A DNA stretch of 63,231 nucleotides, the filler included, from Kipferlia bialata (lineage: Eukaryota): assembly GCA_003568945.1 (NCBI GenBank). It is 3 parts of 3 records of this genome, joined end to end, with 100 filler letters (N's around TTAATTAATTAA, not from the genome) between each part and the next. Parts side by side here need not be neighbours in the genome. Positions count along the whole stretch, not along the records: positions 20,496 to 46,668 come from BDIP01000196.1; 2 more parts are not named here. One strand, written 5' to 3'. Position numbers and translations under genes: made by a program. Of the stretch, positions 1 through 63,231 are shown piece by piece (within the stretch, counting starts at the first letter, position 1; each line of letters begins with the position of its first letter). Under the pieces are notes generated by a model. That model worked only from the letters and a program-made list of their open reading frames with translations, did not search any database and was not told where the DNA came from.

Positions 1-50
<50 letters not shown>

Positions 51-123
51 ATGTGAGGTTATGCATGTACACCCAACACCACTCTGTATGAGGATAGACA
101 GATGAGTATATATCTGACCATAC

Positions 124-1347
124 CTGTCTGTATGAGGGAGTGTCTGAGTCATGGTTGACCTCAGTGGCGTCTCTGTCGGCCACAGAGACAGAGGTGTCGT
201 CATACCTAGGATGAGGGATAGACATAGATGTATATATGTGAAGCACTATATATAATGTTAGACATAGAGACAGAGGTGTCGTCATACCTGGGGGGTAAGA
301 GAGATGAACATACAACAATATATATATACAGACTGGTGCCGATACTCCACACTACCTACCGGGATATCAGTATCTGTAGGACGCATACACTTTGTCACTG
401 GGAGTACATAGGGATCGAGACACATAGATGCATATGTGTGCAATGGAAACAGATGCATTCAGGTGACATATCTATATATAGTAACAATGTAGCCGTACCC
501 GTCCATGGCTTCGGCATAGTCTGCAAATGCCACGCTCTGCATACCCACACCAGACATGGGGGCAGGGGGAGCAGGGTGGGTGGGGTGGGTGGGGTGTGTG
601 GGGTGTGTGGGGTGGGTCCCCTGGGGTCCCATACCCATGGCCATACCCTGTGGGGGGAGGTAGCTGACCTTGGCGGGCAGTCTCTGTCCACTCACACCAG
701 ATGATACTGGGTTGCTGTGTGCTGGGTTGCCTCCCATAGCACCATACCCCTCAGAGGCAGTGTGACCATCGGTGTGCAGGGGGTTGAGGGTGGAGGTGGG
801 GGACTGGTGGGTATCAGCCTGGAAGGCATTCACCCCACCCTGCTCCATCCACATGTCGGCCCTGGGGTGAGGATAGAAGAGGGGGAGCAAGGGGTGAGGG
901 GATACAGCATGGGGGACATTGATGGTCAGCATCACTGAATGGACGAAACCAAAACTGAAATGGTCAACACATACTATCAAGGACCAGATCGGTATAGAAA
1001 CACTGTATCTCACATAGGGAGTGTGTGTAAGGGAATGGGTACCTGAAGGGACTGTATGGCTCGACAGCAGTAGAGGCGCTCCCAGACGGTTGAAATGATG
1101 ATGGTCCAGAAATACGGTCCCCGAATGAGTTCTGAGACAGGATGCCCATGCTTCCCGGCATTGCAGAGACGCCAGAGTGCAAGTCCTCGCCAGAAGGCTT
1201 CTCACCGGCCTGTTCATTGGCTACAGAAGTCCCAAAAAGGGAACCCTGTGCTCCAAGGTCCAGAAGCTCTCCATCCTGTACAGAACTAGGTCCTAGATCC
1301 CCTCCGAGGAAGCTCTCTCCCTCTCCGCTAAACCAGAGGTCTCCCAT
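124..1347 (-). CDS. Hypothetical low-complexity protein, multi-exon, 3' end lost in poly-G at the window edge
   Basis: Candidate ATG (MGDLWFSGEG...) at 1347. Exons ~1347-1043, ~861-499 (with (HPT)n repeat) and ~202-124, bounded by GT donors and CTNAC-N-AG acceptors. No recognisable domain. Confidence 0.5.
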
Positions 1348-2647
1348 CTTCCCTCTGTTGCATAAAACAGCGACAGATCGCATGTTCATAGATCGCTTGG
1401 TCAACTTGAGCTATTTCGGATAGTTGTTTTGTTTTTGTTTCAGGCTCAAGTGCAGTTCAATCAATAAGAACTGTACCACTTCAAATACCATGTATATGGA
1501 TAAATGTGTACTGGTCATCAATTTACTGGTCTGCTGGCGTTGGATACCACCTGTGTGCAGCTGTATGGCCGAAAGTACATATAGTTGGAATAGATATGAT
1601 CGTCATAAGGGTTTAATGAAAATATGTGAATATATTGAACCCGCGACAGATCACAAGACAATCAGTCGATATGAGACAGATACAGAAATGACAAGTGGGG
1701 CAATTAGGGCAATGCGATACATATCGCTCCCACCACATAGACACCTATAGATAGAACGCTGGAATATTCAGCAGAGTCATGAATTCGGCGCTGTAGCGGC
1801 TCCATACGACCCTCAACCTACTCAGACGAAGGGTTCAGCTTGTGGAGGCAAAAACTCATGATGACAGAAAGCTGAAGTAGATCAACTCTCTAAGGCACAG
1901 TTGATTTCTAGGGTCAATAGGTCGGTACGGGCTGCCTGCACATTCCGCGGTATGCGCGTATCCTCCTTTGGTCTAAGAGTCATGCTGTGGCACATCGACA
2001 CATGATCCACTGAGAGCACACCTACTTGTCTCTGTGGTTGACTGTCATTTTCTGCGCTGTAGGCTCTGTTCTGCTGTGCATTGAGGTGTCGCTGGGAGTA
2101 ACACCCTGTTCTTGGGAAACTGGGGGCAGGGACGTGTATAAAAGGGACCCCTCACACTTGGGATGGTCTTAAAGCTGCACGGTACATACACTTGTTTATT
2201 GAAGACCAAAGGCCCTTGAGGCTGCTCCCCCAGGAAGACAGCATAAATACCGTTAACATACTTGCGCCTCCAGGCAGCGGAACGCAGAGGCCCTGCATTG
2301 TAGTATGGTTTCTGTCGGAGGGAAATGAGTTCAGATTTCATCCAGAGACTCAATGTCTTCTCTACCGACTCGAGGCATTGCCTCATACCACACCCCTTCC
2401 ACTACCAAGCACACCCTACACCCTACTACAGGGTCAGGGTCACACTCTGATCTGGGGCATAGGGGAGCCAGTAGCTAGTAGCTAGTGTAGAGATACAGCT
2501 GTGAGTGGCTGAGACATACATACCCATGTCCCTGGACTCCAACCCTCTCTTCAAATACAGGGTGGCGTCTAGGTGGATAGATAACCCAAGGTACGCGTGT
2601 GGTGTGGTGTGTGTATGTGTATTATCCCTAGTGGCACATATTCCTAG

Positions 2648-5600
2648 GCTCAGAGAAATCCCACTCTATTTTTGGTTTATCATGTATACACGCCCCATAC
2701 CGACCCTGGCTATGCTCTCTTTCTCTCTCTCTCTTATACACTTACCCCATAGGCTATGTCGTAGTGTTGAGTCCACATCTGCCCCCCAGGCCATACCCAG
2801 GTTCACCTCTACATGTTCAATCACCTACACTATGTACCTAACAATCACCGATGCATTCCTATAGACCCCACTTGTATGTGTATGTATATGCCAGACACCT
2901 TCACTGCCCGTGTGTGCTGCCCTCCCCCTGAATCATATCCAGATATGTACTCATATATACTTATGCTCTTCAATCACCTACACTGTGTTCTCTTCTATTC
3001 TGATACCAACCAGCACACCAGACGATACCCATATATGTACCCTATAGTACATCGCCTACCCCCCCCTTACCTGACCCCAGGGCAAGACCGATACACACTT
3101 ATATGTATTAACTATCTCAGGTATTAATATCGTCCTTGTTCACCACCTTCCCATGTGTATCTGACCCCAGGCTGTCTGCCCCCAGGGCTAGACTGGGGCC
3201 ACCCCCACTGGACGCAAGGTATGTGTGTGTGTATATGCCAGCTGATAATGCCTTTATCCCTGATGATATACCCCCACTGGAGTCAAGGTATGTATATGCA
3301 AGTGGAACCTATATACCCCTGCTATAGGGCCCCCCTAACCCACCAGACTGCCTTGGGACAGAGTGTGTGCAGTATCAGTACATATATTACACCTCTCACT
3401 GGCAGACTACCTGGTGAGACTGACTGTGTGCAGGCCATAGCGCAGGGACACATGGCGCCCACCCCTCTACTACCACCGGCACTGCTCACGGCACAGGTAT
3501 ATGTATATGATATATACTATATATATACTATATATATATATTGAGTATGCAGTGAATGTAGTGTACCCACACCCTTACTACCACCGGCACTGCTCACAGC
3601 ACAGGTATATACTTATACACACACATATATATGTATACTATATATATACTATATGACTATGTGGAGTATATAGTATAACCACACCCTTACTACCACCGGC
3701 ACTGCTCACAGCACAGGTGTGTGTGTATGTATATAAGGATCAATCTTTGGGATATGTTGTGTCTAGTGTACCCACTCTGGCCTACCCATTTCCTATTTGT
3801 ATCCTAACCCCGAGGACGCCCCTGCCAGGGTATGAGTATATATGTATCTGTACGATTATATTATATATATCATTTATATACATGTATATACATGCTAACC
3901 CCCAGGACGCCCCTGCCAGGGGAAAGGGTGCACGGCAGGTGGTAGTGGGGGCTAGCAGGTACATATATAACAGCGGTGTATATATATATGAATATATATA
4001 TATCTCAATATCACTATTAGTGTATATGCAGGTGGTGGTGGGGGCTAGTTGGTTCTGGGTTCTGGTACATATATATGTGTGTGGGAATGCATATGTAGGT
4101 CGGGGGATAGGGCTAGTAGGTACAGGGCTAGGAGTATATACATCTGGCGCTTGTGAGGTACCTGTCATTGGTATCATGTCTCACCCATAGGAACTTGAAG
4201 GCATTTAGAAAGGCCGCTTTGGCCGAGCATCCACTTACGGATTGGCAGGTGGGGGATCAGTGGCAGTCACTTCTCTCTGTGGATGTGAACCGTAGTTCTC
4301 TCTGTCTCTATGGATAGCATCCTTACCCTTCAGTCCATCGAGCACCTGAACCCCAGTCCCCGTCTCCATCTCCATCTCTCTCTCTATTCTATACATATTC
4401 TAACTCTAGTCTCTCTCACCATATATATATAGATGTGTGTGTGTGTATATATGTTTATATATATCTACGGATAACATACTTACCCCCAGTCCATCTAGCA
4501 CATGAACCTCCGACCAGCTCTCTCTCTTTTCTCTATACTCTACATATTCTCACCCTTCAGTCTATCGAGCATCTGAACCTGAGTCACCAGGACCTGGGCG
4601 ATGCATACCAGGCCACATACCTGCAGCACATACTAGGTGGGTATATAGTGTATATATGTGACGGTGAGAGATAAAGAATCGTTTATGGGCTACTGCACCG
4701 GTATGTCTAGTATATGTATATATATGTATGCATGTGTGTCTGACCCCAGGTGTGCAGTGCCAGCCCAAGACGGCACCCCAGCTACTCAGCATAGACCTAG
4801 GGCATAACAGGTGGGATGTGTATGTGTGTATATATGCAGAGTATAACATGTACCAAGGATAGGCTCTGTGTCCAAGATAGTATGTTTGTATTCCACTACA
4901 GTATATATATATCGATACAATATTTATGCATGGTAATGACTTGAGACTATTCGCCCTAATCTCAGGATTGAGTCTCTGTCCAACATGTATCTGCCCCACA
5001 TCCAGAAGCTGTACATGCAGGGTGGGTATATCCTATATTACGTATATATCATATATAGTGTACATGTATAAATATACATATATACTTGTATCTGCCCCAC
5101 ATCCAGAAGCTGTACATACAGGGTGGGTGCACATGGATACAATAGTATGTATATTTGTAAATATAGTTATGTGTGTGTGATTGAATGTCTAGTCCTTCTC
5201 TCTCACTCCCTCACTCTCTCTCACTCACTCCCGATATATATGTATCCCAACCCAGGCAAAAACAGACTTGAGTCTTTCTCTCTGCTCCTCTCTCTCTGTA
5301 TATCAGTACATGCATATATATATATACTTACCCCTTAGGCAACAGCCTCGAGTCCTTCAAGGCCCTGCCCCTCTGTCCCAGACTGGAGGTGCTTTCCATA
5401 GACAGTAACCAGGTACATAGTAGTATATTCTGTATATACTCTTACCACACATATTCTTCATCCAGACAGACAGCTTCCAGGGAAATACTTCGTATAGGGT
5501 GACAGAGGGAGTATATGTACCCCGATCTCTCTCTCCCTTGTCTCTTACCCCTAGATAGAGACCCTGCAGGGTCTAGAGCGCTTCCCCCTCCTCAGAGTGC

Positions 5601-6277
5601 TGAGTGTCAGGGACAACCCAGTGGCCACATCTTTCAGATTCCTAGAGAGGTATGCATTATGCATTCATATTTGTATGGGTGTGGGTGTGTGTGTTGATAA
5701 CAGTCATATATATATATATATTTATATGGGTGTGATTATATGTGCGTGTATCCATATCCTCACCCCATTGGTGTGTCGTGATGTGTCCTGTCCTTGCATG
5801 CATTTGTATATAAATATTTATATATGAATGCAAATATATGTGTATTAGAGAGGTATCAACCTATATTAACCCCAGGTGTGTAGTGATGTGCCCTGTCCTT
5901 GATGTATGCAATGGCATACCCTGTCAGGCACTGCAGCAGGCAGCAAATGCACACGCCATACTCAGGAAACTCAACCCTAGGTATACAGTTTATAGTGTAT
6001 AGTATATAGTATATGTATAATGTGCGTGTTGGTCTCTCACCCTAGACGCCTTGCCTCCCGCATGGCCCAGATGAGTTTGACCAACAAGGACCTGTTGACC
6101 GAGGAAGACATAGGGAAGGAGGGGAAGAGTAAGAGGAGAGGGAGGGGGAGAGAGGCTGATATTGAGAGGGGTGAGGGTACCAGACACGTCCAGATTGATA
6201 ATAGGGAGGTGGATGTAGGGGAGAGAGCGGGGGAGAGAGAGAGAGGAGGGGAGGGTGGAGACTGGGGGGAAGGGTGA
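2648..6277 (+). CDS. Leucine-rich repeat protein (SDS22-like LRRs plus LRR cap), multi-exon; 5' start uncertain
   Basis: Spliced exons read in frame: SIEHLNLSHQDL (4561), LLSIDLGHNR, IESLSNMYLPHIQKLYMQG, NSLESFKALPLCPRLEVLSIDSNQ, IETLQGLERFPLLRVLSVRDNPV, then a basic/acidic tail to the stop at 6277. These match the LxxLxLxxNxI consensus. Confidence 0.75.
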
Positions 6278-6599
6278 CACAATAGACCGATAGCCAGTGG
6301 TGCAAGTGTTGCTTCTATTGTGGTATACTATTAACAGTGTCAGTGTATGTATATGTACTCAGTCGGATACTCCCTTCATTTGTATCTACAGAGACCCAGA
6401 AAGAGAGGGACTGTTTGACACACAATTCCATACACAACACACAACCAAAAACACTAATTCGTCTATTTGAAGCCAGTCCTAAAGACCAGCATGCAATAAA
6501 TACACTCTAAGATGCAATATGCAATCACACACATTGCGTTAATCAACAATCAATTATCTACACTACACCGACACACACTACCACAGCCTCCCCTGCTGC

Positions 6600-8533
6600 T
6601 TACCAGGCCTCAATCACAACGAGGCCCTTGTCGCACAGCTCGTCGTACCTCTTCTGGGCACCGTCTGCTGTGAGGCCTCCTGCTGTCACCATGGAGTCCT
6701 TGATGATGGAGACAATGTCCTCGGGAGTGCGGCCGGCAGGGCCACAGTAGCCGAAGAACCCGTCGACGGCACCGAGGCTGTTCCAGACCCTCTCCGGGTT
6801 CTCCCTCATCCTGTGGGTCACGTACACCTTCTTGGCCTGCTCCCTCGAGAAGGCAGTCACGTAGTCGCACAGACCCATCTTCTCCCACTTCTCAAACTCG
6901 TCGATGCAGAGGGCGTCCTCGTTCCTGCGCCTGCAGCCAAAGTAGATGGTGCACTTGCCCTGCATGATGCCTCTGTTGTACAGGGCCTCGCGGTGCTGCA
7001 TGAAGGAGCGGAAGGGGGCAATGCCGGAGCCAAGGCCCACGCAGGTGATGGGGACCATGGGATCCGAGGGGGGCTGGAGGGGGGAGGACTTGATCTGGAC
7101 AGCCACCATGGGGTTCTCAAAGACGTTGAGGTCCTTGAGGTACCGGGTGCACTGGCCGTACCTCATGGTGCCCTTGGCTGTCTTCCAGTCAACGATGCCG
7201 ATGACGAGCTGGATCTGCTCGGGGTGCATCATGTGGCTGGAGGCAATGGAGTAGAGACGGGGGTTGTTGCCGGGGATCATCTCGATCAGGTAGTCCAGAG
7301 AGACAGACACAGACTTGAACATGTCAAACACCTCGTGGTAGCGCACAGACTCGGCCACAAACTGCTCGGCAAACTCGTCCTTGCCCTCCTTGGCGGTCAG
7401 GTGCAGCAGCCTCTCCCTCTCGGACCTGTCGGTAGTGAAGGGGATCAGCGACTTGAGGAAGGACTTGGTGATGGGGCCGCAGACGTCCAGGTAGAGGCCG
7501 AACACCTCACGGACAGTCAGGGAACGGGACAGGCCGGGGGGGACCTCGGTGTCGCCGTTGCCGCGGACAGTGATGACCATCTCGGGGTCGATGGAGAGCC
7601 TCTTGCAGAGGGTGTCCACGACATCGGTGGGAGCCCTGGCCAGAATGGAGATGTGGAAGCCAGTCTCGTAGGTGAGGGTGGTGTTCTCAAGCTCGAAGTG
7701 GAACTTGTAGGCGTCCCTGGGCACTCCGTTGGGGGTGATCTTCTCGGAGTGGGAGAGCCTGACGTACTGGAACTTGGGAGGGGGGGGAGGGGGCATCTGC
7801 ATGGAGGCAGTACGCACACAGGTGAACTTGGGCTCGGGGATCTGGCAGCCACCGGCGTCAGCGGCACCGAGGGCGTCCCAGAGCTGCTCCATCCAGGGGC
7901 CGAGGGCGCCCTCGTACTTCTCGGGGTGGAGCTCGTCTCCCATGCCGAGGGGCACGAGGGACTTGGCGCCGAGGGCCTTCATCCTGTCGTCGACCTCAAT
8001 AGCAGCCTGGCAGAACATGGGGTAGGAGGAGGAACCAATGCCAAAGACACCCACGCGGGTGTTCTCAAAGAGGTTCTCGGCGTGGTCGGAGGACTCGAGC
8101 CACTCCCAGAAGTTGGCTGCGTTGTCGGGGTGCTCACCCATGCCGAAGGTGGAGGTGACGTAGACCAGGAGGCCGGACTTGATGAGGGTCTCGGGGTTGA
8201 TCTTCTCGATCGGCTTGAGGGTCACGGCAAACTCGACGTCCTTGTTCTTGGCCTCGGAGGCAATGCGCTTGGCAATCTCCTTGGAGTTACCGGTCTGGGT
8301 GGCGTACACGATGGTCAGGGGGGTGCCCTCGACGTTGGTGGAGGGGGAGTCGTCCTCCTCGTCCTCAGTGGGCCTGAACACAATGCCGGACCTGTCGGAG
8401 TAGTGGGTGTGGAGCAGCTCGTGGGACTTGTGGGACAGGGGCTTCTCGAGGAACTCCTTGTAGAGCTGGGCAATGTCGGGGTTCTCGTGAGACCTCCTGG
8501 GGGGTGAGAATGGAGAGAGAGCGGGGGACACAT

Positions 8534-8564
<31 letters not shown>

Positions 8565-9351
8565 CCTGAGAGTGGACCTCTCGTCGATGTTGTAGATGGC
8601 CTCAGTCCTCTTCTGGAGGATGTTGGGGTTGAGGGAGCGGGGCTGTCCGCCTCCTCCGATGCAGCCACCGGGGCAGGCCATGACCTCGACAAAGTGGTAC
8701 TCCTTCTCGCCGGCCCTGATGCCGTCGAGCAGCTTCTGGGCGTACTTGATGCCAGAGGCAACGGCGATGCGGAGGGTCTTCTTCTCACCGGTGGGGAGGG
8801 GAACCTCAACCATGGCCTCCTGGATGTCAGTGTCAGAATCTATACATATGGATATACTCATATATACATTTGTGTATCAGTATGCATACCTTGATGCCGT
8901 CAAAGCCACGCACGGGGGCGTAGTTGAGGACGGGGAGGGGGGTGCCAGAGGCCAGCTCGTAGGCAGTGCGCAGGGCGGCCTCCATAACACCTCCAGTGGC
9001 ACCGAAGATGATGGCGGCACCTGGGGGTGAGGGGAGAGAGGGGGGGGGGGGGTATGTATCATATATATATATATACTAGTATATGTACACACCTGTGCCG
9101 GATCCGAGGGGGCAGTCGAACTTGGACTCGGGCAGCTGGTTGAACACAATGTGGTGCTTACGCACGAGCTTTCCGAGCTCGCGGGTGGTGATCACTGCGT
9201 CGATGTCGGCGACACCGTCGGTGGAGAGCTGGGCACGGGCGATCTCCTGCTTCTTGGCGGTACAGGGCATCACGGAGCAGGAGAAGATCTGGGAGGGGGC
9301 GACGCCGAGCTTCTTGGCGTAGTAGGACTTGATGAGAGCTCCCATCATTCC
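6600..9351 (-). CDS. hydA: [FeFe]-hydrogenase (H-cluster and small-subunit domains) fused to a C-terminal diflavin reductase (flavodoxin + FAD + NADPH; CPR/CysJ-like); N-terminus missing
   Basis: Exons 9351-9093, 9020-8890, 8819-8566, 8496-6600. Hydrogenase motifs: L2 MPCTAKKQE, FGATGGVMEAALRT, L3 EVMACPGGCIGGGGQP, small subunit SHENPDIAQLYKEFL...HELLHTHY. Flavodoxin: YATQTGNS, TSTFGMGE, FGIGSSSY. FAD: PRLYSIASS. NADP: GLGSGIAPFRSF, YFGCR, AFSREQAKKVYV, terminal EAW. Confidence 0.95.
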
Positions 9352-9633
9352 CTGGTGTAAGTGAGAGAGAGATAATGGGGGGGGGGGGGACGGGAGGGGG
9401 GGGGGGGGGGGGGGAGGGGGGGAGGTGGGGGGGGGGGGGGGGGGGGGGGGGGAGATATACATATCACCATATATGTAGGGGAGGGGGTATGTGACATCCA
9501 TACTCACTTTGCCCTGTAGTACCCTGCCTCCATCAGCACTAACACATACTTGTATCAAATATATACCATGTACATGCACTCTTATATACATAGATACATA
9601 CAGTATATATTCATATATAGTATATACACTCAC

Positions 9634-10382
9634 TTTGCCCTGTAGTACCCTGCCTCCATCAGCACCTCCACAATGCGGTCATAGGCTGCAGCCTGGAGAG
9701 TTAGGTATATAGCCAAGAGATAGCAAGATCCATATATAGTGTGCGGTCACAGGCTGCAGCCTAAAGAGTTAGATATATAACCAAGAGATAGAAATATCCA
9801 TATAGGGTAGTGTGCGGACATATGCTGCGGCCTGTGGGGTGAGTCAGGGAGTAATACACAGTTATGTAACTAAGCGCAGAGTATGTATATAGCGATGTAT
9901 ACCTCTCTGGAGTCGAAGCAGTCCCTGCCTCTCCGGTCAGGACGGTCAGTCAGGTCAAACCCTGGGGTGAAGGGAAGGTGTATGATAGTGGTGTGTGAAA
10001 GGAGCGGGGTTGGGGGAGGGGGGGGGGGTAACTACAACACGTCCAATCATAGTCAATGATACAACTGCAACATACGGAATAGAATGGGACATAAAACAAA
10101 ACACATACATGAACAACACTCCCACGGGATAACCACCTTAACACTTAATTGTGAGTAACGAGTGTGTATGCACTGACCATAATCAACCAAAACGAGGTAC
10201 CCACTCGTGAAGTGAAGGAATACACTATATACCCAGTTACTCATACAGTAGAGTGGAAGCATACACATCTAACACACTCTAACACACACTCTAACACACA
10301 CATACACACTATGTACCTGGTGGGAGGGGTCGGGGCATCCTAGAGACCAGTCTATGGAGAGTGGGGCACAGTCAGTCTGCAT
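9634..10382 (-). CDS. 5' fragment of a probable CCDC93-like (Commander/CCC complex) gene
   Basis: Exon 9692-9634 reads AAAYDRIVEVLMEAGYYRAK, resembling the CCDC93 N-terminal motif (ILELLVAAGYFRAR, recalled, not searched). Upstream exons lie at ~9961-9903 and 10382-10317. No downstream exons before the poly-G junction. Confidence 0.5.
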
Positions 10383-10703
10383 GCTGTCAAATAAACCCTT
10401 TTCTCGTATTTGATTTCTCACCGAATCGACAACTCCACACAGCTCTCTCTCGCTCCCCACTGGTTGTGCCCCTGTGGAGTGTACACTCAGTCACACGCAG
10501 GTACAGTTAGTTATGTGTTAGAGAGGGACTAGTACTGTGATAATTGAGGGGAGGACAGCCCGTTGACGCAGAATTAGTCCCCGAGGGAATGTGTGTATAT
10601 GTCATTGAGTGTGTTGGTACGTTCTTGACACTTATTCAACACTCATCCTGCAGGTGACAGCCCTGGAAGACAAGAGTATAGAAGAGAGGGAGAGAGAGAT
10701 ACG

Positions 10704-10976
10704 ATGGCCAAGCTGACCGAGGTGGACCTCACAAGGCACGATTGGTATAGTGTAGAATAGAAAGTGTATGTATTAGCGGTGAGCATTACTTATGGCCGCA
10801 TATGTTACTTACTAAGGCTACTTATGAGATGCATCCCTCCCCCCATCTCCATCGACGTTTGGCTCTTCTCTCTCCTACTGTTACTGACCCTCAAACTTGA
10901 TACCAATTATTTCCCTATAGGTATCTCTCTATAGCGTATAGTAGTACTATTCTTACCACCCATTCCGATTGTGTGG

Positions 10977-11023
<47 letters not shown>

Positions 11024-14000
11024 TTCTCTTNNNNNNNNNNNNNNNNNNNNNNNNNNNNNNNNNNNNNNNNNNNNNNNNNNNNNNNNNNNNNNNNNNNNNN
11101 NNNNNNNNNNNNNNNNNNNNNNNNNNNNNNNNNNNNNNNNNNNNNNNNNNNNNNNNNNNNNNNNNNNNNNNNNNNNNNNNNNNNNNNNNNNNNNNNNNNN
11201 NNNNNNNNNNNNNNNNNNNNNNNNNNNNNNNNNNNNNNNNNNNNNNNNNNNNNNNNNNNNNNNNNNNNNNNNNNNNNNNNNNNNNNNNNNNNNNNNNNNN
11301 NNNNNNNNNNNNNNNNNNNNNNNNNNNNNNNNNNNNNNNNNNNNNNNNNNNNNNNNNNNNNNNNNNNNNNNNNNNNNNNNNNNNNNNNNNNNNNNNNNNN
11401 NNNNNNNNNNNNNNNNNNNNNNNNNNNNNNNNNNNNNNNNNNNNNNNNNNNNNNNNNNNNNNNNNNNNNNNNNNNNNNNNNNNNNNNNNNNNNNNNNNNN
11501 NNNNNNNNNNNNNNNNNNNNNNNNNNNNNNNNNNNNNNNNNNNNNNNNNNNNNNNNNNNNNNNNNNNNNNNNNNNNNNNNNNNNNNNNNNNNNNNNNNNN
11601 NNNNNNNNNNNNNNNNNNNNNNNNNNNNNNNNNNNNNNNNNNNNNNNNNNNNNNNNNNNNNNNNNNNNNNNNNNNNNNNNNNNNNNNNNNNNNNNNNNNN
11701 NNNNNNNNNNNNNNNNNNNNNNNNNNNNNNNNNNNNNNNNTTAATTTTTTTTTGGAAAACCCCCCCCCCCCCCCCCCCCTTCATTCACATATTTGTTCTT
11801 CCAGTCACCCCAAGCTCAGTCTGGACTGTAACAGGATAGGGGACCCTGGGGCCGAGTCTCTCTCTCAGGCACTGCCTAAAGCAAGGGGGCTTACCAAGGT
11901 GACACTTTTGTATTCACCCCCCCCCCCTCTCTCTCTGTATATGCTAGCGTATTGATACCATACCAAGTCTCACCCCAGCTGTCTCTCTCCACCAACCTCA
12001 TCGGTGACTCTGGGGTCACAGCCCTGGGAGGGGCCTTGCAGCACACACAGAGGCTGAAGGAGGTGAGGGTTCTTTGTAAATTACTATATTCCCAGTTACC
12101 CCTATAGTCAATCCTATCTCTCTAACCCCCCCCCCCCCTCTTCAACCTCACTCTCAGCTTGTCCTGTCCTGCAATGACATAGGAGACGCTGGGGCCTGTT
12201 CACTGGGAGAGGCTCTGCCCCATTCACACCTCACTAAGGTATTGCCGTGGCTATTCATATCTATACGTGTGTATATGTGATGTACACTACTGGTAACAGT
12301 CTTACCCCAGTTATTTCTTGATGGCAACCTCCTCACCGACGTCGGTGCCTGTGGCATAACAGAGGGTCTGAGGCACACTCCAACACTCACCCAGGTATAG
12401 GGGCTGTTCATAGACCTCTCTGTCTATATAGATATATGCAGGGTCCTCTCAGGATTGAGCCATGCTTTTATGTTTGGATCAGCATCTAACCGCAGTTAAC
12501 ACTGGACAACGATGCAGTCAGCCCCGATGTCTTGAGGCGTTGTGAGGCCACCCTGGCCGTGCCAAGTATGCAGAGGGAGAGGGCTGCAGATGAGTACAGA
12601 CGCAGACACCAGGAGAGGGCTGCTCTTCTTGCCTCTCTCAGGTCTCTCTCCTTCCCTGTGGATGCCATTCCCTCTGTACTGAGTATAGAGGACGTCAGAC
12701 GTATCCTGGCTGGGGTGGAGTGTGTTGCTAGGGAGGCTAAGTCTCGGGCCACAGGGGACAGCAAGGTGTGGATCCACACTTCTGTATATGTGTAAAATGC
12801 TGAGAATGTAAGCCTATACTGGACTCTCTTATGCTACATTGCTGACCCGCAGGATAGGTCAGAGCTGTCCCAGTGCCAGCATCAGCTGGAGGCAGCACTA
12901 GCAGCCAAGGACTCAGCCCTGTCAATGGTATATAGGGATATGGGTATATGGATGGTACTTGAATATTCTACCTGTGTTCTGTATATGTGTATACTTATTG
13001 TCAGGTGAGTGAGGTGAGGAAGGAGAGAGACACCGCCCTATCCCGTTTCCAAGAGTGTCAGGATAGCCTAGTGAAGGCACAGTCTCGGTTGTTATCACTC
13101 AACAACGCCTTAAAGGACACCAAGAAGAGACTGGAGGTGGGTCTGTGCCATTCAAGTCATAGTGGTATATGGTCAGACTGCCTATCTGCTGTGAGAGCGC
13201 TCATATATATATACATATGTGCATGCATATATTCTTATGTACTCAGGAGGAGCAGCGTCAGCATGCCGTGACCCGTCAGACAGGTGAGACGGTTAAGACT
13301 GGGAGACGACGCACCAGACGCCAGAGCAGGCCTCATGTGGAGTCAGACCAGGTGGGTAGTCATGTTAAAGTTTGATGGGGTGTCACTCTCACTTAAGAAT
13401 ATCATCTAAGTGAGATGCTGTATCCTCTCACTGTAGGGCACAGCAGCACTGGAGAGTATTAGGGAGTCTCTGCGTCAGTGTCAGCGGGATAGTCAGGCCA
13501 AGGATGAAGATATCTCTAGGCTCAGAGCCTCAATGAGTCAGTCAGACACAAGGGTGTGTGTACACTCCTATATACGCATTCTTCGTTGTAGAATCTATCA
13601 ATGCTGATACCACCTTGCAGTCTGCTACCCCATATGTATGTCGAATATATACTGATCTCAGCACAAACACCAAGTGGACGATATGCAGCTGCAGATTGAA
13701 TCGTTGAGTGAGACAGTCGCTGAGCTTCGCAAAAACCAAGTTGGCAGTGAGGGAGGTCACACAGAGGTATATTTAATGGTATATTTCAAGGTATATTTAA
13801 AGGTATATTTAAAGGTATATTTAGGACCAGGGGTAGGGGATATACCTATACAGAAGTGTCTGGATACATGAATATATATCATTTGTATCCTCAAGAGAGT
13901 CAACGGATACTGTATCTCACCACAGGGAGCCCACCCCACCCCCTCTGCCCCTTCTACAGTCGCCCCATCCCAGCTCCTGGGCACCCCTCTCACTGTCACC

Positions 14001-15348
14001 CCCACCATATCCAACAAGGTGACGTCTGTGGCCAGACCCCTCGACATGACTAATGCCAACTACCTAGTCAAGACATTTGACCTAATAGCCGAGTTTGCGG
14101 CAGGTGTGGTTGCGGCATACATGGAGTCGTCAGATGACACCTTCCCCCTAGAGGGTCCACCCATTATGGACAAGAAGGGCAAGAAGGTCGGGGTCCTGTG
14201 GCACAAGAAGACGCCCTTTCCTGCCGACTCCCACAACCCCAACGACACCCTCCACTCTCTACACGAGCCAGAGTATGTGAGGCGTAACCCGTCGTTTGAT
14301 ATGGCGAAGTTCCTATACCTGCACAAGGGGCTGAAGGCGTTTGTACAGAAGCACTCAAGCAGGTCACAGGACCTCTTCAATGCCCTATCATCTGCACGGG
14401 TACTGAGGAACAAGGTACGCGAACTACAGAAGGAGTGTAAATTAGTATATTAGTGTATCAGAGGGTGGACCAACTAAGTCACTGAGTTAGTCACTAATAC
14501 TGAGTAACACTCAGTTCGTATGGGTATCCCCCTGACCCCTCACCCCCTAGCTGTTCCACGGTGCTGCCAACATGGTAGCCAGCCAGGCAGAGGTGAATGA
14601 GCATCAGACCGTGTCCAAGATCATGAAGAACATGCAGAAGGCACTCACACTCATGAAGGCATGTATATGTTATACACGTTCATGTTGGTATACGGATGCC
14701 TCACCCTAGGGCACGTCCGACCCCACTCTGGCTGCCCATATCAAGAGGGGCCAGACCAGGCTGGACTGTCTCTCTGCCACATTCGAGCAGAGCCTTGTGG
14801 TAAGGAGGCTTGCAGAGGACTATAACCGCATAGCAGATGAGAGTGAGACTGTGGGTCTCTCTCTCTCTGTATTGGACACTGTCAGTGCCCACCTGAGGGG
14901 CCCACACCCAGACAGGCACCACCTGGGCAGGCTGGTACTGACATCCCTGGGGGCACAGGTGCCGTCCTCTCTACGTGTCAACGGTATGGAGGACAAGCTG
15001 CGTTCACTAAAGAACCGCACCCGTGACCCTGTCACTGCAGCTATCCTATCTATGATAGAGGCTCGACCCTACACCCGCCATGAGTTCTATGGCTGCGTGC
15101 TAGGCCTGGCCACTACAGTTTGCAGGCCGAAGCAGAAGACGCGGTACCAGAAGTTGTTAGGGGAGGTTACTAGGGTTGTACTGGATGGTATGCAAGGTGA
15201 CACCGCACAGTACGAGAGAGAGTTCAGACAGTGTGTGAGGGCAAGGAGGGACTTCCATCTAGACCTGTTGGAGCGCAGAGACTCTGACCCTAGGGGGGCA
15301 GGGCTGGAAGTGTTTGGTAGATCGGTAGGAATAGAGATGGGAGACTAA
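10704..15348 (+). CDS. RNI-like (NLRC3-type) LRR protein with coiled coil and an unassigned C-terminal domain, multi-exon, spans an N gap
   Basis: One ~28-aa repeat per exon: LSLDCNRIGDPGAESLSQAL, LSLSTNLIGDSGVTALGGAL, LVLSCNDIGDAGACSLGEAL, LFLDGNLLTDVGACGITEGL. Coiled-coil exons at ~12.85-13.77 kb. Terminal exon ends at stop 15348. Linkage across the gap is unproven. Confidence 0.75.
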
Positions 15349-15550
15349 GGAGACACTAATATGGACTGCATGTATCATATGATCATATGCATAGGGAATA
15401 CTCCACGAACGGCATCATTTATAGCACACACTACAACAATCCGAGTTATGATACACAACAAACGATCAAGACACAAACATCATGAAAGAACTGGGATACA
15501 CAGTCCCAAACACATATTGAACATGAGAATACAGTCAGAGAGGCACGGAC

Positions 15551-16279
15551 TCAAGTGGCCCTCTTAGTTCCCTTCAGCTGCGGGGTAGAGCCGTGGGATA
15601 TCTCTAGCAGCTGCTCGTAGAGGGTGAGGGGCCTGCCTCTGAGGCCGTCGGGGCTTATGCTGCTGACAGAGGCGTTGAAGGATCTACCCAGGGCCTCCAC
15701 CTGGGCTGGCTCGTCCCCATCCCACAGGGGTCCGTCTCTCTCTCTCTCCTCTGCCTCTCTCCTCTCTCTCTCTCTCTTGCGGCGCACTCGGTCCTCCTCC
15801 GACTCGACGTCCTCTACCAACACCAAGGCCTCATAGCTCTCCCCCTCGACCAGGTCCCCCATCTCTCTTGCCCTCTTCCTCTCCTCATCCCCCATCTCAG
15901 ACACGGTGCTCATGTCTGACATCTCAGAGTCAGAGAGCAGCTGGCCACCTAGCACTCCAAACGACATCCCCTCCCCTGCGCTATTGGTAGCCATGCCTGG
16001 GGGGGCAAGGGAGGTGGGGAGTTCATCCAGAGACGGGGTCTCCACACTCTCCTCCTTGTCCTTATCCTTCTCCTCCTTAGCACTAATTGCCACAGGCACT
16101 GCAGCTGGGGGTACCCTCAGAGACTGGACGGTGGGTAGCTTGTGGGCAGAGAGGGAGTGGGTGATCTCATCCAAGGCAGCCAGCCAATTCTGAGACGTCG
16201 AGTCACCAGTAGGGGGGGCAGCGGCAGCCTTACACCTCATACTCTTCCCCCCTCTCTCTCTCTTGGGCTGTACATCCAC

Positions 16280-16311
<32 letters not shown>

Positions 16312-19300
16312 TAGGGACAGGGATAGGGACAGGGGAAGGGGAGTGGACTCTGTCTCTGCTCCCAATGCTCCTTCTCTTGGGGCTGCTGGGTGAGTTACCC
16401 ATTATGATGTCCAGCCTCTCACTGATGGAGACCCTCTCCTTCTCGATCCCAGGCGCCCTGTCCGTCTCAACAGGTGGGACAGGGACAGGGGCAGCCTCTG
16501 ATGAAGCTGGTCCCTCTGTCCCTGTGGCAGAGTCCTGGGAGTCATTGCTCACGCTCCTCTCCACTACCGATGCCTGTAGTCTACTGGGTGTTCCAGAGGT
16601 GGGGAAGGGCCTGACCTCTTCCTCTGTGTCCTTATCATCAGTGAGACAGGCCGGTACCTCAAGACCCCTCTGCTGGCTGGGGGAGAGAGGGGTCAGCAGC
16701 TGGGACCGACTCTTGGTCATGAACAGGGACGTCATACGGTCTGACCAGTCTCCACTGCCCCCTGACCGCATAGGTGTGCCCTTAGATGCTGCCCTAGGTT
16801 GAGTCAGCACGGCCTTGACACTCTGGGGAGGGGAGGATAGGGCAATGGCCTCCATCCTCTCCCTGTGCGACTGGCTGGCCCTGGTCTGCCCAGGGGTGTT
16901 GGCAAAGGCCACGGCCGAGGTGTTACGACGCATGAGGGTGGGGATGTAGGTCGGCTTCTGCAGCGAGGAGTCACACTTGGGGGAGGGGGAGAGAGGGGTG
17001 GGCCTGACACTCAGGGATATCACATGGTCCCTGGTCTCTCTCTCAGGGGCAGCAGCAGCTACCCGCCTGGCCTGCTTCTGTCCCTTCCTGCCCCCTCTTC
17101 CTCCACGTCTGTGGGCGGTGGGAGGGGTGGTCTCGCCCAGGGCAGCCACGATTCCATCCAGACCTGGCCCCACCTGGGAGGGGACACTCTCTGCCTCACC
17201 CTCGGCCTCAGCTGTCTGTGCATTCTGAGTAGAGGGAGGGGCAGTGGCGGCAGACTCCGTGTCCTGCCTTGCCTCCTCCTGTATCTCCGCCACTACGGAT
17301 AGTCGCCTGTCATTATCCCCCTCAGCCTCTGCCTCCCCCTGTCCCTCGGTGTCTGACGTCTTGGCACCCAGGATGGCTAGGATATCCCCCCGTCTCTCTC
17401 TCTCCCCTCTGGACGTCATCCTCCCCCACTCTCTCTCTGTGTTGGCACCGGATGTCGTCTCGGCACTGTCCCCATGGCCTAGGGGGGCAGACTGGGACAC
17501 AGAGGGAGACACAGGGGGGTGGTAGTCGAGGAGGGTGCCTGCGGTGGGTGAGACGGTGTCGGCACTCATGCTCTCGAGACCACCCCTCTCCTCCGTCAGT
17601 CTCTCTCCCTCTCCATCACTCTCCTCAAGATGACCCACAGATGCCTCTCCCTCGCCACCCTCCTTGACCTCCCCCTGCGTCTGGGTCAGCTCCTTGAGTA
17701 TCCTGGCAGCTGTGGAGGGTGTGGGTCTGGGGGTCACAACAGCACTGAAGGCTATCGAGGCGGCCTCCACATCAACCTCCTGCAAGGCTATGGGTGCGGC
17801 AGCAGGGGTGGGGAGGGAGGAGCCGGTGGGGTTGAAGGGGCGGCGTCTGAGACTGACCACAGCAGGGCTGTTCTTACTACTCACAGTGACGATACCCGCT
17901 GCCTCCTCCTTGACTCTGTCTCTCTCTCTCTCCCTGTTAGTGACGCGATCTCTGCTCTTCTCGCGGCTGTACTCTCTACTCCTGTCTCTGAACATCTTGA
18001 GTGGGGCATACCCCCCAACCCCAACAGCACTGGAGACAGGGGAGAGCACTGGCTGGGACACAGTGTGGTTCAGAGAGCGCTTCGGCTTGTCGGCCTTCTC
18101 CTTGCGCCTCCTCTTCCGCACCCGCCGACCCTTGCCCTTGTCGGTCTCTGCCGATGTCCTCTCCCTCTCCCCCTCGCCATCCAGGGCGACAGAGGCGTCT
18201 CTACCCTCACTCACTCTGTGCACTATGGTCTCAATGCTCCGCTGGCTGCGTCTGAGGGTGAGGGTGGGGGCCCGGTCAGCCGGGGTCAGCTCTATGCTAG
18301 GAGGCCTTGGCATAGAGTAGGGCAGCATGGGGGATCTCGATGCACGCTGTGACCTGCTGAACCCGTCCTGGGCCTCGTTGCTGAACCCCCCCACAAACCC
18401 AGGGGGCATGAGGGTGGGTATGGGTACTGGGGGTTGGGGGACAGGGCGCTCTGGGGCCATGGAGAAGTCGGTGTCGTGGCCATCGGTGTCATGGGCCCTG
18501 GACACGCCTCTCTCCCTGTCTCTCTCCCTCTCCCTCTCATGACCTATCTCTCCCATGCCGAACACTGGGTCGTCAGAGGCCTTAGTAACCCGTCTCGGTC
18601 TCTGTTCCAGGGAGCTGTCTGCATATGTATCAGTGACCTCGTGCAGGGGGGGAGTGTCACGGTGCACGTCACCGGACTCCTTCATCTCTCTCTCTCTCTG
18701 TCTCTCCCTCTCTCTTCTTCCGTTGTAGGCCATGGACTGGGGCCCAGGGCGTCTCACGTCTCTCTCTCCCTCTATGTCTCCCCTCTGGGAACTCATGTGC
18801 CTGGAGGGACGGTCGATACGCTGGGGTAAGTATTGTCGCATACAAGCATCCACTACTAATAGCCACTAGCAGCCCTACCTTCCCATCTGACAGTACAGGG
18901 GCAGGGTGGCTGGGGGACACGACTCCCGTACCCATCAGGGATCCTGTAACGCTGCCAGACACCCCTCCCTCCCTGCCCTGCATGCTCTCCCTCAGCTCTC
19001 TCTCCTTGTCAGCGAGCTCTGCTCTAAGCAGGTTGGTGTGCCGCATCAGGGCCTCATCCAGCTCATTGCGAGATATGGGGTCTCTCACCACAGGCTTGTG
19101 CCTCAGGGATATACCCCTGGAGGCATACAGACCAGCGGCAGATGTGATGGTAGACACCGAGGGGGAGGAGGAGAGAGAGACCCTAGAAGAGTGCAGAGCA
19201 TCCACAGATAGAGGGGTATCCCCCTCGGTAGGGGGTAGACGGCCAGTAGACAGGGCACCCCTCGACCTCTGGTGCCTGTACTCCCTCTGCCTCCCCTCCC

Positions 19301-20332
19301 TCCCCCTGCCCATGTCGCCCAGGGCCACCTTGCCAGGTGTGACACAGGTTTGGGTGAGGTCCTGGGTGATGTCGGGAAGGGGGGCCTCCTGGGTGTGTAC
19401 TCTGTCTCTCACAGCCTCCATCTCGGCCTCTCTCTCCCCTAGCCTCTGGAAGGCTGTGGCGTATAGACCCACATGGGCATCGTCTCCATGCTTGGCGGCA
19501 TACAGCAGCACCCCCTTGGTCTCTGCCACACACCCCACCCTGAGTAGGAGAGATGCAGCCAGGGAGAACTGCTTGAGGGACAGGAGCATGGCACCGGCAC
19601 CAGCACAGGAGAAGAGGGACGAGAGAGGGGGTGGGGGGAGGGAGAGACCCGGGGACACCACATGGGTGCCTGAGCTAGGTGGCACGGCTATACCGGCACA
19701 GTGCATCACCTGCTGACTGTCAGCCATTCTGGCATCCCTGACAACAAGGGGGGGTCTGGAGGAGACATGCCTGGGGTGGGGGAAGATATAGAGTATAGTA
19801 CAAAGGGTGGGACATGGAAATAGTACAGACTGTACTTCACTATACCATAGTATCAGTATTAGAACACAAAGAACACCCACCTCAGACTCCACTCTGCCAG
19901 CCACAGAGCTGCATTGGTGCTGGCCTGGGGGAACTCTGGGAGTGAGGAGGGAGCCCTGGCCTCTGACAAGTCCATGGCACCCCTCATAAGGGATAGGAAG
20001 GCAGGGTCTGAGGCAACATCTGAGGCATCACGCAGGGGATCCTCCTCCTCCCCCTCCTCTCCCTTCTTCCCCCCCTCTGCACCCTTGAACACTAGGGACA
20101 CAGCAGTGGCAGCATCACCCATGGAGCATGCCTTCTGGACAAGGGAGAGCAGGGAGAGAGACTGGTCCAGAGCATGTACCTCCTCGCGTCTCTCCTGCTC
20201 CTCTCTCTCTTGTGACTCGGACCTCCCCTCCCTCTCTCTCTCCTCCTCACTAGGCATGGGGGGAGGGGTGTCTGCCTCCATCACAGTGCCATGCAGAGTG
20301 GCAACAGACCCGCCCATACTGCCAGACAGGGC
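15551..20332 (-). CDS. Large, mostly disordered hypothetical protein, 5' truncated at the scaffold end
   Basis: Three long exons (20332-19881, 19770-18879, 18820-15551) with canonical splice sites; last exon ~1090 codons. Contains RE and PV repeats. A short helical segment at ~19.45-19.7 kb is unassigned. Confidence 0.75.
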
Positions 20333-20395
20333 CTGGGGGTCAGCGGTGGGGGGGGGGGGGGGGGGGGGGAAAGGGCCTCATTTTCATGTACATAT

Positions 20396-20495
20396 NNNNN
20401 NNNNNNNNNNNNNNNNNNNNNNNNNNNNNNNNNNNNNNNTTAATTAATTAANNNNNNNNNNNNNNNNNNNNNNNNNNNNNNNNNNNNNNNNNNNN
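20396..20495. other. Artificial scaffold-joining linker
   Basis: Exactly 44 N + TTAATTAATTAA (stops in all six frames) + 44 N. Confidence 0.95.
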
Positions 20496-20504
20496 GCTGT
20501 GGTA

Positions 20505-20549
20505 GCGCAGGGAGCTAGGCCTTTCATTGCTCAGTGGTCAGACACCACA
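20505..20549 (+). repeat. Dispersed ~40-45 bp repeat, copy 1
   Basis: gagctaggcctttcattgctcagtggtcagacaccac; reverse-complement copies at 41288-41332 and 50171-50215. Confidence 0.8.
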
Positions 20550-21258
20550 GGAGAACTAGTGTACAACTGTTGTGTCGGTTGATAATATGCGCACTTTCTC
20601 ACAATTGAGGTTGAGGTTGAGGTTGTCTATGGACCAGCCACTGCTTGAGGCGGCAGCAATTGTGTTTCGGATGAATATACGTAGAGTATACAAACCACTC
20701 CATCAGTGTACCAATACATCCATTATCCGTACCATAGAATCAACAAGACTTCAGGTTTAGTCACGGTTAGAGAGACACGATACTGATACATATAGTATCG
20801 AATTGGTCACAGGTGGCCGACTGTCCATGGACAGTATAGGCATCCTACCACACATAACACTTGATAGGCTGTGGAAGTTACTACGTCACACTATGAATCA
20901 ATACCTTTTGGTACTGGCCAAGAGAATTTGTCTCTATAACACACTGGTGACCCGGAGGTCACGCCGCAAAAGCTCTTTATACACTATGTCCCTATATACC
21001 TTACCACATATGCCTCTATTCAGGAGATGTGTTCTCTAACTAAATGATATGACTATATGATACGTTGCCGCTCTGGTCACCGTTCTCTGGCATGTCCTGC
21101 ATGTCCTGCAGCACAGAGGGGTACATCAACTCTGGTCTATACTCTACAGGCACTGGAGTAAGTTGGGGGTATCCCTAATGGTATGCACTATCACCCTGTA
21201 ATGGTATGCACTATCACTCTGTGCTGATCGCGGCACTCACGGCTGACCCTCCATGTGA

Positions 21259-22139
21259 TCAGCACTCACCTTGATTGGGCAGGTCACTGTTTCCTCCGTC
21301 TATTACATACGCTTCTGTCTCCCCTTCTATATTGCAGGCACTGGGTGGTGCACAGTCTATCGATGGACTGGCGGGTACTGCATCTGCCCCACCCGTGGTA
21401 TCCTCTTCCGGTTCCTCACAGTCAGGCTGTCTGAGTGGCAGGATGACTGGGTAAGTGTTGGTGACTGTTTGCATGAAGCAGTATCACTGCCACTGACTGC
21501 AGTGCTGCCTTGGCCATATGTTGGATTGTAACCCAGGATCAATACTAGGCCTAGTATCAGTACAGTAGTGCACTTGTCTCACCTTTCCAGTAGATAATGG
21601 GTGCTGCTGGGATAAGAAAGAACATTTGTACCCCCAACAGGACCTTGTACCAACCTGGGCGTTAGGAGGAGTTGATGTTCTTGAATACTTGAACAGAGGT
21701 ATACACACTGTATGTCATGATTCCCATGTCGCACTGTACTCACCCCATATGCACATACTCCTCCTTTGACTCTCAGTGGCAGCCGATACCTCACTCTGAG
21801 GTAAGACAACGATATGAGTGGAGCATACTAGTAATGACTCCAGTACAAACTGAGTACTGGGACACACCTGGTCACAGGTGGACTGGGCCCTATCCTCTAC
21901 AACCCACACCTTGGCAGTGGTACCTGGTATAAGGAACGCACAGACACACGCACAGAGGAAAGAGTCCTGAGCAGATGATACATGAACCCTAACGTATGTG
22001 CAAGAGAGATACCAACCTACTGAGAATTGGCTACAGTAGTTGGTGTGCTTCTCATAGTTGCCAGAGGAGCTACCACTCAGCATAGAGGCCCCATAATACC
22101 ATCCACTGGGTAAGAGAGAGGGGGGGGGAGAGAGGGGGA

Positions 22140-22177
<38 letters not shown>

Positions 22178-22790
22178 TCACTCTGTGTTGGACATACACA
22201 CATCACACCGGTATGTGTATGTTGTTTTCTCCCTCCCCTCCTCGGTCTGTGTAGTGGACTCATAAGTGGTGAGGCCCTGGGGGTAGGAGGTATGCGCCTA
22301 CCTAGCATACACACTGTCCAACAACACATAGACCCACATACACAGGTGTTGACCCCAGTGAGTATGTATAGGCGGGCAGACAAAACTCGATATTGTATTA
22401 GAATTACTCATTCCCTATAGACTGTATGTATATTGAGATTGTTCCAAGCCGAGAAAGGAAACAGAAGAAAGTGAGGATGGGAGGAAGGGTGAGGAGAAGA
22501 GAGAGAAGGATACCTTGCTTCTGACACTGACAAGAGCAGGGGTGGAGGTCAGACCTGGGGTGAGTATGTGTCAAATGGGGAGGAGGGAGAAGGAGAGGGA
22601 AAGAGAGAGTCACACACAGCATGGGGTGGGGAGGATAAGAGGAAGATACTCATTCGATATCTCAATATATCTACTCATTAATGCATCTAGAAACTACTCA
22701 CAAATGTTGCAACTGGTGAGTCCACCGGAGAGTGCCCACCAGCCAAAGTAGCCTAGCATAACTGCGGCAATGATAGCTGGGGTGACTGGA
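21259..22790 (-). CDS. Fragment of a multi-exon putative membrane protein
   Basis: Exons such as VTPAIIAAVMLGYFGWWALSGGLTSCNI (hydrophobic) and GWYYGASMLSGSSSGNYEKHTNYCSQFS have canonical splice signals. Full phase was not resolved and the 5' side ends at a gap. Confidence 0.4.
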
Positions 22791-23004
22791 GAGAAGTGGG
22801 GGGGGGGGGGGGGGGAAAGAAAAAAAAAAAAAAAGAGAANNNNNNNNNNNNNNNNNNNNNNNNNNNNGGTGTGTGGTGGGGGGGGGGTGGGGGGGGGGGG
22901 GGGGGGGGAGTAGACATTTAAAATATACAAGTATATATAGATAGGTATATATACACTATACACTATAATATATTAATGTGTCATTCATAGAGATCAATGT
23001 ACGC

Positions 23005-24308
23005 ACCAGCATAGTGGCACACTTGGCCAAGTCCACCCCCTTGCCCTTGTCTGTCATATAGGTATACTACTAATACTTATATATATAGTATATCTACTCA
23101 CCAGCACAGTGGCACACACTTGGCCGGGTCCACCCCCTTGTCTGTCTTTAGGGTGAATGCACGCATGGCTGTCTGGAGCTGGGTGCGCAGGACTAGGGTT
23201 AGAACATTGGTGGGAGCATCAGTAAGTGACAAATATCACACAAATTATACATGTATATATATCACGCATGGCTGTCTGGAGCTGGGTGCGCAGCACTATG
23301 AGTAAGATCTTATGTTGTAACATTATGGTAAGTGAAGAATTCAAAGAATAAATGCATAAAATATATATATCACGCATGGCTGTCTGGGCCTGGGTGCGCA
23401 GGACTAGAGGTAAGAAGGGTTGAGAGACTCACTCTATTTACACATACATAGTATTATATCTGTATTGGAATAGCGTACACATATGTGTGTATGTTTGTAT
23501 GTATGTACTGTACCTGAGTGTAGTGTTGCGTATCTGGTGACCTCTGCCCTGAGGGTAGCAACATAGGCACGCAGGGTGTCTGATATAAGCAATAGTATAT
23601 ATATATATATACATAGTTACAAACATGTATATTCATATGCCTTTAGGGTAGCGACATAGGCACACAGGGTGTCTGGAGTGAGAGCATTCATGATCATCAA
23701 GAGAGAGAGAATGAGAGGAAGGTGGGGGAGCTGCAAATATGTGTACTAAAAATTTCGTATTGCGGATATTGGATATATATAGAGAGAGAGAGAGAGAGAG
23801 ATGTGATACCTGCACTTGCTGGATCCAGGCCTGGGTGCAGAGGGGGCTTGCCCTCGACCTGGGGTCAGAAGGGATATATACTGATGTGGCAGTAGATAGT
23901 ACTAAGATAGATAATACAGGGGGGGCTTGCCCTCGACCTGGGGTCAGATGTGGATATATTAACTATTCTAAATATTTCAGAACCTGAGCATATGTTGCGG
24001 CACAGAAATATATATATATGTATATTCTAGATATTCATATATATATATTATACATTCATTATATATTCAGTACCTGTGCATCTGTTGCGGCACAGACCAG
24101 TGCTCTGTCACAGTGGCCTGGAGGTGAGGGTGTAGAAAGAGAGAGAGAGAGAGAGAGGGAGTGACAATAACAAATTTAGTATTAAAGAGACCAAATATAA
24201 AGCATAATTACCTGCCACTGTCTCGAATGCCGTGTCTGCGCTGAGGCATATCTCAGTCAGGGTGGGTCTGGGGTTGGATATATATACATATATACACATA
24301 TATATATA

Positions 24309-24372
<64 letters not shown>

Positions 24373-25925
24373 ATGTGTGCGTGTGTGAATGACACGCAAA
24401 AGATACACAATTACATATACACACCTGTCACTGTGTCCTCCCATCTCAAGGACACATCCCAGCCACAGGAATGCAGAGAGCAGGGGCTTGGTCTGGGATC
24501 AGAATATAGGGGAGAGAGAGAGAGAGAGAGAGAGACGGAAAAGCCAAAAGATAACAATATACCTCCTTGGCCAGCTTGTGCACTACTTGATGACAATGTA
24601 TAGTATACACTGAATATAAGTATATATTTTGATATATATGCAATACCTCCTTGACCTCCTTGGGTAGCTTCTGCACAATACGGGGGGCATAGGCCTGTCA
24701 TGAGAGGGCTGCCGAAGACGAGAGAGAGACAGAGAGAGAGAGACGTGAAAGTGAGAGAGAGCGAAGAGGGAAGGGGGAAGTCGGTGGGACATACGGGAAG
24801 GGGGGGGGGGAGAGAGAGATATGAATACATACTATGTACCTTACACAATTGCCACGCCACTCCGACACTTGGCAGTCCCCTCCTGTACGCAGAGTCGGGC
24901 ATGGCACTTCTGGCCAGATCAGTCAGGGCATGGTAGGCACCTAAAGGGTAAGATATATATATACATATATACATAGAGAGAGAGAGAGAGAGAGCGGTAA
25001 GGGCATGGTAGGCACCAGAGATAAGATATAAACATATATAGAGAGAGAGAGAAAGAGAGAGCGGTCAGGGCATGGTAGGCACCTAAAGGGTAAGAGGGGG
25101 GGAGAGAGAGAGAGAGAGAGATATCAAATAATCTCAAGGCCCTGGAGGCACCAAAGGATAGGAGGATGGGGGGGGGGCTCATAAGGAAGGGGGGGGTGGG
25201 GGGGGGGGGGGGGGGGATAAACTGTGGGGGATGGACAGATCCGTGTACACGAGTATATATAATTGCATCAGTGAAGACAGAGTACGGCAAGAGTATTAGA
25301 TATATCTGAGATTGATCAGACAGCAACACAGTGAATAGAGCAAATGAAACTGAAACAGGAGCAGGAGAGAAATACCTGGCACGTACATGTGTATACTCCA
25401 CTTGAGGTACATTGGGGGGGGTATGCATATACTACTAGTATACATATAACATAGTATTGACAAAATCAGAGTGGATTGAGCACCCACCTTGAGATGCCTC
25501 CTCGCCCTGCTGGATGCGTTCCGCCCTATATCTTTCACTACCGCACCCATACCGGCACATGCCAGCTGCACCTTGACATCCATGAATGACCCCCCTCTCA
25601 CTGCAATGTCCATATCTGACTGGGGCGAGGCATACACAGTGCCCCAACTGCCGTATATCACAGGGTCCAGTCCCCCTTCCTCTAGACACTCCCACACAGC
25701 ACTGTGGAAGGGGTGGGCCTTGGGCAGGCGCTGCGTGGTATGTGTCCTCCCTATAGTACTGGCTGTGATGTCTGACAGAGGGAGTGTGTGGTAGACAGGC
25801 AGTAGCACCTCCTCCACACACCCAGTGTGTGTCTCTGTGCACTCAGCTGCATGCTCTGCATAGTGCACCCACTCAGTGAACAGGGTGCCACAGGGGCACT
25901 GGAACTCAGGAGTGCACCCTGGCAT
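23005..25925 (-). CDS. Pol-beta superfamily nucleotidyltransferase (non-canonical poly(A)/TUTase-like) with an N-terminal Zn-finger-like motif
   Basis: Exon 25925-25488 has CPCG...HAAEC and IYGSWGTVYASPQSDMDIAV (hG[GS]x9DhD signature). Small downstream exons (RRGLPSVGVAWQLCK, PLHPGLDPASA) are consistent with a PAP-associated region. 3' end uncertain. Confidence 0.7.
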
Positions 25926-26328
25926 GTGAGATGATACAAAAGAGAGGTCAAAATGCAACACAAGACCAGATGTCAAAATGGGTCACCAAACCCCTATTAT
26001 TTATTGCGCGATGGCACACATCTTTCACATAACTAGATCTATGACTCAATTCCTTCACCAGATAAGTAAGTCACCGGACACAAATCGCAGTATTGTCGTA
26101 TGTGCCATATTGCCAGAAAGACCAAGAGACCATTGCACAGATAAGTGACTATGAGAGACTTCTAAACTGACTACCGTCCCGGGCACCACATACAGAAGAC
26201 CAGGGTATAGGGTAATTTCCTGGTATATATCTATTTCGTTGTATATATCGCCTTGGCGACCGACCATTATATAGTAACACATAAATCTGCGTGTACCAAC
26301 AGGCGTCACCAGTCCTGACTCATATGGG

Positions 26329-27698
26329 TCAGTTCCTGTACGTTGTGGGAGGGAGCACCTGTCTGGCTGCTGGTAGGACGCGTAGGTCCGCAGGTACTAT
26401 CTTGTCAGCCACAGATGCTGCAAAGTCGCGGCAGTTGTGGCTGAGTGGATTGTAGCCTAGCATAGTAAGTCTAAACATCAATCATAATGGGTACTATTTA
26501 TGTTCTGAACAATGCCTCACCTTTGTTTTCCACTGCGTATCTCTGGGCCTCTCTAAGGATCTCTGTGGCAGTCAGAGAGCGTCTAGTGCGACCAACTGGG
26601 TCCACATTAAGATAGCGTGTCCTAGACTTAGACACTTGGTTACATACTTGGGTCATCCGTTGACGACATAAATCAAACAATAATTCGTACATTCACATCC
26701 AACCCAATATATATATGTATACCTATATGTATATGTATACCCTATATACATGGTTCTTGTGAGCACAAGTGTTTACACGTCACCTCAGCCAGTTCTCCAC
26801 GCCCTCCATTAGACAAGCCCTGTCACCCTGTGGTGCCTCCCGACACACGAGTGATGCCGTACCGCCGTTAGTCTGGCATACCACTCCGACAGGGTCCTGA
26901 GAGCCTCTCTGATACCAAGTGGCACTGGGGATCCTGGTGTAAAACTAGATAAATCCAATATCTATAATGAAATATGAGGAATATGAAAATATAGAGTTTG
27001 CAACATATTGGAACTTCTAACGCTGAAGGGGAGGAAAGGTATTGCAAGCACGAGTCTATAGAATTACCTGGTGCTGGTAGACTCACTCAAGTCCACCTCC
27101 TGGGCGACCAAGCCTGCATCGCCCAGAGTACAGATGTACATGTTGTGCTCGATGATCATTTGCTTCTTCCTGAATAGGGTCTTGTTCTTATTAGACACCT
27201 TGGGTGAGATCCGACCAACACTAAGGGACTAGCCAATCAATACATACGTGTGCATTATAGTCAACGTGCTATAGGGTCTGAACATAATATCTTTCCTCGT
27301 ATGTGTGTACATGGACCTCGTGTCTCCCGTGGGCCCCGACACATGCTGAAGTAGCGACAATGCCTGCGTGAAACACGTGCTTCCCCAAGGCACGTCCTAG
27401 AATTATTACTGTTGCCATATTGAGAAGCATGATTGCAATTGAAACCAGTGTTTGAAGTATCTTATCACTCTCTGCATATATGACTATGACACTTGCCACA
27501 CATTTTAGAGTAAACACTATACATACTCATGGAAGAGTTAGAGCTTATTCCCTCTAATACAATGACCAGACGCATACTGGAATGGGGCTCAGACAAACCA
27601 AAACGGAGGATGCTTCCTGACCCACCTATCATGCTGAATCTGAGTCCGAACACACCAGGCCCTACCTGCAGGGGACGTTGAAACAGGTACACGTGCAT
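26329..27698 (-). CDS. Permuted papain-like NlpC/P60 protein (LRAT/PPPDE-like, NC motif)
   Basis: Exons give HVFHAGIV (N-terminal catalytic His), TEILREAQRYA, and a last exon YNPLSHNCRDFA (Y-x5-NC-x2-F). His-before-Cys order is typical of the permuted fold. Confidence 0.65.
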
Positions 27699-28263
27699 GG
27701 CGCCAAACAAGCAACTCCAAAATCTAAAGGATGGTTATGAATGTGGCTACTAGAGGTAGAGAATGAATAGTAAGACCACCTTGAGAGCGTGTAGCACTAC
27801 TGTATAGCAGCCTCAATTGAAACTCTCAATATGACCGGGGTATTCATCTCTACAGTTACAATTCCCTTTCTCTCTACAGTGAATACACGATCTCAAATAC
27901 ATGAATGCCTCTTCTATATCCCTTCTAAAGACCCTATCTCGTAGACACACAGTATGGAAGTCGTCAATCCAGACATGGTGCGTGGGAATATTATAGTTCT
28001 TGAATATCACTCGCAGCAATACACCTTCATTGATCTAGTGGCGTCTGAAGCGAACCTAGAGGTACGACTCTACTGTAGAGTCTCTACATACTACATCCTC
28101 CTTTCCTAGGCATAACACCTCACTAGTAGGTCCCTGCAGACGTGGAGCAGGTACTGCAGATGATAGAGGACCCAGCAGCAGGCCCCTTCGAGGTACACTG
28201 AACTCTGCTATAATGATATTTACTTTACGATAGAGTTCTCCTCTTACCATATTCTCACCCAAG

Positions 28264-29050
28264 GTACTTGGCTTGGCTCTGGACCCCAACCTGAATGATC
28301 AGGACATTGCAGACGCAAGGGGAGCCATTGTGCGTACTCTTACAACGGACATGATCAACACACTACGGGTATGGTTGTTAGTGCTATCTGTGACTCCAAG
28401 CCACGTCCAGGCCGAACAGTCCTTCAGTGCTTACCCATCAATACATGCTATTTACTTCAATCAGTATCTTACGCAGGTGCGAGAGGCTCTGGACCGGGTG
28501 GAGGAGATGATGAGCCACATTGCAACATCTGGGGACAGAAGGTATGAGCTTGCAGTCAAAAGTACAATAGAACTTCTATTACAGAAGTGTTAATGACTGA
28601 GACTACACATACAGACGCCGCTATTGGATTCTACTTTTTCTATGACATGGTGTCTTTGTAGCTCTTGGTGTACCCGTTAATCCCAGGGCCTACCTCAGAG
28701 ACCGCGAGGAGGTCATTGACCAACAGAGAGAGAGAGCCGCAGCCCATGCACGTCACGGGGAGGGTGAGCTGTACAGCATCAAGCTCGACACGTACAAGGT
28801 ACTTGTGTCTAGAGAGACTATGGTGACCATAGTATGGTCTTAGAGCATCTCCTCTTGTGCATACCATGAATCTTCTGATACTGAATATAGATACTCTATT
28901 GCAGGCGTTATGATATACATTGTTCCTAGCAACCATCATTCGCTATCCTCCAGTCCAGAATAGACTACAACAGAAAGACCCGTGGCATCCTGTGGCGCCA
29001 CTGGAACCAGGACATCACTCTCCTACCCAAGGGGTTCAGAGACGGCAAGG
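28264..29050 (+). CDS. Hypothetical protein, multi-exon, ends uncertain
   Basis: GC-richer exons (ALDPNLNDQDIADARGAIVR, VREALDRVEEMM, AYLRDREEVIDQQRE) with GT/AG boundaries. Confidence 0.45.
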
Positions 29051-29512
29051 TATCATGACCTATATTGTATATACTTATACCACATAGTATATATCTATAT
29101 CTATATATATCTAGATGGATAGAACATCAAGTAGGTTGCATGCCAGCAGTGTATTATGCATTCTACAGTGTGTGACCCTGTCTTGACTGACCCAGGACAT
29201 GGATAGACTGCAGTTCCATGAGCCATTTGTAGGGTACATACCCTACCTCGAGATCTGCTCCACTGCAAGGGTATGCATGTATATGTCACACATGAACATT
29301 TCATCTTAAAAATTGGGGACGTAAATATATACTCTACTCAGTACATCTTTAACTCAGGTCACAACCCGTGTGACGGTCTCATACACTCCCCCTACGGCAC
29401 AGTTACCACAGACACTCACAGCTGAGCCGGTATGTGTATATATTCCCGGTATTCAAGCTGCCTACCATCATTAGTAATACACCTCCTAACACAGGTGTAC
29501 CAACAAGACACC

Positions 29513-30532
29513 ATGTCTATCCTCACCCCTCTGGAATGTGGTAAGCTCTCTCTGCACAGGGCTGGGTTTGTGTCTGGGAGTAACCCTGGGTCCTACGGGT
29601 CTGCCAATATATCCAGAGACAACAGTGACAGGTAGGCTCCACTATTACGTCATCAGAGACACATACATCTAGTACAACTTAGTTAAAAGTGAACCCTCCT
29701 CTACTCCCAGGGCTACCAGAGCCCATGTGACCAGGGCCAGGGGTCGCCTTGCCTGCTCTTTAAGGTCTGTCCCCCCCGAGCTGAAGGGTGTCATCCATGG
29801 ACCTCTGGTCTCCGACGACGGAGGCAGCGTCTTCATGAAGCACCCTGACGTCTCCATCTTCCTGACCCTACAGGTACGTGTACTGATATGCTATCGATGT
29901 CTCATTTTGTGTTGTCAGTGACAACTTGTCACCCAAATATCCATCTGTTGTCTTCCCATCTGACCCCAGGTAGAGAGGATGGCCAAGAGGAGACTGCACA
30001 CCCTGAAGCTGGAGGTACCTTACTATATCATACCTGGTGATACTTCGTCTTGGAGTGATACCCCTCTTCTATTGGACTCTACCTCAGGCACTGGAGGCCC
30101 ACAGAGACCGTGTAGAACACAGGCTCAGGGAGCTCCACGGCAAGCGCTTTGTCAAGAGGCTGGACGACCTCACATTCAAGGTTGGCCAGTGGCAGACGGA
30201 GACCAACCCCACTCAGCGTATCCGCAGGGTAAGTAGTTGTTTAGTGTGTGACACACAGTCCCACAATGACTGTAGGAGTTTCTATGATCTAACCGTTTTC
30301 TGCTGCATACAACAAGACTGCAGCAGGACTGCAGATACTGCATGGGTCTCTCTGTATTTATCATATATACATATCATATATATACGGTATATGTTCTCTC
30401 TCTCTAGCAGATGAATACACTGATGACTAGGTACCAGTGCTCGCCCAGCCATACAACTGGAACAGGAAGCTCTACTACGTCCTCATCAATCTCGTGACAG
30501 GGGAGATGTCAGGCCAGCGTCCAATGGATGAG
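29513..30532 (+). CDS. Hypothetical protein, multi-exon
   Basis: ATG at 29513. In-phase exons at 29711-29873, 29970-30014 and 30088-30228, plus an exon near 30431 (LYYVLINLVTGEMSGQRP). Confidence 0.55.
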
Positions 30533-31370
30533 GTGTGTGGCCACTCTACCATAATCGAATTCCCAGAGTAATCCAGTGTATATGTACTAGTTAGCCCCTA
30601 TCTGCCGTTTGGAACTATATACCTCCTTCGTCAAGCGTGTGTTAAGTAATCTCCTGGCTGTATAGTAACAAATTATCATTTACACTGTGTGGTGTCTGCC
30701 TTATAAGAGCAGTTCGATGTACACTTTTCACACACGATAGTTTCTGTGGTTTCCAATAGCGCCATCGCCACAATACTTGACCACAGGCCAAGTCATACAG
30801 CAAGTGGCTCCTGGCACTGGGAATAGTGGGTGTCTTTGTGGTTGGGGGAGTATGCATGTCTGGTGACAAGAAGGGAGAGGATGGGGGAGCTGGGCAGCAG
30901 TGAGCTACTTGTGTGTCACATCATTGATTTGGCCCACATCTTGGGCTTAGAATCCGGGCTATACCTCTCATTTGTCAAGTCTCCTACTGCCACTGTGTAT
31001 TCTAGCGACATTATGGGTATCAGGTGGAAGTATGTATTTAGTGACATTAGTAAGATAGCAGGCACAAGTGACGATACTGGAGGTTAGAGAGGTCGAACAT
31101 ATTGCTTGGAAATTCTTTAGGATTACAATAGACAGGAGTGGTTGGCTAATGCCATAATTCCAATAGTCTCATTATGTGTCACAGTTACTGCAATTCCATT
31201 GTCACTGTCTACTCTCGCGGCTCTGGGCTATGGGACCCATAATGGGTTCACATTATCAGAACATGATCCATATGTTCCAAATTGAACACCACGGGATCGA
31301 CCAACGGCTACTTTACTGTAACTACTGTACGGTACAGTAGTACTGTACCTCAAGACACTGTAGAGGGTCA

Positions 31371-31405
31371 ACAGTGGTGAACAGTGGTGAACAGTGGTGA
31401 ACAGT
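31371..31405. repeat. 10-bp tandem repeat (acagtggtga) x3.5 just upstream of an ATG
   Basis: Read directly. Confidence 0.85.
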
Positions 31406-31449
31406 ACCTTACTGACCTTGCACCCACTGCCTCTCTTCACTGGTCTACA

Positions 31450-32459
31450 ATGGGTGGTGTAATCGGTAGGATTGCACATGCTGTCGGCACTGGAGGTGCA
31501 ACCTTCGCCACAAGCAGGGGGGTGACGAGAGACACCGCGATCGAGATCAGGCGGAGGGCCCTGAAGAGGCTGTGTGGTCAGGTGCAGGCCAAGATCGACG
31601 CTCTCAAGGACGAGTGGGAGGCTGATCACCCTGGTGAGGACATGACTGCTGATGAGGAGGAGGCCATCCGCAGCACTGCCCTCGACACCCTGCTTGTGGC
31701 TGCCGATTCAGTGCTCCGCAAGGCCGAGCGCAAAGAGACCCTGTGGGGCAAGATTAGCAGGTATGATTATAGTGTATACACTTACTGTAGACTAGCCATG
31801 ACTACAAGTTGTAGTCTACAACTTAATGGGGTACATGGTGTATTGCCACATAGTTGGTGTGTATCCGACATTTGTCGGTAATGGTGGTGTGTGGAGGTGG
31901 TCGGCTCAGATAAGCCAACCACTATGTTTTGTTGAATTCATATACATGTGTACTAATCTACTCGTGTAACTTGCTAGGCTATGTTTAGTAGTTAATGACT
32001 CTGGCAGATTATCTTGAGGTCACCTACACCAGGTTCTTCAAGCAGGTCACACACTACGGCACTGACCGCCTATCGGAGCTCCGCCAGCACTACGAGGCGA
32101 TTGTGCGCGAGGTTCAAAACACTGACCTCGCCCCAGAGACCCTGCTTGACGACCAGCTGGCTCTGACCAACACAGTGGAAGCGGCCTACGCTAGACCACC
32201 ACCTGTCGTCACGGAGGAGAGGGCTCCCGGAGTCGGTTTCTGGGACAGTGTGAGGGTGTTCTTCGAGACCGGCTTCGAGTGGGTGAGAGACAACCTCAGC
32301 CCTGCTGCTATTGCCGGATCCCTCACCATAGCTTCCATGGCCCTCCCTTACCCTGCTAACTACGTGGCCAGTGGGGCTGCTGTAGCACTCTCCCTCGTCA
32401 CTACAATCAGGTGCATGCTCTGGGGGCCACTTGACGAGGAGTGTGCCGAGACTCAGTAG
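31450..32459 (+). CDS. Hypothetical helical protein with N-terminal MG and a C-terminal hydrophobic hairpin
   Basis: Two strongly GC3-biased coding blocks (31450-31760 and ~32008-32459). The direct splice is out of phase, so a microexon or different splice site is needed. Confidence 0.6.
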
Positions 32460-32780
32460 AGACTCAGAAGGGAAGGGAAGAGAGGGTGGAGAGAGGGTGT
32501 GGAGTAGAGTGACAACTTAATAGAGCGACATATTTTTCACATTTACATGCTCGCCTAAAGACCTTCTATTGCGAGAGAACATATACATTCGAGAACATAT
32601 ACATTCGAGTAACATTGGGACATGGTACTTGACCATAGGTCGTCTATGGGTCGTCTATCCGCATGATGTTGCAGTCCCCCTCTAGTTCCACAAGGAATGG
32701 GCTAGCCAGTTATATATATACGTACAAATACAACTATACATATATGGTCATTCACCCACAAGAAGTACTTGACAGACTGT

Positions 32781-35700
32781 CTATTCGTCGTCTATCCGCA
32801 TAATGTTGCAGTCCCCCTCCAGCTCCTCCACAAGAGAGGGGTCAGCGAGGAAGCCCCAGTTGGTGAAGTCGCCTGGATATCAGAATACACACGCATAGAT
32901 ATACATATAGATATATAGAGAGAGAGAAAGGGTCAGCAAGGAAGCCCCAGTTGGTGAATTCTCCTAGAGATTAAGAGAGAGGAGAGAGACATAGAGAGAG
33001 AGAGAGAGAGAGAGAGAAAGGGTCAGCAAGGAAGCCCCAGTTGGTGAAGTCACCTGGGGATCAGTACCCATATATTCATATATATACTGTCAGTATAGAT
33101 AGAGAGAAAGAAACCCTGTACCTGGCACCCTGTTCTTGGCCGATGCCCGTGTGTATATATATGTATCAACAGTGGATACATACTAATACTCTGTATACAT
33201 CTAAATATATATCTATGTACACAATCTACACACCTGGCACCCTGTTCTTGGCCGATGCCCGTGTGTCTATATAGTCAGTGTATATCACTATATCCTATAT
33301 ATGTAGTATATACAGTTTATACACACACATATATATATATCAAATATCATATACCTGGCACTCTGTTCTTGGCCGATGCCCGAGTGTATGTCTGGACAAA
33401 GTGGGGCATCCTAGTGATAAGCATTATCATTGGTACATCAAGTATATATACATATGTATATATATATCTCATCCAGCTTAAGGCACCTGCTTATGGGCCT
33501 TGCCATTGTGGGTATGGTATACATACTAATCTATGCATTAATCCATAGTTCATGTATACCCATGTATACATGTATACCAATACACACACACCTGCTTACG
33601 GGCCTTGCCATTGTGGGTATCAGTTACATGTGTTGTGTGTGTGTATAGTCTGTATTTGGTATATATATGCACTATATATTTTATACCTATACTATACTAC
33701 TATACCTGCTTATGGGCCTCGCCATGGTGTGTGGGTATAGTTCACATATATACTATGACACAGCTCTATATATGCATATATATATATATATATGTATGTA
33801 TGTAATATATTGCATACCTGCTTATGGGCCTTGCCATGGTGGGTATCAGGACACACAGGGGGTGCTCATAGACCCAGCTGGGTATGAGATAATAAGAATG
33901 TAAACATACTATGATATACTTCTATATATATATAGGAGAGACAGAGGGAGAGAAGAAGAATATACAGGGGGTGCTTGTAGACCCACCTAGAGTCAGAATC
34001 ATTTGAATAGCCTGGAGAGCAGAGCCTGCGTGCGAAATGATGTATACACCACACACCTTCCAATAGTCTGCAGTTCCTTCCATGTCGACACCATATAGAC
34101 TAGGGGTGTATCTATCTATATATTTGTCTGTCTATATATGCAAATAGAAAGAGAGTATACCACGCACCTTCCAATAGTCTGCAGTTCCTTCCATGTCGAC
34201 AGGATGAATCTCCTGTCCGTTGCATTCTTGCCACCACCACCGGGTAGGAGCTGAGCTAGGACCTAGACGTGAGGTGTTACTACCATATACAACATACATC
34301 ATACCATGCCAAGGAGTCTTCCACAAATATGACTTGACCAGATCAGGCACTCGTCTAACTATCTCTCTCTCAATTCCCCTCCATATCAAATACTGTGTGT
34401 CCATGATTTGAACGGAAATACCCCAACCTCCTTAGTCTGCCACAAGGTAAGTTCTTACACTTAATACTATGATGTGAGTATGCAAAGAGAGAACCTTTCC
34501 CCTTGTCTGAACTGCAAGGTCTGGTACCTTCCGGCTCTTGCACTCTCTCTCATATATGTATATACATATGTATGTATGTGTACATACAGCACATATACAC
34601 TCAAACAAACCTTCCCCCTTGTCTGCACCACTAAGTCTGGCACCTTCTGGCTCTTGTACTCTCTCTCTCTCTCTCTCAATATATATATATATGAATGTAT
34701 ATGTGTGTATGTATGTCCCTACCTTTCCTCTTGTCTGTACCACCAGATCAGGCACCTTCTGGCTCTTGTACTCAGGTTGGAACAGACCCACACCCTTGGA
34801 CTCGTAGTGGTGCAGGATCAGACCACGCAGGAAGATCCTAAGGGTAAGCAACGTACACAAACACACACTATAAAAGTGTGTAAGTAGTACCTTGTTGTGT
34901 CTGGTATCTCAAAGGTGTGGATGCCAGAGCAACATATCAAAAATTGTACATATACATATAGTCATAAAGCAGCAGCCAAAAGACATATACTATGTATGTA
35001 CAAGCGCACTTGTATATGCATATATATACCTCGTTGTGTCTGGTATCTCAAAGGTGTGGATGCCGGGGCTGCCTGGCACAGTTACCTCAACCTCGGGCTG
35101 GGGTTAGTATATAGCTTATACTATAAACATAGTGGTATACCACCTCGGGCTGGGGTAAGCATGTATTGATATAGTACATAGGATATATTCGCATATATAT
35201 ACATATATCGGCCTGTCTGGCACAGTCACCTCCACCTCGGGCTGGGGTCAGAATATGTATACGTATATATAATAGCACATTAGTATAGACATGTACTAAT
35301 CCCCACAACAGAATCCATTCACACTGATGTATATTCGCGGCCACGGAATGCAAGTATGAATATGCAATACTATTGAGAGGGAGAGAAATACTGTACCTCC
35401 GAGAACTGCCTCAGGTACTTCTGGGGCTTGGGGATGACAGGGGGGCGTACTCCTGAGAGTGAGTCATGCCACGATAGCAGTAGTGATATTTATATATATT
35501 CACAGCAGTGATATATTTATCTTTATTTATACATATCTATCTATGAATGACAGGGGGGCGCACTCCTGAGAGTGAGTTGATATACATATACAAGTACAAG
35601 ACTCAAGTGTCTCGTATATACGTGGGAATATAACCCATGTACCTGTCGCTTCATACATGCCACAGACCAGTACAGCGGTAGGATATAAGTATATATAGAA

Positions 35701-36114
35701 CATCCATATATACATGCACCCATATATAGAAGTACTACCTGTCAGCTTGAGGCATGCCTCCGACAGACCAGTGATGTTACAGAGAGACTCAATGCCCTGG
35801 GGTGAGAGAGAGAGGGAGAGAGGGAGAATTGAACAATATACAATTCACTCAAAGTATCTAGTTACTAAAGTATACCTGCCACAGCACATAGCAGCTCTTC
35901 ATGTGCTCTATGAGGGTGGGTCTGTCCAGGGAATATCCATATATATATCCATACACATATACTATACTATTAATACTATACTCTATACACTATATACTCT
36001 ACCTGCCACAGGACATAGCAGCTCTTCATGTGCTCTATGAGGGTGGGTCTATCTAGGGCATCCAGCTCGAAGATGGACACGAATGAACTAGACGAGACAC
36101 TAAGGGTGAGACGA

Positions 36115-36152
<38 letters not shown>

Positions 36153-36217
36153 TGTCAAGGGCATCCAGCTCAAAGATGGACACGAACGAACTAGAGGAGA
36201 TACTATGGGTGAGATGA

Positions 36218-36265
<48 letters not shown>

Positions 36266-36550
36266 GAGAGACAGATATGTCAAGGGTATCCAGCTCAAAG
36301 ATGGATACGAAAGAGTTGAGGTACTGGGAATTAGGGATGTAGAGTGAGAGAGGATAAACACATATACACTGCACTATACATGCATACACACCTCTTCCCC
36401 TTGATGCTGTCTGTCATGGGTGTCTCTGTCACTCATATCCCCTCTCTATCTCTCTCTCTATATATATAATAACATATACACTATACACTACATGTACCTC
36501 TTCCCCTTGATGCTGTATTTCATGGGTGTCTCCGTGACCTCAGGCTCAGA

Positions 36551-36583
<33 letters not shown>

Positions 36584-38882
36584 CATACTACACATTGTAT
36601 ACGTACCTCTTCCCCTTGATACTGTCTGTCATGGGTGTCTCAGTCGCTCATACTCTCTCTCTCTCTCTCTATATATATATACATATCTATGTCTATACCT
36701 CTTCCCCTTGATGCTGTCTGTCATGGGTGTCTCTGTCACCTCAGGCTCAGACCCTTCCTCACTGCTAGAGGCAGAGGGAGAGGGAGAGGGAGAGGGGGAG
36801 ACGGACCTAAGGTAAGAGGAAGTATTATGCATATACATACTTAGTGGAGAGAGAGATAGACCCCTCCTCACGAATACAGATATACACTATGTACCCATAG
36901 ATATAAGAGAGAGTATACTCACCTATCCAGCTGCATCCCTGATGACTCAGACTCACTGTTGCTCGATGACTCAGACTCAGATCTGGCCGTGACACTCTTC
37001 CTGGAGACCCTGTGAGGTAAGATATGGATGCAACATTGACAATACACGTATCTTTGAATACCCCAAGGCCATGATATCCTTCCTAGACACGCTAGTGGTA
37101 AGAGGTACCCATAATTATCCACTAGTATTGACATCAGATTATGTCTCTGTATATATGTACCTAGCCCTTGTTGTTCTCTTGGCAGAGGGGGAGTATATAT
37201 CCATATGTACATAGTATACTAATACTACATACATATATATATACATACATATATATGTGTGTATATATGCATTACTGTACCTAGCCCTGGCTGTCCTCTT
37301 GGCAGGGGGTGCAGAGGAGGGGGTGCCCTGGGGGTGAGTAATTTGTATATATATGTATATATAAATAGAGAGAGAGAGAGAGAGAAAGATGGAGAGAGAA
37401 ATTTTGAATGGAGGGGTGCAGAGGAGGGGGGCCCTGGGGGGTGAGAGAGTGTGAGAGAGAAATAGGAAGAGGGAGAGAGAGGGAGAGTGCAGAGGAGAGA
37501 GAAAGGGGGACACAACGTATGTGTATATGTACTGTATATGTACCCACCTTGCGTGATGCCGCCTTCCCAGTTGACCTTGGGGTGGAGGCAGGGGACGAAT
37601 AGGGGTCCTAAGGGTGAGATATTGTGACAATATATATATATATGTATAGAGAGAGAGAAAGAAAGAGAATAGGGTGTGAAGGGGTGGAGGCAGGGGAGGC
37701 ATAGGGGTCCTGGGGATTAGAACAGGTCAAATACTATTGATACAAACATTTGATGTATATACATGTACATATGGAGGCAGGGGATGTATAGGGGTCCTCA
37801 GGGTGAGGGAGACATACAAAAATATATGTGGTGTACATTCAGATATGACGGGTATATATATATATGAATGAACATCATTGAGAAAGCTGCGGCAAAAGAT
37901 AGAGAAAATGATCTCCATACCTCCTTGACCGCCCTTGTGTAGCTCCTCCTCCTCTCCTTAGGCTGGCCCTCACCCTGGAACCTCACGCTGGGGGTTAGTA
38001 TATATACCATGTTATAATATATAGTGTAGTGGTATCTATGCATATGGATTTCTATACCGATATAATCAATAGTAACTCATGACGTATACCAATTGTTGCA
38101 GATGACACTGGAACAAGGTGCATAGATACACTGTATATAGTGTGACACTTAAGAGCGCTGGTAACAATCTCAGCAACATGTCACATACCGTGGGAGTCGT
38201 GTTGTGAGTGACGCCAGCTCTAACGGGTACTTGGTCTCGGTGCACTGATTGTAAGAGGTGTAGAGAAAAAGAAGGAAAGAAAACGATATGAATGCATGGT
38301 TATACCTGAAAGATCGATGGAGATGAATAGAGAGAGAGAACTAGGAACAGATAAGCTACTGTATATAAATGTGTGTATATATACATCCATACCTGGAACA
38401 GTGCTGACAGGAGGCCATCCCTCATACGGGCATCGAGGTAGGGGTGGCACCTGGGGGTGGGAGGTATATGTGCATCGGTAACATATATATCAGTGGTATA
38501 TCCTATACTATACTAAAACATACACTGAATATACTAGAACTCGAATCCATCAATTATTACACTATACACATACATACCTCAGCAGCATCGAGTGCACCTG
38601 GTGGTACGACTCCACCTGTCTCTACATACTATACACACTATATATACTATACACACTATGTATATACCATATACTATATATACTACACATACTCACCTCA
38701 GCAGCATTGAGTGCACCTGGTGGTACGACTCCACCTGGGGGGAATCCATGCCTGAGACTGCTTTGACTGGCTGCAGTCTGGGGATCAGAACTATCTACTA
38801 TGAATATATAACTATATATATATACTACTATGTATACTGGGCATCCATCCCAGACACGGCCTTGACGGGCTGAAGCCTGAGG

Positions 38883-38913
<31 letters not shown>

Positions 38914-40180
38914 TCTCAATCCCAGAGACTGCCTTGACGGGCTGTAGTCTAGGGTAAGGATAAAACCAAAGGCAATTGCAAGGAACAGGGAGAGTCCGAA
39001 CGAGTTGCCTCCCGAGTGGTACGATCGACTAATACTACACTGGTCCCTCAACCCTACACCCACAGCTGGTCACACACTATCGGATCTATACACTGATGCA
39101 TACTATATACCTACTGCTAATGGCCGGGTTGTCACTCATGATGAGGTCTGTCAATGTTGAACAATAAGGTCTATACTATATATATACTGTATGCAACATA
39201 AGTATATATATGTATATACAAGTACTATACTATGCATCTACCTACTGCTAATTGCTGGGTTGTCACTCATGATGAGGTCTGTCAATGTTGACCTCTTATA
39301 GTGTATATATACATATATATACACTATATGTTATATAAATTGTTATGCTATGTGCATCTACCTGCTAGATATAGCCGGGTTGTCACTCATGATGAGGTCT
39401 GTGAGGGTTGACCTCTTATACTGTATATACATATACTATATGTAATACAAATAGCTATGCTATATGCATCTACCTACTGCTAATGGCCGGGTTGTCACTC
39501 ATGATGAGGTCTGTCAGTGTTGACCTATAGTATTCTAAATACAAGCCTGTGTACAGAACTACTAGCCATATACATATACATATATATATCCTAGATACCT
39601 GCTAGATATGGCCGGGTTGTCACTCATGATGAGGTCTGTCAGTGTTGACCTATAATATTCTAAATACAAGCCTATGTACACAACTACTAGCCATGTACAT
39701 ATACATATATATATCCTAGATACCTACTAGATATGGCCGGGTTGTCACTCATGATGAGGTCTGTCAGTGTTGACCTCTGCCCTGCCGTCCAGGCATTGCC
39801 AAAGGGTCTGATCAGGGACAGAATGGCTGCAGCGGCATCCTGAATATAAGACACATTAGTAATAAAACAATATAATACTAAATGAGGGGATAGAGATGAG
39901 AAGGGGAGGGGATTGCCAAAGGGTCTAATGAGGGACAGGATGGCTGCTGCAGCGTCCTGATAATAAGGGTGTAGAGGGAGAGAGAGAGAGAGAGAGAGAG
40001 AATTGCCAAAGGCTCTGATCAGTGACAGGATAGCTGCAGCGGCATCCTGACAATTGGGTACGTATAATCTAGTGTGCAAACTAACGAGGGGAGAGAGATG
40101 AGAAGGGTAGGGGGATTGCCAATGGCTGCAGCGACATCCTGAGAATAAGGAGGTATACAAAGAGAGAACAAGAGTATAGG

Positions 40181-40211
<31 letters not shown>

Positions 40212-40347
40212 TCGCATTGCCAAAGGGCAGGATAGAGGCTCAGCATCCTGGGAATGCGGTGACGTGGGAGAGAGAAAAAAGTAAGCAAAGGGAGAGTAGT
40301 GGCAAAGACTTCAGAAAGAGATCTGATAGCAGCAGTGACAGTCCTAC
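32781..40347 (-). CDS. Large multi-exon hypothetical protein (many small exons), 5' truncated at a gap
   Basis: Exons include DAAAAILSLIRPFGNAW...NPAISSR, SFVSIFELDALDRPTLIEHMKSCYVLWQ, FQPEYKSQKVPDLVVQTRGK, EIHPVDMEGTADYWK and a terminal GDFTNWGFLADP...MRIDDE* (stop 32781). No family recognised. Confidence 0.65.
39110..39775 (-). repeat. Array of six exon-end plus GT donor copies (51-nt coding core, ~120-nt period)
   Basis: gggttgtcactcatgatgaggtctgt occurs six times, separated by divergent TA-rich spacers. Confidence 0.95.
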
Positions 40348-40592
40348 TAGCAGAGAGAGAGAGAGTCATACAGTGAGATAGACAGGTCATAGGGGGTGGG
40401 GGGGGGGGGGGGGGGGGGGGGGGTGAAAACAAAAAAAAAGAGANNNNNNNNNNNNNNNNNNNNNNNNNNNNNNNNNNNNNNNNNNNNNNNNNNNNNNNNN
40501 NNNNNNNNNNNNNNNNNNNNNNNNNNNNNNNNNNAGAGAGGGGGGGTGGGGGGGGGGGGGGGGGGGGGGGGGGGGAAGGATACTATACTAAC

Positions 40593-40973
40593 CTGACTTT
40601 GGCTGCAGCCACTGGTACTCATAGCCCCCTGTTGCATGGGTAGGGCAGATGTAGGTGTCAGGTTCCAGTCCAAAGCTGAGTGTCAGAGATATATCACGCG
40701 ACTAGTCAGGGAGGCAGTGCCTCCCGGAGGCACTCGAGAGAGAGACCCACATACATCTGTGCACACACAGAACCTGGAAATACAAATCCTGGTAACATAA
40801 TATCATGCTGTCAGAAAACCATGATGTCGCGTTGTAGTGTCGAAATGGATTTAGAGTGTACTAATGTAGGGCCAAACCAGCTACCTTACATCAGCGTTGG
40901 GGCACGAGAAGGTCGATGCACTAGCAGCGAACAAGCCTAATAGCACCAGGTATATGCATACCCAGTGACGCAT
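40593..40973 (-). CDS. 5' fragment of a secreted Cys-containing protein
   Basis: MRHWVCIYLVLLGLFAASASTFSCPNADV (signal-peptide-like), a probable microexon FCVCTD, and exon FGLEPDTYICPTHATGGYEYQW; ends at poly-G/gap. Confidence 0.5.
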
Positions 40974-41287
40974 CTGAGACAGAGAGGCTACTGTGCACAA
41001 GAGACTCGAGTCAGTTGAGCATATGCGTAATTTTTGGGTTGCCCCCCTTTTAGTTTTCTTTACTACTCAGAACAAGACAGTCGCTCGTTCCACCGTCTAT
41101 GGTACTTAACCAGGGAGGGCGGCTAGTCACAGCCGTTTATATCATTCATATATCAAGTTGCTTTGCGTAGGAATCCGTATTTGGACCCTTCTTTCCAGCA
41201 GAGACTGTCGCGCAGTGAGAAGCAAAGGTTTGACCCGTGAAGTCATATCCTCGGAGGCAGCGCAACTAGGCAGGATATGTGGAGTGC

Positions 41288-41332
41288 GTGGTTTCTAGCC
41301 ACTGAGCAATGAAAGGTCTAGCTCCACGCTAC
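41288..41332 (-). repeat. Dispersed ~40-45 bp repeat, copy 2
   Basis: + strand gtggtttctagccactgagcaatgaaaggtctagctcc. Confidence 0.75.
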
Positions 41333-42028
41333 AATATGTGAGAGTCCGATTTCGGCTAGTAGAGATAGCCTAGCACTGTCACTGTCAAGGAGCTTTCCGA
41401 TTGAGGAGATGAGGTCTCTTCATCATGAAGTGGAGTAACACATACATCGTCCATGATAAGGAAGCCGAGCCAATAGGCCATTTTGCCTACAAGCAACACC
41501 CCATTCACACCTCAATATATGAATACATCTCAAGTATTATTCTTGGCTTGATAGCCGCCCATGACATCGATTCTCAGTCTCGTGTACGGTCGCCGGTGAG
41601 TGACTGGCGACCTGCTGTCCCATCATGTAAGAACATGATTCATGCTCTATGCAAGAGACTCTACGACGCCAACAGCTCTTCGATAAGATTGTAATATACA
41701 ACAAAAATGCATATATATACCATTTGAACACATGGACTGCCAGTTCCCTGAGCTATCGGTGGTATATCGAGTATAAGTCAGTCTACTATTACAGGCAACG
41801 TCTACTAACACCTTGTGACTGAACGAAAAACAGAAATGCAAAATGAAGAGGTCTCTTATAGAGACCCTGTCCTACTGACGTAACGTGAACAGTATTTCGG
41901 CTCTATTCCTATCAGAGATATACTGCAATGAGTATGATCAGATAGACTACTCTATTAGTTCCCATTGGTCAGCCAATACCATGCAAATTCAAGTGCTCCA
42001 CAGAATGTAACACTATGTCAGTGGGGTC

Positions 42029-42925
42029 TCACTCCTTCTGCCCCAAGATGGCGTTAGGTGGAATGATGCCCCATCTCATGTCTGGGTGTGGGTACACCAG
42101 GCCAGGGTCTAGATAGTGCAGCTGATAGTGCTCACCTGGCCTGCCCGACCAGACTGCTAAGGAGGGGAAGAAGACACCGTCCTCACACTCGAAAGTTGTA
42201 CTGTCATACTGTGTGATCTCGCCAGATATGGTGTCTAATCCGTACCAGTCCCATTTGCCAGAGAAAGTAGTCGATAGAGTGACTATCAGGAGGAAGTGGC
42301 CAACGGCCATAGTCTGGCATCTGTATACATGCCTTGGTAGTCTAGCCTCCTCAACCCACCCAGTTCTCTCGGAAAACGAGACTATCCTACTGTCTCGAGT
42401 GAAAACATATGCACGGGAACCCAGACAACATGAAGGCGTACTAATATCGCTATCCACTGGGATCCTAAGTAACTTCCACTCCTCGTACCGTCTGTCCGGA
42501 TCAAAGGTCCACATCTGCACACTATTCCCTGATGCACCTCTGAACCAAACTCGCATGAAACAGCGGTCCTCAAGTGCAAACACGTCCCGACGTATCAACT
42601 GATCCAAATCAAAGGGATGTAGCGTGTGTACTCGAGAGACTTCCATAGAGTCCAGCTCTAGCTTCAGAAGGACACGGTTACAATCGCACGCGTACAACAC
42701 GCCCCCTACTGTAAATGTAGAACGTGGTGCCTTGCAGAATAGGGCTGTGTGGTGCTCTATGACGTCAGATGCCCTCAGAGTCAGGGTGTGCATGTCTCCC
42801 GATACCACATCTAGGTAGGCCAGCGAGTTGGCACCAACCGTTGTGCCTTCGACTCGAGTAATTTCACACTCTGGTACAACTTGAGAGGTTGTGACATGTG
42901 CGCAGAACAGAGGGTTGTGTGGCAT
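42029..42925 (-). CDS. Intronless kelch-like beta-propeller protein
   Basis: 298-aa ORF with repeated blades (FTVGGVLYA, MWTFDPDRRYEEW, CCLGSRAYVF, MAVGHFLLIV, YGLDTISGE). True start uncertain. Confidence 0.6.
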   Translation of the reverse strand: MPHNPLFCAHVTTSQVVPECEITRVEGTTVGANSLAYLDVVSGDMHTLTLRASDVIEHHTALFCKAPRSTFTVGGVLYACDCNRVLLKLELDSMEVSRVHTLHPFDLDQLIRRDVFALEDRCFMRVWFRGASGNSVQMWTFDPDRRYEEWKLLRIPVDSDISTPSCCLGSRAYVFTRDSRIVSFSERTGWVEEARLPRHVYRCQTMAVGHFLLIVTLSTTFSGKWDWYGLDTISGEITQYDSTTFECEDGVFFPSLAVWSGRPGEHYQLHYLDPGLVYPHPDMRWGIIPPNAILGQKE

Positions 42926-43499
42926 GTAACGTCCAATATAGCGACTTAACTTGTTTCTGAGAAGGAACAGTGGTGTGTCTTGTATCTACTGCCACACACA
43001 ATACGATATCACTCACGTGACGCCATCTTTCACCGAGTACGGTGACCCTCAGTCGTTTCAAAGCTTGGATCCACTGCTGTAAAGTACAATTGGGATAGGT
43101 TGGCATGGCTCTAGAGTGCTACACTGTAGATTCATCTGAATGTGACATAGGACTGAGTATACTGTTTTTATATTTGTTATGTCTCGCTGACTGTCAAACA
43201 ACTCTGGCAACTGATAGTGTACAACAACAGACAGGCCAGCAAGAGAATTCCCAACTCCTCGACTAACGCGGAACGACATACAGCAACACTGTCGCCCCAC
43301 CAACACAAAAGACACCACAACATAGCAACCGCCCTCTTCCCGACCCAAGTCCATAAGGGGAGGGGCTAATAAGTAGATACCGCCCTCTGACGGTAACGGG
43401 TCCGCCAACTATCGTTGAAGGACACCCCAAAAGCACACAAAGCTTGGTAATAATGATACAAAATCGTCACAACGCAGTGCAGAAACGAGGGGTAGATAC

Positions 43500-46400
43500 A
43501 CCCCATCGCTATGCGCCACGGGACTCTGTGTGAATATAGTCTACAGCCACCTGTCCTGCTGTGACAGGACAGAGCAGCACCGGGGAGGGGGGGTGCCGCC
43601 TGGGGTGAGGGGATTGAGTATGAGAGAGAGTACATATATACTAGTATGTGTGTGAATACCTAGGCCTGTCCCCCCCACGAGGTCCTCTGTGAACTGGGAC
43701 TCATCGAACACAGTGTCGCCATGACCAGAGTACACCTGGAAGGTCTGGGGTCAGAGGGGGTACTAATATACACATATTCATATGCAGTGTAAGACCCAGG
43801 TGTATTCACACACATAAACATAAGCATACATTGTACAGTAGCGTGTGTACCTCCTCGGGTGCCTTGGCCCCTGTGTCCCCCAGGAAGTCAGAGGGGTGGG
43901 GGTGGTCGGCTGAGGGTCAGAACAGAGAGTAGAGAACTTGTTTGGACATATCAAGTGTGGCACATAACTCTAAAAATGTAAATATGTATAGTGACTATCG
44001 TGTACCTGTCTCGAGGTCCTGTAGGGCAGCTAGGCCATCCTCCACTGGATGTAAGAAAGGTGATAGTGAGGGGGGACAGTGATATAAGACACAGAGTGAG
44101 AGTCACTCAGAGAGAGACATGGCTTCACTCACCCACGTCACCGTCAGGGAAGATGTCGGCGGCTCTCTGGCCAAGGGCAAGTCTAGGAGTAAGCAATAGG
44201 GTAGGGGGGGGGGGAGGGGGATAGAAACAGAGCATCCCAGTAGAGTGGTGACATAGTACATAATGACGCGTCTGTCGTTGCCCACCTTGAGTCTGGTCTG
44301 TCGACGAGTATACTGGACACTGCCCTGACATCGAGGCCGTCCAGCCCCACCCCTCTCCCCCTCCCTGCCCCCTTTCTCTCTCTCTGCCCCATGGTCAGCA
44401 TAGATACCCCGGCTATGGACAGACCGCAGATGGAGGCACGGCGGGCCCTGTCTCGGTTGGGGCCAGTGCCGATGGTGTTCTGGGGTCAGGCATAGGTAGA
44501 TGGATATACAAATACAGGTGTACATATAGAGGTGAGACACATACAAGTGAATGCTGTGCTACACACATAAAACAGGTGTAGTTCTAATAGTCACTCAGAT
44601 ATACCACGCACCCTTCTGTTTAGTGCCGGTGTGGGGTGTGCCGTGACTGTCCTGGACACGGCAGGGCACTTGCCAACCTGCGTCACACTGCCTAGGGGGT
44701 CAGACGGAGAGGGAGAGAGAGAGGTGTGTGAGAGAGAGAGAGTAGTAGGATTCACACTCCCAGAAGAATGAGGAGACGGAGAGGACTGTTCAGTTACGAG
44801 TATGCTTGTATGTACATTTGTCTATGTGTCTTCCCTACCTGGGACAATGCCGTACATGGCCTTGGACTGGTTGGACATGGATGAGGATGGTCTGCGGGAG
44901 GGATCAGCATCAACGGCAGAGTGGTCTATCAGACGGCGGCTGGGGTGAGGGGGATGGCAGCATGAGAGAGAGAGAGAGGCAGGCCACGTACCGGCGAGTG
45001 TTGAGTGAGCGTGTGAGCCTGACACCCGTGTCGTGTCTATCTCCATGTCTGTGTCCATGTCTGGACCCTACCCTGCTGGAGGGCCGGTCGTGGCTGCTCT
45101 CCTGGGGGTAAGGGATAGTCGTATGTATATAAATCAATATATACTGACACTGATACTATATGAAGTTGATCGTGGCTGCTGTCCTAGGTATTAAGTACAC
45201 ATACGTGTATATATATACACTATATATATAGTGTACCTTAGTGATGTTGGCGCAGCACCGCAGCTCCCTCTCCACCTCCAGGTCCAGCTCTCGGTCCTTG
45301 TCCTGCTTGTCTCTCTCTCTCTCTCTCTCCCTGTCTCTCTCCCTCTCCTCCTCATCTACCACAATGCTGTCTCCAAACCCTGACCCGATACTGCCAACCA
45401 GGCTGTCGCCGTCTCTCTCTCTCTCTCTCTCTGTCTCCATGACACTATCATCTGCATCGCCTAGGACTGACCCTAGCAGCACAGACTGGAACCCACTCGA
45501 GTTCAGGGGGGCAACACCGCTAAAGGAGAACTGACTGGGGGTAGAGAGGGGAGAAGAGTATAATACGCAGTGTAGGGAATAAGGATGCCTACCTGCAGTT
45601 GATGCTCTCTGTGATGCTCCCGTCCATGTCGCTCTCCCTGCCTCTCTCTCTCTCTCTCTGCTTGCCTCTTTCAAGGGAGGTCAGACGCTGGAGTGAGGGT
45701 GTGTGGGAAGTATATGAGAACACATACTATACACACACATACATCTACTAGCATACCTGGCATATAGTGGACGCCGGCCTGACCACGTGTGTCCTCTCCC
45801 TGTTGAATGACCCACTGTCAGCCATGCCGACTGCAGTGGAGGGAGAGTAGAAGGGTGAGGGAGGGGGCAGGGGGGACCCAGTACCGGGGGGGAGGGGGGA
45901 CGCAGGGGCGGCATCTGGGGGTGAGGTTGTGACACGTACTCATACCATATACATACATATATATATATACATATGTCACCATGCCCCTCACCCTCCAGCC
46001 CGTCCAGGCTCTGATGGCTGTGTGTGTTGGACCTGACTAGGAAGGGACTGGCCACAACAGTGCCCTCGCCCAGGCTCAGCTAGGATGAGAAACATGCACT
46101 ATACACTACTCTGAAGAGTATAGCCACTTACTTGTAGTACACTAAAAGAGTGTAACACACAGTACCTGGCTTGTCCTCCCCCCCTCAATACCAGAGGCAT
46201 AGAGACCAGACTGGGCCTGGGGGTCTGCCTCATTGTCCCCCTCCCCTGCCCTCTCTCTCTTCCTGCCCAGTGCCATGGCCATCGAGATGTCACCCACACT
46301 CTGGGGGTCAGAGAGGGAGGGGAATACATACACACCCACCCATATATATACTCATTGACAGACACACAGAGAGAGAGAGTGTGTGAGAGTGTGAGGGTGT

Positions 46401-46500
46401 GGTACCTGTGAGCGTGGCAGTGACTGAGACATAGACCTCTGTGTGTCTGTCCCTCTGTGGTATGAGGAGGTGGAGCCCATGGCAGAGGCAGCGGCCTTGC
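43500..46500 (-). CDS. Multi-exon low-complexity hypothetical protein, 5' truncated
   Basis: A series of exons with CTGACCCC(C)AG acceptors and RE repeats, e.g. 45531-45237 and 45101-44839. 3' end uncertain. Confidence 0.5.
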
Positions 46501-46616
46501 CTGACAGTTAGTCTCTTTCTCTCTCTCTCTCTCTATCTATGTATACATATATACACACACACACACATATATATATATACCCCACCTGATATGGCTGTGT
46601 TCCACATCCTACTCTG

Positions 46617-46668
<52 letters not shown>

Positions 46669-46768
46669 NNNNNNNNNNNNNNNNNNNNNNNNNNNNNNNN
46701 NNNNNNNNNNNNTTAATTAATTAANNNNNNNNNNNNNNNNNNNNNNNNNNNNNNNNNNNNNNNNNNNN
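46669..46768. other. Artificial scaffold-joining linker
   Basis: 44 N + TTAATTAATTAA + 44 N. Confidence 0.95.
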
Positions 46769-47439
46769 CTTTAGCAGATATCTCTCACAAGATATGTCTG
46801 CCCCCCCCCCCCCCCACCCCCTTCTCATTCCACAGGTTACCAATACAATCCAGTATATGCCAAATACACAAGCATTCAGATGACTGTACACAAGCACACG
46901 TATACACACATCTCCCAACAATAGACAGTATAGTAGTACATATTGGGTTCTCACGTACTGGGGGATTCCCATGTTCCTTGGTCTCTGCTGGGTATATACT
47001 TCTTGGGTAGAAAGGCGACACTCAAGTTGAGTGACTCAACTGCTCTTGTGTTACACAAATACTAGCCACAAAGGGGTGTAGCTTTCGAGTGAGGGTGTAG
47101 GACAATTGGTTTTTGGCAGTGGTCTCTATGCTCCACCTGTCTGAATAATAGAAATATACACAGCCTGAAAGGGGGGGTATATCGTCGGGTGCCCCAGGGA
47201 GGTTCATGCGCTCAGCGCATTGCGCTGTGTCGTGCACTATATCCTATGTTGTGAGGCACAACTTGTGCCTCTCTGTGTGTCTTGCAAAGTTGTCGCTGAC
47301 AACACTGTTGTGTATCCGACCACGGCACCCAGTGGGTACTACCCACACCGACCCGGTATACGTATCTCACGGAACTCCCCTATCCTGGGTATTCCTACTA
47401 GAAATATATATATATCTATTAGATATATACATATAGACT

Positions 47440-47735
47440 AGAAATCTATACTCAGAATAGACTATACTGAATAGACTCTATTCAGTGAATAGAGACTCTC
47501 TGATGAGTCTCTTCTCATTCCCTTCTTACGGATATCCCCTATCACGTGCGCAGATGAGTGTCAGTTCGGTTTAAGCCCGGTACATAGCCCACTTGTACTG
47601 TGTATATATATTCATAATAGTAAAGCTAGTGTCTACTCAGAATAGACTATACTGAATAGAGCTTAGGGTTTAAGGCTTAAACTTTAAGCCCAGTACAATA
47701 TGTACTACATTATGTAGTCTACATAGCCTACTTGG
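47440..47735. repeat. Cluster of short palindromes and direct repeats in intergenic DNA
   Basis: tactcagaatagactatactgaataga occurs twice (~47449, ~47634); tttaagccc(g/a)gtaca twice; several hairpins. Confidence 0.75.
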
Positions 47736-48678
47736 TGTGTTGGGCTGTGTCTCATCAACACTTAGGAAGTTCATAAGTAATCATAATATGACTCAGAAGT
47801 TCTGAGTATTGCTTCACACTAGTATGTATCAATGATATATCGGATTGTGATATGCCACTAGGTAGCACTACTATATACAATACGTTCTATACATTGCAAG
47901 TAAGGGGGAGTGAGAGGGGAATAGTTCCCCCTATTTCCCATGCATGTATATGTACAATACACATCACTATTCCCCGCCTTACCAGGCCTGCTTGGTGGTC
48001 TCTCAGAGAATTAGTATTCCCTCAGAGAATTTCTCTGTGCCGACCGAACATGTGTTCATTTCAGTTCATCCAATGCTATTTGCAAGTGCAGTCCTCAATA
48101 CGTTGAGGTATATCAGATTAATGCCGAATTATATATCATATACCGTCTTAATGATATGCAATATATGTAGCGGCTCGATTCTAGCCTCTTGAAGCCGGAA
48201 TCAGGCTCCGAGCCAGATTTCTCTGTGATTGAGTAACGAGGTCTCTAGACGCATGTTTGCTGACACTTTTGTAAACAAGAATCAAAACCAAATTGTTGTT
48301 GGATTTACTAGTATTAATAGTTGGTTGCTAAATGTTTAGCTGAACACTGAAGTTCAGCGGCGCTGAGCTGGACCAGCTGCTGGTTCATCAACTGAACCAC
48401 ATGCAGTCACGTGTTAATACTGTTGGTTTCTTTCACTGTATATAGTGCTTACTTCTCTCAAAGGATGGTAGGCTACCATTGGAAGCGCACAGCTTCACAC
48501 CTCAACATTTGGTAACCCACTCAGAACTATAGTATGTTTATGGAAGGAATATATCCAGAGCTTTGGAATGTGTCACAGGGCTTGGACACCCTTCAGGTAG
48601 TGGTAATCAGGAAACAAAATATGTACTAGATATGGCCATCCACGTGGGAATGGCCTCTAGTATTGGCATCACTGTATC

Positions 48679-51600
48679 TCAAGAATAGAACTCTCTGATC
48701 TCGGTAGTCTTGGTAGTTGCAGTCCCATCCAGTACTAACCAGGTTTCGACGATCCTAGCCCCCCCGTGTATCACTGTGAATGTGTATGTCCCTGACCCAG
48801 ATGGTGTAGACGCCGTGGTACAGTTGTAGGTATCACCCACAGCGTCATAGGCACATGCAGCATCGACCCCTCCCCAGTGCACAGTCACACTCTCTGACGG
48901 GTAGGAAGCGTCCCCGCACACGCCGTGTAGGTACACTGTATGTTGTGACATGTCTGCACTCTCATGGTGTACAGAGGTCAGGGACGGGTGGGGTTTAGGG
49001 TCACCGGCAACAACGATGCTCACTCCAATGGCTACCTCCCCACAGTCTCTGGCATATACGGTACCAGAGTATGTCTCTGCGGCACAAGGGGCTGTGAGTG
49101 GCACAGAGTATGTGCCAGTCGATGCATAGTACACCGCGTCGTACTCGTGACCGTCCAGGCTCAAGTAGAGGTCAAATACCCCTGTGACTGGTCTGCCGTC
49201 TTGTGACAAGAGGTTACCAACAGCTAGGCGAACACTCTCGCCTGGTCTATATGTCACTGTCCAGTCTGGGGTATCCGTAGTCGCTGGCATGAGTCTGGGT
49301 CCATATACAGCCACTCCCTGGCCGTCTATCTGTCCCTCAACCCGTACATGCAGGTATACACCATCCCCACTCACACTGTGCGCATAGGTGGACGGGGCGT
49401 TGGGGTGGATGGGGTAGAGAGACCCATTGCCATCCAGGTTCTGACCCATCAGGGCCACCCTCCCACTGTTACTGCCATAGCGGTCGTCAGTAGCGTCTAC
49501 AGAGTACACCTGGCCCCCCATTATGACAGCCCCTGTCTCTGTAGTGGGTACCCCGGCCTTGGAGTGCACCTCTGTGCCAGTTGCCAGGGTGGCAGAGTCT
49601 ATAGAGACCTCAGAGAGGGTGTGGGTATCATCCGTGCCAGCATGGGAACGCATCAGGAGTCTTGTCGGTGTCACCTCATCGATGTACCACATGTCAGACC
49701 TGAGTTGGATAAATCATTGAGCAGATGACATAGAACACCCATCAGAACCAGGCGAAACCAATCTGAATCTCTTGCCAAAGATCCTTACAACACTCACCCG
49801 TAGTCGTAGGAGTCACTTGTACCAACGTCTATGCCGCCATCCGTGAAACTGACCCTGTGCACTGCTGATGAGCCAGAGGCCTAAGGTTAGAATATGGTGT
49901 ATATATATATATATATCATCAGACATATATAAATCTATATCATTAGAGGCCTGAGGTTAGAATATGATGTATATTTATGTATATGATCAGAGACATAAGG
50001 GTCAGAATATGAAATCTACATATCACCACATATATATATATATATATCATCCGAGGCCTAAGGTCAGCATATGGTATATATACACTGACGGTCAATCATG
50101 AACAGAATATATCATCAGAGGCCAAAGGGTCAGGCAGGATCAGTGTCAGTAGTAGTAGTAGTAGTAGTAGTGTGGTTTCTGACCACTGAGCAATGAAAGG
50201 CCTAGCTCTTTGCGCACAGTAGTAGTCAGAATACCCTGTCACACAAGTGTAGAATACATTGGCTGAGGACCTTGAGAAGAAATGGAAGAAACTTGAAAGA
50301 ACCCATACCAAGGTATATGCCAGAATCTCCCCGTCCAGCGCTGCGTCGTGGATATTGGAGAACTCTCCGTCCAATGCCCAAATACCACCACTGTACCGTC
50401 TAAACACGACCAGCTTCTGACCAAGTCCCGACTCACCGACCAACACACCTACTCTGGTGTCAGAAGAAGCATATGAGATTGGGAGTTTGGAGTAGAGAAA
50501 GACAAACACACCTGTCACCCCAGCCTATCACGCCTCTGGATCCTAGACCCTGTGCGTCGATGTCGAGGCTGATGACACACTCCACCCGCCATACCCCAGA
50601 GTCCATGTCACGCTGCAGTATGTGGATCTCTCCCTTGCCAGACCTGGCTGCCGGTGCCACAGCTGCCACTGTCCAAGGTGAGAGCGCGGCAGTCGCAGTC
50701 ACACCCGCCACATCAAGCGTCTGACTAAGCGCGTAGAACTCAGTCACCGAGTCGTGCTCGAAGAGAGAGACAGAGCTTGAGGATGGGGTCCCAATGACAC
50801 GCAGGCCGGCACTCCCTCTTATATCGGAGGCAGGGGTGCCAACCTCTGAGGTACTACACGATGGCCCGTAAAAGCCACAGAGGTGCAGCCCACTCTGGAC
50901 AAGTGAGGCGCTAGTGACAGTCCCGTACTGTGAGGTGCCCAGCACCCTGTTGTTGACACGTACGGTCAATGTGAACACACCAGGTGGAGTCATGATTTGA
51001 CACACATACAGACTGTCGGTGTCTCTAAACACACACGGAGAGGTGGGGCTCTCATCGCTGTAGCTGACACCTACCGAGAGGCCACATCCGACATTGTCCC
51101 CACCAGCAGTATACACAGCGACTGTGTACACCCCCAAAGAGAGAGGCACAATGGAGGAAGGGGGAGTGACGGTAACAGTCGCTGGGGCGGCAGAGGGCAC
51201 GAAGAGCCGGACCTCTCTACTGTCCTTCGAGCCAACTGTGACAGCAAACCCAGCAGAGACTGAGACCTCGGAGAGGCCGCTCCCCTTGGTCCCGTACCAC
51301 TGGTGGGTCATCGCGTAGGAAGTGCCGTCCTCAGAGGCAGTGTGTAGCACAGCACCCCCGTTCCCAGAGGTGTACTCACTGTGACCGAACCCTGCTTTAG
51401 AAGGCACGCCAACCAGCAGCTGCCCCCCGGAGAGCGATACTGAATGTCCAAACTCTTCACCGTACGCGAGTGGCGAACCACACTCCGCGAGACTGGACTT
51501 GGACTGATCCTGGTGAGTGTAGGTAGTCCCAATCAGCCCATAGCGGTATACCCTGCCAGGGCTCACGTCACCCTGGGAGGCCCCTATAACCAGAGTCCCA

Positions 51601-54600
51601 GCATCCTGGGAGAGAGAGATCCCAAACCTCTCTCCACTTAAGGGAGCAGGGGAGGTTATCGTCTGTACCGAGGCGAATCCTACCATGTCCTCCTGAAGTC
51701 TCTTGATAACCACCGTCCCAGAACCGGCCGCAGTCGGATTACTGTCTGGTTTTCCTGGATTCAGACGAGTGGAGAGGTAAAGAAGTGAATCATAAACAAA
51801 CACCACACGTACCATAATCAACGACAAACAGATTGGTATATTTCTTGGTTGAACACATATACATATACACTAACGTACCAACTGCCAGGAATCCACCATT
51901 GAAGGATAGGGCCTTTACAACGTCGGCCCCCTCACTGTCTAGCCGGCCGTGATATGTCCAACTGTTCCAGAGGTGGTAGAGGAAGAGGTGCGTGTCTGCT
52001 TGTACTGCCATCCAGTTGCCAGACACAGAGATCAGGTGGCCAACACCAGTGTTGTCTGAGACAAGTGACGCTGAGGGGGCGGCGATTGTGCCTGGAATTA
52101 GAGAAATGATACTCGGGAACAGACACAGACTGTATGTAGGCACTGTGACACAGGGCGCATATGATATGTGTCAATGAACCCACCTACTGCTGTGACAGCT
52201 GCTGAACTGACAGAGTAGATGGATACACAGCTGACTGAAGGTCTACCCGCATATAGCACTGAATTCTGGAGTGCAACGCTGTCAATACCGTCATCCAGCG
52301 GGAAGCTACCGTACGTGTAGGTTCCTCCCGAGAACTCAAAGACATGCGCAGTTCTGGTAGACGCCGCGTCCTTGGACACCACCACAGTCAGCCCCCCCTC
52401 AGATGTCACCAACGCACCATCCCCAAAGGCGTTGGTTGGAGAGTCGAAGGAGTTGGGGACGTCCACCTGGCGGAGGTACTCGTAGGAGTCCCCTACCACA
52501 GTAAGGGGCCACCCGATGCCTAGGGCAGTGACTGATGCACCGCCTAGGGAGAAGGGGTAGGAGCCAGGGGTGGTGGGTCCGGTGACGGTACAGGTGAATA
52601 TCCCATCCCTCCCGTGGCTCAGTGGGACATACATGCCGTTAAACATGGCATACTGCGGGATGTACTTGTACGGAATATTCCTCAGCACACGATTAGTTGT
52701 ATGCCACATGTAAAAGCTGACTATCGTGCGTTCTCTGGTGGGTATCGTCGTCGTGGAGAGGCCGAACCCAATAGGTCGAGTGGCCCCGGGAACGTACAGA
52801 TGGACAACACCCGTGCCACCCGCCAGGGACGTCGACCCAACAACCAAGTAGCCATTAGATATAGCCGATGATTGCCCAAACCTGTGCGTGGTCCCGCCGT
52901 ATGTATCCTTTCCAAGTGTAACAACATGTGTGTACCAACCCGCGTTGCAGTCGTGGGGACTCAAGACATGCACTCGGGAGTCTTGGAGATCAGTGTCAGA
53001 ATCGTCCAGTGTCGACACAGTTAGGTACGTCCCATCTGTGGCCAGGCGAGAGGACAGGACATACTCACTCTCATACTGGATAGAACCATCAGCGAGGTAG
53101 ACCCTGGGGTAAGTAGAGAGACTAGTTATGCACCCTCATCATACACCGTCACTCAATGATGATAACATAGTATAAAGATACAATAGTAATACAATTATGA
53201 AATCTGGATCAAAAGATCGTGAACACAATTCCCCACCTCACATGAGCACCACCGGACGTAGACCGGTAGGCATAGTCGATAGTAGCAGCAGCGTTGGTTC
53301 CGGAGTATGCTGCGATGCCCTGGGGGCCTATACCCATATACCCAAAGTCTGACTTATACCACTCCCAGTATCGGCCATAGGAATAGGTATTGAAGTCGTA
53401 TATGGCGAAGATCCCCCCAGCCGAAGAGCCCACAAGTAGACTGGAACTACTACGGAAGGCGAGGCTGCTCACTTGTACGTCGTAATAGGAGAACAGGTAG
53501 GGCGAGGACCACCCGAGTGCCTCTCTCTCATACACTGCCACTGGGCTTGTGGCAAGTGTTGAGGAGGTGGCAACCAGAGTGGTGGTACCGTCTGCGTATA
53601 GAGCCACCACCGCCCCGTATCCAGCATAGGACTCCATGTCAGGATACGTCAGAGACGGGGTGAGGACTTCCTCTAGTATGTAGGCACCATTAGATAGCAG
53701 GTACACCCACACTCTACCGGAGTGCTCGCCGGTCGTGTCGCTCTGCCCCACAACGAGCGTGTCACCCTGCATGGCGACTGAGGTTCCAAAGGATGGGCCG
53801 GAGAACACACCATCTGAGAGTGTTTGGACATGAGAGACACTCTCAGCTATGTAGCTGAAGACGTGGACAACCTCTTGGGCGGGGTCGGCGACCGCAAAGT
53901 AGGGTAGCGAGATAGCAACGTGGGTTCCAAAGTCAGCGGTAGGGGTGAACCCTAGAGACACAGGGACAGGGACCTCACAGGCAAATGGGGTGAGAGCGTT
54001 AAACGTCTCAGCGAGTACGTGACCTAGAGTCAGACGGGACGGCACAATCAGATACACGATATATATACATAAGAGCGACATATACTCCTTTCAAGACTAA
54101 TTCCATAGGCAAATATACATTGAGCTACCCATATATGTATACATTGAGCCATACCTCCCTCGACGAACAGTTGCAGCTGGCCTGTCTCGTCAGCCACTGT
54201 CACATCCACACAGTACTGTCCAGTGGCCTCCGTATAGACACAGGGGTAGTCAGTGTCGGAGGTCTCTACCAGCCGGAATGCAACGTTGGTAGCAGCAGTT
54301 CCAACTGGTCTGTGAGTGATTGCATATTGGAGAGATACATTCTAACTACTGTCCAAACAATACTAACCTTGCGACCCTGCCGAGTCAAACAGAGTGGCGC
54401 AGACGGGTACTGGAGACCCGAGTACAAGACCCTCGTGGGATATCGTGTAGGAAGAGTGATGGCCCTTGACAATCCAGGCGGCAGAGAAGGTCTCCCCCTC
54501 CACGTTGACCTCATACACGCCGACAACACCCACGTCTGCGGCATTGGGATTGCCATACGTGACCGTCCAGGAACTGTTGGTGAGCTGGTGGAAAGTGACA

Positions 54601-57600
54601 TAAGAATTTCAGACATTGCAAAGACGGAAGAAATAGGACCGAAAGATATCGCCATCAGAGTGTGAGAAATCCAACCTTCCGTTCTGAGTAGCGGACACCG
54701 AGTCAAAATTGACACTGGTAAATGTCTTTGTCATTGTGTGTCCGTTCTCATTGAGGACTGTGAATGCGACAGTGGTGTCCCCCACCAGTCTGTGTTGGAC
54801 GATGACCGAGGTAGGGGTACCGGAAGATACAGCAACCTGGGCGACAGACAGGGGATTCCACTGGGGTGAGAGTGAGAGACATCATATAGCAATTAGTAAC
54901 TTCAATATTAACACCAAAGAATACACAGTCTATGTATATACATACCAGGCTGACGGGCATCTCGATGTCACGCTCGAGGGCCGACACCACGACGGCCGTG
55001 CCCTCGGTCGCCTCCACCTCCTTGTAGTACGTGTTGGTCCCAGGGACGTGCATCATTGGGTATGTCCCTGGCGCATTCCCTATGGCAATCACCAGCTCCC
55101 TGTCTGTACACGGTGTCCCGTCAGCGTAAAAGAGGGTCAGTGTCACGGTGCTCTTACCGGCAGATAAAGGAGCGGCAAAGATACCCTTCAGGTTCTCCCC
55201 TGGGGTGTAGAGAGCCACGATGCCCTTCCCGCTATCTGGATAGTACCCAGCAGTCATGTAGCGCCCCCGGTCTATGCACACAGACACACTCGTCGTTGTG
55301 GAAGCGTAGGTGGCGTCCGAGAAGGACGGTCGCCCGGACGTAGTGTATCGGTCTGTGGAGCGGTTGATTACGAACGTGTTGGCCCAGGATCCAGCACGTC
55401 CTGGGTTCAGCAGAGTTATCATAAGGTGGGTAGGAGTATGGACTGAGTGTCTGTATGTCAGTACATATATCTGAGTACCTTGTACGGACACTGCGACTGC
55501 CACCAGGCTGCCAGATATGGACAGACTCCCAGGATCGGCAACCACAGACACCATCCCGCTACTGTGGTGCAACACTTGCTTCGTGACCTTTGAGCCAGAG
55601 GCGTAGTCAAACATGTGGATCAATACCCCAGTCACTCCATGCGTAGAGTCCCTAACAGCAACGCCAACGAGGTCGTTATGGGTGGCGACGGCAAACGTGT
55701 GGGTGTTGTTGTTGATACCCAAGGTGATTTGGTCGCTGAACTCCCACACTCCACCCACAGTCAGGCTGTAGACATAGGAGTCTGGTGGTGAGACATCAAG
55801 TGTACTAGGCACAAGCGTAATCGTCTGAATCTCAGAGGGTACCTTGGTAGTTGGTACCAATCACCAAGCGGTGAGAATGTGCATCTGTGTTCACATCTGT
55901 CACAGCCACCGTGTATCCAAACTGGCCGTAGGTGTCGGTAGTGGAACCAGTGGAGTATGTAGTGGTGTCCTGGGAGAACGGGTCTCTCAGCCTCCACACC
56001 TGCCCGTCAGGTGGTCATGTGGTGTAGTCCATAACTCAACACCACGAGATAATACGCCATAATACTGTGTAGTGAAAAGGTAACTCGAACCATACCTGAC
56101 TGTGCTTCTCGAGCTCGTAGACATACACCATGCCCGTAGTTGTGGGGCCAGTTTCCTTGTAGGCACCTACCGCCAGCATACCAGGCGCTAGAGACAGACT
56201 GCAGCCATACATGCCAGCAGATGGGCCGGAGAAGGACTGCTTCCTCTGATAGACCCCACCCTCGAGGTGGTAGAGGAGGACATATGATGTATCATCATCC
56301 GAGGCGACACACCTACCAACGGCAAGCCACCCGTTCGACATGGAGACCTGGGAAGTGAGTACAAACATACAAGTCAACAGGGCCTAGGGAGAAAGAAGAT
56401 GGCGATGAAGCTATGCTCTCTCACCTTGTAGGATATGTCTGCAGACGTCATAGTCGCACCAACAACAGACGTGTCCAGCAGAGAGGCCTCAAAGTGCTCA
56501 GCACTGGACGTGGTATTATAGAGAACCACTCCCTCAGCTGCATTGCCGCCAAGTGCTGCCCAGTCACCGTCGAGGGCTGTAGAGTATGTCCCCGAGGCCT
56601 TGCTGTACTTGAATACAGTCTGCTTGTCCTGTGGAACAACAGCTGGGTTGTGAGTGGTGATGTGACTACTAACACTTCAGGTATGCCTTGTAAATATGGA
56701 AACATACCCTTGATAGCAATATCCTGCACAGTAGTAGCATTGTTCTCGAGCTTGAGGGTGGCAGTTGTGTCGTCAGTTAGCCTATGGGTGTTGACATAGC
56801 ACTGCTTGCTCTCGCTCCACCTCACAGCAGTCGCAGAGCCTCCCTCGACACTCGAGGTCAGGGTGGTGAGGTTGCCCTGGAGTGAGTCTCTCAAACTCTA
56901 TTTACCATACCATGACCATATATCGTAAATGTATGTATATGTATATATATGCCACACCTGGAGGATGATGCCTTGTGAGTCGGCCAGAGTCATGCAGACA
57001 TCAGTCTCCACGTCCAGAGGCATCTCGACATCCGAGGCAGCGATGGAGGCGGTAACTGGGTCCAGCGCAACCTCAACATCAACACCCAGGTCGTAAGTGC
57101 CGAGACCTGCGGTTCAGAGAGACATATGGGTGATGGCAAGGACTCGTAACCGTACCTGATATGTCCACGTATAGCGAGTGCACACCATGATCGGGAGCGG
57201 CGTAGGATCCCATAATGGAACACGACCCGGCCTGGTACACCCCCACAAAGGGTATTCCGTGGTCTTCCCACTAGGTGTGAGAAGTGTCAGACGATTGAGT
57301 AGTATCAACGCTATATATATGTGTGTGGGGGGGTAAACATATAGCTCCATCCGATTCACCGTACCGCCATCATTGTTCCGTCTAAGGATGGGTCGCAGAT
57401 GGGGTATCCATTGGCGTTGAGCACAGTGACATAGACGTCACTGCTGATGCCCCACTTCATCTGGGCTGCTACTAGAGACACAGGTGCACCAGCGGAGACC
57501 ACGGAAACTAACGACTGGGAGTGAGACCAAACAAGGGCAGAGTTCAAGACCAATGATATATAGAATAGATGATAGTACTAAATGAGGAATGAAATCATAC

Positions 57601-60600
57601 CGTCTGGGTCTTGTTCGAGACCATTCGAAGCTCCCCATCGGAGCTGTAACCATATACTCCCACGGACAGAGTGACTGTGCCGTCCTCTGTCACCAGAAGC
57701 CCATCCGGTGCCTCATACTCCTGACTCGTCACGTTGTAAGCGAGGGCTGTGGTAGAGGTGGACCCGTCGGAGTCTGCTGTGAAGAGAGCCTCAACCCACA
57801 GACCAGACTGAGCATCACCAGTCGATGCATCAGCGAGAGTCACCGAGTAGGGAGAAAGGCCATACACAACCTCAGAAGGTGCGCTGAGATACACATCAAC
57901 GTCCTCCAGCACGTACAGGCGCATGTTGAGAGAGGAATCTACCCCAAACGAGCACACCCTCGCATTGTCATGGTCAACAGCTATCGTGTTGCCAAATCCC
58001 CCTCCCTCTAGCTGGGCAGGGTGAGGGCTTGCGACGTAGCTTACATCGTTAACCCCGTCATCAACATAGTTCACCAGTGCCAGAGCACCTAGAACAGTGC
58101 TGCCTTCAGCGTAGAGAGGTGCACCGACAACAAAATTGTTGCCCAACATAGCCAAACTCGATCCCCAACCGAATCCAGAGAAAGTGCCGCTGGCTGAGAG
58201 TCCCCAGGAGCTAGATACACACTCGAACATGTAGACAGTGTCGATACTCGGAATCCCAACCATCAGAACAGAGGACTCGACAGCCAAGCTGACATCTGCA
58301 GCTATGAATGCGGTGGTGAGGGGTATGACGTCCTCCAGCGTCCAGTCGGCACTGGAGAGGGAGTCACCGTACCGCGTGTATACAAACACTGACCCGAGGG
58401 CACCCGCTGTCCCACCTGATGCGGCTACAGCTAGGGTCAAGGCATCTGGAGATAGTGCTACCTGGCAGCCAAACTGTGTGACAGTCACGGTGCTCGGGGA
58501 GAGAGAGTGGACCTCCTCCCAAGAGCTGGCAGCAGAGTCCCATTGGAACACGTACACACGCCCATCACTCTCTTCTGGGGCAGATACCACAAGAGTGTCC
58601 TTGTGCATGTCCAGAGAAGCCCCAAAACGAGTCGAGGAATTGATGCCCTAGGAGTCAATGACAGACATCGAGAGAGAGAGAGCAAGGAGAGGGCAAGGAG
58701 ATAGGGCAAGGAGAGAGCAAGGAGGGAACAAGGATCAAGAGTAAGCACACACCACCTGGGTACTAGGTAATATCTCTAGGGGTTCAGTTCCCCATCCTGT
58801 CCCAGCTTCGTTGAGTAAATACGCCATGACAGCAGGCACTGCAAGGCCCGGGGCTCCAACCACCAGACTTCGACCCTCGGCGGCAATGGCTCCCCCAAAC
58901 TCTGCATCTGAGCCCATTGCTGGTACCGAGACGGAACCATATGTACCCCAGTTACCATCCACGTGTTGTATGATGTGGACATCGCCAGGAGAGGCACCCC
59001 CTGCCCCTGGAACCTCGGACAGAAACAGCCACTCGCCTTGTGTTATGTAGTACAGGGAGAGGGAATGACATGAAGATAGAGTATACAAGATGTATATATA
59101 CCCACACACACATATATATAGGTATACACACTGCACCATACCGGCTAGAGCAACTGCCACGGGGTCTAGGGGAACCGAGGATGTCACTGTGCCCCCCACC
59201 TGCCTGGCAAGAGGGAGGGAGAGGGGTGCCTCAGGAAGGGGGCCGCCAGAGGCACTGACGAGGCTGGCGCTGCTGTCATTGGTCATGTAGAGTGGTCCCA
59301 GAGTGACCGTAGCGCCATGTGGGACGAGGAAGCCAGCAGGGTAGCTATACACTCCATCACTGCTGTGGGAGAGCGTGACCCCAGACATAGAGCCATCCTG
59401 GTATTATGTAAATTAGTGGAATCATATATATAATCATGTACTCACTGTACAATTGAGGTATAATAGTGTGAACGACATATCTCACCTCCAGTGTAACCTG
59501 GGCCAGTGTGTGGCTCCCCTCCACAGGGGTGTCCCCAATCTTGAGTGTGAGGCTGAGGCCATCGTAACCTGCTGTCCACGAGCCACTGCGGTGGTACATT
59601 CTCTGCTCCAGGGTGATGATGGAGTTCTGAGTTCCGCCCGCCTGGTCTTAGTATCACACGGGAATTAGGATGTGAACAAGTACAATGACTATATATCCCC
59701 TCACCTGAGACTGTACCAATGTCACGAGTGTAATCATATATACATATATACATATATCATACAGAGGGAGTAGCCAAGTCACGAACTGAGATGTATATCT
59801 CCCCTAACCTGCGCCTGTGAAGGAATAGAATAGAATATGTATTTCCACTCACCTGCGCCTGTGCCACTGCCACGAACCCATCGCCTGGCACACCCATCCG
59901 GACCCCCTTATCAACAGTTACTGCGTTGAGGCCAGACTTCCTAGCAGCATCTGTGTCCTCATAGTGGTACGAGGATACGTACTGCCCAGTGGCCTCGTCA
60001 AGTGTCCACACGGCCACACTGTCTGCGCTGCTGATGGATGTCTTGGTCGTGATCAGAACATCGTTGTAAAGGGCAACACTGTACCCAAACTGAATGTGAG
60101 ATTCTATCTATCGGTAAACCACAGGACTGATTCTCAAGGGATCCTACACCTTCAAGCGTCTTCTCACCTGCTCACCAGGACTTGTGTTGGATATCGTCTG
60201 TACCAAGTCATAAGAGGTACCGCTCCACTTGTATACCAGAACAGAGCCAGCATTCTGGGGGTGAGAACCGCATTTGATATCCATAACCAACCTCAAAAAT
60301 GGTAGACTCGCTACCGCATACTTACCGTGGCGTTGCTGTTCTCTCCCGTGCTGCTCTCAGGGGCTCCAACTGCAAGAGTACCATCAAACAGAGAGAAGGA
60401 GAGACCGAAGCCTCCATTCACATTGTATGTGGTCACAACGTGCTCTGTGCCTGGTATGGGTATTACAATTACATATATATGTAATATATATACATATGTT
60501 ATAGGTATATTGCATTTACATATATATGGGAATGTGTATATATAGATACAAGGGAATCTCAAGAAGTTTCTTAGAGAGAGAGCTGTCCATACCATCGGGT

Positions 60601-62900
60601 TCAAACACATATACGTTGCGGACTCCCGTGGTTCCCTCTCCCTGACCCACGGCGACATGTCCAGTAACTGGGTCAAGGGAGACGGCTCGCCCAAACCACT
60701 CAACCTAGGCATGAGAGTGGAACTAGCCCAAAGTAAACATGGGGAATCAAGAATATAGAATGGTATTATATGATACCCGCAATGTTGCTGGCTCTATCTG
60801 CTGGGCATGGGTCATTGTCTTGAGGGAGTCGTCCCAACTGAGTGTGAGATTCACACACGGTTAGGCATTGTATATCACTGGGGTCTGCCCGACCTGTAGG
60901 GTCTTACTAGTACCTGAACTTGTGACATATGCCCTTGTTAGGCATTGTATCTGCTCCATTTGTATGTGCTTATAACAATAACAATTGTATAAAACTATTA
61001 GACATTAGAGAAATTAGAATTAATACTAGTACCTGAACTTGTGGCATATGCCCTTGTCGGTGAGATGCTTAGGATCACAGGCAACGAGGGTGGTGCCTGA
61101 AGGTAAGCAAAGAGGGAGTATCGCATAACATGTACCACAACCAAACACCATCTCTGCTATAGTATAGGCACCTGTGAGTGTTACTGCCCATCCGAAGTCC
61201 ATGCCGTTGACAAGGTCAGGAGCATACAGCCTCAGGGCAGGAAGGTGGGTCCAGGTAGTCCCATCCTCAGAGAGGTAGTACACGTCAACCACGCCACAGG
61301 GAGTCGCACCTAGGTTCAGCGAGAGATTAGAGTACATACTACAATAACACCCAGAGAAATATACAATAATTCATCATTATTACATCTATTGCACACATCT
61401 ACCTGGGTTACCAATGGCCAGAAGGCCCCCGTCCATACTGAGGCTGGCTCCGAACTGACCTCCGTTAGAGTGACTGTCAGACAGGTATCCATCCAGCTCC
61501 CAGCTGTTGACAGTTCTCTTGTACATTGCCACCCGACCTGAGAGTGAGAGAGTATAGAGAAAGCTACACGATAGTCATGGAAAGATTGGTAAATGTCGTA
61601 CCCTTTCCGGAGTCGTATGTGCCGATCCCAACAGCCAACCAGTCACCCCACACTGCAAGGGCCAGTGTGGCCTGACCTGCCTCAATCGTACTGACACCCA
61701 GAGAGGCCAACTCTACCACTGACGCCCTACTGGCTTCCACCTGCTCCTTCACTACAGGGGTGATATAGGCGTAGGGGAGGTGGGAGACATCGGCAGACAG
61801 GCGGAGCTGCCACACACTAGGGTGTGACATGTCCAGTGAGGGGTCGGGTGAGTAGAGCCCTGTCTCTGGGTCATAGGGCATAGATACTGCACCCTCGACA
61901 GAGTAGAGAGACGGGTAGAGAGCAGCTGTGCAGCCAGTGAGGATGCTCCCGTCATCATCCGTCAGACGCACAGAGAGATGCGAGGATAATGGGTTGTCTG
62001 TGGGCGTGTAGACATTTGCCGTGTAGGCCCCTGGGACAGCCATGGCCACATAGCCACCTGAGAGTGAGGTGGATCCTTCACTATATGTATCACTACGCCA
62101 AGATACATTGGGGTTATCCAGACATGGCCTTCTCTATACAAAGTAGTGTCTGTCAGATTAATATGAATATATATATGTACATAGATGTGTTTGGTATATA
62201 TGTATATATACCTGGGTATATGGAACAGTCCTTGGTCGGGCACGGCGACCCTACTAATAGCCTTGGCGTGCCGTCCTCCCCTGCACCTAAGGTGGCAGAG
62301 ACCCCTGTAGACATGCCAGCCTGGGGTCAGGGTTGGTGGGTAGGAGAGAGAAAGAGACAGAGACATAGAGTAGAGGGTCAGGGGGGCAGACACATATGTA
62401 CAATATATACGTAGGTGAATAGGAGATAGAGAGAGGGAGAGACAGAGAGAGAATGCTGGCACCACTCACATCAGTGCCTCCTAGAGACAGGAACGGGTAG
62501 TAGTTGGACCCTCCCCATCTGTAGACATCCACTCTCCCCACCACTGTAGACCCATCCTCACTCGCTGCATCATGGTCCCACACCCCCACAGCCATATACT
62601 CCCCATGGAGGGAGAGAGTATTGGGATTGAAGCCTGACACCACCCCGTCGATCGGGACTCTCTCCCTCAGGACAGGGGTAGAGGATGAGCAGTCATACAT
62701 GCTGACTGATGCCGTGTAAAGCGCGGACCCAGACGTATTGTACCCCACGTGGGTATCAACAACCGCAATGCCTACCACTCCCTCTGAGACAGAGAGAGTG
62801 GTGCCGTATGCGACCACACCCACAGGATGGGAGAGTGTGGCATAGTACACCCAGGCAGACACAGACCAGGTCAGTACAACCACAACCCCACTCTGGGTGC
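48679..62900 (-). CDS. Giant FG-GAP (integrin-alpha-like beta-propeller) repeat protein with interspersed Ig-like segments; starts beyond the window
   Basis: Many repeats of FG-x-(S/A)-h-(A/S)-h-x-G-x2-LVVGAP across many exons, e.g. RFGISLSQDAGTLVIGA, FGHSVSLSGGQLLVGVP, FGTSVAMQGDTLVVGQ, FGGAIAAEGRSLVVGAPG, YGCSLSLAPGMLAVGA. Stop at 48679. Being a single gene is inferred. Confidence 0.75.
50147..50226 (-). mobile_element. Dispersed repeat copy 3 with (ACT)n tail and possible 10-bp target-site duplication (SINE/non-LTR-like stub) in an intron
   Basis: Core at 50171-50215, adjacent (agt)n run, and cagtagtagt flanking both sides (50147, 50217). Confidence 0.45.
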
Positions 62901-63174
62901 CTGAGAGTCAATATATATATATATTATATGTGTTTCAATATGTGTGGAGCATGTATTAGTTATATACAACAGCAATGGTGTCGCCAATCCCAACACAACA
63001 CATCTGACTGATGGGGGTGGGGGGACACATATACAAACACACACATATGTATATGTATATATATGCTTATACTCACATGAAGCTCCACAGACAAGAGCTG
63101 AATATATCTGTGAAAGGAGACTGAGGTTATCTACTGCTAGACTGTCTCCATCCAGGGTGTGACCGAGACCAACA

Positions 63175-63231
<57 letters not shown>

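Follow-up and report, generated by a model that had tools for sequence, protein, structure and literature searches.

Why should an intron carry copies of the neighboring exon end that differ from it in nucleotide sequence but not in the peptide they encode? Non-coding copies are not expected to keep a protein sequence. The question arises from Kipferlia bialata KIPB_001397, a gene on the 63,231-nt stretch of DNA analyzed here (the window). Its exon peptide matches one database protein, KIPB_001397 itself, and its Pfam search returned three matches, every one below the cut-off, such that no family is assignable. We refer to intronic copies of exon ends as echoes.

Exon-end echoes in an intron of KIPB_001397

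The echoed portion of the predicted live exon A is its last 51 nt (34773–34723, minus strand). An earlier note on this DNA had described a copy of this segment with seven nucleotide changes and no amino acid change, and its coordinates, strand, and codons are all correct. Exon A and the copy, echo B, encode the identical peptide EYKSQKVPDLVVQTRGK, with 7 of 51 nt differing in six codons, all synonymously (CTG>TTA accounts for two), and with all seven differences confined to positions 24 to 48. A third copy with three amino acid changes had also been reported. Indeed, echo C encodes ECKSRKVPDLAVQTRGK and differs from A by 10 nt and three amino acids and from B by 9 nt. Three states (CCA, GAC, and AGG) are common to B and C and absent from A, and a GT directly follows each of the three copies. 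The chance that seven random changes would all be synonymous is 1e-5 to 2e-4; under a fairer null, wherein a dead-on-arrival duplicate is compared with a live copy that drifts synonymously, it is 0.0007 to 0.003.

Table 1. Positions of the exons, echoes, and associated features within the window.
Feature	Position	Strand	Remarks
KIPB_001397	32781..39839	-	18 exons analyzed, 14 echo-bearing, 36 boundary echoes
Predicted live exon A, KIPB_001397	34723..34837	-	115 nt; matches annotated protein P0001
Exon A signals: branch-like CTTAC, TAG acceptor, GT donor	34723..34837	-	
(GA)8 tract, end of unit A's 61-nt intron piece	34662..34677	-	
Echo B	34611..34661	-	Versus A: 7 nt / 6 codons changed, 0 amino acids; GT next
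(GA)3 tract ahead of echo C	34546..34551	-	Junction position same as that of B
Echo C	34495..34545	-	GT donor weak: PWM 0.4 versus 9.6 for A
Probable decayed, gapped third echo	34426..34468	-	Ends AG|GT; shuffle p 0.0035
Probable fourth remnant	34337..34356	-	14 nt identical to A, after GA-rich tract; p 0.003
Next live exon	34168..34262	-	
Live exon end and five donor echoes	39111..39776	-	All six encode STLTDLIMSDNPAISS
Two acceptor-side echoes of the exon at 38777	38839..38948	-	
Two donor echoes, leucine-rich gene, other scaffold	3566..3716	+	Frame from hand-built open gene model

As had been claimed, neither B nor C has a branch point plus YAG, and the internal AG|GT of B scores −10.5 as an acceptor; the lowest of 42 live acceptors scores 2.4 and their median is 10.8. 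B and C are likely never translated. Mutually exclusive duplicated exons are copies of a whole exon, each with its own acceptor and donor; B and C were rejected as such exons because they cover 51 of 115 nt and have no acceptor. The (GA)8 tract runs into the first GAG of echo B, creating a short microhomology junction. The earlier proposal that copies start within (GA)n tracts holds here and for the array at 36699 and is not general.

Two extra decayed remnants lie farther down the same intron (shuffle p about 0.003 each), the farthest of which retains the A-type codons CCT GAT CTG. Decay with distance from the live exon, as the note proposed, is seen in this intron, wherein B carries no amino acid change, C carries three, and gapped remnants follow. 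The A/B/C pattern is real, is beyond chance, and is part of a gene-wide pattern.

Boundary echoes lie on one side of each exon edge in the genes examined

A repeat scan yielded 102 same-strand pairs, mostly at exon edges. Reading frames were set for 40 exons of six genes, 18 from the annotated protein and the others from hand-built models, of which the multi-exon ones are open when joined, and the flanking introns were searched by nucleotide score alone. The resulting 69 hits include 32 donor-side echoes downstream and 29 acceptor-side echoes upstream of their exons, eight interior hits, and none that are reversed. Thus, the polarity that the earlier note expected is strict in the genes examined. 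Leaving out the interior hits gives 61 boundary echoes (median unit length 106 bp, range 67 to 156 bp), with at least one at 30 of the 40 exons. Because the genes were picked for having repeats, these counts are not a genome-wide rate. The sidedness is what selection would leave after tandem duplications that span exon boundaries.

Several other exons also have echoes with mostly synonymous change. The array at 39724 to 39111 has six copies that encode 16 identical residues and differ pairwise by up to 10 of 48 nt. The differences include a TCT/AGC serine switch, which is unreachable by single synonymous steps, and codon haplotypes interleave along the array. The switch, located beside ATA/ATT, splits two interleaved echo classes (39474–39526, 39242–39296, and 39111–39160, minus strand). 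For the pair e3/e4 of this array, a 20% intron mismatch predicts about seven replacements, whereas none is seen. The nearer acceptor-side echo of the exon at 38777 has seven synonymous codons and one replacement at its edge, and it lies, together with most of the live exon, in a single DNA contig piece that has no mismatch; an RNA-like contig uses the innermost acceptor of this exon. The echoes at 3566 and 3679 each have four synonymous and no replacement codons relative to the live end at 3458 to 3496. The census omits two genes of one exon each (at about 200 and 45,100), whose frames are unverified and whose hits run counter to our main reading: two acceptor echoes have one replacement and no synonymous codon each, and a doubtful 14-nt donor hit has two replacements.

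When codon changes were compared with distance in 14 multi-copy arrays, replacement change was higher in the farther copy for 10 of 20 neighboring pairs, lower for 5, and equal for 5 (Spearman rho 0.30, p = 0.08). Synonymous distance had no trend (8/7/5, p = 0.70). Hence the age gradient across arrays is weak, and the decay proposed in the earlier note is clear in the target intron but weak elsewhere.

Echo lineages have been under coding constraint

A copy that is dead from birth should give a dN/dS of at least 0.5 against its exon, wherein the live copy changes silently and the dead copy changes freely. The pooled echo-versus-live dN/dS is 0.20 (bootstrap 0.14–0.30; 61 echoes in 41 arrays; p 6e-8 with kappa 2). 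The departure stays significant when the target array is removed (59 echoes, p 4e-6) and when shared variants are de-duplicated (p 6e-5, untrimmed, kappa 2). Synonymous divergence (pS) is 0.21 to 0.26 pooled and 0.5 to 0.6 for A/B. KIPB_001397 alone gives a strong signal (dN/dS 0.08–0.18), whereas the five other genes together (25 echoes) give a dN/dS of 0.27 to 0.36 that is not significant (p 0.03–0.29). There is one stop codon in 645 echo codons. The earlier suggestion that copies arrive already synonymously diverged is thus supported by the census of 61 echoes.

We simulated all 61 echoes as dead-on-arrival copies under the same detection rules, with echoes treated as independent (six settings with 120 replicates each). 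The share of amino acid-preserving codons reached a simulated maximum of 0.56 untrimmed and 0.59 trimmed, compared with 0.64 and 0.77 observed. Between 0 and 1.7% of replicates contained even one echo with at least six synonymous codons and no amino acid change; three such echoes are observed.

Changes were also polarized in the 14 multi-copy arrays. Where a farther copy agrees with the live exon, the state was assigned to the echo branch; 25 such states are synonymous and 4 are replacements (22:4 excluding the serine switch). Live-private states are 9:0 and the remaining states are 14:8. Five mutation models predict 25 to 34% synonymous change on a dead branch, and a transitions-only model predicts 0.51. 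The synonymous differences lack a GC-to-AT direction (33 versus 32). Mutation bias involving transitions, GC-to-AT change, or CpG was rejected as a source because it cannot yield the synonymous excess. Replacement changes are not clustered at the junction end (0.55 versus 0.52, p 0.73), contrary to what the crossover form of the allelic model proposed below predicts.

These data bear on the simplest explanation, which is that the echoes are plain tandem duplicates, dead from birth, with B as the luckiest of many and aided by mutation bias and silent drift. Such duplicates would explain the polarity, the unit size, and near-identical neighboring copies such as 39724/39599, and they are not rejected by the five other genes alone. 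They are, however, rejected by the pooled, de-duplicated, polarized, and simulated tests and contradicted for KIPB_001397. Even transitions-only mutation falls short, and every scored echo donor retains its GT beside saturated flanks (see below). We judge this explanation highly improbable.

Splice signals persist in the echoes

Although GT was not required for detection, it is intact in 30 of 30 donor echoes, a count that omits two of the 32 donor rows (the terminal-exon echo and one aligned inside its exon). At positions +7 to +30, donor echoes have an identity of 0.37 to the live intron versus 0.335 for unrelated donors. Among 29 acceptor echoes, AG is intact in 24 and a branch-like motif is present in 28 (background 11%), often as a different valid motif. 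The 95th percentile of unrelated flanks is exceeded by two flanks among the 30 donor echoes and four among the 29 acceptor echoes. Four upstream acceptor echoes (5771, 25015, 37796, and 3815) have TG or GAG in place of YAG, and competing upstream acceptors may be selectively disabled.

The low dN/dS, the synonymous echo branches, and the survival of GT together argue that the echoes descend from separately working sequences. Constraint on coding and splicing has acted on the echo lineages independently of the resident exon.

Alternatively, gene conversion with the resident exon might homogenize old echoes in cis, or second-order selection might keep them clean if they sometimes take the place of that exon. 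Conversion in cis would preserve the exon part and GT while introns diverge, and echo 36432–36392, with an exon part identical to its exon beside an unrelated intron start, fits this expectation. By our reasoning, however, conversion by the resident exon would leave a dN/dS of at least 0.5, since replacements are erased only in the live-to-echo direction, and second-order selection would need a conversion rate above the mutation rate, which would also erase a pS of 0.2 to 0.6. Moreover, valid but different branch motifs at echo acceptors are not expected from copying of the resident site. These considerations make homogenization very unlikely.

Another candidate is that the 3′ half of B is an alternative exon half, kept coding by splicing between the internal AAG|GT in A and the corresponding AG in B, as in Rogers-type intron gain. 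All seven A/B differences are downstream of the AG|GT at position 18/19, and the score of the internal donor is 7.1. An AG|GT switch is present in 11 of 61 echoes, four of them from one array; their usable codons are 31:5 synonymous to replacement, versus 83:60 elsewhere. This use of B would nevertheless need an AAG acceptor that lacks a branch point, whereas all 42 live acceptors are CAG or TAG. The switch is absent in 50 of 61 echoes, including the all-synonymous 3566/3679 and 33156, and the spliced contig at 39724 carries the live version. Echo offsets are not enriched for multiples of three (21 of 61), and 8 of 61 echo sites would be in frame and stop-free if used as distal splice sites. 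Rogers-type gain calls for an AG|GT in the unit together with a branch point and a YAG acceptor; with the switch in 11 of 61 echoes and an AAG acceptor at −10.5 in B, this combination is not present, and we give an alternative exon half a slender chance.

Read-derived contigs contain some of the echoes and, where spliced, skip them

Contigs from two sequencing runs were compared with the window. Run X2 is RNA-like and presumed to be RNA, and its contig 9 joins exons across introns. This contig bridges seven exons from 39841 to 36921 with no mismatches, using the innermost acceptor and donor each time; in one intron, five donors and two acceptors are skipped. The seven exons exclude the target exon, and X2 cover is absent from 34035 to 36751. 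The 14 echoes of these bridged exons have 28:10 unique amino acid-preserving to amino acid-changing codons (p 3e-4). The annotated first exon (40593–40637, minus strand) is absent from the X2 contig upstream of 39841, where a 195-letter loose end differs; the 5′ end of the KIPB_001397 model is probably wrong or within a nearby gap.

The DNA run X1 provides zero-mismatch contig pieces at a uniform depth of 428 to 524. X1 is possibly from the same sample as the window, and its contigs are a separate assembly of raw reads. At least 16 of the 36 KIPB_001397 echoes lie at least 80% inside the eight X1 pieces listed. Echo C has 45 of 51 nt in a zero-mismatch piece that reaches the next exon, and echo B is inside none of the eight. 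X1 cover is absent at 36505 to 36751. No alternative letters were found in X1 contigs between 32800 and 40200, where contigs show presence, not absence, and a single haplotype was seen.

An assembly artefact, in which two haplotypes or strains were written in tandem at A-B, should be weighed here. The genome is a short-read SPAdes assembly of a diploid culture, for which sections 6 and 7 of PMC5874029 do not describe cloning, and the position of B outside the listed pieces is consistent with an artefact. Against this, at least 16 other echoes, including C and the strongly synonymous 38876 and 39416, are in zero-mismatch pieces at uniform depth. We consider such an artefact barely credible.

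A possible origin from diverged working alleles

For both of two lineages to be under constraint, each must have been live somewhere, which would place the source of the copies on other chromosomes or at other loci. We propose that B and C are copies of an exon end and donor that were probably captured from diverged working alleles by out-of-register recombination. It seems reasonably likely that this same exchange between diverged alleles grows and refreshes the arrays.

As the first step in this model, the first echo would be seeded when microhomology guides a rare duplication of about 100 bp that spans an exon edge. One echo copies the stop-codon end of its exon, so seeding does not depend on splice sites; this donorless echo, past the terminal exon (32644–32689, minus strand), spans the last codons and the stop with three synonymous changes and one replacement. 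In the second step, only boundary-spanning copies would survive, presumably since an intact exon remains beside them and the spliceosome picks the acceptor and donor nearest to it; the polarity itself is observed. Next, an echo from one chromosome would pair with the live exon of another, and unequal crossover or strand-annealing repair would add a unit or overwrite one with the other allele's exon end, donor, and intron start. If allelic introns are nearly unalignable, the echo would be the sole homology besides the exon itself. Captured units carry mostly synonymous differences and intact splice signals, as observed, and after capture would decay or be replaced.

Out-of-register exchange would explain junctions common to several units. 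B and C begin at the same codon after a GA tract, and pairs in the 39724 array likewise share junctions. Such junctions suggest that a single duplication seeded the array and that an echo then exchanged out of register with the live exon of another allele. Six synonymous sites have three states, two of them in the target array, and call for at least three working source lineages or additional silent changes in dead copies. Three or more source lineages would indicate an outcrossing or introgressing population, not the two homologues of a closed diploid.

The synonymous distance that allelic capture requires, 0.2 to 0.6, is very high for alleles. Published excerpts indicate that very high synonymous diversity is possible in free-living protists such as Paramecium (PMC11334263); the literature searched gave no numeric benchmark for protists and no population data for the K. 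bialata lineage. K-mers suggest that K. bialata is diploid (PMC5874029, in part). In the sections of PMC8516963 on these genes, fornicates retain Dmc1 as two paralogues and lack NHEJ and Rad51A; metamonads, in which neither sex nor parasex has been observed, have conserved meiotic genes. Database and metagenome searches found no B-type exon or second protein. The metagenome scans gave 41 pattern matches, none confirmed, and no exact match to the B haplotype; P0001 is the sole member of its protein cluster.

The sources might instead be working paralogues or homeologues, from past hybridization, polyploidy, or gene arrays, whose synonymous divergence was followed by fusion or loss and of which exon-end remnants are left. 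This origin accounts for the same coding constraint, and a pS of 0.2 to 0.6 with unalignable introns fits it better than ordinary alleles. A paralogue could be missed because the public assembly is fragmented (N50 10.5 kb, 84% BUSCO; PMC8516963, in part). On the other hand, to account for 36 echoes in one gene and at least three lineages per array, many copies would have to coexist or the cycle would have to recur, and recurrence should have left replacement changes in old echoes. The earlier note had raised a mis-joined paralogue as what would overturn its reading. Weak searches of 7990 near-length candidates, 44 shorter candidates, and the exon peptide gave no paralogue and no support for such a misjoin. 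We regard a paralogue origin as unlikely.

If capture from working alleles is correct, comparison of each echo with its exon would make allelic diversity, dN/dS, and the history of recombination readable in a single genome. One genome of a free-living metamonad would then serve as a population sample and as sequence-level evidence of outcrossing, and would show how mirage-type arrays grow. Possibly, echoes record outcrossing in a group without observed sex. More tentatively, introns may archive fragments of other individuals' working alleles, with frequent out-of-register recombination between highly diverged haplotypes (synonymous distance 0.2–0.6) depositing exon ends genome-wide.

Relation to known boundary repeats

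The architecture is known from the mirage repeats of amphioxus, which occur in Adh3, the globins BflGb6 and BflGb9, PGBD5, and troponin C, and for which unequal crossing-over has been suggested as the mode of turnover (PMC3087553 and PMC3902484, in the portions on these repeats). As in the mirages described there, Kipferlia units are tandem, lie over exon–intron boundaries on both 5′ and 3′ sides, are of similar size (60–160 bp), and keep AG/GT with splicing undisturbed, the innermost sites being seen in use at the seven X2-bridged exons. Mirage units of BflGb6, as reported in those portions, are 81 to 100% alike including the intron part, whereas Kipferlia intron parts are mostly unalignable and the peptide is kept. 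The Kipferlia case also differs in its metamonad host and in having up to 36 echoes in one gene. Since few flanks exceed the 95th percentile of unrelated ones, we class it as a variant and not a member: it is a mirage-like variant with a purifying-selection signature in the copies.

In supplement 4 of PMC3087553, inspected by eye, a synonymous GAT/GAC difference separates the two live BflGb6 alleles and varies among echoes of both haplotypes, a pattern that fits interallelic exchange in amphioxus. The word “synonymous” does not occur in the main texts of PMC3087553 and PMC3902484, nor does “duplicat” in the available text of PMC5874029 and PMC6679479. The literature searched, to which most subscription papers and the original mirage paper are external, gave no account of Kipferlia echoes and none of synonymous bias in boundary repeats. 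Thus, the architecture is known, and the coding-constraint signature was not found in print.

The 37-bp VNTR in IVS7 of human F7 is alike in that its first unit lies over the exon–intron border and the most upstream donor is used while those downstream are silent. In the part of PMC1557585 that describes them, its pseudo-sites are identical, at one locus, with no coding signature; Kipferlia, unlike F7, also has acceptor-side arrays, with the last acceptor used. Intron gain by tandem duplication similarly involves a short duplication that includes an intron 3′ end and exon start, or AG|GT (PMC4974935, in the sections on this mechanism). It differs in that the RNA-bridged part of the Kipferlia gene has no new exon or intron and most echoes are without usable sites. 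The closest mechanistic analogue is the interallelic turnover of human minisatellites, in which units move between alleles by synthesis-dependent strand annealing, non-reciprocally, to give mosaic arrays (PMC2599865, in excerpt). Minisatellite units are non-coding, whereas one unit of each Kipferlia array is a working exon end, and captured units would therefore carry a signature of purifying selection.

The spliceosome of K. bialata is reduced (87 of 174 proteins, according to the relevant part of PMC6679479), and the echoes allow many natural tests of how it skips intact donors and branch-point acceptors. In practice, echoes can mislead gene models and read mapping.

Other features of the window

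The N-runs at 20397 to 20495 and 46669 to 46768, with the linker TTAATTAATTAA, are joins of separate scaffolds, and the middle piece (20496–46668) has 26,173 bases. At 49870 to 50135 (minus strand), about five tandem copies of a branch point and acceptor, with few exon bases, lie upstream of a short exon. A long, repeat-rich, many-exon gene at 50500 to 63200 (minus strand) probably encodes an extracellular protein and has FG-GAP-like motifs by eye; it has few echoes, and echo density is thus strongly gene-dependent. In the gene at 6610 to 9920 (minus strand), one exon is very long and GC-rich, and the exon at 9692 to 9634 has echoes. By eye, we take the product of this gene to be [FeFe]-hydrogenase-like and fused to flavodoxin and FAD-NAD reductase-like domains.

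Follow-up and report, generated by a model that had tools for sequence, protein, structure and literature searches.

Half-exon copies in the introns of Kipferlia bialata genes: an excess of silent changes and a possible origin in diverged haplotypes

Why should an intron carry copy after copy of the end of its neighboring exon, and why should these copies differ from the exon only at silent sites? This question is raised by an array at 39110-39775 in a stretch of DNA (assembly GCA_003568945.1) of the free-living flagellate Kipferlia bialata; the stretch has 63,231 nucleotides, filler included, and we call it the window. On the minus strand, six copies of one exon end start at 39773, 39648, 39523, 39411, 39291 and 39160. 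The first is the end of the live exon and the other five, which we call echoes, lie in the downstream intron (Table 1). An earlier note on this DNA had claimed that the six copies differ only at synonymous sites. This holds: all six encode the identical 16 residues, followed by AG|GT, no variant changes a residue, and every codon variant that had been listed is present. The exon bounds given then (39838-39725, with 51 nt shared) have to be corrected to 39839-39724 (116 nt), with 50 nt plus GT shared. The exon is part of KIPB_001397, a hypothetical protein of 473 residues from K. bialata (100% match). Pfam returned a single match to this protein, below the cut-off, and an atlas search gave leads only, without a family. 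An Rfam scan of 38000-41000 gave no matches at the gathering score.

The array contains nine distinct codon changes, all nine silent, and for each of them at least one echo retains the live codon. Seven are single-base changes; the rest is the change from ATA-TCT to ATT-AGC, a serine switch that can be read as four substitutions (one 4-base event) or as a compensated 3-base shift. That seven of seven single-base changes should be silent has a probability of 4e-5 to 2e-4 under neutrality; with selection on the live copy alone (half of the path protected) it is 1e-3 to 4e-3. The array was itself chosen for its cleanness. The spacers had been described as heavily diverged, which is true of most pairs; between spacers 1 and 2, however, 68 of 72 bases agree, and the opening 49 bases of spacers 3 and 4 are alike at 42 positions. 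As noted earlier, an internal AG|GT places an AG in front of four of the five echoes. The array is also a mosaic. The C/T site in codon 16 and donor position +5 occur in all four combinations, a pattern that a recurrent C/T change could produce as well, and there are three states at two codons and three types of donor flank.

Table 1. Coordinates of the genes, live exons and echoes discussed in the text
Feature	Position	Strand	Remarks
Gene X (KIPB_001397, P0001)	32781..39839	-	18 exons examined, 38 echoes; true first exon(s) not placed in the window
Gene Y (KIPB_001394, P0002; flagged low quality by source)	21583..24940	-	15 exons examined, 9 echoes
Gene R (KIPB_001490, P0004; precomputed Pfam PF12799/PF13855)	3171..6277	+	11 exons examined, 12 echoes
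Live exon of gene X (array exon)	39724..39839	-	116 nt; last 50 nt = copy 1; RNA-type contig covers 39724-39841, 0 differences; 100% identity to KIPB_001397
GT-AG intron holding the array	38778..39723	-	946 nt; holds 5 end echoes of the array exon plus 2 start echoes of the exon after it; from RNA-type contig
Echo copy 2 of exon end, then GT	39599..39651	-	1 silent change; spacer resembles spacer 1 (68/72)
Echo copy 3	39474..39526	-	ATT-AGC form; second donor-flank type
Echo copy 4	39362..39416	-	4 silent changes; whole with both spacers on DNA contig 39262-39500, depth 476, 0 differences
Echo copy 5	39242..39296	-	5 silent codon changes
Echo copy 6	39111..39160	-	No preceding AG; third donor-flank type
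Four start echoes of the array exon, in upstream intron	39909..40246	-	39956-39909, 40046-40002, 40138-40121 and a degenerate one at 40246-40214
Next live exon downstream of the array intron	38697..38777	-	
Start echo of exon 38697-38777	38948-38916	-	5 silent, 1 replacement
Start echo of exon 38697-38777	38875-38839	-	7 silent, 1 replacement
End echo of exon 38697-38777	38618-38578	-	
Echo of coding-sequence end including stop codon, downstream of gene X	32644..32709	-	No splice donor involved

Is the array an isolated case? It is not: the same exon has four copies of its start upstream, and we find 59 half-exon copies at 27 of 44 exons in three genes (X, Y and R), which were chosen for their richness in echoes. 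The first signs of the wider pattern came from a self-comparison of the window and a tblastn search with KIPB_001397, in which copies appeared beside most exons of gene X. For the catalogue, we compared the DNA of each exon by alignment with the introns on either side, using thresholds taken from shuffled introns. This gave 62 matches, of which three were dropped (36262 and 36148, CT runs; 35490, weak). Gene Y is without an exact spliced parse, and its exons were set from tblastn and the nearest AG/GT; all nine of its echoes are at exons above the N gap at 22840.

The echoes are short (median 34 nt) and polar. Upstream echoes copy the exon start: in 27 of 29 the first base lies at most 5 nt from it, and none reaches the exon end. 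Downstream echoes are copies of exon ends in 29 of 30 cases, and none of the 59 covers a whole exon (>90% of it). A splice site is not needed for an echo, because one behind gene X copies the final coding bases together with the stop codon. Each echo adds approximately 102 nt to a base intron of approximately 122 nt, and by our arithmetic 51 echoes in 41 introns make up about half of 10.2 kb. With the echoes masked, 15 intron repeats are left; 11 of them are complex, 10 of these lying in introns that hold echoes, the corresponding number of complex echoes at that score being 46. Echoes are unevenly spread over the window, since the 4-kb bins at 12001, 28001 and 52001 contain 11-12 acceptor-like sites each and no repeat segment. 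The inner junctions adjoin a dinucleotide run in 26 of 59 echoes against a background of 29%, a count biased by the ends of the alignments. At 36392-36670, three end echoes start beside (GA)n runs similar to the purine-rich sequence of the exon at the break point, and several start echoes terminate in (CT)n runs; such runs at echo edges are possible microhomology.

Are the copies real? Two sequencing runs of one sample bear on this, X1 from DNA and X2 presumably from RNA. That X2 is RNA was a guess, which one contig of 803 nt supports: it aligns on seven stretches without a difference, and pieces that are neighbors in the record end in AG and GT. This contig carries the whole exon 39839-39724 joined straight to 38777 (consecutive record positions 491/490), which skips the five echoes, and it joins across three further echoes as well. 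Copy 1 is thus the working exon end and the echoes are intronic, skipped in the assembled transcript, rare splice forms being invisible in contigs. Among the X2 pieces listed none lies on an echo copy; rare forms are lost from contigs, and by itself this finding has no weight. The X1 contigs have even depth (428-480) and no differences, and at 37674-38873, 35035-35915 and 33237-33762 live exons and their echoes stand together on single contigs. Joints of DNA contigs at low-complexity TA runs were excluded from use. No other letters were found in the X1 DNA at 90% likeness, a result to be read with the fact that contigs drop variants. That the array is an artefact of assembly, with haplotypes or strains stitched in tandem, was one option of the earlier note. 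In its favor, all of these are short-read contigs, among the X1 pieces listed none spans the whole array, and X1 may be the assembly's own source and hence not independent. However, echo copy 4 with both of its unique spacers sits on one read-derived contig (Table 1), the three contigs named above hold echoes beside live exons, and a mixture of strains is not expected to yield such junctions at full depth. We consider an artefact extremely unlikely.

What would be expected of copies that are simply dead? The earlier note held that dead duplicates should gather mostly replacement changes, which is too lenient a null, because the live exon gathers silent changes as well. We used a stricter one, in which a dead copy is compared with a live exon that gathers silent changes only; the expected silent share is then 0.39-0.47, the range depending on transition bias (observed kappa approximately 2). 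This null is likewise rejected. Among the differences of the 59 echoes the silent share is 0.63-0.72, depending on which of three ways of trimming is used, and pN/pS is 0.13-0.26. When distinct events are counted once per array, there are 84 silent and 52 replacement changes (P <=5e-4 against the half-selected null), or 71 and 28 with 8 nt cut at the inner edge (P <=5e-7). Changes for which another echo has kept the live codon stand at 30:20, and at 24:10 with the inner edge trimmed, compared with a neutral silent share of 0.25-0.31. Simulated dead duplicates that were passed through the same aligner had a silent share of at most 0.52 in 200 replicates, compared with 0.76 observed when counted in the same way.

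The three genes contribute unequally to this result. There is a strong excess in gene X with or without the array (silent share 0.67-0.79; half-selected null rejected at P 1e-6 to 1e-11, the counts not being fully independent), a marginal one in gene R (0.64-0.67, P 0.04-0.09) and none in gene Y (9:9). The silent excess rests mainly on gene X. Per 16 codons we observe 2.20 silent and 0.90 replacement changes. The divergence of the echoes spans the range from none to high, some having 7 silent changes in 37 or 51 nt.

The splice signals of the echoes are preserved together with the protein sequence. GT is retained in 27 of 27 end echoes and AG in 22 of 27 start echoes, and the scores of these sites are not different from those of real sites (P 0.19 and 0.25). 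The intron beyond them is another matter. In the 40 intron bases beyond the echo, 6 of 54 comparisons exceed the 95th percentile of unrelated introns, 2 of 54 are clearly alike, and 52 of 54 score <=19. A dead duplicate simulated at the observed replacement level has a near-identical flank (median score 36 at d 0.03). Even where echo and exon agree throughout, over 31, 34 and 41 nt, the flanks are unrelated. Judged by their sequence, the echoes look like orthologues from diverged genomes: protein and splice signal are kept, silent sites are shifted and the intron is unalignable.

If the coding part of the echoes has been under selection for most of its history and is untranslated, as one RNA contig indicates, then the simplest source would be a sequence that recently worked in another copy of the genome. 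We therefore lean, with modest confidence, towards the view that the echoes are untranslated intronic tandem duplicates of exon edges whose coding part was captured, or is repeatedly refreshed, by recombination from working alleles of strongly diverged individuals. Against this view, no donor haplotype was seen. Our searches for a second strain or a relative found none: a metagenome scan gave 599 pattern matches, of which tblastn confirmed none, and a scan with a 23-base pattern gave no exact matches. The X1 contigs, which drop variants, showed no other letters either. Of the options in the earlier note, capture from diverged alleles would fit best, but not in its strict serial, one-sided form. 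That form predicts a gradient of age with distance from the exon, and there is none (pN 0.043, 0.049 and 0.010 for ranks 1, 2 and 3+), so that strict serial capture is disfavored.

It is tempting to propose a path in two steps. Between diverged genomes, recombination would be expected to pair at conserved exons alone. Where a break falls close to the edge of an exon, it may be repaired by invading a diverged homologue; synthesis would run from the exon into the non-homologous intron, and the strand would be rejoined by microhomology, so that the exon stays entire and gains a half copy. An echo could equally be seeded by plain tandem duplication. An existing echo may then mispair with the live exon end of other haplotypes, and unequal exchange and conversion would add or overwrite units, all from about the same start point. 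Each unit would bring a recently working spelling and splice site, while spacers without homology would drift. Exchange and conversion of this kind would account for the common start point, the mosaic of variants, near-identical neighbors beside unrelated ones and the absence of an age gradient. The polarity of the echoes does not discriminate, because any duplication that spans a junction yields it. The scheme requires a silent diversity among donors of approximately 0.2, an assumed value at the top of the known range, and refresh faster than coalescence.

We examined these requirements in a toy population model with N=100, a single 48-nt tract and 3-8 seeds, over 22 settings. In clonal runs the silent share was 0.19-0.41 without direct selection and 0.49-0.60 with direct selection on the echo. 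Runs with recombination yielded 0.29-0.43 at low diversity and 0.28-0.84 at theta 0.2, the share rising with refresh; at theta 0.2 and a refresh of 50 times the mutation rate there were 2.44 silent and 0.77 replacement codons per 16. Only frequent recombination between individuals at theta 0.2-0.3 came near the observed 2.2 and 0.9. Clonal conversion with second-order selection was rejected even at theta 1-2. The parameters were chosen and tuned by hand, and the model therefore speaks for consistency and is not a proof.

How do other explanations fare against the same data? The echoes might be ordinary dead duplicates of junctions, converted at most by their own live exon, the silent bias arising because the live copy alone is protected. 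Polarity and the lack of whole-exon copies are the expected residue of selection on random duplications, gene Y fits, gene R is only marginally off, and the array was itself selected for being clean. Yet this account is rejected for gene X with and without the array and for the distinct events of all genes (P 5e-7), simulated flanks stay near identical where the observed ones are unrelated, and clonal conversion in the toy model never rises above 0.41 silent. We regard it as quite improbable. Somewhat less improbable, though still unlikely, is that the echoes are sometimes translated, as alternative exon halves through AG|GT or by an unknown route at the RNA or DNA level, and are under direct selection. 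The AG before four of the five array copies is in register, and among 180 exact spliced parses four alternative pieces are array copies. Silent and replacement changes stand at 23:3 inside the parts usable through AG|GT and at 50:25 outside (Fisher P 0.04), and the inner boundary lies within 4 nt of AG|GT in 6 of 38 arrays compared with 2.6 expected. Direct selection also lifts the silent share in the clonal toy runs. The cleaner usable parts and the boundaries near AG|GT are a hint of some use of echoes. As a general cause, however, the cassette halves suggested in the earlier note fail: an in-register usable AG|GT is present in 11 of 59 echoes and absent from 48, the silent excess persists outside the usable parts (P 5e-4), and the acceptors of the array are poor. 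Its four AGs score -3.7 to -9.3, compared with a minimum of -0.2 among 44 real acceptors and a median of -5.0 for random intron AGs, and its internal donor is weak (2.5, the 5th percentile of real donors being 4.3). Moreover, the RNA-type contig bridges the whole array and three further echoes, one echo has a stop codon and several have indels, and no route is known for start echoes without a donor.

Another account agrees with capture from diverged sequence and differs in the donors, which would be one or a few past diverged copies of the genome, from a hybrid or polyploid phase or from lost paralogues, with the echoes as scars. It explains the silent excess and the unrelated flanks equally well, and both the echoes with 7 silent changes and the patchy density along the window agree with it. 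Against it, three states at two codons and three donor-flank types in one array imply more than two sources or later exchange, and echo divergence runs from none to high. In addition, no paralogue of the array exon was found among proteins of 89-2000 residues, which is weak evidence. We give it a small chance.

Recombination with diverged working alleles, as we propose it here, has known ingredients. One-sided invasion occurs in double-strand break repair, and in bacterial homology-facilitated illegitimate recombination one end is homologous and the other is joined without homology; both are known for transgene or transformation events and not as recurrent native arrays at exon edges. Such invasion predicts a whole exon plus a half copy, as seen here, but also the age gradient that the Kipferlia echoes lack. 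In mutually exclusive tandem exons each copy is a complete exon that has its own acceptor and donor and reaches mRNA. Neighboring copies differ mainly at silent sites in both cases; none of the 59 echoes, however, covers a whole exon. Dead repeats that span a junction likewise consist of units with an exon end and a decoy donor; unlike them, the exon part in Kipferlia is kept at the amino-acid level and most spacers are unrelated.

Intron gain by tandem genomic duplication at an AG|GT proto-splice site is described in the available parts of PMC3443670 and PMC2891723. The likeness lies in a short tandem duplication of coding sequence and in the AG|GT at the inner boundary of the array. In Kipferlia, by contrast, the duplication spans an existing splice site, the assembled mRNA has no new intron, the acceptors in the array are poor, and most echoes have no usable AG|GT. 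In that model the second copy reaches mRNA; here the contig uses the whole first exon, rare forms being invisible. The accessible part of PMC2891723 also looks for acceptor scores in the range of real ones, and those of the array lie below it. With these low scores and the weak internal donor, the proto-splice model does not apply to the array.

The regime that our explanation needs exists in nature. According to the portions of the reports available, crossovers between 14%-diverged parents of Schizophyllum commune favor exons (PMC4209137), and silent diversity in this species reaches 0.20 (PMC4576712). Recombination between strongly diverged genomes is anchored there in conserved exons, and the silent diversity is the one required. 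The crossovers of S. commune, however, are in register and were measured in a cross, whereas diversity and exchange in Kipferlia are deduced from one genome. The string "duplicat" does not occur in the main text of PMC4209137 as available. As far as the available text of PMC8516963 goes, metamonads are without Ku-dependent end joining, Rad51A has been lost in fornicates, which depend on Dmc1, and no observation of sex has been made in Metamonada. The part of its Supplementary Data 2 that we used lists K. bialata with Spo11, four Dmc1 entries, Hap2, Mlh1 and Pol theta, the cell for Ku70 being empty. "Duplicat," "ploidy" and "heterozyg" are absent from the available main text of the K. bialata genome paper (PMC5874029). 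Our literature search, incomplete in coverage and mostly without subscription papers, found no description of half-exon echoes. The ingredients are known; we did not find a description of their combination, that is, dense half-exon copies with protein and splice signals kept and flanks unrelated.

More tentatively, and as something we would call possible and not yet probable, repair against diverged partners may routinely leave fragments of functioning genes from other individuals at the edges of Kipferlia exons. In echo-rich genes, roughly half of the intron DNA would then amount to an archive of foreign alleles, and recombination would lengthen introns. If echoes carry the spellings of other haplotypes, they would record unseen sex in a group where gene inventories cannot prove it. 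Thousands of exon edges in one genome would record the divergence of partners and the frequency of exchange, so that sex, diversity and exchange rate might be read from a single genome. The echoes also offer a cause of intron lengthening (approximately 100 nt each on a base intron of 120 nt), and no such recombination-driven route turned up in our literature search. If, on the other hand, echoes are translated, a processing route not known so far would be implied. Many decoy donors and acceptors of full strength, at 70-130 nt from the true sites, are passed over by the Kipferlia spliceosome, a point of interest for splice-site pairing in an intron-rich metamonad.

Echoes can misguide gene prediction. 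The source model of KIPB_001394 (21043-25925, minus strand) appears to use an echo (approximately 23050-23007) as an exon, in another frame; it may also fuse more than one gene, and its first exon is 68% identical to KIPB_006546. At the upstream end of gene X, the RNA-type contig has 195 extra bases before exon 39839 that have no match in 32400-41600. The true upstream exon or exons may sit in the N gap at 40444-40534; the source's first exon of KIPB_001397 at 40637-40593 is unsupported by this contig. The DNA depth over 40684-41600 is 1091, compared with approximately 450 elsewhere, and this part is therefore repeated in the genome. Thirty-seven bases at 41288 recur at 50172. A 12-base TTAA-repeat palindrome with 44 N on each side occurs at 20440-20451 and at 46713-46724, and looks like a scaffold-joining linker and not genome sequence.

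Further echoes and echo-poor genes are seen elsewhere in the window. Pairs or groups of echoes in unannotated genes are found at 181-323, 49875-50130 and 60905-61057; at 49875-50130 it is chiefly the acceptor-side intron that is repeated, with approximately six exon bases. A long gene or group of genes on the minus strand (48679-63000), with repeated S/T/G-rich segments and long exons, is nearly free of echoes. A gene at 6600-9350 (minus strand) has, by Pfam, a [FeFe]-hydrogenase small-subunit domain fused to flavodoxin, FAD-binding and NAD-binding domains; it has few introns, and no echo was found in its long last exon. At 9500-9960, also on the minus strand, a 60-nt exon (9691-9632) has two start echoes and one identical end echo of 38 nt. 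The phase of this exon does not match that of the hydrogenase exon beyond the G run at 9377-9452, and this run may therefore hide a gap or a join of two genes.
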